From Dehalococcoidia bacterium (GTDB taxonomy: Bacteria; Chloroflexota; Dehalococcoidia; Bin125): a stretch of DNA of 64,000 nucleotides. Where the stretch lies: the NCBI GenBank assembly GCA_965242565.1, contig OZ251457.1, forward strand, positions 1,935,863 through 1,999,862, read 5' to 3'. Shown in pieces: positions 1 to 64,000 of this stretch. The position numbers and the translations under genes were made by a program. The notes beneath the pieces are model-generated. The model worked only from the letters and a program-made list of their open reading frames with translations. It ran no database searches and had not been told where the DNA came from. Every line of letters begins with the position of its first letter. Position 1 is the first letter of the stretch.

Positions 1-300
1 CAAATCTCGGAGCGGGTTAAGCAGCGCCGCCACCGCCAACTGATGACCCTGCTCGAAGCGATCGCCGCCGAGCGCAGCGCCGAGCAGGTCGGCCGCGAGC
101 TCGAAATCCTTGTCGAGTCCGAACCCGGCCAAACCACCGACGACGGCGCGCCCGTCTTCGCGGGCCGCAGCTACCGCGAAGCCCCCGAAGTCGACGGCCT
201 CGTCTTCTGCGACGGCATCGCCGCCCCCGGCGCAATGCCCACCGTCCGCATTACCCAGGCCCTCGGCCACGACCTCTGGGCCACCCCGCTCCACCCCTGA
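1..300 (+). CDS. Radical-SAM methylthiotransferase (RimO/MiaB family), 3' end only (C-terminal TRAM domain); 5'-partial at window edge
   Basis: Frame 1 is open from nt 1 (QISERVKQRRHRQLMTLLEAIAAE...EVDGLVFCDGIAAPGAMPTVRITQALGHDLW). The pattern is typical of the C-terminal TRAM domain of RimO/MiaB enzymes. Stop at 298-300. Confidence 0.55.
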   Translation, partial: QISERVKQRRHRQLMTLLEAIAAERSAEQVGRELEILVESEPGQTTDDGAPVFAGRSYREAPEVDGLVFCDGIAAPGAMPTVRITQALGHDLWATPLHP

Positions 301-560
301 CCCGCCCCCATCCCCCCGTCATTCCCGCCCCCATCCCCCCGTCATTCCCGCCACCCCTTTTCCCGTCATTCCCGCCACCGAGCGGGAATCGCCCCCATCC
401 CACCTCAAACACCCGTCAACCACCCCCTCCGTCGCCCCCGCGAACCACCCTTCCGTCGCCCCAGACTTGATCTGGGGCCCAAACCCAACCCCGTTCGCAG
501 CGCCGGAGACCCAAACCGCCCCCAACGCCCGTCCGCAGGACATCCAGGCACCTCGCCGCC
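300..560. repeat. Intergenic structured-repeat cluster: copies of 'gtcattcccgcc...gagcgggaatcg' hairpin module and a 'cagacttgatctggggcccaaacccaaccccgttcgcagcgc' module (459-510)
   Basis: The same modules recur at 3080-3340, 3757-3865, 6935-7085, 16478-16600, 27290-27545, 37120-37565, 44140-44560 and 62805-62965. Stems are perfect inverted repeats (ttcccgc/gcgggaa; ccccaga/tctgggg). Confidence 0.6.
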
Positions 561-570
561 CCGAACGCCC

Positions 571-867
571 CTACAAATGAATCGTCTCCGTCTCCACCGA
601 CCGCACCTCCGCGTCGATCGACAGCCCCTCCACGAACCGCTGAATGTGCTGCGCCGTCGCGTGGCTCCGCGCCTCAGCGTTGGACACCGTCGCAAACACC
701 AACTCCGCCCGCGTCGGATCATCCAGCTCGCCGACCTCGGCCACCGCGGCGTTGAACCGCTGCCGCACCCGATCCCGCACCCGTCGCACCACCGCCCGCT
801 TCTCCTTCAGCGACGCCGACTCAAACAGCGCCAGCTCCAGCCGCAACACGCAAACCGCGGCGCTCAC
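571..867 (-). CDS. DUF503 (YlxP-like) family protein
   Basis: 98-aa ORF MSAAVCVLRLELALFESASLKEKRAVVRRVRDRV... matches the DUF503 signature (hydrophobic-x-L-x-L-x-L...SLKEKR). It overlaps the scpB stop by 4 nt (operon). Confidence 0.65.
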   Translation of the reverse strand: MSAAVCVLRLELALFESASLKEKRAVVRRVRDRVRQRFNAAVAEVGELDDPTRAELVFATVSNAEARSHATAQHIQRFVEGLSIDAEVRSVETETIHL

Positions 868-1511
868 TCCGACGACCCCTCGACCGGTTCCCCAGCTGGT
901 TCCACAACCGGCTCTTCAACCGCCTCCGACGCCTCCAGCGGCAGCGACGCCTGCTCGGCCGGCGGCGGCACATCCTCCAGCGGCGGCAGCTCCGCCAGAC
1001 CGCTCAGCGCGAAATGATCCAGAAAACGCGGCGTCACGCTCCACAACAGCGGCTGCCCGGGCGCCTCCAGACGCCCCACCGGCTCGATCAAATCCCGCGC
1101 CCGCAGCGTGCGCAGCGCCCCGTCCGCGCCTACCCCGCGCGTCTGCTCGATCGCCCCCCGCGTGATCGGCTGCCGATAGGCGATGATCGCCAGCGTCTCC
1201 AGCGCCGCGCGCGACAGCCGATTCGGCGCCTCCAGCCCCAGCAACCGCTCCACCCAGGGCGCCGCCTCGGGCGCGCTGACCAGCGCCACCGTCGCCCCGT
1301 GCCGCCGCAGCCGGGCGCCCCGCCCCGCCCGCGCTCCCAGCTCCGCCAGCGCCTCCTCCACCGCGTCCGACGAAACCCCGCAGACCCGCGCCAGCAACTG
1401 AATCGTCGGCGGCTGCTCGGCCACCAACAACAGCGCCTCCAGCACCAGCGGCAAATCGTCGGGCCGCTGCGCGCCGGCCGCCGCCGCCGCGGATTCGGTC
1501 GCGTCGCTCAT
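864..1511 (-). CDS. scpB: Segregation and condensation protein B (ScpB)
   Basis: 215 aa with two winged-helix ScpB motifs (LEALLLVAEQPPTIQLLARVCGVS..., LETLAIIAYRQPITRGAIEQTRGV) and an acidic C-terminus. It overlaps the upstream MTTase stop (1508-1511). Confidence 0.8.
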   Translation of the reverse strand: MSDATESAAAAAGAQRPDDLPLVLEALLLVAEQPPTIQLLARVCGVSSDAVEEALAELGARAGRGARLRRHGATVALVSAPEAAPWVERLLGLEAPNRLSRAALETLAIIAYRQPITRGAIEQTRGVGADGALRTLRARDLIEPVGRLEAPGQPLLWSVTPRFLDHFALSGLAELPPLEDVPPPAEQASLPLEASEAVEEPVVEPAGEPVEGSSE

Positions 1512-2875
1512 CGCCCCGCCAACTTCCCAAGCGCGGCCGGCGCGCCCTCCCCGTCCGATGCCAGCCCCACGATCTCCACCGCCGTCAGCCAGTTCAGCGG
1601 CGGCGCTTCCCCCTCCCCGTCCACCAGCCGGTCCGCCAGCCCGTCCACCGGCCAGTCCACCAGCACCGGCGCGTAGGTGTCCGTCAGACCGTGCAGACGC
1701 GCCCCATCGAACGACTCGAAAAGCACCGGCAGCGTCTCGCCCGCCAGCTGCCCGCGAAACCGCGTCGCCTGTTCCACGGCCAGCTCGCGCAGCCGACGCG
1801 CCCGCTCGCGTTTGACCGGCGGCGCGACATCATCCTCCAGCAGCGCCGCGCCGGTGCGCGGGCGCGGCGAGTAAGGGAAAACGTGCATATCGGCGAACGC
1901 CGCCTCGCGGCAGAGCGCGTAGGTCCGCTCGAAATCCTCCTCCGTTTCGCCCGGAAACCCCACAATCACATCCGTCGTGATCGCCGCGCCCGGCGCAGCC
2001 AGTCGAATCCGCTCCAGCGCCTCCAGAAACTGCGCCGCGCTGTAGCGCCGCCGCATCCGACCCAGCACCGCGTCCGACCCGCTCTGCAGCGCCAGATGAA
2101 AATGACGGCAGAGCCGCGCATCGTCCCAGCAGGCCAGCAGCTCGGGCGTGATGTCCTGCGGCTGAATCGACGAATAGCGCAACCGCGGCGCGTCGGTCTC
2201 GCTTAACAGCGTCTCGAGCAGCCGCGCCGCGTTCGTCCCGTCGCCGCGATCGCGCCCATACGCGCCCGGCTGCGTGCCGGTCAGCACCACCTCCTGCACG
2301 CCCTCCGCCACCCGCTCCCGCACCTCCGCCGCCACCTCCGCAATCGGAACCGCGCGCTCCCGCCCCCGCACGCTGGGCACGATGCAGAAGGCGCACACAT
2401 CGTCGCAGCCCTCCTGAATCTTCACGAACGCCCGCGTCCGTCCGCCCGCTCGCCCTGATCCCTCCGCTCGTCCTGCCGCCCCGTTGCCGTCGGCCCGTCC
2501 CAACGCGCGCAGCACCGCCTCCGCCGCGCGCGCCTTCTCCGCATTCGGCACCACCGCAGCCACGCCCAGCTCGACCGCCAGCGCGCCGCCCGCATGCTCC
2601 GTGTAGCAGCCCGTCACCACCACCGGCGCGTTCGGCGTCAACCGCCGCGCCAGACGAATCAGCCGCCGCGCCTTGCGATCCGCCGTATGCGTCACGCTGC
2701 ACGTGTTGATCAGCCAGGCGTCGGCCTCGGCCGGGCGATCCACCGTCACGCAGCCCGCGCCCCGCAGCGCGCGCGCGGCCGCCTCGGTTTCCGCCTGGTT
2801 CAGCTTGCAACCCAGCGTCAGCGCGGCGACGACGGGCGCGCGCCGCTCCGGCGCGCCGCTGCGGAGATCTGCCAC
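1508..2875 (-). CDS. MiaB-like tRNA methylthiotransferase (MtaB-type radical SAM enzyme)
   Basis: N-terminal MTTase domain (LTLGCKLNQAETEAA...INTCSVTHTADRKAR). Radical-SAM CxxxCxxC (EGCDDVCAFCIVP). C-terminal TRAM-like region. The ORF-track N-terminal extension to 3478 runs through a repeat cluster. The likely start is GTG around 2875, possibly further in at about 2833. Confidence 0.7.
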   Translation of the reverse strand: MADLRSGAPERRAPVVAALTLGCKLNQAETEAAARALRGAGCVTVDRPAEADAWLINTCSVTHTADRKARRLIRLARRLTPNAPVVVTGCYTEHAGGALAVELGVAAVVPNAEKARAAEAVLRALGRADGNGAAGRAEGSGRAGGRTRAFVKIQEGCDDVCAFCIVPSVRGRERAVPIAEVAAEVRERVAEGVQEVVLTGTQPGAYGRDRGDGTNAARLLETLLSETDAPRLRYSSIQPQDITPELLACWDDARLCRHFHLALQSGSDAVLGRMRRRYSAAQFLEALERIRLAAPGAAITTDVIVGFPGETEEDFERTYALCREAAFADMHVFPYSPRPRTGAALLEDDVAPPVKRERARRLRELAVEQATRFRGQLAGETLPVLFESFDGARLHGLTDTYAPVLVDWPVDGLADRLVDGEGEAPPLNWLTAVEIVGLASDGEGAPAALGKLAGR

Positions 2876-2949
2876 ATACCGCTCCTTCGCCGCTACGATA
2901 TATCGCAGCCGCGGGCGCGCCGCCCGCGCCCACCGGAAAGCAGCGCCCC

Positions 2950-3076
2950 CATGGTTGAAGTCGGCCTCGCCATCCTCTTTATCGCCATCCTGGTCGGCGC
3001 CGACCGCCGCCGCTACGAGCGCCTCGGCGAGCGCATGCGCGAAGTCGTCGACTGGCTCGACCGCCCCGAGCAATAG
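2950..3076 (+). CDS. Small hypothetical membrane protein (41 aa)
   Basis: ATG at 2950; MVEVGLAILFIAILVGADRRRYERLGERMREVVDWLDRPEQ has one TM helix plus a charged tail. No homology call possible. Confidence 0.3.
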
Positions 3077-3077
3077 C

Positions 3078-3340
3078 CCCACCCACCGCACACCTCCCCC
3101 CGTCGCCCCGCCCTTCCCCGTCACTCCCGCTCCTCCCGTCGCCCCTGCTCCTGTCCGTCTCGCCCCTGTCCCCATTCCACGCCCCGTCCCCGTCCGTCGT
3201 CCCCGCCCCTGTCCGTTGCCCTCGCCCCCGTCCGTTGCCTTCGCCCCCGTCCGTTGCCCCCGACTTGATCGGGGGCCAAACCCAACTCCGTTCGCAGCGC
3301 AAGAGGTCCGAGCCATCCTCCAACGCTCATTCGCAGAGCG
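3078..3340. repeat. Intergenic structured-repeat cluster (pyrimidine-rich degenerate direct repeats 'ccgtccgttgcc' x3 plus the hairpin module 'cccccgacttgatcgggggccaaacccaactccgttcgcagcgc' at 3258-3300)
   Basis: Same repeat family as 300-560. The hairpin stem carries compensatory changes relative to other copies (cccccga/tcggggg versus ccccaga/tctgggg). Confidence 0.6.
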
Positions 3341-3462
3341 CCCGACACGCCGCGCCGCTGGCAATCGCTGTCTGGATTCCTGTGTTCCAGCCGGAGCCAA
3401 ACCACAACCTCGCCACCGCCGCCGCCGCGCACCGCCCCCCACAGCAGCCATAACGACGCCGC

Positions 3463-3492
3463 TTGACAAGCACAGCACTCACGTTCTATGAT
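3463..3492 (+). promoter_or_regulatory. Sigma70-like promoter candidate (TTGACA-18 nt-TATGAT)
   Basis: cTTGACAagcacagcactcacgttcTATGATcgc is followed by gagg and an ATG at 3523. It is a rare AT-rich consensus in a 70% GC context. Confidence 0.3.
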
Positions 3493-3522
3493 CGCACCAC
3501 AACGCTCAGAGAGCGAGGTGCG

Positions 3523-3753
3523 CAAATGACGCTCTCCACCCACACCCGAGGCATCCAGCTGGCGCTCGCGGCCCACCGGCCCCGCCCCGAGCGCGGGCGC
3601 GGCCTTGTCCACCCTCCCTGCCCCGTCTGCGCCGGCCCCACCGCGAGGCATGGGCGCCGCGTCGTCTGCGTCATCTGCGGCCACGGCGCGCAGGAACGCC
3701 CCCGCCAGCCCACTCGCCAACCCGCCCATCACCCCCGCCGCCACCCCAACTGA
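3523..3753 (+). CDS. Small hypothetical zinc-ribbon protein (about 76 aa)
   Basis: MTLSTHTRGIQLALAAHRPRPERGRGLVHPPCPVCAGPTARHGRRVVCVICGHGA... has a CPxC...CxxCGH pattern. It lies downstream of the promoter-like element. Coding status is uncertain. Confidence 0.3.
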   Translation, partial: QMTLSTHTRGIQLALAAHRPRPERGRGLVHPPCPVCAGPTARHGRRVVCVICGHGAQERPRQPTRQPAHHPRRHPN

Positions 3754-3756
3754 TAG

Positions 3757-3865
3757 CCCCACTCCCCACCGCCGTCCGCCATTCCCGCCCCCTTCCGTCA
3801 TTCCCCGCCCCCTTCCGTCATTCCCGCCCCCGAGCGGGAACCCAGACCCGCCCACAGCGCAAGAG
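3757..3865. repeat. Repeat cluster ('ccttccgtcattccc(c)gcc' x3 plus 'cccgagcgggaac' hairpin)
   Basis: Same family as 300-560. Confidence 0.55.
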
Positions 3866-3934
3866 GCGGCAATCCGCCCCAACGGGCGTTCGCCGGAAGC
3901 CCGCCCCAGTGCAGCGCCTTACCCCGACCAAACC

Positions 3935-4080
3935 CGACCACTCCCGAACAAACCCGAACAACGCCGACCAAACCTGACCACGACCGACCACCGCCGGCCA
4001 GGGAAAACACGAAGATCGCCGGAGCACACCACCTGACCACTCCCGAACAAACCCGAACAACGCCGACCAAACCTGACCAC
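3935..4080. repeat. 46-bp perfect direct repeat 'gaccactcccgaacaaacccgaacaacgccgaccaaacctgaccac' (3935-3980 and 4034-4080)
   Basis: Two identical copies about 53 bp apart, ending about 65 bp upstream of the PBP start codon. The related motif 'aaacctgaccac/ctctgaccaac' recurs at 27480-27540 upstream of the RM gene. Confidence 0.6.
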
Positions 4081-4145
4081 CCCCTGCTGTGGCGCACGGC
4101 GCGCGGGCGCGGTACCGTAAGGACGGCGGGTGCGCAGGCATTGCC

Positions 4146-6476
4146 ATGCGAGTTGGTTGGGCGGCGCGGCGAGCAGCACTGCTCGCCGCATTCCTCGCGG
4201 CGCTGATCTCGAGCGCGTGCATCTTCGGCGGCGAGTCGGAGCGCGACCTCTCCGAGTACTTTCCGCAAGCCCAGCAGCAGGCGCAGCAGCAGCCCGACCA
4301 ACCAGCCGCCCCCGCCGCGCAGCAGCAAACCCAGCCCGGCTCAGCGCTGCCGCCGCTGGAGCGGCTCGAAGACACCTCGCGCGCGCCGGTCAGCGCGCTC
4401 GAAGCCGTCCAGCGCTTCTTCCACCTGCTCGCCACCGACCGCCTCGCCGAGGCTTGGACCACCATCAGCGTCGAGGGCAAAGAGCGCTACGACGCGGAGC
4501 GCTTCGCGCAGCGCTACCGCGACATCTGGGCCGAGGCGACGATCCGCGGCTTCAGCTGGGAGATCGTCGAGGGCGACGACGTCAACGCGCCCGCCTTCGA
4601 CGTGATTCTGCGCTACCAGACGACCTTTTTCGGCGAGATCGAGGAGCGCGTCTTCGCTCCCGTCCTGCGCCAGCCTCACTGGGTCGTCGACTGGTCGCCC
4701 AATCTGATCTTCGACGGCCTCGGACCCGAGGGCTTCCTGATCCACACGCTGGTCGAAGTGCCCGAGCGCGGCCGCATCCTCGACCGCAACGGCGAGGTGC
4801 TGGCGGGCGAGGCGCAGGTGGCGATTGTGGGCGTGCATTGGGACGTGGTGACGGACGAGGATTTCGTGATCGATTTCTTCGTGGAGCGGCTGGGCATGGA
4901 TGAGGCGGTGGTGCGCTCGCTGATCTACCAGGACGTTCCGAGTTATCAGTTTCTGCCGGTGGCGGAGTTGCCGATCGGCACGCCCGAGGAGCTGATTGCG
5001 GAGTACGACCAGCTTTCCGAGCACGGCATTCTGGTCAGCCGCGACACGCGGCGCTGGTATCCCCACGGCGAGCTGGCCTCGCATGTCGTCGGCTACCTCC
5101 AGGAGATCAACGCCGAGGAACTGGAGCAGCGCTTCACCGAGGGCTACCGCGCGGGCGACCGGATCGGGCGCGACGGCATCGAGCACTCGTTCGAGAACGC
5201 GCTGGCCGGGCGGCGCGGCGGCTCGCTGGTGATCCTCGACGCGAGCGGGCGGCCGATCCGCGAGATCACCGTCCGCCCCGCCGTGCCCGGCTCCGATGTC
5301 CGCCTCACGCTCGATCTGCGCGTGCAGCAGCTGGCCGAGGCCGCGCTCGGCGAGCAGCCCGGCGCCGCCGTCGCGCTCGATCCCCGCAACGGCCAGATCA
5401 TCGCCATGGCTTCCTATCCGCGCATCGACCCCAACGCCATCACCGACGGCTTCACCCAGGCGGAAGTCGATCTCTACTTCAACGACGAGCGCCAGCCGTT
5501 CATCAACCGCGCGGTCGAACAGGTCTACGCGCCCGGCTCGACCTTCAAGTCGATCACCCTCGCCGCCGCACTCGAAGAAGGCGGCTACGAGGTCAGCGAC
5601 CGGCTCGATTGCCCGGTCTCCTGGATGGGCGTGGGCGACCAGCCGCTGCGCAACTGGAAAGACACCGACCAGGGCTTGATCAGTCTGGCGCGCGCTCTGG
5701 CCGAGTCCTGCAACACCGTCTTCTACGAAATCGGCCTCCAGCTGGACCGCCGCGACGACCGTTTGCTGCCCTCGATCGCGGCCGGTTTCGGCTTCGGCGC
5801 GCCCACCGGCGTGGTCGGGCTGGCCGAGGAATCCGGCGTCAACCCGTCGCCCGCCTGGAAGCGCGCCGCGCTCAACGAGCCCTGGTACACCGGCGACACG
5901 CTCAACACCAGCATCGGCCAGGGCTTCGTCGCCGTCACCCCGCTGCAAATGGCCAACGCCTACGCCGCGCTCGCCACCAGCGGCGTGCTCTTCACGCCCG
6001 TCATCGTCCACTCGATCGAGCCGCGCGGCGCGCCGCCGGAGCCGATCGAGCGCCGCGCGATCAACGTGCTGCCCGTCTCCGCCGAAACACTGAGCCAGCT
6101 CAAGGCCGCCCTGCGCGGGGTCGTCTCCCAGCCCTTCGGCACGGGTTGGGGACCGTTCAACGGCAGCGCCCTGCGTGTCGCCGGCAAGTCGGGCACCGCC
6201 GAAGATCAGGTGATTGACGCCGAAACGATCGCCACCGTCGACGAAGCGCAGCAGGCCGCCCAACAGCAGGCCGGCCAGCAGTCGGAGCAGGAACAGCCGC
6301 CCGAGCAGGTCGGCCCCTTCTTCACCCACGCCTGGTTCGCCGCCTGGGCCAACTACGACGACCCCAGACTGGTCGTGGCGATCGTGCTCGACGACGGCAA
6401 GTCGGGCGCGGACGACGCCGGACCGATCGCCCGTCGCGTGCTGGAAGGCGCAATCCTCACCGGCGCGGTACCGTGA
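4146..6476 (+). CDS. Class B penicillin-binding protein (PBP2-like transpeptidase) with NTF2-like N-terminal domain
   Basis: Signal/TM segment MRVGWAARRAALLAAFLAALISSACIF. Transpeptidase motifs STFK (APGSTFKSITL), SxN (LNTSIGQG) and KSG (GKSGTAE). Q-rich low-complexity linkers. Start ATG 4146 is preferred over 4089. Confidence 0.85.
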   Translation: MRVGWAARRAALLAAFLAALISSACIFGGESERDLSEYFPQAQQQAQQQPDQPAAPAAQQQTQPGSALPPLERLEDTSRAPVSALEAVQRFFHLLATDRLAEAWTTISVEGKERYDAERFAQRYRDIWAEATIRGFSWEIVEGDDVNAPAFDVILRYQTTFFGEIEERVFAPVLRQPHWVVDWSPNLIFDGLGPEGFLIHTLVEVPERGRILDRNGEVLAGEAQVAIVGVHWDVVTDEDFVIDFFVERLGMDEAVVRSLIYQDVPSYQFLPVAELPIGTPEELIAEYDQLSEHGILVSRDTRRWYPHGELASHVVGYLQEINAEELEQRFTEGYRAGDRIGRDGIEHSFENALAGRRGGSLVILDASGRPIREITVRPAVPGSDVRLTLDLRVQQLAEAALGEQPGAAVALDPRNGQIIAMASYPRIDPNAITDGFTQAEVDLYFNDERQPFINRAVEQVYAPGSTFKSITLAAALEEGGYEVSDRLDCPVSWMGVGDQPLRNWKDTDQGLISLARALAESCNTVFYEIGLQLDRRDDRLLPSIAAGFGFGAPTGVVGLAEESGVNPSPAWKRAALNEPWYTGDTLNTSIGQGFVAVTPLQMANAYAALATSGVLFTPVIVHSIEPRGAPPEPIERRAINVLPVSAETLSQLKAALRGVVSQPFGTGWGPFNGSALRVAGKSGTAEDQVIDAETIATVDEAQQAAQQQAGQQSEQEQPPEQVGPFFTHAWFAAWANYDDPRLVVAIVLDDGKSGADDAGPIARRVLEGAILTGAVP

Positions 6477-6480
6477 GCGG

Positions 6481-6906
6481 ATGCAACGCGCACGCTTCCG
6501 CCGCCTGGTCGCCCAGGCGCTCGACGAAATCCCCGACGCGCTCGCCGAGCGGATGGAAAACGTCGTGATCCTCGTTCGCGGCCGTCCCGAGCCCGAAGAC
6601 CTGGCGCTGGTCGGCCTCGGCCCGCGCGACCTGCTGCTCGGCCTCTACAGCGGCCGACCGCTCACCAGCCGCGGCAACTACGGCGAGGTGCTGCCGGACC
6701 GCATCTACATCTACCAGGAGCCGATCGAGACCATCTGCCATTCCGAGCAGGAGATCGTCGAGCAGGTGCGCGAAACCGTGCTGCACGAGGTCGCCCACCA
6801 TTTCGGCATCGACGACGATCGCCTCGACGAAATCGGCATCGCCCCCCGCCAGGACGCCCACATCCAGCCCGAACCAACCCATCCCCGCTACGCCCCGTTC
6901 CTCTAG
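6481..6906 (+). CDS. DUF1025-type zinc metallopeptidase family protein
   Basis: 141-aa product MQRARFRRLVAQALDEIPDALAERMENVVILV... with an HExxH motif (LHEVAHHFGIDDDRLDE). The start is 5 nt after the PBP stop. Confidence 0.65.
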   Translation: MQRARFRRLVAQALDEIPDALAERMENVVILVRGRPEPEDLALVGLGPRDLLLGLYSGRPLTSRGNYGEVLPDRIYIYQEPIETICHSEQEIVEQVRETVLHEVAHHFGIDDDRLDEIGIAPRQDAHIQPEPTHPRYAPFL

Positions 6907-6934
6907 CGCCCGCCGCCCCGCGAGATCGCCGCCA

Positions 6935-7085
6935 CCCCGTGCTCCACCACTGCCACACCCACGCTCCACCACCGTCACACCCGCGCCCCACCTCCGCCAT
7001 GCCCACGCGCCCCACCTCCGTCATGCCCACGCTCACCATTTCCGTCATACCCGCGCTTGCCGCGGGTATCTCGACGCAACCGCCT
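6935..7085. repeat. Repeat cluster: degenerate tandem copies of 'tccaccNccgNcaNacccgcgc' ending in the intact palindromic module 'tccgtcatacccgcgcttgccgcgggtatctcgacgc'
   Basis: Perfect hairpin tacccgcg-cttg-ccgcgggta. The same module occurs at 27340-27375, 37240-37300, 37420-37455, 44275-44310 and 62840-62880. Confidence 0.6.
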
Positions 7086-7103
7086 CAAACGCCGTCTCCT
7101 CGC

Positions 7104-7373
7104 TCAGTCTCGCTCGGGCGCCGCCCGCTCGTAGCCCTCGTAGGCGATCGGTCGCGGTCGCACGCGAATGATCCGGATCTCGCGGCTCTCCCGATCCACC
7201 TCATACAGGACGCGCAAACTGCCCACGCGAATTCGCCACACATCCTCGTACCCCTGAAGCGGCGCGCCGCCCAACACACTGGCTCCGTTGCTCAGCGCGC
7301 GTCGTACTCGCTTCACCTCGCGTCGAGGTCTGGGGCTGAGCTGAGCGAGCTCGCGGTCCGCCTCCTCCGTCAC
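7104..7373 (-). CDS. Type II toxin, RelE/ParE family
   Basis: 89 aa; ...GYEDVWRIRVGSLRVLYEVDRESREIRIIRVRPR is the canonical RelE/ParE C-terminal signature. Confidence 0.75.
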   Translation of the reverse strand: MTEEADRELAQLSPRPRREVKRVRRALSNGASVLGGAPLQGYEDVWRIRVGSLRVLYEVDRESREIRIIRVRPRPIAYEGYERAAPERD

Positions 7374-7402
7374 AACGACGCGCCAGAGCCGATGCTGAGC
7401 CG

Positions 7403-7840
7403 CTATCGTTCTGCCCTGAAGAAATAGTCGGCCCCGAGCAGGTCGTCCATGTCCTCGGGGAACTCCTTATGGACCATGAAGAAGAACTCGCGGCTCTCCG
7501 GCGTGTAAGGGTCGAACACGAAGCGATCCATCTTTTCCAACGCGCCGGGGAGCTTCGCCTCGAGCGCGCGGTTCCACGCCTCTTCCTCCGCATCTTCCAC
7601 TTCCCAGCGGGCTTCAATTTCCTCGGCCGGAATGATCCTGGCGGTTGCCCGCCGCTCGGCCGCCACACGCGCGTCCTCGGCGTCCCATTCCGGCGTGAGG
7701 TCCTCGTCGAAGCCGACCACCTTCATCCACTCGGCGAACTCGTGCTCGCCGATCTTGATGGCGAGCTCAACCCGCTGCCGGCGATCCAGCCCCCGCCACG
7801 CCTCATGCATCAGCTGCTGCGCCTGCTCGTTGGTGACCAT
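7403..7840 (-). CDS. Putative antitoxin partner of RelE (addiction-module-like segment with an acidic C-terminal extension); atypical
   Basis: It ends 30 nt upstream of the RelE start on the same strand. The internal segment EWDAEDARVAAERRATARIIPAEEIEARW resembles the C-terminus of TIGR02574-type addiction-module components. The protein is 145 aa, much longer than usual. Assignment is tentative. Confidence 0.4.
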   Translation of the reverse strand: MVTNEQAQQLMHEAWRGLDRRQRVELAIKIGEHEFAEWMKVVGFDEDLTPEWDAEDARVAAERRATARIIPAEEIEARWEVEDAEEEAWNRALEAKLPGALEKMDRFVFDPYTPESREFFFMVHKEFPEDMDDLLGADYFFRAER

Positions 7841-7870
7841 GCCCGGCTCCTGTTCCCTGCTGCGCCCAAT

Positions 7871-8980
7871 CTATCGCAACAGCGCCCGCCCGACCGCCTC
7901 GGCGACCAGCTCGGGCGCACGCGCCATCGCCTCCTCTACGGGCATCCCCGATGGCGTGGACTGCTCGCCGGACGTCAGGCCCGGCAGCCGCCCGTCGCCC
8001 TCGATCAGACCGCAGACGGCGATGCACGGCTTGCCCGCCGCCTGCGCCAGCAGCGCCACCCCGGCGACCGACTTGCCCCATGCAGATTGCGTGTCCAGCC
8101 GCCCCTCCCCAGTCAGCACCAAATCCGACCGTGCGACCCGCTCGGCCAGCCCGATTGCGTTCGCCACCGCGTCGAAGCCGGAAACGAGTAGCGCCCCGCA
8201 AAACGCGGACAGCCCCGCGGCCAGCCCGCCCGCCGCGCCCCCGCCCGGCAGTTCCGCGATACGCACGCCCAGATCGCGCTCCACGATCCCCGCGTAGTTG
8301 GCCAGCGCGCGATCCAGGTCCGCCACCGCCGCCGCACCCGCGCCCTTCTGCGGCCCGTAGACCGCGCTCGCGCCGTCCGGCCCGATGAGCGGATTCTGCA
8401 CATCGCAGAGCACCGCGATTTCCGTCGCGGCGAGGCGCGAGTCCAATGCCGAGACATCGATCCGCGCCAGCCGCGCCAGCGCCGCGCCGCCAGGCGCGAG
8501 CGGACGCCCCACGTCGTCGAAGAACCGCGCGCCCAGCGCTGCCGCCGCGCCCGCTCCGCCGTCATTCGTCGCGCTGCCGCCCACCCCAATCAGCATCCGC
8601 TCCACCCGCGCCTCCAGCGCGTGCCCGATCAGCTCGCCCACGCCGTGCGTGGAGGCGCGGCGCGGATCCAGCTGCTCCGCACCCAGCAGCGTCAGCCCGG
8701 CCGCCGCCGCCATCTCGATTACCGCCGTGCGACCGTCGTCGATCCGCCCCCAACGCGCGTCAACCGGCGCGCCCAGCGGTCCGGAAACGCGGGCGATCGA
8801 GGTGCGCCCCCGCGCCGCCCGCACGATCGCCTCCACCGTGCCCGGCCCGCCGTCGGCGATCGGCGCGAGATCGAGCTCCGCGGCGGGATGCGCGCTGTGC
8901 GCGGCGTCGGCGAAACAGTCCGTCGCCTCCACCGCCGTCAGGCTGCCCTTGAACTCCTGCGGCGCGATGAGAATCCGCAT
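7871..8980 (-). CDS. glxK: Glycerate kinase
   Basis: MRILIAPQEFKGSLTAVEA... N-terminus, a Gly-rich nucleotide loop, and length 369 aa are typical of GlxK/GarK. Confidence 0.85.
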   Translation of the reverse strand: MRILIAPQEFKGSLTAVEATDCFADAAHSAHPAAELDLAPIADGGPGTVEAIVRAARGRTSIARVSGPLGAPVDARWGRIDDGRTAVIEMAAAAGLTLLGAEQLDPRRASTHGVGELIGHALEARVERMLIGVGGSATNDGGAGAAAALGARFFDDVGRPLAPGGAALARLARIDVSALDSRLAATEIAVLCDVQNPLIGPDGASAVYGPQKGAGAAAVADLDRALANYAGIVERDLGVRIAELPGGGAAGGLAAGLSAFCGALLVSGFDAVANAIGLAERVARSDLVLTGEGRLDTQSAWGKSVAGVALLAQAAGKPCIAVCGLIEGDGRLPGLTSGEQSTPSGMPVEEAMARAPELVAEAVGRALLR

Positions 8981-8996
8981 ACCGACCTCCCGGCGC

Positions 8997-9173
8997 TCAG
9001 CCGAGACCGAGGATGCGGATCCCGCCGATCACGATGATCGCCGCCGCCCAAAGCAGCGCCACCAGCCGAATGCGGCGGTAGAGCGACGTAATCCCGCCCA
9101 GCTTGATGTAGCCGCCCGCCCACAACACGGAGAGCACCAGCACCGCCACCACGAAGATCAGCCCCGCGCTCAT
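8997..9173 (-). CDS. Small hypothetical membrane protein (58 aa)
   Basis: MSAGLIFVVAVLVLSVLWAGGYIKLGGITSLYRRIRLVALLWAAAIIVIGGIRILGLG has two TM helices. It is absent from the ORF track because it is under 60 aa. Confidence 0.3.
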   Translation of the reverse strand: MSAGLIFVVAVLVLSVLWAGGYIKLGGITSLYRRIRLVALLWAAAIIVIGGIRILGLG

Positions 9174-9271
9174 ACCACCCCATCCTACCCGTCGGCCGGT
9201 GCGTGCCGCCGCGCTTGCCTCAACCCCGCATGCTGGCTAGCTTGCGCGTCGCGGGTGCGAACGGCGGCGGC

Positions 9272-12200
9272 ATGATCCACATCACCACGGAACGAGCCCG
9301 CCGCCTGATCGCGCTGGCGATGCTCTGCGCGCTGGCGGCGGTCGTCGCCCTCGCCCTCTCCGGACGCACGGATCCGCTCTATCGGCTGGTCGGCGCGGTT
9401 GACGCGCACGCCTCCGTGACCGTGACAGCCGAAGACGCCGCCGCAATCACCATCCCGCCCAACCCCGACGACGCGGGCGCCGCGATCAGCGCGCGCGTCG
9501 TGCCGCAGCAGGAGCTGCCGCCCGCGCCGGCGCAGTTCCCGGACTACCTGGGGGCGTGGGAGTTCAGCATTGAGGGCGGCATCGATGGTGCGGCGACGCT
9601 GCGCGCGCCGGCACCCGATGTGGACGGCGCATGGACTGTGGTTGTCTGGGTCGACGGCGAGTGGCAGCTCACACCGTTCGCCGTCGAGGGCGGAACGATC
9701 GTCGCTCCGCTCGTACCGCCCGACCTCAATCTCGGGCGGATTAGCCGATGGGCTGGCGCCGTCGTAGGGTGCTTCGGCGATCCGATCAAGTGCGCCGGGG
9801 ACCTGGCGGGCGTCGCGTCCGATTGCATCGCAAACGTCGCGAAATGCACAGTCGCCAGGATCACGGCGCATTGGGAACTGACCAACGCCTTCTGGGAAGC
9901 CGCCGTTGAGGGCACCCGGATCGTGGTCGGTGAGGACTCGGTCGTCTACTCCATCGTCAAAGGTTCAGTTGGCACACTCGTCGAGATCAGCGATGCAGCG
10001 AAAGAGAAGTTCAGGGAGGCCACGACCGATCTGCTGAGCTTCGTGTTAGGCCAGCCTACGCCGATCCGCTGCCGACCCGATGACCGATCGATTATCTACA
10101 CGCCGAGTGCCTGGCAGGAGGTGCTCGACGGCTGCGCCCAGCAGACCTCCGACGGCTCGCTGCTGCGGGTCAAGAACATGCGCCGCTTCTGGGTGCAAGT
10201 CTGCCCCTCCAACACGCGCAATGTCGAGCGACGCGGCGCATTCGATCTTTTCGGTCCGCTCTCCAACTGCCGCGGCGTTGAGGGCGGCACAATGCTCGGC
10301 CCGAGCGCCGAAGCCGCCTGGGATGCTGACGACAACGCCGCGCTCAACGTCAACGCCTACTTCACGCCCCGCGCCGCCCTGATCACGCTCACCGACTGGA
10401 TCCTCTCCGCCGTGGGCATCGGCGACTTCGGCGGCAAGGTCGGCATGCTGCTCAGCGTGCTCGAGTCGCTGCGCTCGATCGACGAAGTCCAGAACGTCAT
10501 CCAGGCGGTCGAGCAGGGCCGGATCGCGGATGCCTTCGAGCGCTTCGCCGCATTGATCCGCAACGAAGTCGCCCGCGGGCGCGTGATCGAACTGCTGGCC
10601 AAATCCGGGATCGTCCAGACACTCGGCGTACATCTCTCGGCCGACGCAATCAAGGCCGCCGTTGGTTGGGCCGCAGTGGTTGAGCTGAGTCTTGATGTCG
10701 CCAACCTTGCAACCCTCCGAACCCGCTCCAACGGCTACGCCGGCTCCGTCTCGTTCCGTTCGCTTCGCGCCGCGACTCCACGCGCCGAACAGGTGCGGCA
10801 GGCGGGCGGCGAAATGGAGCGCGTCGAGCAAACGCGCCGCGCCAGCGACCGCACCGCTGTCGAACCGCCCACCACCGAGCGCGCCGCGCCCGATCACGTG
10901 CTGATCCGGGAGGTTGGCACAATCGACGTCTTCCTCACCCGAATCGCCGCCGGCAAACGCTTCAAGCGCCTGCTGCTCAACCCGGCGGTCTTCGAGAGCT
11001 ACGGCTTCGACTGGCAGTCGGTGCGCGATGTGAGCGCCGAGGAAATTGGCCGCTGGGCGCACAGCAGCCTCGTACGGCTGGAAGGCGATTACCGGGTCTG
11101 GCAGCTCTTCCCCGACGGCGACGAAGGCGAGCGGCGCTGGCTCGACATCACCGCCGAACAGTTCGTCGCAGCCGGCTTCGACTGGGACTCCGTGGCGGAG
11201 ATCAACCGCACCGAGTTCGAGGCCTACGACGAAGGCCGCCCGGTCACCGCCGCCGAACTCGGCCTGGCCGGCGCGCCGCCCACCGCCGGCGGCGCGCTGC
11301 GGTTCGTCGCCGATGTCGGCGACCGCACCCTCACCATCGGGGAGCACTCCGGCAATGTCATCCTCCCCGCGGCCGTCGGCGGTCGCGCGCCCTACACCTA
11401 CCGGCTCTCGCCGCCCTCCGGGATGAGCTTCAACCCCGCAACGCGCCGGTTCGGCGGCATCCCCAACGGGCCCGCCGGCGATCACACGCTCAGCTACCGC
11501 GCAACCGACGGCGTCGGAAATGAGGTTCGCGCCGATTTCGCCATCTCCATCGTCTCAGACTTGCAGCGCGATCCGTCTCCTTCGGCGGGTGGCAGTCGCG
11601 CGCAAGCAGTCACGGTCGGTGATCATCATGCCTGCGCGCTGCTCGACTCGGGCGCGATCGAGTGCTGGGGACGCAACTACTACGGCCAGGCGGACGCGCC
11701 GGGCGGGTCGTTCAGCGCCGTCAGCGCGGGCGGGAGGCACACCTGCGGGCTGCGCACGAGCGGCGCGGTCGAGTGCTGGGGAGACAACTACTACGGCCAG
11801 GCGGACGCGCCGGGCGGGTCGTTCAGCGCCGTTAGCGCGGGCGACTGGCACACCTGCGGGCTGCGCACGAGCGGCGCGGTTGAGTGCTGGGGAAACAACG
11901 ACTCCGGCCAGGCGGACGCGCCGGGCGGGTCGTTCAACGCCGTCAGCGCGGGCGAGTGGCACACCTGCGGGCTGCGCGCGAGCGGCGCGGTCGAGTGCTG
12001 GGGATGGAACCGCTACGGCCGGACGGACGCGCCGGGCGGGTCGTTCAGCGCCGTTAGCGCGGGCGGGTTGCACACCTGCGGGCTGCGCGCGAACGGTGAG
12101 ATCGAGTGCTGGGGATGGAACGACGATGGCCAGACGAACGCGCCGGGCGGAGCGTTCAGCGCCGTCAGCGCGGGCGGGAGCCACACCTGCGGGCTGCGCA

Positions 12201-13306
12201 CCAGCGGCGCGATCGAGTGCTGGGGATACAACGGCTCCGGCCAGGCGGACGCGCCGGGCGGGTCGTTCAGCGCCGTCAGCGCAGGCGGGGACCACACCTG
12301 CGGGCTGCGCGCGAGCGGCGCGATCGAGTGCTGGGGAGACAACGACGACGGCCAGACGGACGCGCCGGGCGGGTCGTTCAACGCCGTCAGCGCGGGTTGG
12401 TGGCACACCTGCGGGCTGCGCACGAGCGGCGCGGTCGAGTGCTGGGGAGACAACTACTACGGCCAGGCGGACGCGCCGGGCGGGTCGTTCAGCGCCGTCA
12501 GCGCGGGCGCGAACCACACCTGCGGGCTGCGCGCGAGCGGCGCGATCGAGTGCTGGGGGGACAACGGCTCCGGCCGGGCGGACGCGCCGGGCGGGTCGTT
12601 CAGCGCCGTCAGCGCGGGCGTGTTCCACACCTGCGGGCTGCGCACGAGCGGCGCGGTCGAGTGCTGGGGAGCCAACCGCTACGGCCAGGCGGACGCGCCG
12701 GGCGGGTCGTTCAGCGCCGTCAGCGCGGGCGAGTGGCACACCTGCGGGCTGCGCGCGAGCGGCGTGATCGAGTGCTGGGGCTACACGTTCGACGGCCAGG
12801 CGCAGCCGCCGGCGGGCAGACACACCGCGATCAGCTCCGGCGCCCACCACGCCTGCGCGCTGAGCGAGGACGGAACCGTCGCCTGCTGGATGATCTACAA
12901 CGGCGCGGCCGATGTCCCCGCCTGGCTGCGCGGAGTGGAGAGCGCCGACGGCGCGATACAGGCGTTCGAGACCGAGCCGGCGCGCGGGCGGATCATCGCC
13001 CGCCGCCTGCCGGATGGCCGCACTGAGTTCGGCTGGCTGCCCGTGGGCGCGGACGATCGCATTCTGCCGCGCTCCCGCTACTTCCCCACCGATGCGCAGC
13101 CCACCCGCTGGCTGCGCTCCAGCCCGATCGAGGTGAGCGGCATCGTGATCGGCCGGATCAGCGCCCGCCTGCTCGCCGACGGGCGAATCGAATTCGCCTT
13201 CACCCCGACCAGCGGCGAGCGCATTCTGCCGCCCTCGCGCTTCTTCCCGGCGGACGCGGCAGTCGGCCGCTGGCTGCGCAGCACGGAGATCGAGCTCAGC
13301 CGCTAG
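9272..13306 (+). CDS. Large secreted RCC1-repeat (beta-propeller-like) protein, paralog of 37604-41381
   Basis: Signal peptide (MIHITTERARRLIALAMLCALAAVVALALSG). Central domain shared with the paralog. About 11 tandem 37-aa repeats GGSFSAVSAGxxHTCGLRxSGAxECWGxNxxGQADAP. Two C-terminal about 50-aa repeats (GRIIARRLPDGRTEFGWLP...RWLRSSPIEVSG). Alternative start at 9203 or 9230. Confidence 0.65.
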   Translation: MIHITTERARRLIALAMLCALAAVVALALSGRTDPLYRLVGAVDAHASVTVTAEDAAAITIPPNPDDAGAAISARVVPQQELPPAPAQFPDYLGAWEFSIEGGIDGAATLRAPAPDVDGAWTVVVWVDGEWQLTPFAVEGGTIVAPLVPPDLNLGRISRWAGAVVGCFGDPIKCAGDLAGVASDCIANVAKCTVARITAHWELTNAFWEAAVEGTRIVVGEDSVVYSIVKGSVGTLVEISDAAKEKFREATTDLLSFVLGQPTPIRCRPDDRSIIYTPSAWQEVLDGCAQQTSDGSLLRVKNMRRFWVQVCPSNTRNVERRGAFDLFGPLSNCRGVEGGTMLGPSAEAAWDADDNAALNVNAYFTPRAALITLTDWILSAVGIGDFGGKVGMLLSVLESLRSIDEVQNVIQAVEQGRIADAFERFAALIRNEVARGRVIELLAKSGIVQTLGVHLSADAIKAAVGWAAVVELSLDVANLATLRTRSNGYAGSVSFRSLRAATPRAEQVRQAGGEMERVEQTRRASDRTAVEPPTTERAAPDHVLIREVGTIDVFLTRIAAGKRFKRLLLNPAVFESYGFDWQSVRDVSAEEIGRWAHSSLVRLEGDYRVWQLFPDGDEGERRWLDITAEQFVAAGFDWDSVAEINRTEFEAYDEGRPVTAAELGLAGAPPTAGGALRFVADVGDRTLTIGEHSGNVILPAAVGGRAPYTYRLSPPSGMSFNPATRRFGGIPNGPAGDHTLSYRATDGVGNEVRADFAISIVSDLQRDPSPSAGGSRAQAVTVGDHHACALLDSGAIECWGRNYYGQADAPGGSFSAVSAGGRHTCGLRTSGAVECWGDNYYGQADAPGGSFSAVSAGDWHTCGLRTSGAVECWGNNDSGQADAPGGSFNAVSAGEWHTCGLRASGAVECWGWNRYGRTDAPGGSFSAVSAGGLHTCGLRANGEIECWGWNDDGQTNAPGGAFSAVSAGGSHTCGLRTSGAIECWGYNGSGQADAPGGSFSAVSAGGDHTCGLRASGAIECWGDNDDGQTDAPGGSFNAVSAGWWHTCGLRTSGAVECWGDNYYGQADAPGGSFSAVSAGANHTCGLRASGAIECWGDNGSGRADAPGGSFSAVSAGVFHTCGLRTSGAVECWGANRYGQADAPGGSFSAVSAGEWHTCGLRASGVIECWGYTFDGQAQPPAGRHTAISSGAHHACALSEDGTVACWMIYNGAADVPAWLRGVESADGAIQAFETEPARGRIIARRLPDGRTEFGWLPVGADDRILPRSRYFPTDAQPTRWLRSSPIEVSGIVIGRISARLLADGRIEFAFTPTSGERILPPSRFFPADAAVGRWLRSTEIELSR
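11580..12790. repeat. Intragenic tandem repeat, period 111 nt x about 11 (encodes the RCC1-like 37-aa units)
   Basis: Near-identical units (...ggcgggtcgttcagcgccgtcagcgcgggcg...cacacctgcgggctgcgc...gagtgctgggg...). They are coding repeats, not a CRISPR array. Confidence 0.8.
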
Positions 13307-13344
13307 ACTGCGCACAAGCCGCGCAGCAGCTGAGAGGGCGCAAC

Positions 13345-14520
<1,176 letters not shown>

Positions 14521-14583
14521 CGCGCCCACCGCCGACGGAACCTTCGCGCGCCTCGCAGCGTTAAGGCGGGCAGGAGGTCCGAC

Positions 14584-16449
14584 ATGCGTTCATTCGTCAT
14601 CCGCCGTCGCAATGCGTTCACCGCGCTGGCGCTGGCCGCGCTCTGCGCCGCAGCGCTGATCCCGCCCCTCGCGCTCTCGCAAGGCCGCCAGGGCTGCAAC
14701 GACCTGCTCGCCTACTACCGCGAAGCCGCGCGCGCGCCGCAGATCTACTACGAAGAGGCCGTCGAGGAAGAGGAAGCAGCGGTGGCGGATGAGACGGAAG
14801 AGGCGGATTTCGGCTTTGCAGAAGACGCGATGTCAGGCGACGGTGCGATGCCGGCGAACGACGGTTTCGCCCTCCCGCAGTCAGACGGCGGCCCGCCCGC
14901 TGACCTTGGCGAGCGCTCCGAAACCGGCACCAACGTGCAGGTCGCCGGCGTTGACGAATCCGACATCGTCAAGACCAACGGCTCCGAAATCTTCGTCCTG
15001 CGCGACGACTCCCTGGTCGTCGTCTCCGTGCGAGAGGACCCGCCGCAGGTCATCGGCGGGCTGGCTCTCGACCGCGACGCGTCGACTTCTGCCGGCGAGC
15101 CGCGCGAAATGCTGTTGGCCGGTGAGCGCCTGCTGATCTTCCGCAACGTGATCTACGACAGCCGCTTCTGGTCGCAGCCGGGCGTGCAGATCATGGAAGT
15201 GGACGTGAGCGATCCGGCGAGCCCTCGCGCGCTGCGCACGCTCGACGCCTACGGCGAGTTTGTCACCGCGCGGTTGGCCGGCTCCGGCGTGCGAGTCGTG
15301 ATGAGCCACGACGGCGCCGACAGCCCCACGCTCACACCGCGGCCGGGCGAGACATGGGAGCAGCGGATCCGGCGGAGCGGACTCTCCACCTGGCTGCCCC
15401 TCTACACCCTGACCGATCGTGAAGGAGCGCGGAGCTGGGGCCTGCTCACCCCCTGCGACGCGGTGCAAATGCCGGCGACCGAGGACCGGCGCTACGGCAA
15501 CACGGAGACCACGCTGCTACTCAGCTTCAACCTCGCCGAAGGCATCGCCGACTGGAACGCGGCCGGCTTCGTCGGCTCGACCGACGCCGTCTACGCCGGC
15601 TCCAACTCGCTCTACATCGCCTCCTCGTTCGGCGGCTGGATCCCCAACACGCGCATTCACCGCTGGGACACGCCGCCCGGCGGCGCACCCGTCTACCAGG
15701 GCACCGCGGAGGTCGAGGGCTGGCTGATCAACCAGTTCGCAATGAGCGAATACCGCGGCAGGCTGCGCGTCGCCACCACCATCGAGGGCTCTTGGCCAAT
15801 CAGCAGCCGACTCACGATCTTCGACATCGGCGATGACGGCCTGACCGAACTCTCGAAGCTGGACGGGCTGGGCCCGTCCGAGCGGATCTACGCCGTCCGT
15901 TTCCTCGGCGAGCTCGGCTACGTCGTCACCTTCCGTCTGATCGACCCGCTCTACGTGCTCGATCTCTCCGATCCCGAAAACCCCGCCGTCGCCGGCGAGC
16001 TCAAAATCCCCGGCTTCTCTTCCTACCTGCACCCGCTCGGCGGCGGCCTGCTGCTCGGCGTGGGCCAGAACGCCGACCCGCACACCGGACAGCCGCTCGG
16101 ACTACAGGTCTCGCTCTTCGACGTCTCCGATCCCGCCGAACCGACGCGCCTGGACCAGGTCGATCTCTCGGCGGGTTCGCGCAACGTGACATTCGAGCAC
16201 CGCGCCTTCACCTACCACCAGGGCCGCGCCTACATCCCCGCCTCGCCCACCAACGACCTCTTCGCCGTGCGCGTCACGTCCGAAGCCCTGGAACTCGAAC
16301 GCCAAATCACCGCCCAGGACGAAGTGCTGCGCAGCCTGCCCGTCGGCGACCGCCTGCACCTCCTGCTCGAAGGTTCGCTCGCCACCCACGACCTGGCCAC
16401 CCTCGACCTGCTCAGCGGCGTCTACCTCGTCTCGCCGAGCAGCCGTTGA
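14584..16449 (+). CDS. Secreted beta-propeller domain protein (Beta_propel-like family)
   Basis: Signal peptide MRSFVIRRRNAFTALALAALCAAALIPPLALS. C-terminal motifs IYAVRFLGELGYVVTFRLIDPLYVLDLSDPENP...LGVGQNAD are typical of the 'beta propeller domain' family. Confidence 0.5.
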   Translation: MRSFVIRRRNAFTALALAALCAAALIPPLALSQGRQGCNDLLAYYREAARAPQIYYEEAVEEEEAAVADETEEADFGFAEDAMSGDGAMPANDGFALPQSDGGPPADLGERSETGTNVQVAGVDESDIVKTNGSEIFVLRDDSLVVVSVREDPPQVIGGLALDRDASTSAGEPREMLLAGERLLIFRNVIYDSRFWSQPGVQIMEVDVSDPASPRALRTLDAYGEFVTARLAGSGVRVVMSHDGADSPTLTPRPGETWEQRIRRSGLSTWLPLYTLTDREGARSWGLLTPCDAVQMPATEDRRYGNTETTLLLSFNLAEGIADWNAAGFVGSTDAVYAGSNSLYIASSFGGWIPNTRIHRWDTPPGGAPVYQGTAEVEGWLINQFAMSEYRGRLRVATTIEGSWPISSRLTIFDIGDDGLTELSKLDGLGPSERIYAVRFLGELGYVVTFRLIDPLYVLDLSDPENPAVAGELKIPGFSSYLHPLGGGLLLGVGQNADPHTGQPLGLQVSLFDVSDPAEPTRLDQVDLSAGSRNVTFEHRAFTYHQGRAYIPASPTNDLFAVRVTSEALELERQITAQDEVLRSLPVGDRLHLLLEGSLATHDLATLDLLSGVYLVSPSSR

Positions 16450-16477
16450 GGAAGCCCTCCGGCCTGTTCACATCTCC

Positions 16478-16600
16478 CGCCACACCCGCCGCCGCCTTCC
16501 GTCATTCCCGCCCCCGAGCGGGAATCGGCCCCGAACCCGCCTCCGCCGCCCCTTTCGCCGCAACGGCACACCCCACCAAGCCCGCCCAACTTGATAAGCG
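16478..16600. repeat. Repeat cluster ('ccttccgtcattcccgcccccgagcgggaatcggcccc' plus a degenerate 'cccaacttgataagcgcaaacgcagc' module)
   Basis: Same family as 300-560. Confidence 0.55.
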
Positions 16601-16662
16601 CAAACGCAGCCGGCGCGGACACCGGCGGCTCATATACTGCGGCAAGTGGACGGGAGACTTCG

Positions 16663-19110
16663 ATGACTGCTGTGTTCGACGACATCCGCGTGCTGGACCT
16701 CTCCAGCGGACCAGTCGGCGGGATCGCCACGATGGTGCTCGCGGACTTCGGCGCGGAGGTCGTGAAGCTGGAGCGCCCCGGCGGCGATCCGCTGCGCTCG
16801 CTCGCCGCCGCCCCGATGTGGCTGCGCGGCAAGCGCAGCGTCGAAGCCGACCTCAAGAGCGACGCCGGCCGCGCGCGCCTGCGCGAACTGAGCCGCGAAG
16901 CCGATGTCGTCGTGACCACCCTGCGCCCCGGCAACGCCGAGCGCCTCGGCGCGGACTACGCCGCGCTCGCCGCCGACAACCCGCGCCTGATCTACTGCTC
17001 AATCACCGGCTTCGGCCCGCGCGGGCCCTACGCCGATTACCCCGCCTACGAGGGTGTCGTCGCCGCCAAATCGGGGCGCATGCAGGGCTTCACCGGCCAA
17101 CGCAAGCGCGAAGGCCCCGGCTTCGCCGCCGTGCCCGTCGGCGCGCACGCCGCCTCGCAGGGCGCGGTCCACGGCATCGCCGCCGCCTTGATCGAGCGCG
17201 AGCGCTGCGGGCGCGGGCAGATCGTCGAAACCTCGCTGCTCCAGGGCATGCTGCCCTTCGACCTGCTCCAGCTGCTGCTCACCCAACTCCACGAGCGCGA
17301 GCCCGACGTATTCCCCGACATCCTCGTCATCGGCGGCGGCATGCCCACGCTCAACTACCACCCCGTGATGGCCGCCGACGGGCGCTGGATCCAGCTCGGC
17401 AACCTGCTCGAGCACCTCTTCTACGCCTTTATGGACGCCGCCGACCTGACCGAGCTGTTCGCCGAAGAGCAGTGGCAGGGCGGGCAAGCCGAGTGGAGCG
17501 AGCAGGCGGTGGAGGAGATGCGCGACCGCATCCTCGAGCGGATGCAGGAACGCAGCGCCGAAGAGTGGATGGACATCTTCCGCGCCTCCGGCAACGTCGC
17601 CGCCGAAATCTTCACGTCGACCAACGACGCGCTCGACAACCTCGACATGCAGGCCAACGGCGACGTCATCACGATCGAGGACCCAACGCTCGGCCCGGTG
17701 CGCCAGTTGGGGCCGATCGCCCAGCTCGACGAGACGCCCGCCGAGATCACGCGCCCCGCGCCCACCGTCGGCGAAGCCAACGGCCTGCGCTGGCAATCGC
17801 GCAACGGCGCATCGATCACTCCGCCCAACGGTGCCCGACCCAACACTCAGCCGAGCGGTAAGCCGCTCGACGGCCTCACCGTGCTCGAGTTCGCCACGAT
17901 CATCGCCACCCCGATCGGCGTCTCGATGCTCGCCGACCTCGGCGCGCGCGTGATCAAGGTCGAGCCGATCGGCGGCGATCCCTTCCGCGGCATGGGCGGC
18001 GGACCGCTCACCGGCCTGCTCGCCGCCAAAACCAACGCCGCCAAGGAGAGCATCTGCATCGACCTCAAGAGCGAAGCCGGGCAGGCGATCGTCGCCGACC
18101 TGATCAGGGGCGCCGACGCGATCGTCCACAACTACCGTCCGGGCGTGCCCGAGCGCCTGGGTATCGGCTACGAAACCGCCAGCACGCTGCGCCCCGGCAT
18201 CGTCTGGGTCTCGGCCAACGGCTACGGCGCGGATTCGCCCGGCGCGCGGCGTCCCTCCGCCCACCCCGTGCCCGGCGCAGCCGCGGGGGGCGCGCTCTAC
18301 CAGGCCGGCGCGGCGATGCCCCCTGCCGCCTGCGAGGGGCTGGACGAAATCCGCGAAGCCTCGCGCCAGCTGATGCGCGCCAACGAAGCCAACCCCGATC
18401 CCAACACCGGTGTGCTCGTCGCTTCCGCAACCCTGCTCGGCCTCTACGCGCAGCGGCGCTACGGCATCGGCCAGCGCATCTTCGTCAACATGCTCGCCGC
18501 CAACGCCTACGCCAACGCTGACGATTTCGTCGCCTACGAGGGCAAACCGCCGCGCCGCGAGGTGGACGCCGAGCTCTACGGCCTCTCCGCGCTCTACCGC
18601 CTCTACCCCACGGCGGAAGGCTGGGTCTTCCTCGCCGCCCCGCCCGACGCTGAGTGGCGCGCCTTCTGCGAGATCGCCACGCCCGCGCTGGCCGATGACC
18701 CGCGTTTCGCCGACGCCCCAAGCCGCGACGCGCACGACGCGGAGCTCGCCGCCGCCCTCGCCGCCGTCTTCGCAACCCGCCCCGCCGCCGAGTGGGAAGC
18801 TCTGCTCACTCCCCATCGCATCGGCTGCGTCGCCGCCGACGCCCAGAGCGCCGGTCAGTTCTTCGCCCACGACGAGCACATCAAAGCCAACGGCTTCGCC
18901 CCGGTCGCCGAGCACCAGCGCCACGGGGCCCTCCGCCGCTGGGGCCCGCTCACAGTGTGCGCCGGCGGCCGCGAGGACTACGCCCCCGGCGTCCTCGCCG
19001 GCGCCGAAACCGACGCCATCCTCACCGAAATCGGCCGCACAGACGCCGAAATCGCCGCCCTCCGCGCCGCCGGCACTGTCTGGTCCGAGCCTGTCCAGCT
19101 TTCGCACTGA
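16663..19110 (+). CDS. Tandem-fused double CoA-transferase family III (CaiB/BaiF) protein
   Basis: Two complete CaiB/BaiF-like halves. First: RVLDLSSGPVGGIATMVLADFGAEVVKLERP. Second: LTVLEFATIIATPIGVSMLADLGARVIKVEP. The product is 816 aa instead of the usual about 400. Confidence 0.7.
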   Translation: MTAVFDDIRVLDLSSGPVGGIATMVLADFGAEVVKLERPGGDPLRSLAAAPMWLRGKRSVEADLKSDAGRARLRELSREADVVVTTLRPGNAERLGADYAALAADNPRLIYCSITGFGPRGPYADYPAYEGVVAAKSGRMQGFTGQRKREGPGFAAVPVGAHAASQGAVHGIAAALIERERCGRGQIVETSLLQGMLPFDLLQLLLTQLHEREPDVFPDILVIGGGMPTLNYHPVMAADGRWIQLGNLLEHLFYAFMDAADLTELFAEEQWQGGQAEWSEQAVEEMRDRILERMQERSAEEWMDIFRASGNVAAEIFTSTNDALDNLDMQANGDVITIEDPTLGPVRQLGPIAQLDETPAEITRPAPTVGEANGLRWQSRNGASITPPNGARPNTQPSGKPLDGLTVLEFATIIATPIGVSMLADLGARVIKVEPIGGDPFRGMGGGPLTGLLAAKTNAAKESICIDLKSEAGQAIVADLIRGADAIVHNYRPGVPERLGIGYETASTLRPGIVWVSANGYGADSPGARRPSAHPVPGAAAGGALYQAGAAMPPAACEGLDEIREASRQLMRANEANPDPNTGVLVASATLLGLYAQRRYGIGQRIFVNMLAANAYANADDFVAYEGKPPRREVDAELYGLSALYRLYPTAEGWVFLAAPPDAEWRAFCEIATPALADDPRFADAPSRDAHDAELAAALAAVFATRPAAEWEALLTPHRIGCVAADAQSAGQFFAHDEHIKANGFAPVAEHQRHGALRRWGPLTVCAGGREDYAPGVLAGAETDAILTEIGRTDAEIAALRAAGTVWSEPVQLSH

Positions 19111-19176
19111 TGCCGGAACCCGCGATTGCCACGGCGGCGCTACAATCAAGACCGGGTGAGCAAGAAGCGGCGACCG

Positions 19177-21084
19177 ATGTTCAACGGTGCAACCAGAGCA
19201 CGCGCACTGTGCGCGACGCTGATCGCCTTGCTCCTCACTGCGATCGTATTGCTCAGCTCGTGCAGTGATTCGCCGACTGAGCGCCGGCAAACGACACCGA
19301 GCTCAGAGTTCGGCGCGTCGCGGGGCGTCCAACCGGAGCCGTCGCAAACGCCGCCGGCTGAGCCTGTGCTTGCAGCGCCGAGCGCCGGCGTTTCGGAGTC
19401 GCAAGCTTCGGCTGAAGGCGCCGGTGTGCTCGGGGAGGTCGGCGAAGGGGAAGCGGTGGAAGAGCAAGAGGCTGAATCTGATGGCCCACGCGCCGCCGCT
19501 GCGGAAACGAGGGAATTGCGGCTCGGCGCTGCGCTAGACAGCCTGACAGTCAAACTGTCGGAGGCAAAAGAGCCGGTAAACCTGTACGCCGGACCAGGCG
19601 TTGACTGGGCCGTCCGAAGAGTGATCCAGCCCCCTGAATCCATCACCGTTCTTGGTCGGGCGCCGTCAGTGTGGTACGGCCTCGCTGCAAAATGGCTAAA
19701 GGTCCGGCTCGCCGACGACACTGACGGCTGGGTGCGGTCCGACAACCTGGCAATCGATCCAACGCAACTTGACGGCTTGCGCGAGTTTCATCCGCACTCG
19801 ATGGATGCAATCGCCGTTGTCCATGGTGGCGCTTATCTCTACCAACAGCACGATATGGCATCGCCGGCATGTCAGATCCCTGCACCGATCGAGACGAAAG
19901 TCGGCGGCCGCAGTCTCGATCAACAATGGTTCCTTGTGGATTTCGATCGCGGTGTATGCACCGACTCGAACGACTACTGGGTCGGCAAGGGCTGGGTGCG
20001 CGCGAGGCAGATTGAGGCCGCGTCGATGCTAGCCGAGGTCCCGATCGTGCTCACCAGTGGACGTTGGTTGATCTCACCTGATCCGCAAGCGCATCCGATC
20101 GATGGGCTCGACACGAACGAGGCCAAGCCGTGGTGGGCTAGAGCCATCGACGGCCAAGAAGTCAAGGTTCTCCCGTCGCCGACCGGTGAGCACGTGCTCA
20201 CGCACGATCCCTTCGAGCATGGCCGCCCCGACAGCGGCGTCCTCGCGGTCATCAATCGTAGTGGCAGCCGTACCGAAATCGGGAAGCTCTACCTCTACAG
20301 CGAAAACAGCAGGCACCATCCCTTCGAAAGCCATGCACGCTGGTCACCCGACGGCCGTGCCATCGTCGTGATTGATATCCCAAGCTCTCGGTATGTCGCC
20401 TCCGATACACCGGACTTTTGGGTGTACCTCCTCGAAGAAGAGCGCAACGTCGATCTCCGGAGCAAGGGATCTTCCGTTTACGTCAATTACACCGACGCCC
20501 GCTTTCATCACGACGGGCAGTCGATCTACGTCGTCATGCAGGAAAACGCTCCACGGCGGCGCCTGTTGGTTCGACTGACGCTCGATGGCGATGACTGGCC
20601 AGGTTTCGAACCGATCCCGCTGGAACGAAATTTGCGCTACTTCACGTTGGCGCGAGACAACCTGATCATCACCGTCACGCCCGAGTCGGCCTTACTCTGG
20701 ACCGATCGAGGTGAACTGATTGGCGAGCGCCGCGGCACTCGATTTCACGTGCTTCCGGATGGCGAGCGTTTCGCATACTATGCGGAAAACGAATTCGTGG
20801 TCGAGCAATTCTGGAGCGCCGATCAAGTTCACCTCGCGTTGCCCGCGTCGCTCTTCGCCTATACGGACTTGCAGTGGTGGCCCGACGGGCGTCACTTCGC
20901 AATCATTTCGCACCTTCCCAGCCGGGATTCCCACGTATGGAGCTTGCGGCAGCTGCGGATCTACAACCTCGACGGCGAGCTGATCCGCGCGTATCGCACC
21001 TCCGGATGCGCTGCCATCTCACGGCTGCCGCAACACCACCGACTGGTCGTCGTGAACTCGCCTGCGCGCTGTGCAGTTCCGTAG
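19177..21084 (+). CDS. Hypothetical lipoprotein with SH3b-like and WD40/TolB-like beta-propeller segments
   Basis: Lipobox-containing signal (MFNGATRARALCATLIALLLTAIVLLSSCSD). Q/P/E-rich linker. The segment PVNLYAGPGVDWAVRRVI...WLKVRLADDTDGWVRSDNL resembles a bacterial SH3 domain. Confidence 0.45.
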   Translation: MFNGATRARALCATLIALLLTAIVLLSSCSDSPTERRQTTPSSEFGASRGVQPEPSQTPPAEPVLAAPSAGVSESQASAEGAGVLGEVGEGEAVEEQEAESDGPRAAAAETRELRLGAALDSLTVKLSEAKEPVNLYAGPGVDWAVRRVIQPPESITVLGRAPSVWYGLAAKWLKVRLADDTDGWVRSDNLAIDPTQLDGLREFHPHSMDAIAVVHGGAYLYQQHDMASPACQIPAPIETKVGGRSLDQQWFLVDFDRGVCTDSNDYWVGKGWVRARQIEAASMLAEVPIVLTSGRWLISPDPQAHPIDGLDTNEAKPWWARAIDGQEVKVLPSPTGEHVLTHDPFEHGRPDSGVLAVINRSGSRTEIGKLYLYSENSRHHPFESHARWSPDGRAIVVIDIPSSRYVASDTPDFWVYLLEEERNVDLRSKGSSVYVNYTDARFHHDGQSIYVVMQENAPRRRLLVRLTLDGDDWPGFEPIPLERNLRYFTLARDNLIITVTPESALLWTDRGELIGERRGTRFHVLPDGERFAYYAENEFVVEQFWSADQVHLALPASLFAYTDLQWWPDGRHFAIISHLPSRDSHVWSLRQLRIYNLDGELIRAYRTSGCAAISRLPQHHRLVVVNSPARCAVP

Positions 21085-21165
21085 GAGCTGCCGGCCGGCT
21101 GTTGCTCGTGCGTCAACGCTCGATGCGCGCGTAGAATGATCGTCTAAGCCGATTGGAGCCCAACC

Positions 21166-22368
21166 ATGCCCGGACTCACAGGAAACGCAGCAATCGTCGG
21201 CATCGCCGAGTGGAAGCCCGAACGCCGACCCACCGCCCCGCCCATCTTCACCCTTGAACAGTGGGCCCAACTCACCCGCGAGGCGCTCGACGACGCCGGC
21301 CTCTCCCCCGCCGACGTCGACGGCATCTGCGCCACCAACATCCGCGAATCCGACTCCTTCGTGCCCTCCACGATCACCGAATATCTCGGCCTGGAGGTCA
21401 ACTTCGCCGAAGTGGTCGACCTCGGCGGCGCGAGCTGCGCCGCGATGGTCTGGCGCGCCGCCGCCGCCATCGAACTCGGCGTCGCCAACGTGGTCGTGAT
21501 CGCCGCGCCCTCTTGGCCCTCGCCGCGCCCGCCCAATCCGCCGGCCGGGCCGAACAGCTGGCGCTTCGGCGCATCCAGCGCCAACTACGGCTCGCCCCAG
21601 GCCGAGTTCGACATCCCCTACGGCAACGTCGCGCAGAACTGCGGCTACGCGCAGATCGCCACCCGCTACGGCGCGCAGTACGGCTACGACCCCGAAGCTC
21701 TCGCCAAGATCGCCGTTGACCAGCGCGTCAGCGCCAATCACAACCCCGCCGCCGTTTTCCACGACAACCCGATCACCGTCGAAGACGTGATCAACTCGCC
21801 GATGATCGCCGACCCGCTCCACATGCTGGAGATCGTGATGCCCTGCTTCGGCGGCGCGGCGCTGATCGTGGCGAGCAAAGAGGTCGCGCAGCGCTCCTCC
21901 AACCGCCCCATCTGGATCACCGGTTTCGGCGAGCGCGTGCTGCACAAGACGCCCACCTACGCCGCCGACCTGCTCGAAACCGCGCTCCTGCCCGCCGCCG
22001 AGTCCGCCTTCCAAATGTCCGGCCGCAGCCGCGCCGATGTGGACCTGATCGATGTCTACGACTGCTACACGATCACGGTGCTGATGACGATCGAGGACTC
22101 CGGCTTCTGCCCGCGCGGCGAAGGCCAACGGTTCGTGCGCGAGCACGACCTCAGCTACGCCGGCGACTTCCCCTGCAACCCCTACGGCGGCCAGCTCGGC
22201 TTCGGACAGGCCGGCCTGGCCGGCGGCATGTCGCACATCACCGACGCCGCCCGCCAACTGATGCGCCGCGCCGACACGCATCAGGTAGCCGACGCCGATG
22301 TCGCTTTTGTCACCGGCAACGGCGGGCTGATGAGCGAGCAGGTCGCGCTGATCCTGGAAGGCGACTAG
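21166..22368 (+). CDS. Thiolase-like protein (SCP-x/nonspecific lipid-transfer thiolase family)
   Basis: IVGIAEWKP...GICATNIRESDSF...GGASCAAMVWRAAAAIELG. C-terminal thiolase fold. Paired with the DUF35 gene immediately downstream. Confidence 0.75.
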   Translation: MPGLTGNAAIVGIAEWKPERRPTAPPIFTLEQWAQLTREALDDAGLSPADVDGICATNIRESDSFVPSTITEYLGLEVNFAEVVDLGGASCAAMVWRAAAAIELGVANVVVIAAPSWPSPRPPNPPAGPNSWRFGASSANYGSPQAEFDIPYGNVAQNCGYAQIATRYGAQYGYDPEALAKIAVDQRVSANHNPAAVFHDNPITVEDVINSPMIADPLHMLEIVMPCFGGAALIVASKEVAQRSSNRPIWITGFGERVLHKTPTYAADLLETALLPAAESAFQMSGRSRADVDLIDVYDCYTITVLMTIEDSGFCPRGEGQRFVREHDLSYAGDFPCNPYGGQLGFGQAGLAGGMSHITDAARQLMRRADTHQVADADVAFVTGNGGLMSEQVALILEGD

Positions 22369-22371
22369 CAG

Positions 22372-22797
22372 ATGAGCGACACACCGACTGATGGGCCGCA
22401 ACGCCCGCTGCCACAGCCAATCGAGCGCACCCGCCCCTTCTGGGACGGCCTGCGCGAGCGCAAGGTGCGCATCCAGTATTCGCCGTCGTCCGACCAGTGG
22501 GTCTTCTACCCGCGTTCGCACGCGCCGCTCACGCTGGCCGACGACCTCGAATGGCGCGAAATCGCCGGTACCGGCACGCTCTACACCTACACCATCGCCC
22601 GCCGCCCTACCGCCGCCGAATTCGTCGGCGAGGAACCGCAGATCATCGCCGTCGTCGAACTCGACGAAGGCCCGCGCCTGACCAGCACGCTGGTCAACGT
22701 GAAAGAAGACGCGATCACGGTCGGCATGCGCGTGCGGCCGGTCTTCGACGACATCGACGAGCAGATGACGCTGCTGCGCTACGAGCCGGCCGACTAG
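22372..22797 (+). CDS. DUF35 OB-fold/zinc-ribbon protein (thiolase partner)
   Basis: 141 aa; FWDGLRERKVRIQYSPSSDQWVFYPR...GTGTLYTYTIARRP...IIAVVELDEGPRLTSTLV matches the DUF35 family. It starts 1 nt after the thiolase stop. Confidence 0.7.
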   Translation: MSDTPTDGPQRPLPQPIERTRPFWDGLRERKVRIQYSPSSDQWVFYPRSHAPLTLADDLEWREIAGTGTLYTYTIARRPTAAEFVGEEPQIIAVVELDEGPRLTSTLVNVKEDAITVGMRVRPVFDDIDEQMTLLRYEPAD

Positions 22798-22800
22798 TCG

Positions 22801-24129
22801 ATGCGCGCCGTTGCGGCACTCCTACTGCTCGCCGCGTTCTGGCTGGCGCTCGCCGCCTGCGGCGGCGGGGCGGAGCCGGCGCCCACGGCTGCCGAGCCGC
22901 AGACGCAGCCCCAACAAAACGATGAGCAGCCTGCGCCGCCCGATCAGTCTGAAGAAGAGGCCGACCAGCCCAACCAGCCCGAACCGGCGGCGCAGCAAGC
23001 GGCCGGATCGCAGCAGACCCAGCCGCCCGACGAGCCTGAGCCGCAGGCCGCGCCCGCGGACCCGCCGCCGGAGATCGCCGAGTTTGTCGAAGCGCTCGGC
23101 GGGCGCGCGTTCGAGCAACCGATCGAGCTGCTCGCCTGGCCGGGCGGCGGACTGCTCGTCGCCGAGCAGCGCGGCGGCGTCTCCCTCTATCTCGGCGACG
23201 GCTCGGTGCGCGGCGTCCTCGACCTCAGCGAGCGGGTGATCTTCCGCGGCGAGCAGGGGCTGCTCAGCGTGGCGCTCGATCCCGAGTTCGTCGATCACCC
23301 CTTCCTCTACGTCTGGTACTCGCCGCGCGGAACGAACATCGCGCGGCTCTCCCGCTTCCCGGTGGAGGGCGCGCTGGCCGACGCCGAGCGCGAGCTGATC
23401 ATCATCGAAGTCGCGCAGCCCTTCCCCAACCACAACGGCGGCGCGGTGCGCTTCGGACCCGACGGCATGCTCTACCTCGGCATCGGCGACGGCGGCGCGG
23501 CCAACGATCCGCACGGACACGGACAGAACGCGCAAACGCTGCTGGGCGCAATCATCCGCATCGACGTGCGCGACGCCTCCACGCAATATCCCTACCGCGT
23601 GCCCGCCGACAACCCGCTGCTGGGCGTCGCCGGCGTCCGCCCCGAAATCTACGCCTGGGGCATGCGCAACCCCTGGCGCATGGCGTTCGATCCCGAAACC
23701 GGCGCACTCTGGTATGCCGATGTCGGGCAAAACCGCGTCGAAGAGGTGGGCATCATCGCGCCCGGCGGCAACCACGGCTGGAACGTCTTCGAAGGCACGG
23801 AATGCTTCGGGCGCGACGACGACTGCGCCGCGCTCGACCACATCCCGCCGCTCGCCGAGTACGGCCACGATCTGGGCTGCTCCGTCACCGGCGGCGTGGT
23901 CTACCGCGGCGCGGAATTGCCCTGGCTCGACGGCGCCTACCTCTTCGCCGACTACTGCTCGGGCCGCGTCTGGGCGCTCGAGCAGCTCGACGGCGCGTGG
24001 CAAATGCGCGAACTGGCGCAGCTCGACGCCCTGATCGCCTCCTTCGGCATCGACGCCGCAGGCGAGGTCTACCTGCTCACCTTCGACGGCCCCATCCTCC
24101 GCCTCAGCGCCGCCGCGGCGGGCGGGTAG
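22801..24129 (+). CDS. PQQ-dependent sugar (glucose/sorbosone) dehydrogenase family lipoprotein
   Basis: Lipoprotein signal (LAACGGG) with a Q/P/E-rich linker. GSDH beta-propeller motifs: ELLAWPGGGLLVAEQRG, HNGGAVRFGPDGMLYLGIGDGG, HGWNVFEG. Confidence 0.8.
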   Translation: MRAVAALLLLAAFWLALAACGGGAEPAPTAAEPQTQPQQNDEQPAPPDQSEEEADQPNQPEPAAQQAAGSQQTQPPDEPEPQAAPADPPPEIAEFVEALGGRAFEQPIELLAWPGGGLLVAEQRGGVSLYLGDGSVRGVLDLSERVIFRGEQGLLSVALDPEFVDHPFLYVWYSPRGTNIARLSRFPVEGALADAERELIIIEVAQPFPNHNGGAVRFGPDGMLYLGIGDGGAANDPHGHGQNAQTLLGAIIRIDVRDASTQYPYRVPADNPLLGVAGVRPEIYAWGMRNPWRMAFDPETGALWYADVGQNRVEEVGIIAPGGNHGWNVFEGTECFGRDDDCAALDHIPPLAEYGHDLGCSVTGGVVYRGAELPWLDGAYLFADYCSGRVWALEQLDGAWQMRELAQLDALIASFGIDAAGEVYLLTFDGPILRLSAAAAGG

Positions 24130-24168
24130 CATTGGGGCAACGGCCGGCGAACACTGAAGGAGGGCCAT

Positions 24169-25662
24169 GTGGCGCAATCGAGAGCATTCGGAACGACGCC
24201 GGCCCCGGAAATCCCCGACGGCCTCACCTGGCTTAACACCGGCCGCGACCTCACCATGGCCGACCTGCACGGGCGGCTCACCATCCTCCACTTCTGGACC
24301 TACGCTTGAATCAACTGCCTGCATGTGCTTCCGCAGTTGCGGAAGCTTGAGCGCCGCTACCCCGACACCGTCCAGGTCGTCTCCGTCCACTCGCCCAAAT
24401 TCCCCACCGAGCGCGAGACCGCCAACCTGCGCCAGGCCGTGCTGCGCCTGCGCATCGAGCACCCCGTGCTCAACGACGCCGACTTCCAGTTCTGGCAGCG
24501 CTACGGCGCGCGCGCCTGGCCCACCATCTTCTTCATCGACCCGCGCGGCAACGTGATCGGTCTGCACGAGGGCGAACTGACCGAGGACATGGCCGCCCCG
24601 CTGATCGACGGCTGGCTCGCCGAGTACCAACAGGAATCCGTGCTCGCTGGTGAGCCTCTCGCCCTGACCCGCGAAACCGGCGCAGAGAGCGCCCTCTCCT
24701 TCCCCGGCAAGGTCGCCTGGGACGACGCGAGCGGGCGGCTGATCGTCGCCGACACCAACAACGACCGCATCCTCGTCGCCGATCTCGAGGGCAACGTCTC
24801 GCTGGTCGTGGGCGGCGCGGGCGCGGGCTTCGAGGACGGTGGCGCGAGCGAGGCCAAGTTCAACCAGCCGCAAGGCGTCGCAATTGACGGCGACGCGATC
24901 TACGTCGCCGACAACGAAAACCACGCCATCCGCCGCATCGATCTGCCGTCGGGCGAAGTGCGAACCATCGCCGGCACCGGCGAGCAGGCGCGGATGATGC
25001 CCTCCGGCGCGCCCGCCGCCCAGACCGCGCTCAGCTCCCCCTGGGATGTCGCCGTGCGTGACGGACAGCTCTACATCGCCATGGCCGGCATCCACCAACT
25101 CTGGTCCATGGACCTGCGCGCCGGCGACTCCGCGACCGTCGCCCCTTGGGCCGGCAGCGGACGCGAGGGCATCGTCGACGGGCCCCGCGAGCAGGCCGAA
25201 CTCGCCCAGCCCAGCGGACTCGCCGTGGGCGAGTCGGGGTTGGCCTTCGCCGACAGCGAATCCAGCGGCGCGCGCGAGGTGACCTGGGACGGCCGCGTCG
25301 AAACCTTCATCGGCAAAATCGGCAGCCTCTTCCACTTCGGCGACGAAGACGGCGCCCGTGAGCGCGCCAAGCTCCAGCACCCGCTCGACCTCGCCTGGCT
25401 CGGCGACGAGCTCTACGTCGCTGACACCTTCAACCACAAAATCAAGCAGGTCTACCCGCGCATGCAGAGCGTCCAGACCGTCCTCGGCGGCCACGGCGAC
25501 GCCCTCGGCGCGTTCTCCGAAACCCAACTCAACGAGCCCGGCGGCCTCTGCGCCGGCCCCGACCGTTCCCTGATCGTCGCCGACACCAACAACCACCGCA
25601 TCGTCCAGCTCGACCTCGCCTCAGCCCGCTCCCGCGAAATCCCCCTCCGCCTCGATCGGTAG
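24169..25662 (+). CDS. Thioredoxin-fold (TlpA/redoxin-like) + NHL-repeat protein with in-frame UGA (Sec) at 24307-24309: candidate selenoprotein (UxxC)
   Basis: GTG 24169 lies 6 nt after the SD 'aaggagg'. The frame reads ...LTWLNTGRDLTMADLHGRLTILHFWTYA-[TGA]-INCLHVLPQLRKLERRYPDTVQVVSVHSP..., which is the WCxxC block of thioredoxin-fold oxidoreductases with TGA at the first Cys. Downstream are four NHL repeats (NNDRILVADLEGN, DNENHAIRRIDL, DTFNHKIKQV, DTNNHRIVQLDL). The ORF track split this gene into a wrong-frame piece (24167..) and 24325... Confidence 0.6.
24327..24346 (+). promoter_or_regulatory. SECIS-like RNA hairpin (8-bp perfect stem gcttccgc/gcggaagc, loop AGUU) starting 20 nt 3' of the UGA
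   Basis: Loop centre is about 28 nt from the UGA, with G-U in the apical loop. This fits bacterial SECIS spacing and loop criteria. Confidence 0.4.
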
Positions 25663-25690
25663 AGTGGGTGATCAGGGGAGGAGTCGAACG

Positions 25691-26719
25691 ATGTCGATCA
25701 GCGATCGCGCCGGCCAGCGGGGCGCGCCCTCGGGGACCGTGGAGGCGACGCCATCGGTGATTGCGTGGGCGCTCGCCGAGTCCGGTATGGACGCGGCGGA
25801 ACTCGCGCGGCGCGTCGGCGTGTCGGAGGGCGAGATCGGCAGCTGGATCGCGGCGGAGAGTCGGCCGCGACGCAACGAGTTTCGCAGGCTCGCCCAAGCG
25901 GTAGGCCGCCCCGAGGCCGTGTTCTTTCTGCCGTCGCCGCCCGCGGAATCGGGCATTCCCCAACAGTTTTGTTCGCTCGGCAAACCGGACCCGATGCTGG
26001 ACCGCCGGTTAGTGCTTGAGATCCGCCGCGCGCGGCGAATTCAGGAGCTGATCAGCTGGATACGCAAGGATGCGGGCCAGCGTCCGGCCTGCTCGTCATC
26101 CTTGCCGCGCCTGCGCGTTGGCGAGGATATCCCAACGGCGGCGGCGGAGCTGCGCCGCTGGCTTGGCCTGCCCGCTGCCGCGCAGGACGACCCGCCCGGT
26201 GCGCCGAATGAGTTTCGCTCGCTGCGCGAGGCATTGGAGCGCAGCGGAGTGATCGTGATGCAACGGCGAGTGGGGGACGAGCAGATTCGGGGTTTCGCCG
26301 TCGCCGACGACCGGGCGCCGCTGATCGTCGTCAACCTCGCGGAAGCCTCACATAAGCGCGCACTCACCCTGATCCACGAGTTGGCTCATCTCGCGTCGGA
26401 ATCTGTTTCGGTCTGCGTTGCGCCGAGCGTCGATCCCGAGCTGCGCGATATCGAAGAATGGTGCGATCTCGTCGCCGCCGACGTCCTGTCGTCTTACAAC
26501 GCGGGAGAGCAGCTGACGACCTCCGGCGACTTGGCTCCGAACGGCGCGGCGGCGCGTCGCATCCACGAGTTCGGCGCGCCGGTCATACAGGTGCTCCATC
26601 ACGCTGAGCAACGGGATCGAATTACGCTCCACGATGTGTTCGATCACCTCGAACTCAACAGCGATGAATGGGACGATCTGCTAAGCGAACTCAAACAGCC
26701 GGAGCACCCGCTTGCCTGA
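25691..26719 (+). CDS. HTH (XRE-like) + ImmA/IrrE family zinc metallopeptidase (DUF955) fusion protein
   Basis: N-terminal HTH (MDAAELARRVGVSEGEIGSWIAAES). C-terminal HExxH (LTLIHELAHLASE). SD ggggaggag 7 nt upstream of ATG 25691. Confidence 0.7.
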   Translation: MSISDRAGQRGAPSGTVEATPSVIAWALAESGMDAAELARRVGVSEGEIGSWIAAESRPRRNEFRRLAQAVGRPEAVFFLPSPPAESGIPQQFCSLGKPDPMLDRRLVLEIRRARRIQELISWIRKDAGQRPACSSSLPRLRVGEDIPTAAAELRRWLGLPAAAQDDPPGAPNEFRSLREALERSGVIVMQRRVGDEQIRGFAVADDRAPLIVVNLAEASHKRALTLIHELAHLASESVSVCVAPSVDPELRDIEEWCDLVAADVLSSYNAGEQLTTSGDLAPNGAAARRIHEFGAPVIQVLHHAEQRDRITLHDVFDHLELNSDEWDDLLSELKQPEHPLA

Positions 26720-27224
26720 TGTCTGGATCTTCGACAGCTCGGGCATTATCGACATCCGCCGTGAGATCCCCGATACGCGAGCAGCCATCCGCCGCGAACT
26801 CCTCGCTCGGATGGCCGCGATGGTGGACGCGGAGGCGCTCTGCTTTCCCCATCAGGTGTACAGCGAACTGACTGCGCAACCGACGGACGACATCTTCGCA
26901 GTGTGGGCGAAACAGGTCCGCCGGGGCATCCGCCGCCACTACGCGCCGCCCGAATCGATAGTGCGCGAAGTGCTTGCGCGACAGCCGCTGCTCGCCGACG
27001 CGAGAAAGCAGACCGTGGACGCGGATCCCTACGTCGTTGCTCAGGCGCTCGCGATTCGGCGAGATGGGTCAAGCGTCGCAATCGTCACCCGGGACTACGT
27101 CGACAGGTTGCCGCACACAACCTCGATCGCAACCGCGTGCGACGATCCGGCAATCGCCGTTCCACACATGCGTTTGCCTGAGTTCTGCGACGCCATCGGC
27201 TTCGATCTGGCGCGCGATCCATAA
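26712..27224 (+). CDS. DUF4411-like (PIN-like) protein, partner of the ImmA/IrrE gene
   Basis: MPDVWIFDSSGIIDIRREIP... The start overlaps the upstream stop by 8 nt. DUF4411 genes classically follow HTH-ImmA genes. The call is from N-terminal pattern and context. Confidence 0.5.
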   Translation: MPDVWIFDSSGIIDIRREIPDTRAAIRRELLARMAAMVDAEALCFPHQVYSELTAQPTDDIFAVWAKQVRRGIRRHYAPPESIVREVLARQPLLADARKQTVDADPYVVAQALAIRRDGSSVAIVTRDYVDRLPHTTSIATACDDPAIAVPHMRLPEFCDAIGFDLARDP

Positions 27225-27289
27225 ACGCTCGATTACCGTCTAGCGCCCAGCTGACGTTGACCGCTGTGAAGCTGTCTGCCTGATCCGCA

Positions 27290-27545
27290 GCCACTCCTCC
27301 CCGTCATACCCGCTCCCACACCTCCGCCCTACTCGCTCCCACCTCCGTCATACCCGCGCTTGCCGCGGGTATCTCGACGCAAACAGCACCATCGTCGCGC
27401 CTCACCACCCCCTCCGCCATCCACGCCCTCGACCAAATCGGCGCGACGGAGAGTTGGGCGACGGAGGCGAAGCGCTGCGCGACAACATACCCTGACCACC
27501 CCCTGCCAAACCTGACCAAAGCCAACCACCTCTGACCAACGCGGC
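27290..27545. repeat. Repeat cluster (palindromic 'tccgtcatacccgcgcttgccgcgggtatctcgacgc' module plus 'aaacctgaccaa/ctctgaccaac' motifs)
   Basis: Same family as 6935-7085 and 3935-4080. Confidence 0.55.
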
Positions 27546-27591
27546 GACTACCTCGAACGCCCGTTCCCTGACATCCGCTACACTGTCCCCC

Positions 27592-30500
27592 ATGCCCGCC
27601 CACGAACACACCATCAACACCGCCCTCGGCGAGGTCCTCCAGGAACTCCGACCCACCAGCTGGAACGTGCGCGCTGAAGAACGCGGAACGCTCCGGAACA
27701 GCGCAAAGCGCCCCGACATCCTGATCCTCGAACCCGCCGGTTGGCCCGTCGTGATCGAAGCCGAGCGCGAGAACTACGCCAGCGCCGAGCAAGACGCCCG
27801 CGCCCGCCTCGGCGAAACCGCCACAGGAGCCAGCGGCCGCATCGAAAGCGCCATCGCGCTCGTCTACCCGCCCGATGTCCGCGAGCAGACGGGCGGCAGA
27901 GCGATTCGCGCCGCGCTGAGAGCGACGGACGCTCTCGAGTACGCCCTCTACAGCGCCACCTCCGTCGATGCCGTCGAGCGCCTCCCCGAATCCGGCTGGC
28001 TGCGCGGCAACGTGCGCGACCTGGCGATGCTCGCCCAGCGCGCCGCCATTCCCGCCCAGCGCGTTGAGCGCCTGGTCGACGCGCTCGAATCCGGTGTGAG
28101 CGCGGCGGCGGGCGAGTTCAACCGCCGGCACCGCTCGCACGGCGTCGGCATCGGGGGAGCCGTCGCCGAGGTGTTGGGCCAGAGCGACGACCAGGCCGGG
28201 CAGACCCGCCTGATGGCGATGACCGTACTGATCAACGCGCTGATCTTCCACGAGTCGCTGGCGCAGGCCGGGCTGGCGCTGGACGACGAGCGGACCGTCG
28301 CGCTCGCGCAGCAGTTCAACTCAACCGCGTCGGGCTTCGATCAGCAGGCGATCATCGCGGAGTGGCGGGCGATCCTGGAGGTCAACTACTGGCCGATCTT
28401 CGCGACCGCCGGCGAGATTCTCCAGCGGCTCCCAATCGCGACCGCGAACGCCGTGCTGCAACCGCTCTGGGAAGCCGCCCGGCAGCTGATCCGCGGCGGC
28501 GTGACCAAGTCGCACGACCTGACCGGCGTGATCTTCCAGCGGTTGATCGCCGATCGCAAGTTTCTCGCCACCTACTACACGCGCCCGGCCGCCGCCGCGC
28601 TGCTGGCCGGCTTGGCGCTGCATCCGCGCGGCGCCTCCGACGGCGCGGGCTGGGGCGACGCGGAGGCGGTCGCCGGTCTCCAGATCGGCGATTTCGCCTG
28701 CGGCACGGGCACGTTGCTGGCGGCCGCCTACCAGCGCGTCTCGCTGCTGCACGAGCTGCACGGCGGCGACCCGCAGGCGCTGCACGCGCCGATGATGCGC
28801 GACGGCCTGGTCGGGCTGGATGTGCTCAACATCGCCGTGCATCTGACCGCCACGATGCTGGCCGGCAGCCATCCCGACACGCCGTTCGACGGCGACTGTC
28901 TGCTCACCATGCCCTACGGCACGCAGAACGGCGACTCGGTCGCGATCGGCTCGCTCGACCTGTTGGCCGCGGAGACGCAGGGCAACCTGATCGACGCCGC
29001 GGTGGCGATGACGGCGGGCGGCCACGCGCCCAAGGAGGTGCCGGACCTCGTCTCGCGGCTCGGACACGGCAAGTTCGACCTGGTGATCATGAATCCGCCG
29101 TTCACCCGCTACACCGGCAACGAGGGCTTCAAGATCGGCGCGGGCAATCCGGCCTTCGGCGCGTTCGAGACGACCGAGCACGACCGCGACCGCATGCGCC
29201 GCGCGTTGCAGCGCTCGCGCGGCGCCGGCACCTTGGGCGGCGGCAACGCCGGGCTGGCGGCGGATTTCCTGGACCTCGCGCTGCGCAAGCTGACCGAGCG
29301 CGGCGCACTGGCGCTGGTGCTGCCGCTGAGTGCGCTCAGCGGGGTGGACTGGCAGGCCGCGCGCGCCGCGCTGCGCAATCAGTTCGACGAGCTGACGGTC
29401 GTCACCGTGGCGGGCGCGAAGTCGGACGACTCGTCGTTCTCCGCCGACACGGGCATGGCCGACTGCCTGATCGTCGCCGCGCGGAGCGGCGCGCAGGCTG
29501 ATCGGCCGCGCGCGGAGCGGGCGCGGTTCATCGTGCTGGACGCGCGGCCGGGCTCCGCGCAGGAAGGCGCGCTGCTGGCCGCCGAGATCCTGCGGGCCGG
29601 CGCGAACGGATCGGTCGCGCGGCTGGAAGACCCGACCAGCAGCACGACGCTGCGGCTCGGCGGCGCGGCCTACGGCTCGATCGTCGACGCGCCGCTGCCG
29701 GACGAAGGCGGTTGGCCGATCGCCGGCGTCGCCGACCTGCAGCTGGCGGCGGCCGCGCACAACCTCGCCGGCTCCGGCGCGTTCCCGCTGCTCTTCCACG
29801 GCGACGACGGTGTGCGCATTCCGGTCGCGCCGCTGGGCGCAATCGCCGAACGCGGTCCGTATCACATGGACATCAAGGGCAAGAACAGCGACGGCACGGC
29901 GCGCGGCCCGTTCAGCATCACCCGCCCGCCGCGCGTGCCTGTGCCAACCTACCCGGTGCTCTGGAGGCACGACGCAAAGCGCGAGCGCACCTTGCAGATC
30001 GAGCCGGACACGCAGGGCGAGGTGATCAACGGCGCGACCGATGAAGAGCGGGCCGCCATTCTGCGCAAGACGCCCGAAGTCTGGGCCAGCGCCACCCGCG
30101 CCCACTACAACCGCGATCTACGGTTCAACTCGCAATCGCTGATCGCCGCGATGACGGAGCGGAAGTGCATCGGCGGGCGCGGCTGGCCGTCCGTGATCTT
30201 CGCGGACACCGCGCACGAGTACGCATTCGCGCTCTGGTGCAACTCCTCGATCGGCTTGCTGATCCACTGGTGGGTCAGCAACAAGACGCAGGCGGGGCGG
30301 GGCTCTACGCCGATCACGAGCATCCCCGCCATCCCAACGCTCGATACCCGCGCGCTGACCGATGCGCAGCACGCCGCCGCCCGCGAAGCGTTCGAAGCGA
30401 TGCGCGAACTCCGCTTCCTCCCGTTCGACCAGATCGACGAGGACCCGGCCCGCGCGGAGCTGGACCGCCGCCTGCTCGTCGACGTCCTCGGCCTGCCAGC

Positions 30501-30642
30501 TTCCCTCTGCGAGGAGGACGGCCCCATTGACCTGCTCCGCCACAAGCTCGCCAGAGAACCCCAAATCCACGGCGGCAAGAAATCCCGCGTCGTCTTCACC
30601 GAAGACGGCGAGAAAACCGAGCGCCGCACCGACCGCGATTAG
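27592..30642 (+). CDS. Fused restriction-modification enzyme, type IIG/IIL-like (N-terminal PD-(D/E)xK-like nuclease + gamma-class N6-adenine methyltransferase + C-terminal putative TRD)
   Basis: N-terminus RPDILILEPAGWPVVIEAERE (D...ExE/K-like). MTase motif I DFACGTGTLLAAAYQ precedes motif IV LVIMNPPFTRY (gamma order, as in MmeI/Eco57I-type enzymes). 1016 aa; no separate S or R gene nearby. Confidence 0.6.
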   Translation: MPAHEHTINTALGEVLQELRPTSWNVRAEERGTLRNSAKRPDILILEPAGWPVVIEAERENYASAEQDARARLGETATGASGRIESAIALVYPPDVREQTGGRAIRAALRATDALEYALYSATSVDAVERLPESGWLRGNVRDLAMLAQRAAIPAQRVERLVDALESGVSAAAGEFNRRHRSHGVGIGGAVAEVLGQSDDQAGQTRLMAMTVLINALIFHESLAQAGLALDDERTVALAQQFNSTASGFDQQAIIAEWRAILEVNYWPIFATAGEILQRLPIATANAVLQPLWEAARQLIRGGVTKSHDLTGVIFQRLIADRKFLATYYTRPAAAALLAGLALHPRGASDGAGWGDAEAVAGLQIGDFACGTGTLLAAAYQRVSLLHELHGGDPQALHAPMMRDGLVGLDVLNIAVHLTATMLAGSHPDTPFDGDCLLTMPYGTQNGDSVAIGSLDLLAAETQGNLIDAAVAMTAGGHAPKEVPDLVSRLGHGKFDLVIMNPPFTRYTGNEGFKIGAGNPAFGAFETTEHDRDRMRRALQRSRGAGTLGGGNAGLAADFLDLALRKLTERGALALVLPLSALSGVDWQAARAALRNQFDELTVVTVAGAKSDDSSFSADTGMADCLIVAARSGAQADRPRAERARFIVLDARPGSAQEGALLAAEILRAGANGSVARLEDPTSSTTLRLGGAAYGSIVDAPLPDEGGWPIAGVADLQLAAAAHNLAGSGAFPLLFHGDDGVRIPVAPLGAIAERGPYHMDIKGKNSDGTARGPFSITRPPRVPVPTYPVLWRHDAKRERTLQIEPDTQGEVINGATDEERAAILRKTPEVWASATRAHYNRDLRFNSQSLIAAMTERKCIGGRGWPSVIFADTAHEYAFALWCNSSIGLLIHWWVSNKTQAGRGSTPITSIPAIPTLDTRALTDAQHAAAREAFEAMRELRFLPFDQIDEDPARAELDRRLLVDVLGLPASLCEEDGPIDLLRHKLAREPQIHGGKKSRVVFTEDGEKTERRTDRD

Positions 30643-31868
30643 CGCGCTGCGTCACCCACAATCGGCGCGCCCGCCTGAATGACACAGGTCGGCGCGTCCA
30701 GCGCCCGGATATCCGCCGCAGGATTCCCCGCAAACGCCGCCAGGTCCGCAGTCTTGCCCCGCGCGATCGCCCCAACCTCGCCGCCGATCCCCAACGCCTC
30801 CGCCGTCTGCGCCGTCATCAGCCGAATCGCCTCCCACTCCGACAGGCCGACCTGCTCCACGAACGCCCAGGCCTCCGCCGTGGCGCGGTCGAAATCGGCG
30901 TAGGCCATCCCCATATCGAGGCCCGATGTGAAGCGCGCGCCCCGCGCGTACATATCGCGCAGCATCTCCAGCCGTTGCTCGCGCGGCGGCGCTTTGCCGC
31001 GCATCGAAGGGTTGCGGCGCGGCGATGCGTCGCCCCGCGCCCGCGCCTCCGCCGCGACCAGCCCCAAGCCGATCGTCGGATTGACCCAGACGCCCTCATC
31101 CACAATCCGCTCGGTCAGCTGCGGGTCGTAGTCGTAACCCCCGTCCGGATCCTCGTCCAGCCAGCTGCAATGGATCAGGTGGCGCACGCCGGCTTCAACC
31201 GCCGCGCGGATGCCGACCGTCGCGTGCGCGTGCGCCGCCACATCGAGCCCGGCCGCGTCGGCGGTCTCCACGATCCGCGCCAGTACTTCGGCCGGGTATT
31301 GCAGCGAGCGCGGGCTGGAGCTCGGCGTGAAGTTGCCGCCGCTGGCCATCACCTTGATCAGGTCCGCGCCCTCGTCGATGTGACGTCGCGCCATCGCCGC
31401 GACCTGCTCCGGGCTGTCCGCCTCGCCGCCCCAGAACCAGCAGTGGTCGCGCGTGCGCGTGATCGGCGCGCCCGCCGCCAGCAGCCGCGGCCCGGGGATC
31501 GTTCCGTCGGCGATCGCCTCGCGGATCGCGAACGCCACCTCGTTGCGCGCGCCAAGGTCGCGCATCGTCGTCACCCCGCTGCGCAGCGCCTGGCCGACCG
31601 CTGCCGCCGCGCGCAGCAGCCCCCGCTGCAACGGCTCCTCGCTGATGATGTCGAACGCATCGACGCGCGGCGGGCAGGGAATGTGCGAGTGCGCCTCGAT
31701 CAGCCCCGGCAGCAGCGACACATCGCCGAGGTTGGTTGTCCGCTCCGCCGGCGCCCGCTCCGCCGGCAGCACATCGCGGATCCGCCCGTCCTCAACCGCC
31801 ACTGCGTGGTCCGGCAGCCAGCCGTCCAGCCGCGCATTGGCAACCCGCGCCGCCCGCCAAAAGCGCAT
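30639..31868 (-). CDS. Amidohydrolase family metal-dependent hydrolase
   Basis: GLIEAHSHI (HxH metal site), ...HAHATVG..., and the aspartate-containing C-terminal region of the amidohydrolase fold. Confidence 0.7.
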   Translation of the reverse strand: MRFWRAARVANARLDGWLPDHAVAVEDGRIRDVLPAERAPAERTTNLGDVSLLPGLIEAHSHIPCPPRVDAFDIISEEPLQRGLLRAAAAVGQALRSGVTTMRDLGARNEVAFAIREAIADGTIPGPRLLAAGAPITRTRDHCWFWGGEADSPEQVAAMARRHIDEGADLIKVMASGGNFTPSSSPRSLQYPAEVLARIVETADAAGLDVAAHAHATVGIRAAVEAGVRHLIHCSWLDEDPDGGYDYDPQLTERIVDEGVWVNPTIGLGLVAAEARARGDASPRRNPSMRGKAPPREQRLEMLRDMYARGARFTSGLDMGMAYADFDRATAEAWAFVEQVGLSEWEAIRLMTAQTAEALGIGGEVGAIARGKTADLAAFAGNPAADIRALDAPTCVIQAGAPIVGDAAR

Positions 31869-31871
31869 CGC

Positions 31872-32639
31872 CTATTGCGCCCGCCACTCGGCGCGGCGCT
31901 TCTCGCGGAACGCCGCCGGGCCTTCTTTGGCGTCCGACGTCTCACGCGCCACCCGCCGCATCGTCTCGCCGAAGCGGATCGCCTGCACGAACGGCAGCTC
32001 CTGTCCGCGGTGCGCCACCTCCTTGGTCGCCCGCACCGCCAGCGGCGCGCCCTTGCAGAGCCGCTCGGCCAGCGCCCGCGCCTCATCCATCAGCCGCTCA
32101 TGCTCGACGACCGCCCAGACCAGCCCCATCTCCTTCGCCCGCTGCGCGTTCACCCGGTCGCCGATCAGCAGCAGCTCCATCGCGTGATGCCAGGCGACCT
32201 TCTTGGGCATCCGAATCGCGCCCTGGATGGTCGGCACGCCGATCTGCACCTCGGGGAAGCCGAACTCCGCGCGGTCGCTGGCGATCGCGAAGTCGCAGGC
32301 CGCGACCAGCGTCAGCGCGAAACCGAGCGCGTAGCCGTTGACCGCCGCGATGGTCGGCTTCCAGATTTCCATCCCGCTTTCCAGCGAGGTCAGCGAGGGC
32401 ACCTCCCAGAACGTGTGCTCTTCCGGCGGCGCCGGGCTGCGCAGGTCCGCGCCCGCCGAGAACGCGCGCCCCGCGCCGGTCACGATCGCCACCCAGGCGT
32501 CGTCGTCCTCGCGGAAGGCGCTCCAGGCCGCGTTGAGGTCCTCACGCAGCTCGTGGTTGATCGCGTTTAGCGCCTCGGGCCGGTTGTAGGTGATCGTGGC
32601 GATGCGTCCATCGCGCTCATAAAGGGCAGTGTCGGTCAT
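31872..32639 (-). CDS. Enoyl-CoA hydratase/isomerase (crotonase) family protein
   Basis: MTDTALYERDGRIATITYNRPEALNAINHELREDL...TGAGRAFSAGADL. Start at ATG 32639 rather than the ORF-track 32723. Confidence 0.8.
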   Translation of the reverse strand: MTDTALYERDGRIATITYNRPEALNAINHELREDLNAAWSAFREDDDAWVAIVTGAGRAFSAGADLRSPAPPEEHTFWEVPSLTSLESGMEIWKPTIAAVNGYALGFALTLVAACDFAIASDRAEFGFPEVQIGVPTIQGAIRMPKKVAWHHAMELLLIGDRVNAQRAKEMGLVWAVVEHERLMDEARALAERLCKGAPLAVRATKEVAHRGQELPFVQAIRFGETMRRVARETSDAKEGPAAFREKRRAEWRAQ

Positions 32640-32700
32640 GCGCGCCTCTCTGCGACAATCGGGGGTTGCCCGCACGATACCGCCCCACCAGAAGCGCCGC

Positions 32701-33861
32701 TCAGAGCGGCTCCGTCCCTTCACTCAGGATGTCCAGATACTCGCCGTAAGCGAAGAGCCGATTGCGGCGCTGGCCTGTGATCTCGCGCACAATGCCGAGC
32801 TCGGCGAGCAGCGCGGTCGCAACAGTGATGGTCGATGCAGCGATGCCTGCGTCCTCTTGAATCGCGGATGCGGAGAGAACGGGGCGTCGTATCAATGCAT
32901 CATGCACCCGCAGCGCCGCCATCGCGCGGCGTCCGGTCTGTTCGATCCGGCTGCGATCAGTGGCGAAGAGCGTCGAGAGTCGACGCGCGCTGCGCACTCC
33001 GTCTTCAGCGGTGATGCGTACGCCCCGGATGAAGAACTCGAGCCAACTCTCCCAATCTCCCAGGGTGCGCAGCTGGCTCAGATGATCGTAGTAGCGAGAT
33101 CGGAGTTCCTTGAAGTAGAGACTGAGGTAGAGGATCGGATCACTGAGGATGCCCGCATCGTGCAGCATCAGCACGATTAGGAGACGCCCGACCCGGCCGT
33201 TGCCGTCGAGGAACGGGTGGATGCTCTCAAACTGCGCGTGGACCAGGCCGGCGCGAACGAGCGCTGGTATACCGTCGTGCGTGTCGTGAATGAAGCGCTC
33301 GAGCGCAGCCATGCAGTCTTCGACTTCCGAGGCCGGCGGCGGCACATAGACAGCACGGCTCGGCCGTGGGCCGCCGATCCAGTTCTGCGAACGACGGAAT
33401 TCCCCCGGCAGCTTCTCGCTGCCCCGACCGGAGCGCAGAAGCACGCGATGCATCTCGCGGATCAGGCGATTGCTCAACGGCAGCCCCTCACGGAGAAGAC
33501 GCCGACCGTGCTCGAGCGCTGCGACGTAGTTGGACACCTCCGTCACATCGTCGATCTGCGCTTCCGGCGTGTGCCCAAGCTCGAACTGGAGGAAGTCGGT
33601 GAGCGACGACTGTGTGCCTTCGATCTGTGAAGAGAGGAGCGCTTCCCGACGCACGTAGGCGTAGAGGAAAAGGTCGCTGTTCGGCAGCTGCCGGGATTCT
33701 GCGTCGAGTCGTCCAAGCGCCACATGCGCCGCCTCCAGGGATTGCAGAAGCCAGTCGAACTCAAGCGGTGGATCCGGCGGCAGCGGTGGTGGAACGAACG
33801 CTCGCACCGTCTCGTCGGCGAAGGTCGTGACGACGTAACGACCCTTGTTCTCGCGTCGCAT
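32701..33861 (-). CDS. Fic family protein (canonical HPFxDGNGRxxR motif) with C-terminal winged-helix
   Basis: HPFLDGNGRVGRLLIVLML is the Fic active-site motif. N-terminal Fic_N-like region (LSSQIEGTQSSLTDFLQFE). Start ATG 33861 (MRRENKGRYVVT...). Confidence 0.75.
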   Translation of the reverse strand: MRRENKGRYVVTTFADETVRAFVPPPLPPDPPLEFDWLLQSLEAAHVALGRLDAESRQLPNSDLFLYAYVRREALLSSQIEGTQSSLTDFLQFELGHTPEAQIDDVTEVSNYVAALEHGRRLLREGLPLSNRLIREMHRVLLRSGRGSEKLPGEFRRSQNWIGGPRPSRAVYVPPPASEVEDCMAALERFIHDTHDGIPALVRAGLVHAQFESIHPFLDGNGRVGRLLIVLMLHDAGILSDPILYLSLYFKELRSRYYDHLSQLRTLGDWESWLEFFIRGVRITAEDGVRSARRLSTLFATDRSRIEQTGRRAMAALRVHDALIRRPVLSASAIQEDAGIAASTITVATALLAELGIVREITGQRRNRLFAYGEYLDILSEGTEPL

Positions 33862-33879
33862 GGCTGATTGCCTCTTTCG

Positions 33880-34060
33880 CGCGAACTTGGAATAGCGGGC
33901 CGCGCTATTTCGCCTACGTCGTGATCTTAGAATAGCACCACGGATTCGTAGGTCGCTATGAAAGAACTTGGAACAACGCGGAACAATGCCGCCCGCTGTT
34001 CCAAGTTTGTCACGTACTTGGAACAGCGGGCGGCATTGTTTTGAGTTGCGAACCTGGCGA
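33880..34060. promoter_or_regulatory. Operator-like repeats upstream of Fic gene
   Basis: '(g)aacttggaa(c/t)agcgggc' appears at 33884 and 34012. Inverted repeat 'cttggaaca-N21-tgttccaag' at 33960-34005. Confidence 0.35.
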
Positions 34061-34149
34061 CCTGTAGACGCCCTTGCTGGTCTGTAGAGCTGCCACGTTG
34101 GGCTACCTATGCCCTCGGTGTGGCAAGGCAACGGATGCGTTGCGCCCCA

Positions 34150-35037
34150 TCACGACACCTGCAGCGCCCCCAGATGCTCCGCCGCGAACTGCTGGAGCAG
34201 CGTCTCCGGATCCGGTGCCGCCGGGTGCAGATTGACGATCGCGTGGTCGAAGCCCAGCGCACGCATCTCGCCCAGACGCTCCGCCGCCTCGCCCAGCCGC
34301 CCCTCCTCCAGCGCCGCGATCCGGTTGATCCCCAGCCGCAGCGCCCCGGCGTCGCGCCCCGCGTCCGACGCCGCCTGACGCACCCGATCCCAGTCCGTCG
34401 CCAGCGTGTCGAGCATCGCCGGGTTGGCCAGATAGCCGTCGGCCAGCCGTCCGGCGCGGTCCAGCTGGCGCGGGTGGTTGCCGCCCAGCCAGATCGGCAC
34501 CCGCCGCGGCGGCTGCGGGCGGCTGTACCAGCCCTCGGTGTCGTAAAACTCCCCGCGGAACGAGCCCACCTCGTTCTCCCACAGGTCGCGCAGCACCGCC
34601 AGATACTCGTCCATCCGCGCCCCGCGACGGTCGAACGGCATCGAGAGTGCCTCGAACTCCTCCTTCCACCAGCCCACGCCCGCGCCCAGAATCACCCGCC
34701 CGCCGGCCAGATGATCGAGCGTCGCGATCAGCTTCGCGTGCAGCACCGGCGCTCGCATCGGCAGCACCAGCACCGCCGTGCCCAGCTCGACCCGCTCGGT
34801 CACCGCCGCCGCGTAGGTCAGCAGGGTCAGCGGCTCCAGGAACGCGCTGTCGGCCGGCACCAGAAAGCGCCCGTCCTCGCTGTAAGGGTAGTCGGAGCCC
34901 TGATCCGGCCGCAGCACCACGTGATCAAATGCCCAGAGCGAGTCGAAGCCCGCCGCCTCGACCGCGCGCGCCACCCGCACCACCTGCTGCGCCGTCGCCG
35001 CCGGACCGACCTGCGGAACGTAGACACCGACTTTCAT
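34150..35037 (-). CDS. LLM-class (luciferase-like) F420/flavin-dependent oxidoreductase
   Basis: MKVGVYVPQVGP...GFDSLWAFDHVV...ILGAGVGWWKEEFEALSMPFDRRGARMDEYL is a typical LLM-family pattern. Start at 35037. Confidence 0.7.
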   Translation of the reverse strand: MKVGVYVPQVGPAATAQQVVRVARAVEAAGFDSLWAFDHVVLRPDQGSDYPYSEDGRFLVPADSAFLEPLTLLTYAAAVTERVELGTAVLVLPMRAPVLHAKLIATLDHLAGGRVILGAGVGWWKEEFEALSMPFDRRGARMDEYLAVLRDLWENEVGSFRGEFYDTEGWYSRPQPPRRVPIWLGGNHPRQLDRAGRLADGYLANPAMLDTLATDWDRVRQAASDAGRDAGALRLGINRIAALEEGRLGEAAERLGEMRALGFDHAIVNLHPAAPDPETLLQQFAAEHLGALQVS

Positions 35038-35120
35038 TTCAGCCCTCCTCCGCTGCGCGGGCGGTAGCATCGCCCGATGCACCGCAGTATCGCGCACGCG
35101 CCGGCCCGCTGGTGAGCGGC

Positions 35121-36368
35121 ATGAGCGAGTCGGGCGATCGGCGGCGCTTCGAGCGCCCGCCTCTGCGCCGCGTCTTCGCGATCCGCGACTACCGCATGCT
35201 CTGGTCCGGCGCGCTGGCGATGATCATCGCCCAGCAACTCCGCTTCCTCGCGATCCCCCAGTGGGTGCTCGACGAAACCGGCGAGTTCGCCCAGATCGCG
35301 ATCATCGGCGCCATCCAGCTGCCGGTGCAGATCATCGCCGTGCTCTACGGCGGCGTGCTCGCCGACCGCTTCGACCGCCGCTGGCTGATGGCCGGCTCCA
35401 ACGCGATCGTCTTCCTCCTGCTGGTGCTGCTGGCCGCCGCGGCGACTGCGGACATATTGCTCGTCTGGCACACCTGGGTCGTGCTCGCCGTGTTGGCCGC
35501 CCTGGCCGTGTTCGTCGCCCCCGCCCGCGCCACGATCACCCCCCGCGTCGTGCCCGAGCGCTACCTCTCCACCGCCGTCACCATCGACACCGGCACTCAG
35601 AACGGCGGCTGGATCCTCGGCAACGTGCTCTTCACCGCGATCGTCTCCCTGATCGATGTCACCGCCGCGCTCTGGGCCGCCGCCGGCTTCGCCGCCGTCT
35701 CCACCCTGATGCCGATGCTGATCCGCACCTCCGCCCGAGCCGCCGGCGAGCGCGCCGGTGCGCTCGCCAGCGTCGTCGCCGGCGGACGCTTCGTCGCCCG
35801 CCACCCGATCCTGCCCGGCCTCTTCCTGCTCGATTGGGGCATCACCGTCGTCTCCTACTACCGCGAAATCCTGCCCGTGCTCTCCACCGGCCTCTTTATG
35901 GCTGGCGCGAGCGCCGCCGGCGGACTGGGCACGGCCAACGCAGTCGGCTCCGTCGGCGGCATGCTGCTCGCCCTCTTCCTCGTCCACGAGCGCGCCAAAG
36001 GGATGCTCGTGCTGATCGCCTCGCTGGTTTACGCCGCCCTGCTCTTCGCCATGGGCACAGCGCCCTGGCTCTGGCTCGGACTGATCGTGATCGCCATGCT
36101 CGGCGCAGCCGACGCCGTCACCGTCGCCGTGCGACAGTCCACCGTCCAACTGACCACGCCCGACGAAATGCGCGGCCGCGCCTTCTCCTTCATGGTGCTC
36201 GCCGCGCAGACCGCCAACAATGTCGGCATCATCTGGGTCGGTTTCTGGGCCGGCTCGATCGGCGCGCCCAACGCGATGCTGCTCGGCGGCGCGCTCGGCA
36301 TCGCCGCCACCCTGCTGATCGGCCTGCTGTGGAAATCCGTCCGCGCCTACCGCGCCCCGGCCGTCTGA
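35121..36368 (+). CDS. MFS transporter (EntS/YbdA-like)
   Basis: 12-TM hydrophobic profile. N-terminal motif GALAMIIAQQLRFLAIPQWVLDETG...LYGGVLADRFDRRWLM. Confidence 0.7.
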   Translation: MSESGDRRRFERPPLRRVFAIRDYRMLWSGALAMIIAQQLRFLAIPQWVLDETGEFAQIAIIGAIQLPVQIIAVLYGGVLADRFDRRWLMAGSNAIVFLLLVLLAAAATADILLVWHTWVVLAVLAALAVFVAPARATITPRVVPERYLSTAVTIDTGTQNGGWILGNVLFTAIVSLIDVTAALWAAAGFAAVSTLMPMLIRTSARAAGERAGALASVVAGGRFVARHPILPGLFLLDWGITVVSYYREILPVLSTGLFMAGASAAGGLGTANAVGSVGGMLLALFLVHERAKGMLVLIASLVYAALLFAMGTAPWLWLGLIVIAMLGAADAVTVAVRQSTVQLTTPDEMRGRAFSFMVLAAQTANNVGIIWVGFWAGSIGAPNAMLLGGALGIAATLLIGLLWKSVRAYRAPAV

Positions 36369-36422
36369 GTGGATACGCTCACTGCACGCACACACATCTA
36401 CGCCCACGGACGGAGGCCCACA

Positions 36423-37115
36423 ATGACCACCGCAGCGCAGGCCGGTTTCGGCCCCGAACTGTTCGACTTCCTCGAAGAGCTCGAGCTGAACAACCGCCGC
36501 GACTGGTTCGAGGCCAACCGCGAGCGCTACGAGTCCGACCTCCGCGAGCCCGCCTTCGAGCTGATTCGCGCCGTCCGCCCGCTGCTCGCCAAAATCTCGC
36601 CCGCGATCATCGCCCGCGACGCCAAAGTCGGCGGCTCGCTGATGCGCATCCACCGCGATGTCCGCTTCTCGCCCGACAAATCGCCCTACAAAACCAACGT
36701 CGGCATCCAATTCCGCCATCGCGCCGGCAAGGATGTCCACGCGCCCGGCTACTACATCCACCTCTCGCCCGACGACTGCTTCTTCGGCGCCGGCAGCTGG
36801 ATGCCCGACCGCGACGCGCTCGCCGCCTACCGCGAGGCCATCGCCGAACACCCCAAAGAGTGGAGCAAGCTCGCCCGCCGCTACCAGAAGTCCCCCTGGC
36901 GCATCGACGGCGACAAACTCAAGCGCCCGCCCAGAGGCTGGAGCGCCGACCACCCCATGATCGAAGAGCTCAAGCGCAAACACTTCATCGCCGTCCGCAA
37001 CTTCACCCACGAAGACGCCCTGAGCGACACCTTTCCCGTCCAAATCGCCGCCTGGTGCAAGGCAACAGCCCCCCTCATGGCCTTCCTTTGCACCGCCGCC
37101 GCCCTCGACTTCTAA
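36423..37115 (+). CDS. TIGR02453/DUF2461 family protein
   Basis: FLEELELNNRRDWFEANRERYE...HRDVRFSPDKSPYKTNVGIQF matches the DUF2461 signature. Confidence 0.7.
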   Translation: MTTAAQAGFGPELFDFLEELELNNRRDWFEANRERYESDLREPAFELIRAVRPLLAKISPAIIARDAKVGGSLMRIHRDVRFSPDKSPYKTNVGIQFRHRAGKDVHAPGYYIHLSPDDCFFGAGSWMPDRDALAAYREAIAEHPKEWSKLARRYQKSPWRIDGDKLKRPPRGWSADHPMIEELKRKHFIAVRNFTHEDALSDTFPVQIAAWCKATAPLMAFLCTAAALDF

Positions 37116-37119
37116 GCCC

Positions 37120-37565
37120 TGCTCACACTCCCGCCATTCCCGCCCACATCTCCGTCATACCCGCCGCCCCCTTTTCCCGTCATTCCCGCCCCCGAGCGGG
37201 AATCGGCCCCGATACGCCGCCGCCCCCTCCCGTCATACCCGCGCTTGCCGCGGAGCCTGCCCCTGGCTCGAACAGGGGTATCTCGACGCTAACGCACCAA
37301 ACGCCACGAACCGCCCTCACCTCCCCCGCTCCAGCGCCTCTCCATCGCTCACCCGCCCCTTTTCCCGTCATTCCCGCCCCTGAGCGGAAATCGGCCCCAA
37401 CACCCCACCACACCCCCTCCCGTCATACCCGCGCTTGCCGCGGGTATCCCGACGAGAACAGCACCAACGCCGCATCCCGCCACCTGTCCATCATTCCCGT
37501 CCCTTTTCTCACCATTCCCTTCCCCCCGAGCGAGAATCAGCCTCGGCCTGCGCCAGAGCAACGGC
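37120..37565. repeat. Large repeat cluster (several copies of 'catacccgcgcttgccgcgg...tatc(t/c)cgacg' and 'ttttcccgtcattcccgcccc(c/t)gagcgg(g/a)aatcggcccc' modules; one copy carries an inserted secondary hairpin gcccctggctcgaacagggg)
   Basis: Same family as 300-560 and 6935-7085. Confidence 0.6.
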
Positions 37566-37603
37566 ACTTAGCAGTGCTCGAATCAGTCCTTCTGCGCGCT
37601 GAA

Positions 37604-40600
37604 TTAACGAACCAGGAGCCCCCAACACCGGACAGTGCCGTCGTCGCGCAGCCCACAGGTGTGTCCGCCACCGGCGCTAACGGCGGCGAAGCGGTCGCTC
37701 GGCGCTTCCGTTTGGCCGGAGCCGTTCGTTCCCCAGCACTCGACAGCACCGCTCTCGCGCAGCCCGCAGGTGTGCCCGCGACCGGCGCTAACGGCGGCGA
37801 AGCGGTCGCTCGGCGCATCCGTTTGGCCGGAGCCGTTCGTTCCCCAGCACTCGACAGCACCGTTCTCGCGCAGCCCGCAGGTGTGCCAGCCACCGGCGCT
37901 AACGGCGGTGAAGCGGCCGCTCGGCGCATCCGTTTGGCCGGAGCCGTTCGTTCCCCAGCACTCGATGGCACCGCTCTCGCGCAGTCCGCAGGTATGGAAG
38001 CTGCCGGCGCTGACGGCGGTGAAGCGGCCGCTCGGCGCGTCAGCCTGTCCTCTATCGCCGGAAGCATAGGGGAGCTCCTCGGCTCCCCAGCACTCGACGG
38101 TGCCATCATAGCGCAGTCCGCAGGTGTGCTGGTCGCCTGCGGTAACGTCTCTGAAGCGTCCGCTAGGTGCGTCTATTTGGCCGAACTCACCGTATCCCCA
38201 GCATTCAACAGTGCCAGTTTCGCGCAGTCCGCAGGCGTGGCTGACAAGCTCGCTTCCATGGTACGAGCCAGTAGAACCAGTGCTGACGGCTATGAACCGC
38301 CCGTCAGGACTGCCGTATTGGGTGTATCCCCAACATTCGACGGTACCATCGTCGCGCAGCCCGCAGGTGCTGGTTGAGCTGGCGCTAATCGCGGAGAAGC
38401 GACGATTTTTAGGTGTGGACTCTCCGTATTCGTTCCGTCCCCAGCATTCGACGGTGCCGTCGTCGCGCAGCCCGCAGGTGTGATGCGTACCGGCGCTGAT
38501 GGCGGTAAACCGGCCACTAGGTGGGTCGGATGTGCCTCCCCAGCATTCGACAGTGCCGTTGTTGCGAAGCCCACAGGTGTGGGACCTACCAGCGCTGATG
38601 GCAGTAAACCGGCCGTTAGGTGAGTCGGATATGGTTCCCCAGCATTCGACAGTGCCGTCGTCGCGCAACCCACAAGTGTGAGAGCCACCCGTGCTGACGG
38701 CGGTGAATTGGCCACCGGGGTCATCGGACTGGCCTGCTCCGTTGCTCCCCCAACATTGAACGGTGCCATCATCGCGCAACCCACAGGTGTGGACGGAGGG
38801 GGTGTCGTCACTCCAAGTACCGGGCTGGCCCCAGCCGGCGCTAATCGCGGTAAATCGTCCTCTCGGCGCGTCGGACTGACCCAGATCGTTGTCTCCCCAG
38901 CATTCGACAGTGCCGTCGTCGCGCAGTCCGCAAGTGTGCCAGGCACCCGAGCTGATCGCGCTGAAGCGGCCGGCCGGAGCGTCGGCCCAGTCGCTGAAGT
39001 CACTTCCCCAGCATTCGACAGTACCGTCGTCGCGCAGTCCGCAAGTGTAGCCGCCGGCGCTGACGGCCTTAAAAGCACCAGGCTGCGGATGTCTCTGTCC
39101 AGAGCTGTTGTTTCCCCAACACTCGATTTCCCCGCTCACGCGCAGCCCGCAGGTGTGCCCACTGCCAGCGCTGACGGCCTGGAACACATCTTCGCCGCCC
39201 GCCAATTCCACACGCAGCTCGAACTCTCCGGTTTGCCCTGCACCGCGATTCGCCACCTCGATCGTGTACAGGCCGGCCTCCATCTCCGCGCGAGCCCAGT
39301 CCGACGCCTCCGTGAAGACGCGCACCGGCTTCGCCGTGCGACTCGTCTCCCGCGAGACGTAGACCGCGGAGCTCTGCTCCGAATCCAGCCCAAGAGTGGC
39401 CTCCTGCGCCTCATCCAGCTCGAACCGGTAGTAGCGCGCATAACTCCCGTCGAGCCGCTGCGACTGGCAGGCATGATTCCAGCGCCCCTTCACCGTGCCC
39501 TCGGTGATATCCCCGCCCCAGCACACCGACGGCGGCACGTCATATGCGACTGTGCCCAGACGCTCCTCGTCGTTGGCGATCAGCACCTTGAAGAACTCGA
39601 CACCACGCTGCACTCCATTCACGAGCTTCTCGCCCACCTTGTAGGCCCCGTACACTTTGATCAGCGCAGCCTTCTTAATCGTGACGCCAGCGTGCTGAGC
39701 GGCAGCGATTATCAGGTCGACCAGCGCTTCGCCCATCTCCGGCGTCAGGAGCACACCCGCCACCGTCTTCAGCGCCGCCTCACGGTTGCCGTTGTCCCAC
39801 TGGTTAAACGCTTGCACGAGGTCCTCGCTGCGCAGCAGTACTGATACCAGGTTGGTCAAGGCGGGTATCGGCACAGCGAAACCGATGACCTCTTCAACCA
39901 TCTCCTTGATCGGTTGGTAGAACACTGTCATGCCCGCCGCGGTCCAGGTCATCTCGGCATTCAACCGAACGGCCCCATCGCGCGTCGGCCGCCAGCTGCC
40001 GACTGCTCCCGGCGCGAGCAGGGTGCCCTCGTGATCGCTCAGCCACTTGTAGAGATCGACCGAAGTAGCGTGCTCAGGGTTGCCCTCAATCGGCCGCACT
40101 TCAAACCAGATGTGGCGCGGATTGCGCGCCAACAGCAGCGGCCCGTCGTCCGTCCGTTGAGCGCACCCTTTCAGGTACACGCCGACGATCCGATCGATGA
40201 GACTGCCGCCGGAGGGGTTGCGAACGGTCACGGTATCGTCGGGCTTCTCGCAGATGATCTGGTCTTTCAGCCCCAACTGCTCCGCTCCCCAATCCACCGT
40301 CCAGGTGATCCCGTCCCAGATGCCCTCCCCAATCGTCGTCACGCCTTCGACTATGTATCCGCCGATGTCTTCGAGGCCCTGGGCGACATCGCCGATCACC
40401 GGAAGACCCTTGACCTTCTTCCAGAAGCTCAGCGAGTCGGTTTGGACGATGATCTGATCGCCCTCGACCGTGAACGGTTCGAGAATCCAGTGTTCGCCGT
40501 TGTAGTGCGCCAGGAACCAGGTTTCGTCTTCGTCGGCCGGCGACGGCAGCGACAACGTCACCGTCCCGGTCAGCTCACCCTCCACCTCGAAGTCCCACGC

Positions 40601-41381
40601 GCCCAACGTCTCGGTTCCCCCGGCGGGCAAGGGCGGCAATTCTTCCTCGGAGACGACCCGAGCGGTGATCTTCGCGCCCACCGACGCCGCGCCGGGCGGC
40701 ACCGTGATCGCCGCTCCATCTTCCGCTACCGCGGTACCGCCGCCCGCGCCCACCTCGCCCTCCGTCGGCTCTGGCCGCTCCGCCGGCACGGCGATCAGGC
40801 TGCTGCGCAGCCACTTGCTCGCGCTGTTGTCAATCAGCCGCCGTGTCAGAAAGCGATTCGTCGGAAAAACATCGTCGCCCCCGCTCTGCTCCCCGCGCAC
40901 ATCCTCGCCCCAGCCCGGCCGGAAACCGAAGCCAATCCGCGTCAGCCGCCCGTTGTCGTCCACTTCGGCGCGGGCGATGATCCGCCCGCGCACGCCGTCC
41001 TCTGACCCGTCGGCGTCGGGAATCAGGATCTCGCTGCTGCGCAGCCAGCGCCCGGCGCTGCTCTCGATCAGCCGCTGCGTCAGGAAGCGGTTCGTCGGGA
41101 AGAGGTCGTCCGGCCCGTCGCCGCCTCCGCGCACATCCTCGCCCCAGGCCGGCCGAAAGCCGAACTCCACCCGCGTCAGCCGGCCGTCGTCGTCCACCCA
41201 CGGGGCCACTACGATCCGACCGTCGACGCTACTCACACTGTCATCCTGCGCATTCGCAGGCTGTGCCAAAACAAGCGCGGCGACGGCTGCGACAAGCGCC
41301 GCCAGCCCTATCAGCAGCGCCTTAGTGAGGGTTTTTACCCCCCCCCCCCCCGAGATCCATGCAAACGTGCAGACGCATGAG
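37604..41381 (-). CDS. Large secreted RCC1-repeat protein (paralog of 9272-13306, permuted domain order); reading frame disrupted or phase-shifted at a G14 tract near the 5' end
   Basis: Body frame: signal-peptide-like VKTLTKALLIGLAALVAAVAALVLAQPANAQDD. Two about 50-aa repeats (GRIIARAEVDDNGRLTRIGFGFRP...WLRSS). Central domain homologous to the paralog. About 18 RCC1-like 37-aa repeats at the C-terminal end. Candidate ATGs at 41381/41360 (SD gaggggaa) are +1 out of frame with the body because of the poly-G tract (14 G on the coding strand). Confidence 0.6.
41338..41351. repeat. Homopolymeric tract C14 (G14 on coding strand) between candidate start codon and signal-peptide coding region
   Basis: Direct count: 41338-41351 is all C. 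It is the only homopolymer of 10 nt or longer seen in the window. Confidence 0.9.
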
Positions 41382-41552
41382 CTGTTTCCCCTCTTGTCCG
41401 ACCTCCGCGATCCGGCGCACGGGCAGCAGACTACGGGCATGCGAACTGTTCGGTCAAACGAATGAGGGGACTTGGGCTGACGCGTCGCCAGTCCGCCGCT
41501 CAGAGGGAGGCGCGTACCCTGCCCCCAACCCTCGATCAGAAGGAGCACCCCA

Positions 41553-42044
41553 ATGACCCAGCGCGAACCCGCCAACATGCCTCCCGAAGCCCCCGCCCTC
41601 GACACCGAACCCATCCCCCCGCCCGACGACGCCCGCTTCGTCGTCAAGGCCGTCGCCGACATCCCCGAGACCGTCGGGCGCAACATCCACGCACGACGCA
41701 TGTTCACCGCCGCCGAGGGGCGCTTCGAGAGCTCGCTCTCCTTCGTCCTCTTCAACCGCCTGCCCGTCGGCGAGACCAACGTCCGCCACATCCACGAGGA
41801 CGTCGAGAAGGTCTACTACTTCCTGCGCGGCAACGCGGAGATCGACTGCGGCCCCTGGCGCGCCGCCGCCGCCGCCGGCGACTTCCTCTTCTTCCCCGCC
41901 GACATCGCCCACCAGATCCGCAGCCTCGGCCCCGACGACCTCGAATTCATCGTCTGCGCCGCCTCCACCGTCGGCGAGGCGCGCGGAATGTCCGACGGCG
42001 GCCTGCTCGACCAGCCGGCCGGCGACGGCGAGGACGCCTCATGA
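41553..42044 (+). CDS. Cupin domain protein
   Basis: RHIHEDVEKVYYFLRGNAEIDCG...AGDFLFFPADIAHQIRSLG is the cupin two-motif pattern. Confidence 0.6.
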   Translation: MTQREPANMPPEAPALDTEPIPPPDDARFVVKAVADIPETVGRNIHARRMFTAAEGRFESSLSFVLFNRLPVGETNVRHIHEDVEKVYYFLRGNAEIDCGPWRAAAAAGDFLFFPADIAHQIRSLGPDDLEFIVCAASTVGEARGMSDGGLLDQPAGDGEDAS

Positions 42045-43093
42045 CCGACATCGACGCCACCGAAATCCTCCCCCTCGAGCCGCTCCGCGACTTCGGCGAG
42101 GCCGTCTATCAGGCCTGCGGCGTGCCGCCCGCCGACGCCGCGCTGACCGTCGAAATCCAGCTCACCGCCGACCTGCGCGGCGTCGACACCCACGGCTTCC
42201 AGCGCCTGCCCTGGTACGCCGGACACCTGCGCGAGGGCCGCTACAACCCCACGCCCAGCCTGGCCGCAATCCGCGAGACGCCCGTCTCGCTGCTGGTCGA
42301 CGGCGACGGCGGCATCGGTCAGCTGGCCGTCGCCCGCACCATGCAGCGCACCATCGCAAAGGCGCGCGAAACCGGCCTCGCGCTGGGCGCGCTGCGCAAC
42401 TCCAACGACTGGGGCATGGGCGCTTACTACCCGATGCTGGCCGCCGCCGAAGGCTTCGTCTCCTTCTGCACCACCACCTCCGTGCCCACCCTCGCCCCGT
42501 TCGGCGCGCGCACCCGCATGACCGGCAACAACCCCATGGCCTTCGCCGCCCCGCGCACCTCCGGCCCGCCGATGGTGCTCGACATGGCGCTCACCCCCGT
42601 TGCGCTCGGCAAAGTGATGCGCGCCCGTGCCGAGGGCCGCGAGATTCCTGAAGAGTGGAGCTTCCTCGATCTGGAGGGCCAGCCCACCACCGATCCGCAA
42701 ACCGCGCTCGGCGGCATCATCCCCGCGCTCGGCGCGGTCAGCGCTTACAAGGGCAGCGGCCTCAGCCTCTTCATGAACCTGCTCGCCGGCGCGCTGCCCG
42801 GCAGCGCCCACTCCGCCGCCGTCGAAATCGGAAAGCGCGGACAGTTCCTGCTGGTCGTCTCCCCCGACCTCTTCGGCGAGGCCGCCGAGTTCGAGGCCGC
42901 CGTCGACGAAATCTGGCGCCAGGTCAAATCCGCCGACCCGCTGCCCGGCGTCCAGGAGGTGCTCGCCCCCGGCGAGCAAGAGCAGCGCACCCACGACGAA
43001 CGCAGCGCCGCCGGCCAAATCGCCTACCCCGCCTCCACCGTCCGCGACCTCCGCGACCTCTCCGCCGACCTGGGCATCCCCCTCGATGCGTAA
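42041..43093 (+). CDS. Ldh_2 family malate/L-lactate/sulfolactate-type dehydrogenase
   Basis: [22 protein letters not shown]..., [10 protein letters not shown], and [29 protein letters not shown] are Ldh_2 (YlbC/AllD-like) signatures. ATGA start/stop overlap with the cupin gene. Confidence 0.75.
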
Positions 43094-44132
43094 GCGCGCC
43101 GCGCTCGCCGTCGTCGTCGCGCTGCTGATCGGCGCATTCGCCGCGCTCGTCGGCTGCGCTGAAGACGATCCGCCGCCGCCCGCGCTGCAACAGGTCGAGC
43201 AGGAAGATCCGCAGCCGGCCAAGCAGGACGACGGCCCGCCGCAGGCCGCGCAAGCGCCGCCGCAAGAGCAGCAGGCGGAGCCGCAATCCGAACGACCTCA
43301 GCCTGAGCCGTCATCGAGCGATGGCCTGCCCTTCGCCGAGGACGCCGCGCTGCTCGCTCGCTTGCAGGTCGCGGACGAGTGGGACGGCGACGTCGACTAC
43401 GACCGCGATACTTACCTACCCGGCGGCTGGGGCGACGCCGACGGCGACGGCTGCAACACCCGCGAGGAGGTGCTGATCGCCGAAGCGCGCGCGATCACCA
43501 GCGTCAACCAGTGGTGCCGTCCCATCGACGGCATCTGGTGGTCCTGGTACGACGAAATCGAGTTCGACGATCCGGGCGAGATCGACATCGACCACATGGT
43601 GCCGCTTTTCGAGGCGCACCACTCCGGCGGCTGGCAGTGGTCCGGGCCTCGGCGCATCGCCTTCGCCAATGACCTGGACGAGCCGGCCGCGCTGACTGCC
43701 GTCTCATCTCGCAGCAACCGCGAAAAGAGCGCCGATGATCCCGCAGAGTGGCGTCCACCCGCGCGTTCGGCGTGGTGCCAATACGCGCGCGACTGGATCA
43801 CCGTCAAAGCGCGCTGGTACCTCACAGCCGACCAGGCCGAGGTCTCGGCGCTGCGAACAATGCTCGAAACCTGCGAAGCGCCGCCCGAATCTCGCCCGGC
43901 GGAACAGCTCGATCGCCCTGTCCGCCGCGTCGAAGTGGGCGAGCGGGAGAACGACCGACCAGCACCTCAGCCGACAGGCGAGCGAAAGGCTGTCTACGAC
44001 TCCTGCGACGAAGCCGAAGCCGCCGGCGAGCCGCGCATCCAGGGCGAGCGCGGTACAGGCCAAGGCTTCCCCGCCGCAAAAGTCCCCGCCGCCCGCGACG
44101 GCGACGAAGACGGCGTCGTTTGCGAGCGATAG
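43086..44132 (+). CDS. Secreted lipoprotein with DUF1524 (His-Me finger/HNH-like nuclease) domain and C-terminal Excalibur Ca-binding domain
   Basis: Lipobox [27 protein letters not shown]...[30 protein letters not shown] is the DUF1524 pattern. C-terminus [14 protein letters not shown] is Excalibur-like (DxDxDGxxCE). Confidence 0.55.
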
Positions 44133-44139
44133 TCGCGCC

Positions 44140-44560
44140 CCTCGCCCCTCGCCCCTCGCCCCTCGCTCGATCTACCCATCGCCTCAGTCATGCCCACGTT
44201 TGCGTCTCCGCCGTACCTGTGCCTGCGCTCCTGCGGTACCCGCACTTGCATCCCCGTCATACCCGCGCTTGCACTTCCGTCATACCCGCGCTTGCCGCGG
44301 GTATCTCGCCGTGAGTAGCGCCGATTTCCGTAGCGTCCCCTTATCCCGTCCGGCCCCGCACACACGCACCCACTCGTCGCGCCCGACTTGATCGGGCGCC
44401 CAAACCCGCCCCCGTCCGCAGCACAAGGGATCCGAACCATCCCCGACGTCTGTGCGAGGGCATCTCGGTACGCCGCCCCGCCAGCCGTCGTCGTATGGAT
44501 TCCCGCTCAAGGTGGGAATGACGGAGTGGGGAGGCATGACGGAATAACCATCTCCGCCGG
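44140..44560. repeat. Repeat cluster (palindromic 'ccgtcatacccgcgcttgc(a/c)...' modules and 'gcccgacttgatcgggcgcccaaacccgcccccgtccgcagcacaag' at 44379-44430)
   Basis: Same family. This copy of the hairpin module again has compensatory stem changes (gcgcccga/tcgggcgc). Confidence 0.6.
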
Positions 44561-44585
44561 CAACTGGAGTTTCGCTCTAGAACCC

Positions 44586-44942
44586 CTATGCAGGGGGACT
44601 GCCGCTTCCAGCGGTTGGGCGGTCGGCCGCCCCACCAGCAAGCGTCCTCTCGTGGCGCACCAGCGCCGCTGCCGCAACCGCGCCCGACAACCACGACGCC
44701 CCGATCAGCGCCCACAGACCCGCCTCCAACCCAACCAACCCCCAGACCGCCGCGAAGACCGCCACCGCTCCCTGCACCGCCAGCGCCTCCGCCCGACGCT
44801 CCACCAGCGACGCCGCCAGACAGACCGACAGCGCCAGCCCCGCCGCCGCCGACGCCCACCAGGCGCTCTCCAGCCACGCGACCGCCGCAACGATCGCAAC
44901 CACGGCGGACAGCGCCGCCCACGGACCGATTTGTTTCCACAT
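44586..44942 (-). CDS. Hypothetical membrane protein
   Basis: 118 aa with 3-4 predicted TM helices. No recognisable family; coding status uncertain in high-GC DNA. Confidence 0.3.
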   Translation of the reverse strand: MWKQIGPWAALSAVVAIVAAVAWLESAWWASAAAGLALSVCLAASLVERRAEALAVQGAVAVFAAVWGLVGLEAGLWALIGASWLSGAVAAAALVRHERTLAGGAADRPTAGSGSPPA

Positions 44943-45074
44943 GTCGCCGCCCCAATCGCCCGCAGACTACTCCCCCGCGTGCGCCGTCAAACCCTGCCGC
45001 GCGACAGAACACAGTTACGCGGCGGCTATCGTGCGCAGCGAAGGGGGACGCCGGTGGACGAACGCGAACAACGC

Positions 45075-45989
45075 ATGCGCCTCGCCGCATTCGCCCATGC
45101 CGAGCGGCTCAGCCGCGCCAACGGCGGACTGACCGGCGACCAGCTCAACGCCGGCTTCCCCTTTGAGGGCGAATACATCCCGCTCGTCCGCCGCCAACAG
45201 GGCATCGGCAAGGTCGCCGCCATGCCCCATCTGCTCTCGCTGCGCACCGCTTGGTTGAAGAGCAACTCGATCTACGACGACCAGGCTTTCGCGCACGATC
45301 AGATTGTCTCGAACGACGGAGAAATCACCTACGAATTCATGAAGGGCGGCCCCGACCACCCGCTGAACCAGCACCTCCTCGCCGCGTGCGATCTGGAAAT
45401 CCCCGTGATCTACTTCCTCGCCGTCGCCCAGGGCTTCTATCACGCCTTCATGCCCGTTTGGATCGTCGATTGGTTGCCCCACGCCGGCGAATACGGCCAA
45501 GTCCGTCTCGCTTTCGGGCTGCCCGGCGGCGATCGCCCCGTGCTCGCCGCCGAGCGCCGCGCCGGGCTGGTCGCCGCCCAACGCGGCCTGCGCGGCGCCC
45601 GTTTCCGCGAGCAGGTCGTCCACGCCTACCGCCAGCGCTGCGCCATCTCCGGCGAAGGCGGCGACAGAACCGCCGCCGATCGGCGGCGCGCCCGCCGCCT
45701 GCTCGGCGTCCTCGACCTCAACGGCGAGCGCGCCGAATCCCGCTCGCCCGCCCACGGCCTGCTGCTCGGCAAACTCCACCGCGCCGCCTTCGAGTCCAAT
45801 CTGATCGGCATCGACCCCGACTACCGCGTGCGCGCCTCCCAACGCCTGCTCGCAGAGACCGACGATCCCCTGACGGCCGCCCTGCGCGAGCTCGACGGCG
45901 CCCCGCTACGGCTGCCCAACTACCCTGAGCACCGCCCCGACCGCGACCTGCTCGCCGCCCACTACCACGACTTCCTCCACGCCGATTAG
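45075..45989 (+). CDS. HNH_2-like (restriction-endonuclease-like) domain protein
   Basis: ARFREQVVHAYRQRCAISGE...PAHGLLLGKLHRAAFESNLIGIDPDY resembles the HNH_2 family (F-R-x-x-V-x-x-A-Y...C-A-I-x-G ... L-H-x-A-F-D). The middle segment is atypical. Start ATG 45075 within the longer ORF-track frame. Confidence 0.45.
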   Translation: MRLAAFAHAERLSRANGGLTGDQLNAGFPFEGEYIPLVRRQQGIGKVAAMPHLLSLRTAWLKSNSIYDDQAFAHDQIVSNDGEITYEFMKGGPDHPLNQHLLAACDLEIPVIYFLAVAQGFYHAFMPVWIVDWLPHAGEYGQVRLAFGLPGGDRPVLAAERRAGLVAAQRGLRGARFREQVVHAYRQRCAISGEGGDRTAADRRRARRLLGVLDLNGERAESRSPAHGLLLGKLHRAAFESNLIGIDPDYRVRASQRLLAETDDPLTAALRELDGAPLRLPNYPEHRPDRDLLAAHYHDFLHAD

Positions 45990-46087
45990 CACGCCGATCA
46001 GCGCGCCGACTGACCCCGCGCGCCGACGCGCCCAGCGCTCTATCCTGTGCGCAACGCCCTGCGCAGGCGACGCGGAAGGATGAACCA

Positions 46088-47224
46088 ATGGCCAGCAGCA
46101 TCTACTACTCGTGCGACTCCCACGTGGTCGAAGCCCCCGAAGTCTTCGACGGACTCGTCGACCGCTTCGGCGACCGCGCCCCCCGCGTGGTCGACAAGTG
46201 GAAGGACCGCGAAGCCGTCTTCGTCGCCTGGCCCAGCATCGACTTCGCCATGTCCGTCGGACGCCTCGGCATCGCCGGCGCCAACCTCAACCTGCCCGAA
46301 ACCAAGGAGAAGATCGCCCGCGGCTGGGACCTGATCAACCCTGGCGTCAAAGACCCCGTCGCGCGCCTCTCCGAGCAGGAGCAGGACGGCATCGTCGGCG
46401 AGGTCATGTACCCCTCGATCAACATGCTCACCTACATGGTCGACGACGTCGAAGTCGTCAACGCCGTCTTCCAGCGCCACAACGACTGGATCCGCGACTA
46501 CTGCTCGCACGCCCCCGAACGGCTGATCGGCGTCGGCTGCGTCACCCTGCGCGACGTCGACCTCGCCATCGCCGAGCTCAAGCGCTGCGCCGACATGGGC
46601 ATCAAGGGCGTCGCCATCCCCTGCACCGCGCCCGCCGACAAGCCCTACTCCGCCCCCGACTACGAGCCCTTCTGGGAGGCCGCCGAAGACATCGGCCTGC
46701 CGCTCACCATGCATATCTTCTGCGGCTCCGAGCCCGGCATGAGCCTGCCCAAGGAGTGGGACCAGGTCGTCTCCTACACCCTCGCCCACGCCGCCGCCTG
46801 GAACACCGTCTCCAACCTCGTCACCTCCGGCGTCTGCGAGCGCCACCCCAACCTCCGCTTCGTCATGGCCGAGTGGGAAACCGGCTGGATCGCCCATGTC
46901 CTCCAGCGCTGGGACCACGCCTACTACCGCGCCCGCGCCGTCGACCAGACGCCCGAACTGCCGATGCTGCCCACCGAATACTTCCGCCGCAACTTCATGG
47001 TCACCTTCGAGGACGACGACATCGGCGTCCAAACCCGCGAGCAGATCGGCGTCGAAAACCTGCTCTGGGGCAACGACTACCCCCACCACGACGCGATCTG
47101 GCCCAACAGCCGCAAGATCCTCGACGAGATCATGGCCGGCGTCCCCGCCGAAGAGGAAGAGGCGATGGTCTGGGGCAACGTCCAAAAGCTCTACAACATC
47201 AACCGCGCCGCCCTCCCGGCCTGA
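46088..47224 (+). CDS. Amidohydrolase-2 (ACMSD-like metal-dependent hydrolase/decarboxylase) family protein
   Basis: YYSCDSHVVEAPEVF..., ...HIFCGSEPG..., NLLWGNDYPHHDAIWPNS are Amidohydro_2 signatures. Confidence 0.75.
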   Translation: MASSIYYSCDSHVVEAPEVFDGLVDRFGDRAPRVVDKWKDREAVFVAWPSIDFAMSVGRLGIAGANLNLPETKEKIARGWDLINPGVKDPVARLSEQEQDGIVGEVMYPSINMLTYMVDDVEVVNAVFQRHNDWIRDYCSHAPERLIGVGCVTLRDVDLAIAELKRCADMGIKGVAIPCTAPADKPYSAPDYEPFWEAAEDIGLPLTMHIFCGSEPGMSLPKEWDQVVSYTLAHAAAWNTVSNLVTSGVCERHPNLRFVMAEWETGWIAHVLQRWDHAYYRARAVDQTPELPMLPTEYFRRNFMVTFEDDDIGVQTREQIGVENLLWGNDYPHHDAIWPNSRKILDEIMAGVPAEEEEAMVWGNVQKLYNINRAALPA

Positions 47225-47251
47225 GGCCGGCCGCCATCGCTTTGAGATCAC

Positions 47252-47275
47252 GTGATCTCAAAGCGATTGTTGGGC
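47252..47275. terminator. 24-bp perfect palindrome (ctttgagatcacgtgatctcaaag) just 3' of the amidohydrolase gene; terminator or operator
   Basis: Perfect self-complementarity followed by gattgtt. It lies in a locally AT-richer segment (47230-47450). Confidence 0.4.
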
Positions 47276-47304
47276 CGGTGAAAAGGCTCATCGGATCGCT
47301 AAGA

Positions 47305-47440
47305 ACCTGTCAGTGTCAATGATTCTGACACTAAACTGACAGTTCCAGCGACGCCTGATGGCGATCTGGTAGCGTATGCCGCGCCGTCCTGATACTGTCA
47401 GTGTCAGCGAAATTGACACTCAACTGACAGTTCCGCAAAG
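47305..47440. promoter_or_regulatory. Two about 40-bp nested-palindrome operator-like sites (ctgtcagtgtcaNNgaNNNtgacactNaactgacagttcc) upstream of Fic gene 2
   Basis: Copies at 47309-47348 and 47395-47435 are nearly identical. Each contains ctgtcag...ctgacag and gtgtca...tgacac inverted pairs. Confidence 0.45.
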
Positions 47441-47449
47441 GGACGTCAT

Positions 47450-48799
47450 ATGCGGCTGCCTGAGCCCTCCCCACCCCTGCCGGCCCTGATGCGCGAGTTC
47501 CAGTCGCTCGATCCGGAGCGCCAGGTCCGCCTGATCGACGAGTCGGAAACGCTTGACTCCAAAGGCCGCTACCTGCATTGGGATCAAGTCCGCCGCCGTC
47601 CACCGCCGGACGGACTGTCGCACCGCGCCTGGTGGCTCGGATTTGTTCTCGCGCGTCGCACCGGGCGCCAACGACTGCCGCTGCTCGGCAAGGGCGGCCT
47701 GCCCTTCTGGTTCTGTCACGTTGCGCCGGTGCTGGCGCCGCTGCAACGCCTCGACCGCGAGATGGCGGGCCACATCCTGCTTGACGAGCGCGTCGTCGAC
47801 CGCAGCGATCGCGACCGTTACCTGGTGAGCTCGCTGATGGAGGAGTCGATCCGCTCCAGCCAGCTCGAGGGCGCCAACACGACGCGACTCGCCGCGCGGG
47901 AAATGCTCCGCTCCGGGCGTCGCCCGCGCGATCAGGGCGAGCGAATGATCTTCAACAACTTCGCCGCCATGACCACCGTGGAGCGCTGGGCTCAGGACAG
48001 CCGTGCCGTCACCCCCGACCGCCTGCTCACGCTGCACGAAATCGTGACCCGCGACACCCTCGGCGATCCCGCTGACTCGGGGCGGATCCAGCAGCCCGGC
48101 GAAGCCCGGGTCTCAGTCGTATCCGGCGACGGCTCTGTGGTGCATACGCCGCCGCCCGCTGAAGAGCTGCCGGAGCGGATCGAACGTCTCTGCGCGTTCG
48201 CCGCCGGCGACCTCGACGAGGGCTATCTCCACCCCGCCATCCGCGCCATCCTGCTCCACTTCATGATCGGCTACGACCACCCCTTCGTCGACGGCAACGG
48301 CCGCACCGCCCGCGCCCTCTTCTACTGGAGCCTGTTGCGCTCCGGCTACTGGCTCGCCTCTTATCTCTCGATCTCCAACCTGCTGCGCGCGGCGCCCAGC
48401 AGGTACTCCCGCGCCTATGAGTACGTCCACGCTGATGCCAACGATGCCACCTACTTCCTCATCCACCAGCTGAGCGTGATCGAGCGCGCCGCTGATCAGC
48501 TGCAGGAGTACATCGCCCGGCAGACGCGCCGCGCCGCCGCCGTCGCGCTGGCGCTCAAACAGATCCGCGGCCTCAACAAGCGGCAAGAATTCGTGCTTGA
48601 GCGGGCGCTGCGCCAGCCGGACGCGGAATTCACCGTCGCGGGACACGAGATCGAATATCGGGTCTCCTACGGCAGCGCCCGCTCCGACCTCACCGATCTG
48701 GTTGAGCGCGGCCTGCTGATCCGGCGGCGCAGCGGCAAAAAATTCGTCTTCCGCCCCGCCCCGGACCTCCCCGACCGCCTCGGCGGCGATGCGCGCTAG
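47450..48799 (+). CDS. Fic family protein (second copy; HPFVDGNGRTAR motif)
   Basis: HPFVDGNGRTARALFYWSLL is the Fic motif. N-terminal Fic_N region (SSQLEGANTTRLAAREM). C-terminal winged-helix-like tail. The start may instead be MREFQSL at about 47489. Confidence 0.75.
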   Translation: MRLPEPSPPLPALMREFQSLDPERQVRLIDESETLDSKGRYLHWDQVRRRPPPDGLSHRAWWLGFVLARRTGRQRLPLLGKGGLPFWFCHVAPVLAPLQRLDREMAGHILLDERVVDRSDRDRYLVSSLMEESIRSSQLEGANTTRLAAREMLRSGRRPRDQGERMIFNNFAAMTTVERWAQDSRAVTPDRLLTLHEIVTRDTLGDPADSGRIQQPGEARVSVVSGDGSVVHTPPPAEELPERIERLCAFAAGDLDEGYLHPAIRAILLHFMIGYDHPFVDGNGRTARALFYWSLLRSGYWLASYLSISNLLRAAPSRYSRAYEYVHADANDATYFLIHQLSVIERAADQLQEYIARQTRRAAAVALALKQIRGLNKRQEFVLERALRQPDAEFTVAGHEIEYRVSYGSARSDLTDLVERGLLIRRRSGKKFVFRPAPDLPDRLGGDAR

Positions 48800-48802
48800 C
48801 CT

Positions 48803-49717
48803 GTGGAGGAGGAGGCGCACATGCCGTCGGAACGCGAGGAAGCCGGGCTGCCGCACTATCCCGAACTGCGCTGGGTCACGTTGCAGGCGATGCGCGCCAT
48901 GCCGCTTCCGGCGTCGAACGCGGAGATCAACGAGGCCGTCGCCGACGCGCTTGGCCTGACCGACGAGCAGCGAGCCGTGATGCACTACCAAAGCTCCGGC
49001 ACTCGCCGGACGGAGTTGGAGTATCGCGTCGCTTGGGCGCGGACTGCTCTGCGGGTCGCGGGCGCAATCGACAGCGCCGGTCGCGCCGCGTGGACCGTGA
49101 CGGCTGAAGGCCGCCGAATTCGTCAGGATGTCATCAATCGGCGCTACGAGAGGCATTTGGCCGAACGCGCCGAACAACGCAGGCAGCAACAGGGAGTCGA
49201 CGCGCCAACGCCGCCCGTTGACAACGGGCCCGAATCGCCTGCTGATGTCGATTGGAAAGAGCAACTGCTCGCCCGGTTGGGCGAACTGTCGCCTGCCGGA
49301 TTCGAACGACTCGCTGGCCGTCTGCTCGTCGCGGCGGGATTCCACGATGTCGACGTACTCGGTCAGAGCGGCGACGGTGGGATCGACTGCGTCGGCATGT
49401 ACCGTCTGTCGTTGATCTCGTTCCCAACCTACGTTCAGTGCAAGCGCTATCAAGGATCGGTGAGCGCCGGCATGGTCCGTGATTTGCGCGGCGCGATGGT
49501 CGGTCGCGGAGATCGCGGTCTCCTGATCACCACCGGTACCTTCACCAAAGCCGCTCAATCCGAAGCGACACGCGACGGAGCGCCGCCAATCGAACTGATC
49601 AACGGCGAGGCGCTCTGCGACTTGCTCAAAGAATACGAACTCGGTGTCCGCGCCACGAAGCGCACCGTCGAAGACATCGATATCGAAGACGACTACTTCG
49701 AGAGGCTCGAACCATGA
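48803..49717 (+). CDS. mrr: Mrr-family type IV restriction endonuclease (Mrr_N winged helix + Mrr_cat PD-(D/E)xK)
   Basis: N-terminal Mrr_N-like segment (LRWVTLQAMRAM...INEAVADALGLTDEQRAV...SGTRRTELEYRVAWARTAL). Catalytic segment GQSGDGGIDCVG...YVQCKRYQG. Confidence 0.75.
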   Translation: MEEEAHMPSEREEAGLPHYPELRWVTLQAMRAMPLPASNAEINEAVADALGLTDEQRAVMHYQSSGTRRTELEYRVAWARTALRVAGAIDSAGRAAWTVTAEGRRIRQDVINRRYERHLAERAEQRRQQQGVDAPTPPVDNGPESPADVDWKEQLLARLGELSPAGFERLAGRLLVAAGFHDVDVLGQSGDGGIDCVGMYRLSLISFPTYVQCKRYQGSVSAGMVRDLRGAMVGRGDRGLLITTGTFTKAAQSEATRDGAPPIELINGEALCDLLKEYELGVRATKRTVEDIDIEDDYFERLEP

Positions 49718-50826
49718 CCAACCAACCCACCGTCGCCGTACTCCCCGGCGACGACGCCGCGCCCGAAGCGGTGCATGCCGTGATGACCGTGCTCCAGGCG
49801 ATGGTATTGCCCATCGAGTGGCGCATTCTGCCCGATGGCGAGGAGATCGCCCGCACGATGTCCCGCGAAGAGGGCGAAGCCTTGGTCCGCAACGCCGCCG
49901 ATGAGTGCGATACCGTGCTTTTCGGCTCCACCAATGGCCAGACGCCCGGCGTCGGTTACTTCCGCTGGGGCCGCGAAACATACGCCAACGTGCGGCCCAT
50001 TCGCTGGCGGTCCGGCTTTCGCTCGCCGCTTGCCGATCCCGAGGGCATCGACTACGTGATCGTGCGCGAAAACCTCGAAGACCTCTACGCCGGCATCGAG
50101 GGCGACCTCGCTGAGGTCGCGGCCTCCGGCATCGCCGACGGACCGCGCGTGGGCGGCGTCTCGCGCACGCCGATCGCGGGCGGCTTCCAACACTTCGCCG
50201 AGGCCGAAGGACGTTACGCCATCAAGTACTTCACCCGCGCCAACGTCGAGCGCGTCGCCCACTTCGCCTGCCGCCTCGCGCAGCGCCGCCGCGGGCAGGG
50301 GCATCCCGGCAAGCTCACCTGCTCCGCCAAAACAAACGTACTGCGCCGCAGCGACGGCTGGTTCGTCGAAATCGCCGGCGAGGTCGCCGCCGGCTACCCC
50401 GACATCGAATTCGAAACGTTTATCGCCGACGATTTCGCCCGCCGCCTCGTCGCCAGCCCGCACGACCTCGACGTCGTCCTGCTCCCCAACCTCTACGGCG
50501 ATATCTTCTCCGACGAGGGCGCGGGCACCATCGGCGGCCTCGGCCTCGCGCCCTCCGGCTGCTTTGGCGACGACTGGGCCTACTTCGAATCCGTCCACGG
50601 CACCGCGCCCGACATCGCCGGCCAGCACCGCATTAACCCCACCGCTACGATGCTCTCCGCCGCGATGATGCTCGACCACCTCGGCCTCTCCGAGCAGGGC
50701 GCCCAACTCGAGCGCGCCGTCGAAGCGACCTACGCCGCCGGCGACCGCCTCACCCCCGACCAGGGCGGCGACGCCACCACCGAGCAGTTCGCCGAAGCCG
50801 TCTTGGACGCGCTCGCCATATCCTGA
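49714..50826 (+). CDS. Isocitrate/isopropylmalate dehydrogenase family protein (tartrate/IPM dehydrogenase-like)
   Basis: NLYGDIFSDEGAGTIGGLGLAPSG and HGTAPDIAGQ...NPTATMLSAAMML are family signatures. ATGA overlap with mrr. Confidence 0.8.
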   Translation: MTNQPTVAVLPGDDAAPEAVHAVMTVLQAMVLPIEWRILPDGEEIARTMSREEGEALVRNAADECDTVLFGSTNGQTPGVGYFRWGRETYANVRPIRWRSGFRSPLADPEGIDYVIVRENLEDLYAGIEGDLAEVAASGIADGPRVGGVSRTPIAGGFQHFAEAEGRYAIKYFTRANVERVAHFACRLAQRRRGQGHPGKLTCSAKTNVLRRSDGWFVEIAGEVAAGYPDIEFETFIADDFARRLVASPHDLDVVLLPNLYGDIFSDEGAGTIGGLGLAPSGCFGDDWAYFESVHGTAPDIAGQHRINPTATMLSAAMMLDHLGLSEQGAQLERAVEATYAAGDRLTPDQGGDATTEQFAEAVLDALAIS

Positions 50827-50839
50827 TCACGGGTGTGGA

Positions 50840-50937
50840 TGGCGGGAGCGCATGGGAGTCGAACCCACCCGAGACGGCGCGGGCCGCCCCGCAACGGTTT
50901 TGAAGACCGGGAGGGCCACCGGGCCCCTTCCGCTCCC
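50840..50937 (-). tRNA. selC: tRNA-Sec (selC), anticodon UCA
   Basis: Minus-strand sequence GGGAGCGG-AA-GGGGCC-CGGT-GGCCCT-CCCGGT-CTTCAAA-ACCGTT-(24-nt extra arm GCGGGGCGGCCCGCGCCGTCTCGG)-GTGGG-TTCGACT-CCCAT-GCGCTCCC-G-CCA. D-stem 6 bp with 4-nt loop CGGT. Anticodon loop CU-UCA-AA. T-loop TTCGACT as in E. coli selC. 9-bp variable-arm stem. Discriminator G and encoded CCA. About 8-nt acceptor strands (one G-G mismatch at the last pair). Confidence 0.7.
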
Positions 50938-50967
50938 ACGCTCACTCTACCCGACCAGCCGCGCCGA

Positions 50968-51396
50968 CTAGCGATCGGGCACCGCGAGATGCATGTCCCC
51001 GGCGACGACGAGCTTCTGAAGCGCCCGCGACAGCCGCGGCGTTTCTCGATGTAGTCCACTGATCTCGCTGTGCGACGGGAAGCCGGCGAGCGGAGCATGC
51101 CTGATGTGCAAGAACTGCCCGGGCCGCAACCGTGCCGCATCTCTCGCCTGTCCCACGTTGATCACCGCGAATCGGCCGTTCCGTCGCAACCGCAGGTTCG
51201 CCCCAACCTCACGGCCCAGATCGTTGAATGTAGCCTCGTCCGCCACATCCCCAAAGTGCTCGACCCAAACGACCGATAAGGGCGCGTCGAGCGGTTCCGG
51301 CACGAACGCATCCAGCAGCGGCAGCCCGTCCACGACCATCCGTGGACTGCAATAGCGGGCGACGTGATCGGCGTCCGGTAGGTCGTCGCCCGTCAT
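50968..51396 (-). CDS. Hypothetical protein (142 aa), second gene of a two-gene cassette next to selC
   Basis: ORF with ATGA overlap with the upstream ORF. No family recognised. Confidence 0.35.
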   Translation of the reverse strand: MTGDDLPDADHVARYCSPRMVVDGLPLLDAFVPEPLDAPLSVVWVEHFGDVADEATFNDLGREVGANLRLRRNGRFAVINVGQARDAARLRPGQFLHIRHAPLAGFPSHSEISGLHRETPRLSRALQKLVVAGDMHLAVPDR

Positions 51397-51827
51397 CGAC
51401 GCAGCAGCCTGTCAATGAACGGTTGCATCGCAACCTCGGCCTCAGCCGGTGTCAGCGTGCTGTTGACGGGTGCGCAATTCGGCATGCGCTCGGGCTCGTC
51501 GAACGCTGCGTAGATGCGGATCAGACCGTCGGCCAGGAAGGTCAGCGCCACAATTCCGGGAGGATCGAGCAACCACTCGATCTGAACGAGCCCGTTGGGC
51601 TTTACGCCGATGCGCGGATCGGGCAGCGTGGAGCACCGTCGCAACAGCTCGGCGAACCGGCGCAGCGACTCGATGTTGATCGGCTCCTCGTCCGGATCGT
51701 CGCCGTCCAGGCTGAGCAGATACGTCACGCGCTCTGCCGCTGTGAAGCGTTGACGCGCCTCGAGCTCGCGCACGATCTCATCGGCGCGCGGGTCCGCCGG
51801 CGTCGACTGCTCCCGTAGTGTCGTCAT
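51393..51827 (-). CDS. Hypothetical protein (144 aa), first gene of two-gene cassette
   Basis: ORF only; no family recognised. Confidence 0.35.
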   Translation of the reverse strand: MTTLREQSTPADPRADEIVRELEARQRFTAAERVTYLLSLDGDDPDEEPINIESLRRFAELLRRCSTLPDPRIGVKPNGLVQIEWLLDPPGIVALTFLADGLIRIYAAFDEPERMPNCAPVNSTLTPAEAEVAMQPFIDRLLRR

Positions 51828-51910
51828 CCGGACATCCTCGCTCCATCCCGTGCCGGGAGCCGCCCGCTCATTCTAGCGCGCTCGACGGAGTCGGGCGCGA
51901 CAGAACTCGA

Positions 51911-52516
51911 TCACCCCAATTCCTCCGCCACGCCGTCCAGTAGGCGCCCCAGCATCGTCGCCGTCGCGCCGAAGATACGGTGTCCCTCGAACCAGTACTC
52001 CCGCATCCGAAACGTTGTGCCGTCCTCCCGCGTGCGCGTCTCATAGCGCGTATTCGCCGGATCCAGCAGATGCGAGAGCGGCGGCGTAATCACCTCCGCC
52101 ACCTCGATCTCCAGCGGCCGAAACCGATACGGCGCGCGGTCCAGCAACCCCACGAACGGAATCACGTGAAAATCCGTGATCGTGCGGTAGTGGCTCTGCT
52201 CGCCCAGAATCTCCACATGCTCGGAGAGGATGCCGACTTCCTCGTCGGCCTCGCGCAGCGCCGCCGCCAGCGGCGCCTCGCCCGCATCCAGCGCGCCGCC
52301 GGGGAACGATATCTCCCCCTTGTGATGCTCCACGTGCTGGCTGCGCACCGTCAGCACCACCTGCGGATCGTCATACGGCAGTACCGCGATCAGCACCGCC
52401 GCCGCCCAGCTGCCCGTGCCCTCCACCATCGTCTCCACGCTGTGCGCCGCCACCGCCCGTCGAATTGCCGCGATCATCGGCGGATCGGCCGCCTCTGCGC
52501 CTGTCGTATCGCTCAT
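51911..52516 (-). CDS. NUDIX hydrolase (CoA pyrophosphatase-like)
   Basis: Nudix box GEISFPGGALDAGEAPLAAALREADEEVGI. The upstream LTVRS...H pattern is typical of NudL-type CoA pyrophosphatases. Confidence 0.75.
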   Translation of the reverse strand: MSDTTGAEAADPPMIAAIRRAVAAHSVETMVEGTGSWAAAVLIAVLPYDDPQVVLTVRSQHVEHHKGEISFPGGALDAGEAPLAAALREADEEVGILSEHVEILGEQSHYRTITDFHVIPFVGLLDRAPYRFRPLEIEVAEVITPPLSHLLDPANTRYETRTREDGTTFRMREYWFEGHRIFGATATMLGRLLDGVAEELG

Positions 52517-52555
52517 CGTCGACCTCCTGTCTGTCCGTCTGTTCGCGCTGTTGAA

Positions 52556-53224
52556 TTACCCCACGTACAGCTCGGCCTGCGCCGGCGCGACCGCCTCACC
52601 GAGCGCCGACTGAAATTCCGCCCAGCGATCGTCGAAGCGCGACGAACGGAAACGCACGTGCAGACTCGTCGTCTCCGCATTCTGACTGCTGCTCTCGTGC
52701 CGCACTCCCTGTAGGTTGGCGTTGAGGAAATCGAGCAGCGCGCGCTCGTGCTCCGCGTAGTCTGCCGCCGCCATCGTCACGATCAAATCCCGTCCCGACG
52801 GCAGCAGCGAGCGCAGCGAGGACCCGCTCAGGAAGCGCTGCAACACCAGCACCGCGAGGGCGATCGCAAACAGCAGCCCGATCATCTCGTAGTTGTACGT
52901 CGCCGCGCTGATCGACGACGCGATCACCAGCAGCAGGTATCCGATCTCCGCCGGATCCTTCACCGGCGTGCGGAAGCGCACGAACGAGAGCGCTCCCAGC
53001 AGCCCCAGCGAGAGCGGCAGCGAGTTCTGAATCGCTACGAACAGCACCGTGATCGCCGGCCCCGCCAGCAGAAATGTGCGGTACACGCCCGCGCCGCGAT
53101 CCCAGTCGCGGTAGAAGATGATGTACATCGCCCACGCCGCCACCGACGCCGCGAGCGAAATCAGCATCGCCACCGCGAACGACGAGAACTCGATGTCGGA
53201 GATCGGTCCGAACCACTCGTCCAT
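52556..53224 (-). CDS. DUF4956 domain membrane protein
   Basis: VRFRTPVKDPAEIGYLLLVIASS is the DUF4956 signature. It forms the usual genomic partnership with the VTC-domain gene immediately upstream. Confidence 0.6.
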   Translation of the reverse strand: MDEWFGPISDIEFSSFAVAMLISLAASVAAWAMYIIFYRDWDRGAGVYRTFLLAGPAITVLFVAIQNSLPLSLGLLGALSFVRFRTPVKDPAEIGYLLLVIASSISAATYNYEMIGLLFAIALAVLVLQRFLSGSSLRSLLPSGRDLIVTMAAADYAEHERALLDFLNANLQGVRHESSSQNAETTSLHVRFRSSRFDDRWAEFQSALGEAVAPAQAELYVG

Positions 53225-53258
53225 TGCCCTGCTCCGATCCTGTTACCTGTTGTGCATG

Positions 53259-54014
53259 TTATGCCCCGCCGCGCCAGATGCGCGAGGAGATGCGCTCGAC
53301 CGCGATCGCGTACTTGGAGTGCGCCTCGCGCCGCAGCCCGAGCCGCTCCAGTCCGTTCAGCCGCGCCGGCAGCGGTCCCGCCGACTTCAGCTCCAGCACC
53401 GCGCCGTCGGCGATGCCGAGCCATGCCGCGCCGCGCCGCGGCTCGGCCGCCCGCACCCGCGCGTCGATCGAGACCCGCAGCCCGCTCGCTGCGTCCTCCC
53501 AGCGCCGCCGCGCGTAGCGCACCAGCACGGTCGGCTCCAGCGTCGGCGCAGCCGGCGCGCTCAGCTCGCGCAGCGCGTCGGCCAGCTGCCCGCGCGTCGG
53601 CAGCCGGATGCCCTCCGTCAGCGCCGCACCTTCCGCAGGGTCGAGCCGCAGCCGCAGCTTCCGTCCCGTCCAGCCCTCGCGCAGCTTCACTTCCAGCCAG
53701 CAGCCGTCCGCCGCGTCAACCGGCTCGCCGTACCAGCGCAGCCGCAGCTTCGCCTTGCCCCAGAAGCCGTCCGCCGCGCCCCAGTAGGCGTCCAGCGACG
53801 CGCTGTCGTAGTAGCACGACGTGATCACCCCGCGCGGGTAGGCCGGATCCGGCGCGACGCGCGCTCCGATCCACGCCGCCAGCAGCTCCACTCGCCCTTC
53901 CGCCAGCGGATACTTGCGCTCCTCGCGCGCTCCGCGATCAGGGCGATCAGGGCGATCGGGCTGCGCGGCGGGCGAATCGGCGGCGGACGGCGGCGACGGT
54001 GCTGAGTTGACCAT
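53259..54014 (-). CDS. VTC-domain (polyphosphate polymerase-like) protein
   Basis: RKYPLAEGRVELLAAWI...ITSCYYDS...WLEVKLREG...LELKSAG matches the bacterial VTC domain pattern. Adjacent to DUF4956 and divergent from CotH. Confidence 0.6.
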   Translation of the reverse strand: MVNSAPSPPSAADSPAAQPDRPDRPDRGAREERKYPLAEGRVELLAAWIGARVAPDPAYPRGVITSCYYDSASLDAYWGAADGFWGKAKLRLRWYGEPVDAADGCWLEVKLREGWTGRKLRLRLDPAEGAALTEGIRLPTRGQLADALRELSAPAAPTLEPTVLVRYARRRWEDAASGLRVSIDARVRAAEPRRGAAWLGIADGAVLELKSAGPLPARLNGLERLGLRREAHSKYAIAVERISSRIWRGGA

Positions 54015-54052
54015 TTTGAGATGTTAACATCGCGATCACGGAGGCGCTCGCC

Positions 54053-55552
54053 ATGATCCGACACGGCGCGAACCCGCGCATCCTCCTCGCCCTGCTCGCC
54101 GCCGCGGCCGTGCTCGCCGCCGCCGTCGGCATCGGCGCTTCCAACGACGACCTCTCTCCGCCGCCCGACCTCGCCGCCGATGTCGTCCGCTTCGGCGTCA
54201 ACCAGGCCCGCAGCGACCCGCGCGGCTACGTCTTCGACATCGAACAGGTGCGCACCTACTCCATCGAAATCGAGCCCGCCGAGTTCGAGCGCCTCCAGGC
54301 CGACCCCCGCGCCGAGCAGTTCGTCCGCGCCTCCGTTCGGCTCGGCGACGAACGCTGGGAAAACATCGGCCTCCGCTACAAGGGCTTCTTCGGCATCCTC
54401 TTCACCTGCTTCGACGATCAGGGCAATCAGCTTTGCCCCAAACTCGCCTACAAAATCAAGTTCAACGAGTACGAGCCGCGCCAGCGCTTCTACGGCATGA
54501 AGCGGCTCAACTTCCACCCCATGAAGGACGACGCCGCGCAGATGCGCGAGGTGCTTTCCTACGAACTCTTCCGCGAGTTCGGCGTCGCCGCGCCGCGCTC
54601 CGTCTACGCCCGCCTCGAACTCAACGGTAAACCGCTCGGACTCTTCACACTAACCGAGGACATCGACGACCGCTTCATGGCCGACCGCTTCCGCGACGGC
54701 GGCGCGGGCGTGCTCTACAAGGAAGTCTGGCCGACCAGCGCCCGCACCGCGGGCGAACTCGCCGAGTACCAGGGCCGCGCCGGCGTCAACGCGACCGCCG
54801 GCGCGCGCACCGCCGCGGCCGCGCCGGCCAACGCACGCCTGCCCGTCGGACTCGCCGAAGCCGTCGCCCGCAACCCCAACGACCGCCCCGCCACCGGCTT
54901 CCTCGACTTCGCCGCGGCGCTGCTCGCGCACGAGGACGACGACGCGGCGCGCCTCGCCGCGATCGAACGCAACCTCTCCGACATCGACGCCTTCTGGCGC
55001 TACCTCGCTGTCGATCGCTTGATTGACAACTGGGACGGCATCGTCGGCTGGTACTGCGTCCCCGTCTGCCAGAACCATAACTACTTCTGGTACGAAAACG
55101 CCAACGACGGCCGCTTTACCCTGATCCCCTGGGACCTCGAGCAAAGCTGGCGCGACCCCAGCCCGATCCGCACCTATTTCGATATGCCCGACTGGGATGA
55201 TCTGCACCGCAGCTGCCGCACCCGCAAGGTCTTCTGGAACCTCGACGCCGTCGCCCCTTTCTGCGATCCGCTGATCGGCGCAGCCGTGCGCGAGGGTTGG
55301 GGCCGATACATCGCCGCGTCGCGCGAGCTGATCGAAGAGCGATACTCGCTCGATGTCCTGCACCGGCGCATCGACGAGCTCGCCAAGATCGTCGAACCCC
55401 ACGTAACGACCGACGAGTTCGGCCCCGGCGAGCGCGAGTGGCGCCGCGCCGTCGAGCTGCTGCACAGTGAGGTCGAGGCGCGGTTCACTTACATCGCCGA
55501 CAAAATCGCAGCCTGGGACGCCAAACGGGAAGGGGCCGACGACGATGCCTGA
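54053..55552 (+). CDS. CotH kinase family protein (secreted)
   Basis: Signal peptide. CotH core YSIEIEPAEFERLQADP...ENIGLRYKGFFG...KLAYKIKFNEY...MKRLNFHPMKDDAAQMREVLSYELFREFGVAAP. Confidence 0.7.
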   Translation: MIRHGANPRILLALLAAAAVLAAAVGIGASNDDLSPPPDLAADVVRFGVNQARSDPRGYVFDIEQVRTYSIEIEPAEFERLQADPRAEQFVRASVRLGDERWENIGLRYKGFFGILFTCFDDQGNQLCPKLAYKIKFNEYEPRQRFYGMKRLNFHPMKDDAAQMREVLSYELFREFGVAAPRSVYARLELNGKPLGLFTLTEDIDDRFMADRFRDGGAGVLYKEVWPTSARTAGELAEYQGRAGVNATAGARTAAAAPANARLPVGLAEAVARNPNDRPATGFLDFAAALLAHEDDDAARLAAIERNLSDIDAFWRYLAVDRLIDNWDGIVGWYCVPVCQNHNYFWYENANDGRFTLIPWDLEQSWRDPSPIRTYFDMPDWDDLHRSCRTRKVFWNLDAVAPFCDPLIGAAVREGWGRYIAASRELIEERYSLDVLHRRIDELAKIVEPHVTTDEFGPGEREWRRAVELLHSEVEARFTYIADKIAAWDAKREGADDDA

Positions 55553-57131
55553 CCTGATCATTCGCGGCGCGCAACTGATTGACGGCAGCGGCGCCGACGC
55601 GCTCGGCGCCGATCTCGCCGTCGACGGCGACCGCATCAGCGCGATCGGCGACCTCAGCGGCCAAACCGCGGCGCGCGAGATCGACGCAACCGGCCTGACC
55701 GTAACGCCCGGCTTCATCGACACCCACGCCCACTCCGACGGCATCCTGCTGCGCGAACCGCAGCACGCAAGCGGTCTGCTGCAGGGCGTGACCACCGAAA
55801 TCATCACCCAGGACGGGCTCTCCTATGCTCCGCTCTCCGCCGAAAATCTGGCGTCCTACGGACGCTATCTGGCCGGACTACTCGGCCCGCCGCCGACCGA
55901 TCTCGACATGTCCAGCATCGCCGCGATGCGCGGGCATTACCAGGGCAAGGGCTGCAACGTCGCCGTGCTCGCGCCGCACGGACCGATCCGCCTCTCCAGC
56001 GTCGGCTTCCGCGATGTGCCGCTCGTCGGCGACGCGCTGGCCGAGGCGCAGCGGCTGATCGCCGAGAGCATCGAGCAGGGCGCGCTCGGCTTCTCCACCG
56101 GCCTCTCCTACTACCCCAACTCCTACAGCGATACCGAAGAACTGGTCGCGCTCAACCGGACCGTCGCCGCGTACGGCGGCGTCTACGTCGTACACGTCCG
56201 CAACCATAACGACGATCGCGCACCAGGCGGCACAGGCATCACCGAAGCCCTCGAAATCGGCCGCCGCACCGGCGTACCGGTTCATGTCTCCCACTACCGC
56301 ACCCATCCCAATAACGCCGGCCAGGTCGCGGAGCTGATGGCCGAGATCGACGAAGCCAAGGGCGACGGCGTCGACGTCACGCTCGAAACCTACCCCTACG
56401 CCGCTGCCGCCACCGTGCCCGGCTACTTTCTCGCCGGCGAATTCCACGAAGGCGGCGTAGACGCCTTGCTGGAGCGGCTCGCCGACACCGGACTCCGCCC
56501 CCGCCTGCTCGAATCGATGCGCACCCTCTTCCCCGGCGCGCTCGAGGGCTCTGCCTGGACCTGGATCGATCATCCGCGCCTGCGCCGCTTTGAGGGCGTG
56601 GCGATGGCGGACGCCGCCGCCTCGCAAGGCCTCAGCGTCGAAGAACACGTACTCGATGTGATGCTCGAATCCAGCCTCGCCTGCGGCTTCCGCTATCTCC
56701 CGCCCGCCAGCGTGACCGTCACCCGCCAGATCGAAGCCGACGTGATAGCGCTGCTGCGCCGCCCCGATTACACCGTCGGCAGCGACGGCATCCCCTTCAC
56801 CGACGGTATGCCGCACCCGCGCGCCTACGGCACTTTCCCGCGCATCCTTGGACGCCTGCGCCGACGCCACACCACGATCCCGGTCGAGCATCTCGTGCGC
56901 GGTATGACCGGCCTCTCAGCCGAGCGCTTCAAGATCACCGATCGTGGCCTGCTCCGCGAAGGCGCGTTCGCCGACATCGCCGTCTTCAACGCCGAAACGC
57001 TCGTCGACGGCGCGTCGTTCGAGGACCCCAAAGCGCCGCCCGCCGGTATGGAGTATGTGCTCGTCAACGGCCAGATCGCCGTCGAACGCGGCAAGGTCAC
57101 CGGCGCACTGGCCGGCCGCGCTGTGCCCTGA
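55545..57131 (+). CDS. D-aminoacylase (N-acyl-D-amino-acid deacylase) family amidohydrolase
   Basis: MPDLIIRGAQLIDGSGA...TPGFIDTHAHSDG is the N-terminus of the D-aminoacylase family. Start ATG 55545 overlaps the CotH stop. Confidence 0.75.
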   Translation: MPDLIIRGAQLIDGSGADALGADLAVDGDRISAIGDLSGQTAAREIDATGLTVTPGFIDTHAHSDGILLREPQHASGLLQGVTTEIITQDGLSYAPLSAENLASYGRYLAGLLGPPPTDLDMSSIAAMRGHYQGKGCNVAVLAPHGPIRLSSVGFRDVPLVGDALAEAQRLIAESIEQGALGFSTGLSYYPNSYSDTEELVALNRTVAAYGGVYVVHVRNHNDDRAPGGTGITEALEIGRRTGVPVHVSHYRTHPNNAGQVAELMAEIDEAKGDGVDVTLETYPYAAAATVPGYFLAGEFHEGGVDALLERLADTGLRPRLLESMRTLFPGALEGSAWTWIDHPRLRRFEGVAMADAAASQGLSVEEHVLDVMLESSLACGFRYLPPASVTVTRQIEADVIALLRRPDYTVGSDGIPFTDGMPHPRAYGTFPRILGRLRRRHTTIPVEHLVRGMTGLSAERFKITDRGLLREGAFADIAVFNAETLVDGASFEDPKAPPAGMEYVLVNGQIAVERGKVTGALAGRAVP

Positions 57132-57145
57132 GCACTACATGGGCG

Positions 57146-58384
57146 CTACTGAATCACGCCCTCGATCAGCAGCTCCGTAAATTCCTCCTCGCTGTAGCCC
57201 AGCAGCTCGCGGTAGACGTACTCGTTGTCCTGCCCCAGCAGCGGCGCGTGCGCGGGGCGCGGCGGCGGCGTCTCCGACAGCCGCCAGGCCGGGCTTTCGT
57301 AGCTCACCTCGCCGATCACCGGATGCTCGCTGCCCCACCAGTGCTCCCGATCCGCCAGCTGCGCATCCTCGTGCGCGTCCTGCATCGCCGACACTCGGTG
57401 CGCCGGCACGCCCATCGCTTGCAGCGCTTCCTCAACTTCTTCCACGCTGCGCGAGCAGGTCCACGCAGTAATTCGCGCCTCCAGCTCACCCTGCGCCGCC
57501 AACCGCCCTGCTACTGATGCGTAACGCGGATCAGCCGCCAGATTCTCGCCCTCGGATATCACATCCGCCAACGCCCGCCACTGCTCGTCGCTTGTCGCCG
57601 CAATCGCGCACCAGCGATCCTCGCCCGCGCAGCGGAACACCCCGTGCGGCGCATGCCGCAGATCGCGGTTGCCCAGCGGCGGCTGCACTCGCCCCGTATT
57701 GAGCGCGTCGATCAGCGTCGCATCCAGCACCAGCGACGACGCCTCCAGCTGCGATACGTCGATGTACTGCCCTTCGCCCGTGCGCCGCCGATGATCCAGC
57801 GCCGCCAGCAGCGCGATGATCGCCACGTGCGTCGCGATCCAGTCCGTGTACGCCACGCCCGTGCCGACCGGCTCGCGATCCGGCCAGCCCGTCAAACCAG
57901 TGACGCCCGCCGTCGCCTGCAACGTCAGCCCGAAGCCTCGAAAGCCCGCGTGCGGTCCCGTCTGCCCTTCCATCGACATTGAGGCCATAATCAAATCCGG
58001 CTTCACCGCCTGCAAATCTTCCCAGCCCAGCCCGATCCGATTGAGAAAGCCCGGCGCGAACGAATCGGTAACAATGTCCGACACCGCCACCAGCCGCTTG
58101 GCGACCTCGACCGCGCGCGGATGCTGCAAATTCAGCGCCATCCCCAGCTTGCCGCGGTTGAACTTCGCAAAGTACGCGCTTCCGTCAAGCGACGTTACGC
58201 CCGCCGGACGCGGTCCGCCCGCCCGAAACGTATCGGGCTTCAGCGACGACTCGATCCGCACCACCTCCGCGCCGTGAAACGCCATCTGCATCGTCGCGTT
58301 CGGCCCCACGCCGACCCACGCAAAATCGGCGATTCGTACTCCCTCGAACACGCGCAGCGCCGGCGGACGCTCCTCGCTGCTCAT
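57146..58384 (-). CDS. CoA-transferase family III (CaiB/BaiF) protein
   Basis: LRVFEGVRIADFAWVGVGPNATMQMAFHGAEVVRIES. Start ATG 58384 (MSSEERP); the ORF-track extension is Gly/Ala-rich junk. Confidence 0.75.
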   Translation of the reverse strand: MSSEERPPALRVFEGVRIADFAWVGVGPNATMQMAFHGAEVVRIESSLKPDTFRAGGPRPAGVTSLDGSAYFAKFNRGKLGMALNLQHPRAVEVAKRLVAVSDIVTDSFAPGFLNRIGLGWEDLQAVKPDLIMASMSMEGQTGPHAGFRGFGLTLQATAGVTGLTGWPDREPVGTGVAYTDWIATHVAIIALLAALDHRRRTGEGQYIDVSQLEASSLVLDATLIDALNTGRVQPPLGNRDLRHAPHGVFRCAGEDRWCAIAATSDEQWRALADVISEGENLAADPRYASVAGRLAAQGELEARITAWTCSRSVEEVEEALQAMGVPAHRVSAMQDAHEDAQLADREHWWGSEHPVIGEVSYESPAWRLSETPPPRPAHAPLLGQDNEYVYRELLGYSEEEFTELLIEGVIQ

Positions 58385-58389
58385 CACGC

Positions 58390-59184
58390 TCACCGCCCCA
58401 CGAAGCGCGGATCGCGCTTCTCGGCGAACGCTCGCGCGCCCTCGCGGTGATCCAGCGACTGCCGCAGCAGCGACTGATTCAGCTCCTCCAGCTGCGCCTG
58501 CGACCGCACATCCTGGTTCACCGCCGCGTAGATCGCCCGCTTCGTCAACCCCGCCGCGAACGGCGCGTTGCCCGCCAGCCGATCCGCCAGCGCCAGCGCC
58601 GCCGGCATCAGCTCCTCCTGCGGATGCACCTGATTCACGATGCCCAACTCCAGCGCCCGCTCCGCGCCGATCGGATCCGCCGTCCAGAAAATCTCCAGCG
58701 CCCGCGAGTGCCCCACCAGCCGCGTCAGCGTCCACGACGCCGCCCAGTCCGGCCCCAGTCCGCGCCGGATGAACGCCGGATGCAGCCGCGCCGCGTCCGA
58801 CATCAGCCGAATGTCGCAGGCCAGCGCGATCGCGAAGCCCGCACCCGCCGCCGCGCCGTTAATCGCCGCGATTACCGGTATCTCTAGCGCCTGCAGCTCC
58901 GCCGCGAAACCGTAACGCAGGTCCGTGCTCTGCAAGCCCGGCTCGGCTTCCGCCGCCAGCGCCGCGTCGCGGTTCGACATATCCGCGCCCGAGCAGAAAC
59001 CGCGCCCTGCGCCTGTGATCAGCAGCGCCCGCGCCTCGCGATCTGCGGTTAACTCCGCCGCCAGCTCGCGCAGACCGTCGCGCATCGCTCCGTCCAGCGC
59101 GTTCAGCTTCTCTGGGCGGTTCAGCGTAGCCATGACCACGCCGTTCCCGCGCCGCTCCACCAGTAGCGATTCGTTGCCGCTCAT
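58390..59184 (-). CDS. Enoyl-CoA hydratase/isomerase family protein
   Basis: VERRGNGVVMATLNRPEKLNALD...ITGAGRGFCSGADM. Confidence 0.8.
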   Translation of the reverse strand: MSGNESLLVERRGNGVVMATLNRPEKLNALDGAMRDGLRELAAELTADREARALLITGAGRGFCSGADMSNRDAALAAEAEPGLQSTDLRYGFAAELQALEIPVIAAINGAAAGAGFAIALACDIRLMSDAARLHPAFIRRGLGPDWAASWTLTRLVGHSRALEIFWTADPIGAERALELGIVNQVHPQEELMPAALALADRLAGNAPFAAGLTKRAIYAAVNQDVRSQAQLEELNQSLLRQSLDHREGARAFAEKRDPRFVGR

Positions 59185-59188
59185 ACCG

Positions 59189-60415
59189 TCAATTCCCTTC
59201 TGCGGCGATCAGCGCCGCGATTTCCTCGTTGTGCTGCCCGACAGTCGGCGCCGGACGCTCGCGCCACGGCGTACGCGACAGCACCGCTGGCGCGCCCGGC
59301 ATCCGCAGCCGCCCCAGCGCCGGATCCTCCACATCGCAGAAGAACGCCCGCGCCGCCAGCTGCGGACTCTCCGCCAAATCCTGCACCGTGTTCACCGGAC
59401 AGATCAGCACCCGGTGCCGCTGCCCCGACTCGTACAACTGCTGGCTCCCTCGCGCCGCGAAAAACGCCGCGATCTCCGCCTCCAACGCCGCCACCTCGTC
59501 GTCGCCCGGCAGCACCGAGCCGGCGATCGAGATGTTCGACCAATACTCCGCATCAAAGGTCGGTTCCACGCCTTCCGCCCGCATCCACGCCGCCAGATCC
59601 GTCATCCCGCGCGGTATCCGCACGAACGCGACGTAACCGTCCGCGCTCGGATACACAATCCGCGTCGCCCGATCCGCGAACGCACGCGCCCCGCCCGCCC
59701 GCTCCGTCTCGATCCCGTCCATCTCCCAGTACAGCCGCGCGTTGCCCAGCGTGTTCGCCATCGCCGCCTGCATCGACACATCCACATGCTGCCCGCGCCC
59801 CGTGACATGCCGCGCGTGCAGCGCGATCATCGCCGCCGAACCCGCGTTGAGCGCCGTCAGCGCGTAGGCCTGCTCCACGCTCGGACGCAGCGGCGCGCGA
59901 TCGCGGTCGCCGCAGAGCGACATCAGCCCGCCCGACGCCGCCCCGATCAGATCCGACGCCGCCCAGTGCGCCTTCGGCCCCGACTGCCCGAACGGCGTCA
60001 TCGAGACATAGATCAGCCGCGGCGCGCGCTCCCGCAGCTGCTCGTACCCCAGCCCGCGCGACGCCATCGCGCCCGGCGCGTCCGACTCGAAGAGAAAGTC
60101 CGACTCCCGCGCCAGCGCCCGCAGCCGCTCGCGGTCGCCCTCATCTTCCAGATCCAGCGTCACGCTCCGCTTCCCCGCATTCATCTGCGCCCAATAGAGC
60201 GAACCGGAGAGCGAGCCGCGCGGAGCGTCGGCGTCGTCAGCCAGAAACGGTCCGCGACGCCGCGACGGATGCCCGCCCGGCGGCTCCACCCGAATCACAT
60301 CCACCCCGAAGCCCGCCAGGATGCGCGAGGCCAACGCCCCGATCTCGGCGGTCAAATCCAGCGCCCGATACGGCGCGAGCGCAGCCGGTCCTTCTGCCAT
60401 TGTGTCTGCCGTCAT
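59189..60415 (-). CDS. CoA-transferase family III (CaiB/BaiF) protein
   Basis: YRALDLTAEIGALASRILAGFGVDVIRVEPPGG and the conserved Asp-containing middle region. Confidence 0.8.
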   Translation of the reverse strand: MTADTMAEGPAALAPYRALDLTAEIGALASRILAGFGVDVIRVEPPGGHPSRRRGPFLADDADAPRGSLSGSLYWAQMNAGKRSVTLDLEDEGDRERLRALARESDFLFESDAPGAMASRGLGYEQLRERAPRLIYVSMTPFGQSGPKAHWAASDLIGAASGGLMSLCGDRDRAPLRPSVEQAYALTALNAGSAAMIALHARHVTGRGQHVDVSMQAAMANTLGNARLYWEMDGIETERAGGARAFADRATRIVYPSADGYVAFVRIPRGMTDLAAWMRAEGVEPTFDAEYWSNISIAGSVLPGDDEVAALEAEIAAFFAARGSQQLYESGQRHRVLICPVNTVQDLAESPQLAARAFFCDVEDPALGRLRMPGAPAVLSRTPWRERPAPTVGQHNEEIAALIAAEGN

Positions 60416-60514
60416 ACGCGCAGGCTAACGACCGACCGACAGCAGCCGCCAACGCGCCCATCCGCTGTATGATCGCGCTTTGCCCCAGCCTTCCCGAAAC
60501 GAGGGAGAACCGCG

Positions 60515-61567
60515 ATGAGCCGCGTCATCCGCGCAGCGATCATCAACGCCACTGGCTACGTCGGCGCCGAACTCGCCCGCCTGCTCGCGCAGCACCCCAA
60601 CTTCGAGATCGCCTGCGTCACCGGCCGTTCCGAGGTCGGCAAGCGCCTGCCCCAGGTCTTCCCCCACCTTTGGTCCGTGGACCTGCCGATCGTCGCCGAC
60701 ATTGAGGGCGATGTGGACGTGATCTTCTCCGGCCTGCCCCACGCCGCCGCCGCCGAGCGGCTCGCCGTCTACGTGCGCGCCGGCGTGCCCGTCGTCGACG
60801 CCAGCGCCGACTTCCGGCTCTACGAGCTCGAACGCTACGAGCAGTGGTACGGCGAGCACCCCGCCCCCGAGCTGCTCGCCGACTCCGTCTACGGCCTGCC
60901 CGAACTGCACCGCGACGCGATCCGCGAAGCGCGCCTGGTCGGCGTGCCCGGCTGTTACCCCACCTCCGCGATCCTCGCCCTCGCCCCGCTCGCCGCGGCC
61001 GGCTGGCTTGAAGGCCGCACCGTCGTCGACGCCAAATCCGGCGTCTCCGGCGCAGGACGTGGGCTCAAGCTCACCTCCCACTTCTCCGAGGTCGACAGCT
61101 CGCTCAGCGCCTACGGACTGACCGGCCATCGCCACCACCCCGAGATGGTGCAGGAGCTTTCCGCGCTCCAGGACCCGGCCGCCGATGACGTGGAGGTCAC
61201 CTTCGTCCCCCACCTGATCCCGATGACCCGCGGCATCCTTGCCACCTGCTACCCCACCCTGCGCGAAGACGCGCTGCCGCCCGACCCCGACGCGCGCACG
61301 ACCGCCCTGCGCGAGCGCTACGACAAATTCTACGCCGATCACCCATTTGTCCACATCGCCGACGCACCGCCCGCCACCAAGCAGACGCTCGGCGCGAACG
61401 CCTGCCTCGTCTACCCAACCGTCGACGCCCCCACCGGCGAAGTCACCGTGATCAGCTGCATCGACAACCTCGTCAAAGGCGCGGCCGGCGGCGCGGTGCA
61501 GTGCGCCAACCTGATGTTCGGCCTGCCCGAAGACGCCGGCCTCTCCCGCATCGGCGTCTACCCCTAG
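60515..61567 (+). CDS. argC: N-acetyl-gamma-glutamyl-phosphate reductase
   Basis: AAIINATGYVGAELARLL N-terminal NAD motif. Active-site VGVPGCYPTSAILALAPL. Confidence 0.9.
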   Translation: MSRVIRAAIINATGYVGAELARLLAQHPNFEIACVTGRSEVGKRLPQVFPHLWSVDLPIVADIEGDVDVIFSGLPHAAAAERLAVYVRAGVPVVDASADFRLYELERYEQWYGEHPAPELLADSVYGLPELHRDAIREARLVGVPGCYPTSAILALAPLAAAGWLEGRTVVDAKSGVSGAGRGLKLTSHFSEVDSSLSAYGLTGHRHHPEMVQELSALQDPAADDVEVTFVPHLIPMTRGILATCYPTLREDALPPDPDARTTALRERYDKFYADHPFVHIADAPPATKQTLGANACLVYPTVDAPTGEVTVISCIDNLVKGAAGGAVQCANLMFGLPEDAGLSRIGVYP

Positions 61568-61576
61568 GAGGGATTG

Positions 61577-62803
61577 ATGAGCCAGTCCCACAGCATCGCC
61601 CACAGCCAGCTCCACAGCATCGGCGCGATCACCGCGCCGCAGGGCTTCAGCGCCGCCGCCTGCACCGCCGGGATCAAGGAGTCGGGATTGCCCGACCTCG
61701 CCCTGCTCGCCTCCGACCGCCCCGCCGCCGCCGCCGCCCTGTTCACCACCAACCAGACCCAAGCCGCCCCGCTCGGCGTCAGCCGCGACAATGTCGCCGA
61801 CGGCTCCCTGCGCGGCGCGATCATCAACTCCGGCAACGCCAACTGCGCCACCGGCCCGCGCGGCGTCGCCGACGCCCGAACCATGACCGAACTCGCCGCC
61901 GCCCAAATCGGCTGCGACGCCGACGAGATCTTCGTCAACAGCACCGGCATCATCGGCCACTTCCTGCCCATGGACCTGCTCCACGCCGCCGTCCCCAAAC
62001 TCGAGCCGCGCCCCAACGGCGGAGCCGACTTCGCCCGCGCGATCATGACCACCGACACCTTCCCCAAGGAAGCCGTCGCAACTTTCGAGGCCAATGGCCG
62101 CACCTACACGATCGGCGGCTGCGCCAAGGGCGCGGGCATGATCCACCCCAACATGGCCACCATGATCGCCCTCTGCACCACCGACGCCCCCATCGACCGT
62201 GCCCTGCTCGACGCCCGCTTCCGCCGCGCCATCGACCGCTCGATCAACATGGTCACCGTCGACGGCGACACCTCCACCAACGACACCGCCCTGATCCTCG
62301 CCAACGGTGCCGCAGGCGGCCCCACGATCACCGCCGCCGATGCCGCAGCCGTCGCCGCCTTCGACGAAGCGTTGGCCGCCGTCTGCGTCCCGCTCGCCAA
62401 AATGATCGCCACAGACGGCGAAGGCGCGACCAAGCGCATCGAAATGACCGTCATCGGCGCGCCCAGCTGGGAAAACGCCCGCGACATCGCACGCACCGTC
62501 GTCACCTCCCCGCTCGTCAAAGCCGCCCTCAGCAAAGCCGACCCCAACTGGGGCCGCGTCCTCATGGCGGCCGGCTACGCCGGCGTCCCCTACGAACTCG
62601 ACAAAATCAAAGTCTGGATCGGCGACCTGCTCGTCTTCGACGGCATCGCCACCGGCATCCCCGACGCCGAAGCCTCCAAACAAACCGTCGGCCCCGAAGT
62701 CCAAATCCGCCTCGACCTCGCCGCCGGAGACGCAGAAGCCACCGCCTGGGGCTGCGACCTCACCGAAGAATACGTCAGCTTCAACGCCGACTACGTCACC
62801 TGA
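61577..62803 (+). CDS. argJ: Bifunctional ornithine acetyltransferase/N-acetylglutamate synthase
   Basis: ATMIALCTTDAP autoprocessing site. SD aggagg 5 nt upstream of ATG 61577. It follows argC. Confidence 0.9.
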   Translation: MSQSHSIAHSQLHSIGAITAPQGFSAAACTAGIKESGLPDLALLASDRPAAAAALFTTNQTQAAPLGVSRDNVADGSLRGAIINSGNANCATGPRGVADARTMTELAAAQIGCDADEIFVNSTGIIGHFLPMDLLHAAVPKLEPRPNGGADFARAIMTTDTFPKEAVATFEANGRTYTIGGCAKGAGMIHPNMATMIALCTTDAPIDRALLDARFRRAIDRSINMVTVDGDTSTNDTALILANGAAGGPTITAADAAAVAAFDEALAAVCVPLAKMIATDGEGATKRIEMTVIGAPSWENARDIARTVVTSPLVKAALSKADPNWGRVLMAAGYAGVPYELDKIKVWIGDLLVFDGIATGIPDAEASKQTVGPEVQIRLDLAAGDAEATAWGCDLTEEYVSFNADYVT

Positions 62804-62804
62804 C

Positions 62805-62965
62805 CCTCTCCTCCCACCCTCACGTCATTCCCGCGCCGAAGAATCCGTCATACCCGCGCTTGCCGCGGGCATCTCGACGTGACCAGCACCCAACCCCCGC
62901 TCCCAAGATTCCGTCGCCCCAGACTTGATCTGGGGCCCAAACCTAACCCCCCTTCGCAGACCATC
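62805..62965. repeat. Repeat cluster ('cgtcattcccgcgcc', palindromic 'ccgtcatacccgcgcttgccgcgggcatctcgacg', and hairpin module 'ccccagacttgatctggggcccaaacctaacccc' at 62917-62962)
   Basis: Same family; sits in a convergent intergenic region. Confidence 0.6.
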
Positions 62966-62984
62966 CCGCCAGCGCCCTTAGGAA

Positions 62985-63974
62985 CTACTGCAACGGCAGC
63001 GGCGGCTGCCACCACGACGGACGCCCGCTCACCTCCACGCGCACGACCCACTTCACCCACCAATAGCCCCGACGCCCCGGCGCGACCAACCGCAGCGGCG
63101 CGCCGTGACCCGCGCTCAGACGCTCCCCGCCCACATGTGTCGCCAGCAGCAGCCCGCTCGCCTCTGCCGACGAGAAGCGCCGGCTGAAGCCCGTCGCCGA
63201 GCGCACCACCACGCTCTCCGCCTCCGCCGACGCCCCCGCCGCCTCCAGCAGCGACGCCAGCGAGACGCCCGACCAGTCCTGCTCCGTAAACCAGCCGCCC
63301 GTGCAATCCAGCGTCGCCCGCCGACTCGCCGCCGCCTCCAGATCCCCGTAGCCCAACCACAGCGGACGCTCCACCAGCCCGTCTACCGACAGCCGCCAGC
63401 GCTCAACGTCCAACCGCTGGCGATCGTCCGTCAGCCACTGCGTCACCGGAAAATCGTTCCCGCTCAGCGAGCCGCGCTCACGCGAGCCGGTGAAGCGCCG
63501 CGACTGCGCGACGGAATCCGCCCCTGCCCACAGCGCCAGCCCCGCTGTGCCCACCAGCCCCAGCCGCAGCGCATTGCGCCGGCTCGCAAAATCGCTCCGT
63601 CGCGGCCTCGACCAGCGCGCCGCCGCGTGCAGCAACAGCGGAATCGTCAGCCCCAGACCCAGCGCCGTATGCAGCACCAGCGGACGGATCGGCCCGTAGA
63701 GCGGCGCCCGAATCGGCCCGCTATCCGCCAGCATCCACCAGATACCCGTCCCCAGCGCGCCCAGAAACAGCCCCGCCAGCAGCAGCGGCGCAAACGCCCA
63801 AACCCCCGTCCCGCGCCGCCCGAACGACCGCGCGACAATCCGCCACTTCCACCCAATCAGCACCACCAGCGAAAACCCCGCCACCCCATGCACCCAGAAC
63901 ACCCACCGCCCCGAAGGCTCCCCCACCAAAAACCCGCCCAACCCCGAAAGAAGCTCAACCAACAGCAACCCCAA
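62985..63974 (-). CDS. Molybdopterin-dependent oxidoreductase (sulfite-oxidase family) with N-terminal transmembrane segment; the N-terminus may continue beyond the window
   Basis: LDCTGGWFTEQDWSGVSLASLL...LVAPGRRGYWWVKWVVRVEV matches the Oxidored_molyb catalytic domain. Hydrophobic N-terminal region. The frame is still open at the window edge. Confidence 0.6.
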   Translation of the reverse strand: MGLLLVELLSGLGGFLVGEPSGRWVFWVHGVAGFSLVVLIGWKWRIVARSFGRRGTGVWAFAPLLLAGLFLGALGTGIWWMLADSGPIRAPLYGPIRPLVLHTALGLGLTIPLLLHAAARWSRPRRSDFASRRNALRLGLVGTAGLALWAGADSVAQSRRFTGSRERGSLSGNDFPVTQWLTDDRQRLDVERWRLSVDGLVERPLWLGYGDLEAAASRRATLDCTGGWFTEQDWSGVSLASLLEAAGASAEAESVVVRSATGFSRRFSSAEASGLLLATHVGGERLSAGHGAPLRLVAPGRRGYWWVKWVVRVEVSGRPSWWQPPLPLQ

Positions 63975-64000
63975 AATCGCCAGATTCGTAGTCCGCGCCG

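Follow-up and report, generated by a model that had tools for sequence, protein, structure and literature searches.

The window analysed here is a stretch of 64 kb of DNA from a high-GC Dehalococcoidia bacterium (Chloroflexota), with a GC content of about 70% and a GC skew that is negative throughout. Nine clusters of short repeats, taken with the boundaries of the preliminary description, make up roughly 2.2 kb of its about 9 kb of intergenic DNA. According to a codon-usage gene map and Pfam searches of the flanking ORFs, convergent genes flank four of the clusters (TRAM/DUF503, Zincin_1/unknown, DUF2461/RCC1-repeat protein, and ArgJ/Mo-oxidoreductase) and tandem genes of the + strand flank another four. 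The ninth cluster, at 3094-3300, precedes the MTTase gene and is upstream of both neighbouring genes. Its placement in a 5', divergent region follows from the position of the UPF0004 domain, which begins at residue 218 of a long ORF, and from the Prodigal-type calls of 452 or 535 aa in relatives.

Three hairpin modules and their half-sites

The repeats had been described beforehand as a dispersed family built from three modules, A, B and C, and a reading of all nine clusters confirms this: the modules are present at 9 of 9 loci, are intergenic, and occur far above chance (Table 1). When at most one mismatch is allowed, the left arm CGTCATTCCCGC has 22 matches in the window compared with 0.92 expected from shuffles, and none of 100 shuffles reaches 22; all of these matches except one (21/22) are on the + strand. 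The left arm of module B, with at most two mismatches, has 21 matches against 1.57 expected, and the 3' tail of module C has two against none expected. Only one weak repeat match in the window falls within a gene.

A census of perfect intergenic hairpins, defined by a stem of at least 7 bp and a loop of 3-8 nt, gives 20 for the window, and 13 of them belong to modules A, B and C. These 13 are all oriented on the + strand, with cgtc abutting the stem (cgtt once) and a C directly after it. Folding of the A, B and C hairpins as single-stranded DNA gives energies of -8 to -13 kcal/mol and z-scores of -3 to -5.4. The design common to the three modules is 5'-CGTC, a stem of 8-9 bp, a loop of 5-6 nt, and then C. 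In module A the stem is 8 bp long (ATTCCCGC/GCGGGAAT) and not 7 bp as first claimed. The copies attributed to the clusters also require a correction, in that the modules are real but about half of the copies are half-sites consisting of the left arm only, with 13 half-sites and 11 full hairpins in the window. These half-sites form tandem arrays with a period of 19-25 nt, each with one full hairpin at its 3' end, and A, B and C are alike in this respect. It should be noted that the common CGTC-stem-C design, the half-site arrays, the strand polarity and the match to the published hairpins treated below were all absent from the preliminary description.

Table 1. Positions and composition of the repeat clusters at the nine loci (ten entries; subordinate lines give parts of the entry above them).
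Feature	Position	Strand	Composition
Module A array	301..390	+	Half-sites 317-329 and 340-352, then full hairpin 364-390, CGTC-ATTCCCGC-caccga-GCGGGAAT-C; period 23, 3.4 copies; hairpin z -3.7
Module C array	412..503	+	Half-sites ccgtcaacc and ccgtcgccccc, then full hairpin; conserved tail to 503
Module C hairpin	454-479	+	CGTC-GCCCCAGA-cttga-TCTGGGGC-C
C-type half-site arrays	3094..3300	+	Arrays 3094-3152 and 3182-3251, period 18-19; full C hairpin and tail
C hairpin	3252-3277	+	Stem GCCCCCGA/TCGGGGGC; divergent region upstream of MTTase gene
Module A array	3759..3842	+	Half-sites 3777-3789 and 3797-3810; hairpin 3816-3842 with 7-bp stem and imperfect right arm GCGGGAACC
Module B array	6929..7078	+	3-4 degenerate half-site units 6929-7042, then full hairpin
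Module B hairpin	7043-7078	+	CGTC-ATACCCGCG-cttgc-CGCGGGTAT-C; additional outer CGTC/GACG pairing; z -4.8
Lone full module A hairpin	16500..16526	+	
Module B	27302..27381	+	Half-site 27302-27314; full hairpin 27346-27381, z -5.4
Composite cluster	37132..37540	+	Half-sites at 37132 and 37153, then full A 37178-37204; B copy 37231-37290 split by 23-nt insertion; imperfect A 37366-37393; full B 37421-37456; degenerate A-like remnant 37487-37540
Composite unit	44237..44525	+	B half-sites (left arm and loop), full B 44278-44313, full C
Full C	44375-44425	+	Stem GCGCCCGA/TCGGGCGC
Inverted A-like hairpin	44498-44525	-	3' end of the composite unit
B and C cluster	62823..62960	+	Half-site 62823-62835; B hairpin 62846-62881 with one right-arm mismatch
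Full C hairpin with tail	62912-62960	+	3' part of the cluster

Likeness to NTS and SRM hairpins and association with GIY-YIG genes

The Neisseria Transformation Sequence, or NTS (CGTCATTCCCGCGMAVGCGGGAATCYRG), its variant NTSvar (CGTCATACTCGGGNNNNNCCCGAGTATC), and a degenerate "Ssn-related motif" (SRM) have recently been defined (Chenal et al., Nat Commun 2025, PMC11893778). SsnA, a 94-aa single-domain GIY-YIG protein, binds the NTS hairpin and cuts that strand only, and this only when it is ssDNA. Cleavage depends on the three bases that precede the palindrome and binding on the C that directly follows it, and an ssn gene typically has its own SRMs on both sides (PMC11893778). Module A (CGTC-ATTCCCGC-ccccga-GCGGGAAT-C) has the stem and both flanks of NTS unchanged and differs from it in the loop only, which is 6 nt long and not 4. 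With NTSvar, module B (CGTCATAC-CCGCG-cttgc-CGCGG-GTATC) has the flanks, the 9-bp stem and the loop of 5 nt in common, and it differs in the inner stem bases. Module C (CGTC-GCCCCAGA-cttga-TCTGGGGC-C) has the design of A and B. The published determinants, three nucleotides 5' and a C 3' of the palindrome, are kept in all three modules.

The strict published patterns (NTS with at most one mismatch, and the degenerate SRM regex) match none of A, B and C, and the SRM regex has 0 matches in the window, in an implementation that recovers NTS, the CCCGGACTTGATCCGGG class described below and a sequence resembling NTSvar. The misses are caused in module A by the 6-nt loop and by a C where R is required, in module B by a loop that lacks the required W, and in module C by a G where W is required after GTC. 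Published search patterns thus miss all copies here, with their C-rich loops of 5-6 nt. Judged by their design and their gene association, the three modules appear to be of SRM type, lying outside these patterns.

The copies resemble the published system further in being intergenic, numerous and clustered, but there are also differences. The host is a high-GC member of the Dehalococcoidia, whereas PMC11893778 stresses Pseudomonadati and does not contain the word "Chloroflexi" in its main text. The three classes are interleaved here in a fixed order, A or B and then C, and tandem half-site arrays and a polarity linked to GC skew are seen. For the repeats here, no connection with natural transformation is known. 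The general A/B hairpin is widespread, with at least 120 matches in viral contigs of 35-72% GC, most of them canonical NTS whose loop is GCAG or GAAG.

A scan of species-representative genomes with forms having a loop of 6-7 nt gave 112 blocks, mostly from Dehalococcoidia/Chloroflexota MAGs. The closest complete genome is that of the Dehalococcoidia MAG OZ241849.1, in which one block (L224) is syntenic with positions 5038-16431 of the window at 77-93% identity. Another locus of OZ241849.1 (L155) has an ORF of 96 aa in which Pfam detects a GIY-YIG domain (E 1.8e-14), and identical module B hairpins, preceded by 23-nt half-site units and with inverted copies included, lie upstream and downstream of this ORF. 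The same arrangement of a GIY-YIG gene flanked by module B is found in L176, L185 and L235, the last of which is syntenic with L155 at about 89% identity, a distance equal to that between the window and OZ241849.1.

GIY-YIG paralogs with 58-64% identity each have a different hairpin, namely ATTCCCGCG-cgga in L206, ATTCCAGC-gaaa in L406, and canonical NTS with a gcag loop in L407, where half-site arrays are mirrored on either side of the gene. In unrelated contigs, homologs at 46-55% identity have canonical NTS hairpins next to them. That variant proteins go with variant hairpins is the chief argument for regarding the two as cognate. The L155 protein, with its Pfam GIY-YIG domain, is similar in length to SsnA of N. 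meningitidis (96 aa and 94 aa); a search of NCBIfam with the L155 protein gave nothing useful, and a sequence search of the PDB found distant UPF0213 GIY-YIG proteins only. Further points of likeness to the Ssn system are a single-domain GIY-YIG gene of 94-96 aa bracketed by repeats in sister genomes, and different nuclease paralogs accompanied by different hairpin variants. A motif regex applied to the 64 kb of the window found no GIY-YIG gene.

Module C and alternative readings of the repeats

Module C occurs four times in the window and once in L147, to which the L001 ortholog can be added. The window copies have the stems GCCCCAGA, GCCCCCGA and GCGCCCGA, all perfectly paired; the claim that the four copies differ in their stems therefore holds for the pairing, but the distinct stems number three and not four. 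In the window copies alone, two of the eight stem pairs change on both sides. When two distant copies are added (L265, 37% GC, and L303, 65% GC, both chosen for pairing from the 165 pattern matches listed, with about 0.04 such matches expected by chance), 100% of the cells in the alignment pair, 4 of 8 pairs change on both sides, one-sided changes number 0, and the observed score is reached by 0 of 500 shuffles. The metagenome pattern used (GACTTGATC-N5-6-CCAAACC) yields mostly chance matches, and L265 and L303 are the only true hairpins among the matches listed. Changes in the C stem are of the Watson-Crick type only, without G-U intermediates. Selection on the pairing of the C stem, as previously suggested, is supported by these compensatory changes and by the covariation alignment.

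A related hairpin with a CTTGA loop, CGTC(AT/AC/GC)CCCGGACTTGATCCGGG(AT/GT/GC)CC, occurs in at least 120 viral contigs and fits the published SRM regex. This class abuts Ssn homologs in L468 and L509, and only 2 of 120 C-like loci among the matches listed have an Ssn homolog next to them. Because the class is widespread, fits SRM and abuts Ssn homologs, module C would represent, in local form, a second SRM class of wide distribution; a cognate nuclease gene for module C was not found in this lineage. In some viral contigs the C-like hairpins are spaced by about 2.5 kb, and an insertion sequence was considered as the source of this spacing and rejected, since the ORFs of one locus inspected by eye (L435) resemble phage structural genes.

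The C hairpin is followed by a conserved tail of about 25 nt, and in three copies the similarity runs for about 110 nt and ends at an inverted module A hairpin. On sequence grounds, the extended unit containing C can be regarded as a REPIN-like composite with the order SRM(+), C, SRM(-). The layout of C and inverted A seen in the composite unit at 44237..44525 is also present in L147.

The preliminary description placed the C copies preferentially at convergent gene ends and proposed them as bidirectional terminators. Three of the four copies are indeed at 3' gene ends, but the one at 3252-3300 is in the divergent region upstream of the MTTase gene. A function of the hairpins in RNA, either as Rho-independent or bidirectional terminators or as stabilisers of mRNA 3' ends, would agree with the observation that most clusters begin 2-70 nt from a stop codon, with the location of 4 of 9 clusters between convergent genes, and with the rarity of sites in divergent regions in related genomes (19/381). 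However, T-tracts are absent after the hairpins on both strands, and the tails of the hairpins are C-rich; within positions 1-20000, which contain five clusters, there are 4 sites combining a hairpin with a T-tract compared with 8.9 expected, and none of them is in a cluster. A whole cluster, comprising a C copy and its array, lies upstream of both neighbouring genes, the half-sites are unable to form hairpins, and no G-U pairs occur among the stem variants. The asymmetric flanks (CGTC and C), which recur across phyla, and the single strand orientation would have no role in a symmetric terminator. Termination is therefore an unlikely function, and the proposal of bidirectional terminators was abandoned, although protection of mRNA 3' ends is plausible as a secondary effect, since exonucleases can be slowed by any GC-rich hairpin located in a 3' UTR. 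A reading as small structured RNAs, likewise put forward earlier, or as cis-regulatory RNA elements would explain the compensatory changes in the C stem as well as the conserved tail and the extended similarity of three copies, yet it is very improbable: Rfam at gathering thresholds detects tRNA-Sec only in the whole window, the stems change without G-U intermediates, promoter-like sites adjoining the elements are lacking, and whole repeat units are gained or lost between strains. The extended similarity, which ends in an inverted module A hairpin, instead indicates a composite repeat unit.

Among the options offered by the preliminary description, "REP/MITE-like" comes closest, and its structured dispersed family is supported. 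The REP, BIME and REPIN-RAYT systems of Proteobacteria resemble the present repeats in being short imperfect palindromes with an asymmetric 5' tag, in being extragenic, in forming composite clusters, in being linked to the gene that they flank, and in serving occasionally as IS targets. Mobilisation of REP/REPIN elements by a REP-associated tyrosine transposase (RAYT) has also been proposed for the same Neisseria 21-mer (ATTCCCGCGCAGGCGGGAATC), as Bertels and colleagues assign Neisseria REPINs with this palindrome to Group 2 RAYT, and REPIN-like inverted pairs do occur, once in the window at 44278(+)/44525(-) and, as +/- pairs 80-250 nt apart, in L126, L128, L147, L155, L166 and L197. Against this, most copies are singletons or belong to arrays that are direct and not alternating, with only one inverted pair in the window versus 12 same-strand hairpins and 13 half-sites, and the 5' GTAG tag typical of REPs is absent. 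The gene bracketed by the repeats in four Chloroflexota loci encodes a GIY-YIG nuclease and not an HUH/Y1 transposase. Neither the window nor the related loci, about 0.9 Mb in total, gave an ORF for an HUH/Y1 transposase by motif regex, and a tblastn search of the related loci was negative, though only weakly informative because the query was an approximate E. coli RAYT sequence. We consider it doubtful, on balance, that a RAYT mobilises these repeats. The dRS3 elements and NIMEs of Neisseria are a further likeness, as they share the core palindrome ATTCCC...GGGAAT, cluster between genes and near variable genes, and are targeted by mobile elements, the counterpart here being an IS within a hairpin in strain L403. 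However, dRS3 is ATTCCC-N8-GGGAAT, so that module A, with ATTCCC-N10-GGGAAT, falls outside the definition, and NIMEs have RS units of 50-150 bp between dRS3 copies where arrays of 19-25 nt left-arm half-sites are found here.

The probable explanation, judged from the hairpins and the genes beside them, is that the modules form three sequence classes of NTS-like SRM hairpin repeats and predicted targets of Ssn-family GIY-YIG nucleases. These REP-like intergenic sequences would fold into hairpins when the DNA is single-stranded, and a small single-domain GIY-YIG endonuclease of the Ssn family would bind the hairpin and cut the strand a few nucleotides 5' of CGTC, with the nuclease genes themselves presumably bracketed by the same hairpins. 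By analogy with SsnA of N. meningitidis, the Ssn enzymes here would cut the strand carrying the CGTCAT form only, and only as ssDNA, and the genome to which the window belongs would be expected to encode at least one Ssn per class outside the window. The repeats may owe their spread and persistence to a semi-selfish partnership with the nuclease genes, and the half-site arrays may grow and shrink by slippage at the hairpin. Strand polarity could result from avoiding exposure of the cleavable strand in replication, or from copying based on ssDNA.

Strain-level turnover and orientation along the chromosome

Around canonical NTS in unrelated contigs there are 88 half-sites and 293 full hairpins. 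Half-site arrays are a general feature of NTS-type repeats and are merely more pronounced in this lineage. The repeats turn over rapidly from strain to strain, and the number of half-sites varies. About 103 nt of the half-site units at 6929-7042 are absent in L403, L404 and L405, which are strains at 97-98% identity, and cluster 1 has two left arms in L403 versus three in the window. In L403, an IS with HTH_38 and rve domains is inserted in the right arm of the hairpin at cluster 1, and in the related strain L001 a replaced segment takes in the whole composite cluster at 37132-37540. In the more distant OZ241849.1, the site after the beta-propeller gene is occupied by an array of five module B half-site units, in place of the single module A hairpin of the window (16500..16526), and the repeats after Zincin_1 are expanded to about 1.3 kb. 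Contigs from other samples (P0002) are broken at the repeats.

The GC skew of the + strand of the window is -0.106 in + genes and -0.153 in - genes. Because it is negative in both, the skew belongs to the strand and not to coding, and coding-strand composition is ruled out as its source. Across 86 related high-GC blocks, the C-rich strand carries 192 sites and the G-rich strand 94, and the skew inside genes is correlated with hairpin orientation (Spearman -0.36, p = 7e-4). Gene orientation was also considered as the cause of the strand bias and was ruled out in these blocks (rho 0.07, not significant). With the repeats masked, skew and orientation agree at 32 loci and disagree at 12 (p = 0.004). 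Along the chromosome of OZ241849.1, clusters are mostly on the - strand at 0.03-1.34 Mb, where the skew is mostly positive, and mostly on the + strand at 2.02-2.74 Mb, where it is negative; the segment at 2.87-3.18 Mb is a misfit, with clusters mostly on the - strand and a weak or negative skew.

As a usual rule, the leading strand is G-rich. We tentatively suggest that SRM hairpins may be polarised along the chromosome, with the cleavable CGTCAT form on the C-rich strand (the presumed leading-strand template) regardless of gene direction, and with each hairpin accompanied by a fast-evolving half-site array. If so, the polarity might reflect selection that disfavours self-cleavage of the lagging-strand template while it is exposed, or else copying and insertion by a step that acts on ssDNA at the replication fork; repeated nicking and slippage would have left the half-site arrays as scars; and module C would be a third specificity class with its own putative nuclease. 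The words "lagging", "leading strand", "skew" and "tandem" are all absent from the main text of PMC11893778, and no dRS3 paper was among the top literature matches for dRS3 with strand terms. The half-site arrays and the orientation that follows GC skew are additions to the account given in PMC11893778.

Overall, the repeat family is real and is most probably explained by a recently described system, and the features to follow are the polarity, the half-site arrays and the third hairpin class. With the interpretation as terminators or sRNAs removed as a false lead, roughly a quarter of the intergenic DNA of the window is tied to a system described only in 2025. NTS/SRM-Ssn pairs are thereby extended to high-GC Dehalococcoidia MAGs, for some of which the isolate labels suggest a sponge origin, and published search patterns are seen to miss whole variant classes. 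Module B with the L155-type enzyme, together with the variants of L206, L406 and L407, provides candidate nuclease-hairpin pairs for new ssDNA specificities. Finally, if the polarity and the half-site arrays hold genome-wide, they would bear on a question posed in PMC11893778, namely the role of Ssn and its repeats outside naturally transformable Neisseria and the way in which such repeats multiply.

Variable island and insertions within the hairpins

The segment at 37115-41574 is a variable island, which begins exactly at the stop codon of the DUF2461 gene and comprises a cluster of Ssn-related motifs (SRM cluster) together with the gene for an RCC1-repeat protein of roughly 1200-1400 aa; in its counterpart at a related strain's locus (L001), an AAA_15 ATPase gene is found instead, without intergenic repeats. 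The other large RCC1-repeat gene, at 9242-13306, is missing from the syntenic region of OZ241849.1, the closest complete genome.

Individual hairpins are themselves interrupted. At 37255-37277, a module B copy has its right arm split by a 23-nt insertion (agcctgcccctggctcgaacagg), which is able to form a small hairpin of its own (CCCCTG...CAGGGG). An insertion sequence (L403:2058-3164) encoding an IS30-like transposase with HTH_38 and rve domains interrupts the right arm of the module A hairpin in a strain that shares 97-98% identity with the window, where the orthologous site is at ~356-386. This insertion recalls the targeting of REP (proteobacterial palindromic repeats) and of the Neisseria repeat dRS3 by insertion sequences and phage.

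Tandem arrays and other short repeats

Long direct tandem arrays in related genomes contain full hairpins as well, as seen in L125 and L177 (table), and 34 left arms, the 5' halves of the hairpin, occur within 8 kb in L177. The sigma-70-type promoter (table) is positioned directly 3' of the module C cluster, and a small zinc-ribbon-like ORF (3526-3753) follows 34 nt downstream of it. The palindrome and the two-copy motif between 47236 and 47420 have the appearance of operators and bear no relation to modules A, B, and C. In OZ241849.1, runs of 'cccgaacaaa' similar to the 10-nt-period repeats are present at the orthologous locus (L224 2170-2220), and the CGCCCCT repeat begins 4 nt past the stop of the GmrSD_C gene.

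Coordinates of repeats and associated features (window-relative unless an accession is given)
Feature	Location	Strand	Details
Block L125, containing a tandem array	OZ242948.1 1128001-1136000		8 matches; spacing mostly exactly 111 nt
Block L177, containing a tandem array	OZ241849.1 2872001-2880000		10 matches; spacing about 83-260 nt (two at 131 nt)
Near-consensus sigma-70-type promoter	3463-3492		TTGACA-18-TATGAT, 11/12
10-nt-period repeats CCCGACCAAA	3922-3990, 4031-4079		5-6 copies; just upstream of penicillin-binding-protein gene
111-nt tandem repeats	11651-12816		10.5 copies; within large RCC1-repeat protein gene (9242-13306)
111-nt tandem repeats	37644-38038		3.6 copies; within second large RCC1-repeat protein gene
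Perfect 7-mer tandem repeat	44136-44166		CGCCCCT x 4.4; head of SRM cluster
Perfect palindrome	47236-47267		14-bp stem, ATCGCTTTGAGATC-acgt-GATCTCAAAGCGAT; directly 3' of Amidohydro_2 gene
Two-copy motif	47312-47332, 47400-47420		cTGTCAGTGTCA-N7-TGACACT-aactgac, 2 copies; upstream of Fic-domain gene
Selenocysteine tRNA gene	50840-50937	-	Rfam 69.7 bits; ARAGORN anticodon TCA

Defence-type genes and SRM clusters

Defence-type genes are abundant in the window (25757-30642, 43086-44132, and 47450-49717), the set comprising HTH/M78 peptidase plus DUF4411, an Eco57I-like protein of 1016 aa, GmrSD_C (DUF1524), Fic, and Mrr. Several of these genes have SRM clusters at their borders, an arrangement similar to that of the Neisseria NTS repeats, which cluster around particular genes.

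Follow-up and report, generated by a model that had tools for sequence, protein, structure and literature searches.

Two genes in the window, the whole 64-kb stretch of DNA analysed here, carry a new domain family, REP, inside an already known kind of protein. The best explanation for these genes, A and B, which we hold with moderate confidence, is that they are anciently diverged paralogs coding for large Sec-exported multidomain surface proteins made of portable modules. Export and surface location are predicted from signal peptides read by eye, and the organism is an uncultured high-GC bacterium of the Dehalococcoidia (Chloroflexota). Open reading frames and translations confirm that both genes of the original prediction are real. 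All of the elements it named are present in the sequence, although several of its numbers were wrong, and its interpretation is supported in part: the novelty of the repeat, the recombination and the poly-G tract stand, whereas the circular permutation does not.

Architecture of genes A and B

Pfam and local HMMs resolve gene A into a signal peptide or anchor, a ZU5-like domain, CenC, two FDW motifs, He_PIG, 12 RCC1 blades and two REP units, in that order:

9272-13306, plus strand: gene A, 1344 aa (open reading frame and translation)
9272..9364, plus strand: hydrophobic N-terminus MIHITTERARRLIALAMLCALAAVVALALSG, either signal peptide or signal anchor (read from sequence)
9422..9709, plus strand: CenN, a remote ZU5/GAIN-like beta-sandwich
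10061..10759, plus strand: CenC, composed of a beta region and then a helical bundle (local jackhmmer/HMM; AF2 secondary structure)
10922..11341, plus strand: FDW, two copies of the motif GFDW..SV...EF (local HMM)
11372..11551, plus strand: borderline He_PIG Ig-like domain (Pfam PF05345 at 24.0-25.2 bits, cut-off 24)
11600..12922, plus strand: array of 12 RCC1-like blades (12 stretches of Pfam RCC1_2; 12 units with our own HMM; TRF)
12986..13297, plus strand: C-terminal REP pair (units 12986-13135 and 13151-13297)

The FDW motif is without a Pfam match and is also found by local HMM in P0041, P0043 and P0047-P0050. In addition to REP, gene A may contain a membrane anchor. Similar N-terminal hydrophobic anchors were seen in more distant central-domain relatives in the same search.

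Gene B runs from a short leader through a poly-G tract, a signal peptide, two REP units, a ZU5-like domain, CenC and a PPC-like module to 14 RCC1 blades:

37604 to about 41378, minus strand: gene B (open reading frame and sequence; main frame 37604-41338, ATG with Shine-Dalgarno-like sequence at 41378)
41338..41351, minus strand: poly-G tract, 14 G then TAAAA, between the conserved Shine-Dalgarno-ATG leader and the signal peptide
41249..41338, minus strand: Sec-type signal peptide VKTLTKALLIGLAALVAAVAALVLAQPANA (VKTLTK...AQPANA), with an AxA site before QDD (read from sequence)
40787..41221, minus strand: REP pair (units 41021-41221 and 40787-40987; HMM, alignment)
40442..40732, minus strand: CenN, ZU5-like, in which the two family motifs, LAHYNGEHW and DSLSFW, are preserved
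39593..40258, minus strand: CenC (pairwise alignments and local HMM)
39191..39520, minus strand: PPC-like module (segment profile matching proteins whose corresponding repeats are PF04151 PPC)
37619..39184, minus strand: array of 14 RCC1-like blades (14 Pfam stretches; own HMM and count of CWG motifs; TRF)

The 5′ end first proposed for gene B, 41381, adjoins the ATG at 41378. The REP units of B are N-terminal and measure 67 aa each, lengthened by insertions, and the PPC-like module has no direct match in Pfam. The syntenic ortholog of gene B is L002/P0042, and in the B orthologs P0044 and P0049 an equivalent signal peptide lies immediately downstream of the ATG. Some of the database entries stem from gene calls that are truncated or carry a frameshift, and a few architectures (e.g. 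P0043) could be assembly chimeras.

The REP module

The repeat of about 50 aa said to be common to A and B is borne out by BLASTP, in which the REP of A matches that of B with E = 2.6e-4, and by a profile from 55 REP units that matches both B units (HMM, i-E 1.5e-7 and 1.6e-6). Its suspected novelty holds as well, as REP is undescribed in Pfam (no match at E<=10), NCBIfam, PHROGs and PDB sequences; PADLOC gave no match either, and a fold search returned no convincing one. REP is a small beta module, usually in tandem, with invariant Trp, Arg and aromatic positions, and the tandem pair would fold as one compact, beta-rich unit. It occurs almost only in Dehalococcoidia MAGs, which account by title for 22 of the 24 REP-encoding genome loci, the others being from Chloroflexota (1/24) and Acidimicrobiales (1/24). 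REP is a portable cassette that is not specific to RCC1 proteins: architectures such as RCC1x14-REPx2 and REPx2-RCC1x12/13 stand beside PPC-REP, and Pfam verifies fusions to LRR, ANK, PPC, the trypsin-like protease domain Trypsin_2 and, twice, the ABC substrate-binding domain Peripla_BP_4.

Most likely, REP is a surface-retention or docking tag, which would keep exported proteins on the cell surface by binding an envelope polymer or docking to a partner. In a cell with a single membrane, a substrate-binding protein whose cleavable signal peptide is lost needs to be retained, which fits REP as a tether. In this respect REP resembles SLH, CWB2, LysM and dockerin modules, which are likewise small, typically tandem, placed at either terminus and joined to many unrelated extracellular domains per lineage; neither its sequence nor its fold is similar to theirs. 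Unlike these, REP is internal in one protein, L032 (fn3-like-REPx2-LRR), which has its own C-terminal hydrophobic segment. That REP is not always terminal counts against a tag, and the internal position in L032 would suit a binding domain equally well. Such a domain, lectin- or CBM-like and directed at an external target (a polysaccharide substrate, or glycans of a host or matrix) instead of self-retention, is unlikely but deserves weight, given that REP is itself a small tandem beta module with those invariant positions and that fusions to enzymes and sugar-binding proteins are typical of carbohydrate-binding modules as well. However, REP does not significantly resemble any family of CBMs or lectins, and its fusions to ANK, LRR, RCC1 and otherwise untethered substrate-binding proteins are more simply explained by a common retention or docking role.

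Bayer et al. 2018 (PMC6306507) describe eukaryotic-like ANK, LRR, TPR and WD40 proteins in bacteria of sponges, Chloroflexi among them. In Dehalococcoidia MAGs, the repeat proteins fused to REP (ANK, LRR and RCC1) resemble these in domain content, and neither RCC1 nor REP is mentioned in that study. Unlike the SAR202 genomes described there, which are reported to be without peptidoglycan synthesis genes (PMC6306507), the window encodes a class B PBP along with A and B.

The poly-G tract of gene B

As originally noted, one paralog carries a poly-G tract. Its 14 G in gene B compare with a next-longest G/C run of 6 in the window. Slipped-strand changes in this G14, between start codon and signal peptide, would switch the expression of B stochastically. 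We infer such a switch because of the conservation of the tract and its differences in length, and the tract is probably a real one. Related genes in other genomes have 9, 12, 14, 14 and 15 G at this 5′ place. The position of the tract is shared by L016, with 9 G, L003, with 12 G, L002, with 14 G, and L018, with 15 G; L029-L031 have no tract there. At 14 G the main open reading frame cannot be read from the ATG at 41378; a tract of 13 or 16 G would bring the two into frame. Among the REP genes, 5/6 tracts are out of frame with the conserved Shine-Dalgarno-ATG, which means either that most are OFF or that the chosen start codon is wrong. The proposed switch is favoured by conserved position and by length differences across genomes, and is disfavoured by the frame of most tracts.

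There is perhaps one chance in four, in our judgement, that the tract is no DNA-level switch and is instead a tolerated Gly-coding stretch read from the upstream ATG 41440, a place where transcription slips, or an error in assembling the homopolymer. Consistent with this, the main open reading frame is open at 14 G from ATG 41440, which is in frame, the L003 gene call also runs through its own tract from an upstream ATG, and the two closest sequences, the window and L002, are identical in length at 14 G each. On the other hand, the upstream in-frame starts are not conserved: neither ATG 41440 nor its counterparts recur, as the corresponding codon of L016 lies in another frame with a stop after it and L018 would have to start at a different GTG, whereas the Shine-Dalgarno-ATG leader is conserved in every case. 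The tract has also been kept as pure G despite a 4-13% difference in flanking DNA among orthologs, although Gly codons could vary, and it is found in independent assemblies from different projects. Finally, orthologs without a tract begin directly at the signal peptide.

A phase-variable switch in B would resemble the contingency loci of, for example, Neisseria and Campylobacter, in which poly-G genes vary in phase by slipped-strand mispairing (Orsi et al. 2010, PMC2831843). Likewise, a long G run lies in the 5′ coding region of a predicted surface-protein gene, tract length varies among related genomes and shifts the frame, and one frame meets an immediate stop. Unlike those loci, B belongs to an uncultured Chloroflexota host; our literature search found no report of phase variation for this uncultured lineage.

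Central region, blade arrays and domain order

The homology claimed for the central domains is upheld over a shared region of about 410-450 aa, with 29% identity over 413 columns (E = 8e-26) and 34% by MAFFT. Their novelty is upheld in part, as CenC has no match in Pfam or PDB, whereas the first ~100 aa, CenN, form a remote ZU5/GAIN-like beta-sandwich with moderate scores. Ankyrin ZU5 is at the top of the CenN profile search against PDB, ZU5 is the most frequent weak Pfam match (13.8 bits against a cut-off of 21), and hhalign aligns 86 columns of CenN and ZU5 with a probability of 37%; the model of the central domain has a pLDDT of just 73. CenC always follows CenN across the family (local HMM), and the pair recurs widely, and without annotation, as the base of membrane-anchored or exported proteins. 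The motif H...(D/E)xLS[FW] is conserved in B and most relatives. CenN of A is without the family's LxHY and (D/E)xLS[FW] motifs, which A has lost. As the conserved motif appears to sit where ZU5, FIIND and GAIN domains cleave themselves, a B-type CenN may process or release its protein in a ZU5-like manner. The motif is without the canonical HFS or HL-T, which counts against cleavage.

Zhang et al. 2012 (PMC3482391) describe ZU5 autopeptidases at the N-terminus of polymorphic toxins and of large surface proteins in bacteria. As in that superfamily (ZU5, FIIND, GAIN/GPS, Nup98; PMC3482391), the predicted fold is similar, the domain follows the export signal and precedes propellers or adhesion modules, and a conserved Ser-containing motif marks its C-terminal edge. 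Unlike it, CenN scores below the Pfam ZU5 threshold, its motif is (D/E)xLS[FW]GW and not HFS, HL-T or CxH, it always precedes CenC, which is without a known counterpart, and gene A has no motif. Toxin domains, RHS and SpvB are absent from the A and B proteins, unlike the systems in PMC3482391.

The RCC1-like arrays, presumed to be the ligand-binding ends, consist of 37-aa RCC1/BLIP-II-type blades. Pfam and our own HMM put their number at 12 in A (11 regular 37-aa repeats and one divergent; 298 bits against a cut-off of 22), close to the predicted figure of about 11, and at 14 in B, not about 18. The 111-nt tandem repeats are present in both genes (TRF): 11651-12816 in A (10.5 copies, 88% matches) and 3.6 copies with 93% matches in B, which also has 2.8 copies of period 99. 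Internal units A2-A10 share 83-96% DNA identity among themselves and <=85% with any unit of the ortholog of A, to which the non-repeat part of A is 79% identical, and blade number varies between the orthologs (12 in A versus 14). These comparisons bear out the suggested recombinational expansion and contraction and show that the arrays evolve in concert: internal blades are homogenised, and recombination between 111-nt repeats changes their number.

Pereira and Lupas 2022 (PMC9218822) count RCC1/BLIP-II, about 10% of their set, among the major classes of propellers that were amplified recently. The A and B arrays resemble these repetitive propellers (PF13540, PF25390; PMC9218822) in their ~37-aa blades, CWG motif, strong Pfam matches, variable blade number and closer similarity of blades inside one protein than across orthologs; BLIP-II is likewise secreted and acts as a binder, as predicted for A and B. 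Unlike them, A and B carry 12 and 14 blades within proteins of 1250-1350 aa that include ZU5-like, PPC, He_PIG and REP modules.

That REP sits at opposite ends of A and B is a result of modular cassette shuffling and not of circular permutation. The two genes are ancient paralogs, and each has its own orthologs that share its architecture: for A this is P0041, for B they are P0042, P0044, P0045, P0046 and P0049. Synteny is conserved for B. An origin of B from A, or the reverse, by tandem duplication and end loss that moved the REP pair between termini is very improbable: the three shared blocks, Cen-RCC1-REP and REP-Cen-RCC1, do amount to a rotation, but the central domains are just 29-34% identical, the B REP units are a distinct long subtype common to B-type orthologs, and the intervening modules differ (FDW and He_PIG in A, PPC in B). 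Non-rotational orders also occur in the family (REP-RCC1, RCC1-REP, Cen-REP-RCC1, PPC-REP, REP-LRR, REP-ANK and fn3-REP-LRR), and the syntenic locus of A in L007 codes for nothing more than a signal peptide with 15 RCC1 blades and a REP pair.

Genes A and B and their RCC1-like arrays

The two large genes for putatively exported RCC1-repeat proteins lie among ordinary metabolic genes, in a window with a GC content of 68.9%:

9272–13306, + strand: gene A, 1344 aa
37604–41338, − strand: main open reading frame of gene B, from its stop at 37604 up through 41338
4077–6476: class B penicillin-binding protein (PBP) near A, with Transpeptidase, PBP_dimer and MecA_N domains
14584–16449: secreted PF09826 beta-propeller protein near A

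Both genes and their shared elements are confirmed by sequence and translation, although several numbers of the original prediction had to be corrected. The neighbourhood of A also includes glycerate kinase, acyl-CoA dehydrogenase and CoA-transferase genes, and that of B includes DUF2461, cupin and Ldh_2 genes, to which the syntenic ortholog locus L002 adds an MFS transporter; no operon partner hinting at function stands beside either gene. Searches of PHROGs, PADLOC and NCBIfam with the two proteins return nothing or only noise; they reveal no toxin domain and nothing that would indicate a role in phages, defence or toxicity, and our literature search found no description of A/B-type proteins or of REP, the tandem module that they share. 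With a class B PBP encoded in the window, the organism may plausibly have a peptidoglycan wall, and the gene suggests that this Dehalococcoidia lineage makes peptidoglycan.

The 37-aa RCC1-like repeats (blades) match the Pfam model RCC1_2 (PF13540) with 298 bits over 12 stretches in A and 318 bits over 14 stretches in B, against a cut-off of 22, which places both among the RCC1_2/RCC1-like repeat proteins (PF13540, PF25390). An HMM made from the blades of A and a count of CWG motifs give the same 12 and 14 blades, so that the earlier estimate of about 11 for A was one short and that of about 18 for B too high. RCC1 beta-propellers are canonically seven-bladed, and the 14 blades of B fit two propellers of seven. 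The predicted 111-nt period is recovered by Tandem Repeats Finder, with 10.5 copies at 88% matches in A and 3.6 copies at 93% in B, where a 99-nt tandem array is found as well.

A comparison of A with its ortholog on the related locus L004 (74% protein identity; 79% DNA identity outside the repeats) bears on how these arrays evolve. The internal units 2–10 of A are 83–96% identical to one another at the DNA level, and none of them exceeds 85% identity with an ortholog unit; the edge units pair orthologously (units 1, 11 and 12 of A with units 1, 13 and 14 of the ortholog, at 75%, 84% and 75%). With 12 blades in A and 14 in the ortholog, the sequence pattern is the one expected from concerted evolution, or from a recent amplification within the array, together with a change in copy number. 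Copy number, which had been singled out for comparison between relatives, does differ, and together with the homogeneity within the array it supports the view that these repeats are prone to recombination. The two proteins belong with the known modular surface proteins whose RCC1/BLIP-II propellers are amplified, and domain shuffling in surface proteins is likewise well known; concerted blade amplification has already been described for propellers of the RCC1/BLIP-II type (PMC9218822).

In closed MAG chromosomes several RCC1-REP genes either have their blade array broken by frameshifts or are present as short copies in tandem (L001:7193-8399, the same place as L011; L013:3263-6306; L021; L022); they represent pseudogenes or else misassembled repeats. 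As a consequence of such splitting, many REP 'proteins' in the databases are truncated gene calls beginning at MIYNGAADVPAWL.

REP and the domain orders of its carriers

REP stands as a pair at the C-terminus of A (50 + 49 aa) and as a pair at the N-terminus of B. Its presence in both genes was correctly predicted, but a length of about 50 aa does not hold for B, where two insertions bring each unit to 67 aa; both units are matched, at 1.5e-7 and 1.6e-6, by a profile made from 55 REP units. The proposed novelty of the repeat also stands, as no match is found in Pfam (for the isolated segment even at E ≤ 10), NCBIfam, PHROGs, PADLOC or, by profile search, PDB sequences, and neither sequence nor fold likeness connects REP with SLH, LysM, CWB2, SH3b, PG_binding or dockerin modules. 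Two REP searches of a collection of 5.8 billion proteins retrieve only 40 and 67 clusters, nearly all from ENA metagenome assemblies; none is named, and the four with precomputed Pfam annotation carry RCC1_2 or RLD on the adjoining blade, never on REP. A scan of one genome per species yields 24 REP loci, several genomes having more than one, and by their titles 22 belong to Dehalococcoidia MAGs, one to Chloroflexota and one to Acidimicrobiales, which places the organism of the window within or near this Dehalococcoidia group. REP is new: a domain without earlier description that acts like a portable tag, attached to many exported proteins of a single bacterial lineage. The protein of the Acidimicrobiales MAG (L019:3742-6348), with two PPC domains and, further on, two REP units, resembles one in the Dehalococcoidia MAG L020, a likeness that may reflect interphylum transfer of a REP gene. 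Among JGI metagenome contigs, a protein-profile scan with the 5′ end of B finds one distant REP-LRR gene only, in two records.

Six-frame open reading frames of all fetched loci of relatives were annotated with local HMMs, and partner domains were checked with Pfam. The resulting orders are varied.

Table. Domain architectures with REP in the fetched loci (Cen, central region; FDW, GFDW-type motif).
Signal peptide, RCC1 ×14–15, REP ×2: the commonest
REP ×2, RCC1 ×7–13
REP ×2, Cen, PPC, RCC1: B type
Cen, FDW, RCC1, REP ×2: A type
PPC, REP ×2
REP ×2, LRR
REP ×2, ankyrin
REP, trypsin-like peptidase
REP, Peripla_BP_4: two cases, both substrate-binding proteins of ABC transporters
REP with unknown domains
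fn3-like ×4, REP ×2 (internal), LRR: one protein

The last of these (L032:1-2646, equal to L033, its contig also held under GenBank WGS accession MKWU01000351.1) combines four fn3-like repeats with the internal REP pair and with LRRs, has a hydrophobic segment at its C-terminus, and is the only clear case seen of a non-terminal REP.

The modules between the blocks shared by A and B differ. A carries a He_PIG domain (PF05345, residues 701–760) that passes the cut-off of 24 only narrowly, at 24.0–25.2 bits. The PPC-like segment of B has no direct match to PF04151 at E ≤ 0.1; a profile made from it finds many proteins in which the repeats it matches belong to PF04151. One further element lies between the central domain and He_PIG of A:

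10922–11341: FDW, two copies of a ~30-aa motif (GFDW.SV.....EF)

This motif is common to the related database proteins P0041, P0043 and P0047–P0050 and has no family match.

The original prediction had taken the central domains of A and B to be homologous, as they are (29% identity over 413 columns, E = 8e-26; 34% by MAFFT), and had read the opposite domain orders as a circular permutation. An assembly artefact is rejected as the source of these orders, since the same architectures occur in orthologs of independent assemblies: that of A in P0041, and that of B in P0042, P0044, P0045, P0046 and P0049. The neighbourhood of B is conserved, and the syntenic position of A, between the PBP and acyl-CoA dehydrogenase genes, is occupied on the MAG contig L007 by a gene with only a signal peptide, 15 RCC1 blades and two REP units. 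A circular permutation describes the relation of three blocks, which are indeed rotated, and fails for the rest, because the intervening modules differ, identity is 29–34% and the family includes non-rotational orders. Taken together, the low central identity, the differing intervening modules, the separate orthologs and the varied orders show A and B as old paralogs made by domain accretion and shuffling, with REP as a portable cassette.

REP resembles SLH, CWB2, LysM and dockerin modules in being small, usually tandem, mostly terminal and joined to unrelated extracellular domains in one lineage, and by this analogy it is probably a surface-retention or docking module. Most telling are the substrate-binding proteins fused to REP, in which REP directly follows the signal peptide: once a cleavable signal peptide has been removed, such a protein must be retained at the surface of a single-membrane cell. 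A lectin-like REP directed at external targets seems to us a less likely alternative. Should REP serve retention or docking, sequence alone would be enough to list the proteins exposed on the surface of an abundant uncultured group, and ankyrin, LRR and RCC1 repeat proteins would be tied to the cell surface, where an action on hosts has long been proposed for them.

The central region and its likeness to ZU5 domains

A word-indexed protein search with the central domain of A yields 8000 candidates, none significant, and an exhaustive HMMER search with a profile of A and B retrieves 107 representatives. Local iteration within these resolves two sub-modules, CenN (~100 aa) and CenC (~230 aa), which co-occur in at least 44 of the 107, always just after an N-terminal hydrophobic segment and sometimes with a zinc ribbon before them. 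The domains that follow towards the C-terminus are PD40 and DUF5050 propellers, Laminin_G_3, beta-helix, fn3, LRR or RCC1. Carriers come from high- and low-GC organisms, and in Pfam searches of ten such relatives the module was without a match in all ten; CenN together with CenC is a broad family without a Pfam model. Low-GC carriers occur among the related proteins P0051–P0145 (for example P0079, P0083, P0088, P0105, P0108, P0126 and P0145), some of which have an N-terminal zinc ribbon preceding the membrane segment.

An AlphaFold2 model of the central domain (36 sequences, pLDDT 73) has a confident N-terminal beta-sandwich at residues 1–123 and a poor A-type insertion at 127–211, followed by a beta region and then a helical bundle. 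The whole model finds nothing below E = 1e-3 in a Foldseek search against the PDB, and its CenN part has a moderate fold similarity to solved ZU5/GAIN domains. Sequence comparisons agree weakly with a ZU5 fold of CenN: ankyrin ZU5 chains are on top when the CenN profile is run against PDB sequences (E 0.66–1.1), hhalign aligns CenN end to end with an ankyrin-3 ZU5 fragment over 86 columns at 37% probability, and ZU5 is the commonest sub-threshold Pfam match, in 5 of 27 CenN members (best E = 0.0094). CenN of B itself scores 13.8 bits against Pfam ZU5 (PF00791; E = 0.073), below the cut-off of 21. Because the likeness of fold and sequence is moderate to weak and below the Pfam threshold, CenN is called ZU5-like and is not counted among the Pfam ZU5 members. 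That the central domain is a base module of ZU5-like type is a new recognition, and naming this module with CenC would lead to better annotation of many proteins.

Two motifs are conserved in the family, LxHY..G.W and, at the C-terminal edge of CenN, (D/E)xLS[FW]GW; B has both (LAHYNGEHW and DSLSFW) and A has neither. The position of the second corresponds to the edge where ZU5, FIIND and GAIN domains self-cleave, while its sequence differs from the canonical nucleophile motifs of the ZU5 superfamily (HFS, SF-S, HL-T). In polymorphic toxins and further large surface proteins of bacteria, Zhang et al. described ZU5 autopeptidase domains at the N-terminus and proposed that ZU5 cleavage frees the protein at the cell surface (PMC3482391). 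By analogy, self-cleavage of B-type proteins is a reasonable hypothesis.

Poly-G tracts at the 5′ ends of REP genes

One paralog had also been predicted to carry a poly-G switch. The tract of B and those at the 5′ ends of REP-bearing genes on related loci are as follows:

41338–41351, − strand: B, 14 G, between a short leader and the signal peptide
L018:5879-5893: 15 G
L003:6072-6083: 12 G
L016:5928-5936: 9 G
L013:2194-2207: 14 G, at another REP gene, in frame with an ATG preceded by a Shine-Dalgarno-like sequence (SD-ATG)

The leader of B begins at the SD-ATG at 41378, with AGAGGGGAAAC just before, and this start is out of frame at 14 G but would be in frame at 13 or 16 G. No other run in the 64-kb window is longer than 6. 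Leaders of type I have 14 G in the window, 14 G in L002, the syntenic ortholog from another metagenome, and 15 G in L018; the two closest sequences, the window and L002, thus do not differ in tract length. Those of type II have 12 G in L003 and 9 G in L016, where 10 or 13 G would be in frame. L003, L013, L016 and L018 represent four different Dehalococcoidia genomes, and only in L013 is the SD-ATG frame kept. A further tract lies in the Dehalococcoidia MAG locus L005 (2454-2468). Here a gene for a DNA methyltransferase with an SPPY motif carries 15 G followed by TAAAAG at its extreme 5′ end, and the tract shares its frame with a GTG 4 nt upstream; judged by its sequence, this methyltransferase looks phase-variable, in the manner of a phasevarion. 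Directly after the tract, TAAAA is found in six of the seven (L002, L003, L005, L013, L016, L018 and the window), so that one of the frames meets a stop at once. The tract is absent from the orthologs on L029, L030 and L031, which begin directly with the signal peptide.

Upstream in-frame starts are present in the window (ATG 41440) and in L003; such a start was rejected as the preferred true start of B because it is not conserved in L016 or L018. A DNA-pattern scan of JGI metagenome contigs for a near-identical 5′ end of B found nothing.

A pure homopolymer kept at one position across diverged orthologs, with differing lengths, points to a slipped-strand switch, and most of the observed tracts would then be in an OFF state. 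The 5′ position, and a length and frame that differ among related genomes, are what would be expected of a contingency locus. In this sense the predicted switch of B is probably real. The recurring poly-G leader is new; no report of phase variation in Chloroflexota was found in the literature searched, and the conserved tracts would extend phase variation to this group, possibly as a new case.

Combining these elements, REP would be a shared address tag of exported proteins in a Dehalococcoidia lineage that lives with a host, the repertoire spanning proteases, transporter binding proteins and 'eukaryote-like' repeat proteins of the RCC1, ankyrin and LRR kinds, and the conserved G(n)TAAAA leader a contingency switch for single members, phasevarion-like through the methyltransferase tract. 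That an uncultured symbiont of the Chloroflexota has such a variable surface system, resembling those of pathogens, is a tentative proposal that we regard as more doubtful than probable. The accession and bin names of the MAGs hint at a possible sponge origin.

Between the window and the syntenic ortholog on L002, gene B shows 87.4% identity, compared with 95.5–95.9% for the flanking housekeeping genes, and is either fast-evolving or exchanged through recombination. Its GC3 is 0.78; that of the neighbouring genes is about 0.87–0.90.

What the first reader, a model, noticed from the sequence alone, without database searches (positions are those of the whole stretch)
24169..25662. Mis-split gene is probably a selenoprotein: thioredoxin-fold/NHL-repeat protein with Sec (UGA) replacing the first Cys of CxxC
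- The frame opening right after the upstream stop (tag 24127-24129) has the SD 'aaggagg' and GTG 24169. It reads ...PEIPDGLTWLNTGRDLTMADLHGRLTILHFWTYA-TGA-INCLHVLPQLRKLERRYPDTVQVVSVH...
- That is the textbook thioredoxin-fold thiol:disulfide oxidoreductase block (substrate-binding strand, then F-W-x-x-W-C-x-x-C, then helix). The TGA (24307-24309) sits exactly at the first Cys, giving U-I-N-C.
- The frame continues without interruption through GTG 24325 into the 445-aa NHL-repeat ORF (24325-25662). Without read-through neither the thioredoxin domain nor the NHL part would have a sensible start or end.
- Twenty nucleotides 3' of the UGA there is a perfect 8-bp hairpin, gcttccgc-AGUU-gcggaagc (24327-24346). 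Its apical loop is about 28 nt from the UGA and contains G-U. This is the geometry expected for a bacterial SECIS.
- A structurally convincing tRNA-Sec (selC) lies at 50840-50937 in the same window, so the organism has Sec-decoding capacity.
- UxxC thioredoxin-like selenoproteins are known, but a Trx-NHL (NHLRC2-like) architecture with Sec would be unusual and may be undescribed.
Basis: partly seen in the sequence, partly recalled or inferred. Interest (0 to 1): 0.85.

Follow-up and report, generated by a model that had tools for sequence, protein, structure and literature searches.

The report
Selenocysteine form of NHLRC2/SOQ1-type protein
The two "genes" at 24169-25662 are one gene for a thioredoxin-plus-propeller protein related to human NHLRC2 and plant SOQ1. 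Selenocysteine, encoded by an in-frame UGA, replaces the active-site cysteine, and databases cut this widespread form short at that codon.

Summary
The observation and the interpretation both hold.

- **One gene.** GTG 24169 to TAG 25662 is a single 497-codon gene with an in-frame TGA at 24307-24309.
- **Cys column.** The TGA falls on the first Cys of the CxxC motif. Cys homologues read FWTYC-C-INC; the window reads FWTYA-U-INC.
- **Recurrence.** In 80 species-level genomes holding a relative, 40 have a stop in this column, always TGA. Another 39 have TGC or TGT.
- **SECIS.** All 38 members of the main Sec clade carry the same hairpin, YUUCCGC-AGUU-GCGGAAR, 17 nt after the UGA. It shows compensatory changes and meets all four criteria of the published bacterial SECIS model. 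Cys forms lack it.
- **Coding upstream.** The 42 codons before the UGA are under purifying selection.
- **Sec capacity.** A tRNA-Sec lies at 50840-50937. TGA is otherwise an ordinary stop in this window.
- **Family.** The protein aligns end to end with human NHLRC2 (E 7e-107) and Arabidopsis SOQ1. Sec aligns with Cys-90 of the CCINC motif.
- **Annotation.** Every close relative found in the protein database, RefSeq included, is truncated at the UGA. A 2026 catalogue of 119 prokaryotic selenoprotein families does not list this architecture.

The decoding mechanism is standard. The family assignment appears new and marks this residue as the catalytic redox centre. selA, selB and selD, and actual selenium incorporation, remain untested.

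The parts
24157..24163 (+). Shine-Dalgarno AAGGAGG, 5 nt before the GTG start
   Evidence: Read directly from the sequence.
24169..25662 (+). Complete selenoprotein gene: 497 codons (GTG start, one in-frame UGA = Sec at codon 47) plus stop TAG 25660-25662. It replaces the mechanical ORFs 24169-24309 and 24325-25662.
   Evidence: Searches show the frame. One search aligns it with full-length Cys homologues. One search gives a full-length match to NHLRC2 (6gc1, E 7e-107) and SOQ1 (7djj, E 8e-101). One search gives pN/pS of 0.16-0.46 for the 42 codons upstream of the UGA.
24307..24309 (+). Sec codon UGA (residue 47), aligned with the first Cys of CxxC, which is Cys-90 of human NHLRC2 CCINC
   Evidence: This column holds TGA in 41 of 41 stop-containing sequences and TGC/TGT in 39 of 39 Cys forms.
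24307..24318 (+). Redox motif U-I-N-C (TGA ATC AAC TGC); the resolving Cys codon is 24316-24318
   Evidence: INC or VNC is invariant in all homologues.
24327..24346 (+). Bacterial SECIS hairpin GCUUCCGC-AGUU-GCGGAAGC; apical loop 24335-24338 with G at loop position 2 followed by U
   Evidence: -13.8 kcal/mol, z -4.8; covariation at pairs 22-39 (UA 20 / CG 15), 24-37 (UA 31 / CG 4 / GC 1) and 27-34 (GC 35 / CG 1 / UA 1), with 0 of 500 shuffles reaching the score; mean dG -10.8 kcal/mol in Sec forms against -4.05 in Cys forms, p 2e-12. Criteria taken.
24196..24618 (+). Thioredoxin-like domain (about residues 10-150), including cis-Pro P118 (24520-24522) and D103, the equivalent of the human FINCA residue Asp148
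   Evidence: Pfam Thioredoxin_8 at 3e-11 and AhpC-TSA at 2e-9; alignment to 6gc1. N102, D103, W117, P118 and T119 are invariant.
24682..25641 (+). Six-bladed NHL-repeat beta-propeller domain (about residues 172-491)
   Evidence: Pfam NHL at 3.5e-31; match to the NHLRC2 propeller 6g7w at E 2e-67.
50840..50937 (-). tRNA-Sec (selC), anticodon UCA, with long variable arm and encoded CCA
   Evidence: ARAGORN; RF01852, 69.7 bits against gathering score 47; sequence and fold.

Best explanation
Positions 24169-25662 are one gene for a leaderless, so presumably cytoplasmic, 497-residue protein of the NHLRC2/SOQ1 family. It has an N-terminal thioredoxin-like domain packed against a six-bladed NHL beta-propeller.

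**Decoding.** The attacking cysteine of the CxxC redox motif is replaced by selenocysteine, giving A-U-I-N-C. UGA 24307-24309 is decoded as Sec by the standard bacterial route. The 8-bp AGUU-loop hairpin 17 nt downstream acts as a SECIS. It is inferred to recruit SelB.GTP.Sec-tRNA(Sec) to the ribosome as it reaches the UGA. The tRNA is encoded at 50840-50937. Gene callers stop at the UGA and restart at GTG 24325, inside the SECIS region, which produces the truncated 445-aa protein seen in databases.

**Shown here:**
- the single conserved reading frame;
- the Cys/Sec column;
- the conserved, covarying hairpin that only the Sec forms carry;
- the tRNA-Sec;
- family membership.

**Inferred function.**
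- The selenolate attacks an oxidised substrate held in the cleft between the Trx domain and the propeller cup. That substrate could be a disulfide, a sulfenic acid, or possibly methionine sulfoxide as proposed for SOQ1.
- Cys50 then resolves the selenenylsulfide.
- A cellular reductant recycles the enzyme.
- The SOQ1/NHLRC2 C-terminal domain is absent, so the Trx domain would act on its substrate directly rather than relaying electrons to that domain.
For: - **Frame, SD and start:**
- **Sec/Cys column:** Cys homologues read FWTYCCINC against the window's FWTYAUINC.
- **Recurrence of the stop:** of 80 species-level loci, 40 have a stop in this column, all TGA with no TAA or TAG, and 39 have TGC/TGT.
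- **Truncated database entries:** the 81 closest database proteins (98-58% identity) are nearly all cut off at this point, covering 85-90% of the query.
- **Upstream region is coding:** the 42 codons before the UGA have pN/pS of 0.16-0.46, similar to the downstream part.
- **Hairpin:**
  - present in all 38 members of the main Sec clade, with compensatory changes such as CCUC/GAGG in L040 and CCCC/GGGG in L048;
  - pair 22-39 alternates UA (20) and CG (15);
  - much weaker in Cys forms, mean -4.05 against -10.8 kcal/mol, p 2e-12.
- **Published bSECIS model**, all four criteria met:
  - loop of 4 nt;
  - stem of 8 bp;
  - G at loop position 2 followed by U;
  - spacing of 25 nt, and MFE of -13.8 kcal/mol.
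- **Independent origin:** NC10-type Sec forms nested among Cys forms carry a different hairpin that also fits the model.
- **tRNA-Sec:**
- **No code change:** TGA ends 13 of 31 confident genes in the window.
- **Family:** 6gc1 at E 7e-107 over residues 12-487, and 7djj at E 8e-101. U aligns with Cys-90, P118 with cis-Pro163, and D103 with Asp148.
- **Redox role of the motif:** the SOQ1 Trx-like CCINC domain is reported to be redox-active.
- **Sec use in a carrier:** one Sec-form carrier, Dehalococcoidia UBA1141 (L024), is listed with 49 selenoprotein genes in BSepDB.
Against: - There is no direct evidence of selenium incorporation, such as labelling or a peptide.
- selA, selB and selD were not found among the 37 window ORFs scanned against Pfam or NCBIfam. 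The rest of the genome is out of reach.
- The hairpin lies in coding sequence (L-P-Q-L-R-K), so part of its conservation is protein-level. In the 71-nt context its fold is not better than shuffles (z -1.1).
- The hairpin has no bulged U like the E. coli fdhF SECIS.
- The biochemical role is inferred only from homology. NHLRC2 showed no insulin-reductase activity.
- No conserved neighbour gene points to a substrate or a reductant.
Confidence: 0.9

Rival explanations
1. The TGA is a true stop. The locus encodes a 46-residue peptide and a separate 445-residue NHL protein that starts at GTG 24325, as current annotation has it.
For: Gene callers and RefSeq/GenBank annotate exactly this: WP_326522700.1 and the 'alkyl hydroperoxide reductase' entries. 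GTG 24325 exists in frame.
Against: - There is no SD before GTG 24325.
- The 445-aa product would start inside helix alpha-1 of the Trx fold. It would lack the first beta-strand and the whole active site.
- The upstream 42 codons are under purifying selection, and the frame is kept in 40 other species.
- The stop is always TGA and never TAA or TAG.
- The hairpin covaries and is specific to the TGA forms.
Confidence: 0.03
2. The gene is a pseudogene, or the TGA is an assembly or sequencing error for TGC/TGT.
For: A single base change turns TGC or TGT into TGA. One homologue in the database, P0082, is visibly frameshifted. One TGA-bearing locus, L076, has no convincing hairpin.
Against: - The same TGA is present in 40 independent species-level genomes from several phyla.
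- The identical truncated product appears on 17 cluster members from separate assemblies.
- The gene has no other disruption, and pN/pS is low on both sides of the TGA.
Confidence: 0.01
3. The UGA is read through, but by something other than Sec. Candidates are near-cognate Trp or Cys insertion, or a suppressor tRNA, with the hairpin acting as a generic read-through stimulator.
For: Stem-loops downstream of stop codons can stimulate read-through (general knowledge). SelA, SelB and SelD were not seen in the window.
Against: - A bona fide tRNA-Sec is encoded in the same window.
- The column is strictly Cys in homologues and is the nucleophile of a CxxC motif. That is the classic Sec/Cys pair.
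- The hairpin meets the bSECIS-specific loop rule, G then U, and the spacing rule.
- TGA is a normal stop elsewhere in the window.
- A carrier genome, UBA1141, is reported to have 49 selenoprotein genes.
Confidence: 0.04

Closest known systems
Human NHLRC2 (PDB 6GC1/6G7W; mutated in FINCA disease)
   Same: - The Trx-like domain and six-bladed NHL propeller are collinear, E 7e-107 over residues 12-487.
- The active-site motif sits at the start of helix alpha-1, facing the propeller cup.
- cis-Pro163 corresponds to P118 and Asp148 to D103.
   Different: - Sec replaces Cys-90, and Ala replaces Cys-89 (AUINC against CCINC).
[quoted passage not shown]
Arabidopsis SOQ1, lumenal Trx-like/NHL/CTD domains (PDB 7DJJ)
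   Same: The Trx-like plus NHL core matches at E 8e-101. The SOQ1 CCINC domain is reported to be redox-active and linked to methionine-sulfoxide reduction.
   Different: - SOQ1 has a HAD domain, a transmembrane helix and a C-terminal domain that receives electrons from the Trx-like domain. None of these is present here.
- SOQ1 has Cys, not Sec.
[quoted passage not shown]
   Same: - The UxxC motif lies at the N-terminus of helix alpha-1 of a thioredoxin fold.
- Cys-containing homologues are widespread.
- A bSECIS follows immediately 3' of the UGA.
   Different: - Judging by their listed domain IDs and names, those families carry no NHL propeller (Table 1), whereas here the Trx domain is fused to an NHL propeller and is orthologous to NHLRC2/SOQ1.
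- The 'Redoxin family' selenoprotein in the catalogue has a different motif, GFUTVC.
- No NCBIfam selenoprotein model fits: WAxxUGC_long scores 20 bits against a cut-off of 300.
DipZ / cDsbD-type Trx domains (Mycobacterium tuberculosis DipZ, PDB 2HYX)
   Same: This is the nearest stand-alone Trx relative, E 2e-19. Its motif is SCINC, so it shares x-C-I-N-C.
   Different: It has no NHL propeller, carries Cys rather than Sec, and forms part of a membrane electron-transfer protein.

Membership tests
Bacterial selenoprotein gene (SelB/SECIS-dependent UGA recoding) | In-frame UGA aligned with Cys in homologues (a Sec/Cys pair) | tested here: met
   41 sequences have TGA and 39 have TGC/TGT in the same column.
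Bacterial selenoprotein gene (SelB/SECIS-dependent UGA recoding) | bSECIS stem-loop just 3' of the UGA: loop of 3-9 nt, stem of 4-16 bp, G in the first two loop positions, spacing of 16-37 nt, MFE <= -7.5 kcal/mol (model quoted) | tested here: met
   Loop AGUU, 8-bp stem, 25-nt spacing, -13.8 kcal/mol.
Bacterial selenoprotein gene (SelB/SECIS-dependent UGA recoding) | tRNA-Sec (selC) in the genome | tested here: met
   50840-50937, minus strand.
Bacterial selenoprotein gene (SelB/SECIS-dependent UGA recoding) | selA, selB and selD present in the genome | tested here: inconclusive
   None was found among the 37 window ORFs scanned. Only 64 kb of a genome of roughly 3.2 Mb is available (contig sizes).
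Bacterial selenoprotein gene (SelB/SECIS-dependent UGA recoding) | Selenium actually incorporated at the UGA position | not testable with these tools
   This needs 75Se labelling or mass spectrometry.
NHLRC2 / SOQ1 family | [quoted passage not shown] | tested here: met
   6gc1 at E 7e-107 (query 12-487) and 7djj at E 8e-101. Pfam Thioredoxin_8 plus NHL.
NHLRC2 / SOQ1 family | CC(I/V)NC motif at the CxxC position | tested here: inconclusive
   The motif here is A-U-I-N-C. The I-N-C part and its position are kept. The second Cys is Sec and the first is Ala. Other Sec forms have C-U-I/V-N-C, and many Cys forms have G-C-I-N-C, so the first Cys is dispensable in the family.
NHLRC2 / SOQ1 family | Conserved cis-Pro opposite the motif and the Asp mutated in FINCA disease | tested here: met
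   P118 and D103 are invariant in alignment A1 and align with Pro163 and Asp148.
NHLRC2 / SOQ1 family | C-terminal beta-stranded domain (CTD) with a Cys pair | tested here: not met
   The protein ends about 6 residues after the propeller. In all, 38 of 41 Sec forms are this short form, whereas most Cys forms carry 130-180 more residues. [quoted passage not shown] Its absence therefore marks a sub-type and does not exclude membership.
Catalogued Trx-fold UxxC selenoprotein families (2026 review, Table 1) | The family or architecture is listed, or has a dedicated NCBIfam selenoprotein model | tested here: not met
   Table 1 has no NHL, NHLRC2 or SOQ1 entry. No NCBIfam model scores above its cut-off. 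The deep-Sep supplements have no xUINC or xUVNC sequence. The gene may still be binned under a generic Trx/Prx-like family in BSepDB, which I could not inspect.

The most novel reading that the evidence does not exclude
Sec-containing NHLRC2/SOQ1 orthologues form a widespread, previously unrecognised selenoprotein family. They dominate in Dehalococcoidia-type Chloroflexota and also occur in Thermomicrobia, Dormiibacterota, Fervidibacter and NC10. The family arose at least twice, each time with a different SECIS.

Sec is essentially confined to catalytic redox positions. Its recurrence here would therefore identify the Cys-90 equivalent as the catalytic nucleophile of NHLRC2 (FINCA disease) and SOQ1 (plant photoprotection). 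The biochemical activity of both proteins is still unsettled.

The short bacterial Sec form would also be a naturally hyper-reactive, single-polypeptide model enzyme in which to find the substrate.
Probability: 0.5. Interest if true: 0.65.

Novelty: new member of a known kind. Interest (0 to 1): 0.55.

Why it matters
**Annotation.** Hundreds of database entries for this protein are truncated at the UGA, lose the active site, and carry misleading names. Examples are 'alkyl hydroperoxide reductase', 'YncE', 'endoglucanase' and a RefSeq WP_ record. A family-specific selenoprotein model would fix them.

**Biology.** NHLRC2 is an essential human protein mutated in a fatal childhood disease, and SOQ1 controls a photoprotective quenching state in plants. 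Their chemistry is debated: there is no insulin-reductase activity, and a preprint claims methionine-sulfoxide reductase activity for SOQ1.

A natural Sec/Cys pair at the second Cys of CCINC is independent evolutionary evidence that this residue does redox catalysis. Sec was acquired more than once. The first Cys of the doublet is dispensable.

**An experimental route.** To my knowledge (not verified here), one carrier, Candidatus Fervidibacter sacchari PD1, is in culture. If so, a direct test of Sec insertion and of activity is feasible.

Tried and rejected
- **Single-sequence folding.** Folding 24300-24370 gave z -1.1. It is not informative in a 69% GC genome, so I replaced it with comparative analysis.
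- **Structure prediction.** I relied on the sequence match to solved structures instead.
- **Source record.** The look-up of encoding contigs for the window ORF and for P0151 returned nothing, so the source record is not identified.
- **Exact look-up with U.** The listing of cluster members rejects sequences containing U, so only truncated forms could be looked up exactly.
- **Operon search.** I looked for a conserved operon partner. The upstream thiolase-like, OB-fold and glucose/sorbosone-dehydrogenase genes are syntenic only in the three closest genomes. No partner emerged, which agrees with Biterova et al..
- **Sec machinery.** I looked for selA, selB and selD next to selC and among other window ORFs. 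None was found.
- **Other selenoprotein genes.** A scan for in-frame TGA with coding signal on both sides found none in the window.
- **Known selenoprotein families considered and rejected:**
  - NCBIfam 'WAxxUGC ResA-like' scores 20 bits against a cut-off of 300.
  - The catalogue's 'Redoxin family protein' has the motif GFUTVC.
- **Literature.** Searches for NHL, NHLRC2 or SOQ1 together with selenoprotein or selenocysteine, and for the motif strings, gave nothing relevant.
Full report
**1. The observation**

The sequence is as described.
- After the stop TAG at 24127-24129 comes AAGGAGG (24157-24163), and five bases later GTG 24169.
- The frame reads VAQSRAFGTTPAPEIPDGLTWLNTGRDLTMADLHGRLTILHFWTYA, then TGA (24307-24309), then INCLHVLPQLRKLERRYPDTVQVVSVH.... 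It continues without another stop to TAG 25660-25662.
- Mechanical ORF listing splits this into 24169-24309 (46 aa) and 24325-25662 (445 aa).
- The hairpin GCUUCCGC-AGUU-GCGGAAGC occupies 24327-24346.
- ARAGORN and Rfam (RF01852, 69.7 bits against a gathering score of 47) both call a tRNA-Sec at 50840-50937 on the minus strand.
- With U read as C, Pfam finds Thioredoxin_8 and AhpC-TSA at the N-terminus and NHL repeats after it.

**2. The TGA sits in a Cys column and recurs across species**

A search of 5.8 billion proteins returned about 81 close relatives at 98-58% identity. Nearly all are 422-462 residues long and cover only 85-90% of the query, so they are cut off at this same point. Where a source names them, the name is 'alkyl hydroperoxide reductase' or 'YncE'.

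The first full-length hits appear at 50% identity or less and read FWTYC-C-INC where the window reads FWTYA-U-INC.

I fetched 80 species-level genomic loci and translated them through the site.
- 40 loci have a stop in this column, and every one is TGA.
- 39 have TGC or TGT.
- One could not be placed.

The Sec forms come from Dehalococcoidia and other Chloroflexota, Thermomicrobia, Dormiibacterota, Candidatus Fervidibacter sacchari and NC10.

TGA is an ordinary stop in this organism, ending 13 of 31 confident ORFs. A genome-wide code change is therefore excluded.

**3. The stretch before the TGA is coding**

For the 42 codons upstream of the UGA, pN/pS between related genomes is 0.16-0.46. This is similar to the 100 codons downstream. 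The N-terminus also matches that of the Cys homologues residue for residue. A 445-aa product starting at GTG 24325 would have no SD. It would also lack the first strand and the active site of the Trx fold.

**4. The hairpin is a SECIS**

Single-sequence folding in a GC-rich 71-nt context is not significant (z -1.1). The 20-nt hairpin alone folds at -13.8 kcal/mol with z -4.8.

The decisive evidence is comparative.
- All 38 members of the main Sec clade carry YUUCCGC-AGUU-GCGGAAR at the same distance from the UGA.
- On the 41-sequence alignment:
  - pair 22-39 alternates UA (20) and CG (15);
  - pair 24-37 has UA 31, CG 4 and GC 1;
  - pair 27-34 has GC 35, CG 1 and UA 1;
  - 0 of 500 shuffles reach the covariation score, and slid registers score far lower.
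- Some compensations link a synonymous change to a non-synonymous one, for example CCU...AGG in L040 and CCC...GGG in L048. RNA pairing predicts this and protein conservation does not.
- Cys forms encode P-D/E-L-K-K/R here instead of P-Q-L-R-K. They fold at a mean of -4.05 against -10.8 kcal/mol (Mann-Whitney p 2e-12).

The element meets all four criteria of the published bacterial SECIS model.
- The loop is 4 nt (allowed 3-9).
- The stem is 8 bp (allowed 4-16).
- G sits at loop position 2 and is followed by U.
- Spacing is 25 nt (allowed 16-37), and the MFE is below -7.5 kcal/mol.

**5. More than one origin**

In a neighbour-joining tree the 38 canonical-hairpin sequences group together.

The NC10-type pair L044/L052 sits inside Cys clades. 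It carries a different hairpin, CCAGAGC-UGGAC-GCUCUGG, which also fits the model.

L076 is a long form with a signal peptide and also sits among Cys forms. It has the TGA but no convincing hairpin and remains doubtful.

Sec is strongly tied to the short, leaderless architecture. In 38 of 41 Sec forms about 45 residues precede the site and 444-459 follow it. Most Cys forms have a signal peptide or membrane anchor and 130-180 extra C-terminal residues.

**6. What the protein is**

phmmer against PDB sequences gives the following.

| Structure | E-value | Query residues |
|---|---|---|
| Human NHLRC2, 6gc1 | 7e-107 | 12-487 |
| Arabidopsis SOQ1 lumenal domains, 7djj | 8e-101 | 10-491 |
| M. tuberculosis DipZ (Trx part only) | 2e-19 | 5-146 |

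In the 6gc1 alignment, U47 aligns with Cys-90 of the CCINC motif (residues 89-93). P118 aligns with cis-Pro163. D103 aligns with Asp148, the residue mutated in FINCA disease.

Biterova et al. (PMC6107167) describe the following.
- CC(I/V)NC is conserved from bacteria to humans and sits in the cleft between the two domains.
- There is no insulin-reductase activity.
- There is no conserved bacterial gene neighbourhood.

A 2024 preprint (10.1101/2024.11.01.621559) reports that the SOQ1 Trx-like domain is redox-active. It passes electrons to the C-terminal domain, and the lumenal part has methionine-sulfoxide reductase activity.

The window protein lacks that C-terminal domain.

**7. Context in the window**

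Upstream lie a thiolase-like gene, an OB-fold (ChsH2-like) gene and a glucose/sorbosone-dehydrogenase-like gene. Downstream lie an HTH/M78-peptidase gene and a DUF4411 gene.

Only the three closest genomes share the upstream synteny.

No SelA, SelB or SelD domain was found among the 37 window ORFs scanned. tRNA-Sec stands alone beside an isocitrate/isopropylmalate-dehydrogenase-like gene. No other TGA in the window has a coding signature on both sides.

**8. Mechanism**

Shown:
- one reading frame;
- a Sec/Cys pair at the CxxC nucleophile;
- a covarying hairpin specific to Sec forms, in the SECIS position;
- tRNA-Sec in the same window.

Inferred from established knowledge of bacterial Sec decoding: SelB.GTP.Sec-tRNA(Sec) binds the hairpin and delivers Sec at UGA 24307.

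Inferred from family homology:
- the selenolate attacks an oxidised substrate held at the Trx/propeller cleft;
- Cys50 resolves the selenenylsulfide;
- a cellular reductant recycles the enzyme.

The substrate is unknown. Candidates are protein disulfide, sulfenate or methionine sulfoxide.

**9. Novelty**

The most complete catalogue I could read is the 2026 AEM review, PMC13188914, with 119 families. It has no NHL, NHLRC2 or SOQ1 entry.
- Its generic UxxC Trx-fold families are listed with Trx-fold domain IDs only and no NHL domain.
- Its 'Redoxin family' member has a different motif.
- NCBIfam has no fitting model.
- The deep-Sep supplements contain no xU(I/V)NC sequence.

Literature searches combining NHL, NHLRC2 or SOQ1 with selenoprotein terms found nothing relevant.

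Annotation points the same way.
- RefSeq annotates the Fervidibacter gene as a truncated 442-aa protein, WP_326522700.1.
- GenBank does the same for UBA1141 relatives.
- A search with the N-terminal 207 residues of a Sec form found no close relative that includes the part before the UGA.

Caveats:
- Homology-based resources such as BSepDB, which counts 49 selenoprotein genes in UBA1141, may already hold this gene under a generic Trx/Prx-like label. I could not inspect that.
- Subscription-journal papers are not searchable here.

**10. Verdict**

The finding is real and correctly interpreted. The decoding mechanism is entirely standard, and UxxC Trx-fold selenoproteins are a well-known kind. 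I therefore rate it a new member of a known kind, not a new mechanism.

Its value lies in three things:
- correcting a systematic mis-annotation;
- recognising that the Sec form is the prevailing one in a large bacterial clade;
- giving evolutionary evidence that the Cys-90 position of NHLRC2/SOQ1 is a catalytic redox residue.

Interest is 0.55. Confidence in the selenoprotein reading is 0.9.

Noticed in passing
window 24167-24171: An ATG at 24167 overlaps the true GTG start at 24169 but is out of frame. It opens a spurious 129-aa ORF (24167-24556), so gene callers that prefer ATG could pick the wrong frame.
   Followed up: partly
window 25692-27224: Directly downstream lie an HTH_XRE/M78-peptidase (ImmA/IrrE-like) gene and an overlapping DUF4411 gene. 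They sit in a patch of lower GC (0.657 for 26-28 kb) and look like a toxin-antitoxin or defence-type module. The relatives examined do not share it.
   Followed up: partly
window 27592-30639: A 1016-aa ORF with a strong coding signature (GC3 0.90) has no Pfam match at all.
   Followed up: no
window 32000-44500: This stretch has lower GC (0.636-0.676 in several 2-kb windows). It holds a Fic/DOC protein (32704-34131, minus strand), a GmrSD-like nuclease (43086-44129) and a 1395-aa minus-strand ORF (37604-41791) that I did not examine. A second Fic-like protein lies just beyond it, at 47450-48799. The stretch may be a mobile or defence island.
   Followed up: no
window 49714-51872: tRNA-Sec is not next to any sel gene. 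Its neighbours are an isocitrate/isopropylmalate-dehydrogenase-like gene and two small ORFs without family matches (50971-51411 and 51396-51872, minus strand).
   Followed up: partly
L076:4106-4170: A long homologue with a lipoprotein-type signal peptide and the C-terminal domain (motif FWTFG-TGA-VNC) has the in-frame TGA but no hairpin better than shuffles (z +0.26). It could be a non-canonical SECIS, a pseudogene or an assembly error.
   Followed up: partly
L044:4106-4150 and L052:4106-4150: The NC10-type Sec forms are nested among Cys forms. They use a different SECIS, CCAGAGC-UGGAC-GCUCUGG, shifted 3 nt, which suggests an independent Cys-to-Sec conversion.
   Followed up: partly
L055, L065, L072 (about 15-48 nt after the Cys codon): The short Cys forms that branch next to the Sec clade (P-T-L-R-R-L-E) still fold into fairly stable hairpins here, at -7.3 to -10.6 kcal/mol against a Cys-form mean of -4. 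This may be a SECIS remnant after Sec-to-Cys reversion, or simply GC richness.
   Followed up: no
protein P0255: A truncated homologue is annotated in NCBI/UniRef as 'Protein SUPPRESSOR OF QUENCHING 1, chloroplastic [Geodia barretti]'. It probably comes from a bacterial symbiont contig in the sponge assembly, and it too is cut at the UGA.
   Followed up: no
protein P0082: One close homologue (545 aa) matches the window protein for about 270 residues and then runs into an Ala/Arg/Pro-rich out-of-frame tail. This is a frameshift in that assembly.
   Followed up: no
L010:3890-4126: The Fervidibacter Sec form has about 30 extra N-terminal residues with a hydrophobic stretch (MWRILTATAIITMILISVGMML). 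Unlike the other Sec forms, it may be membrane-anchored or exported.
   Followed up: no
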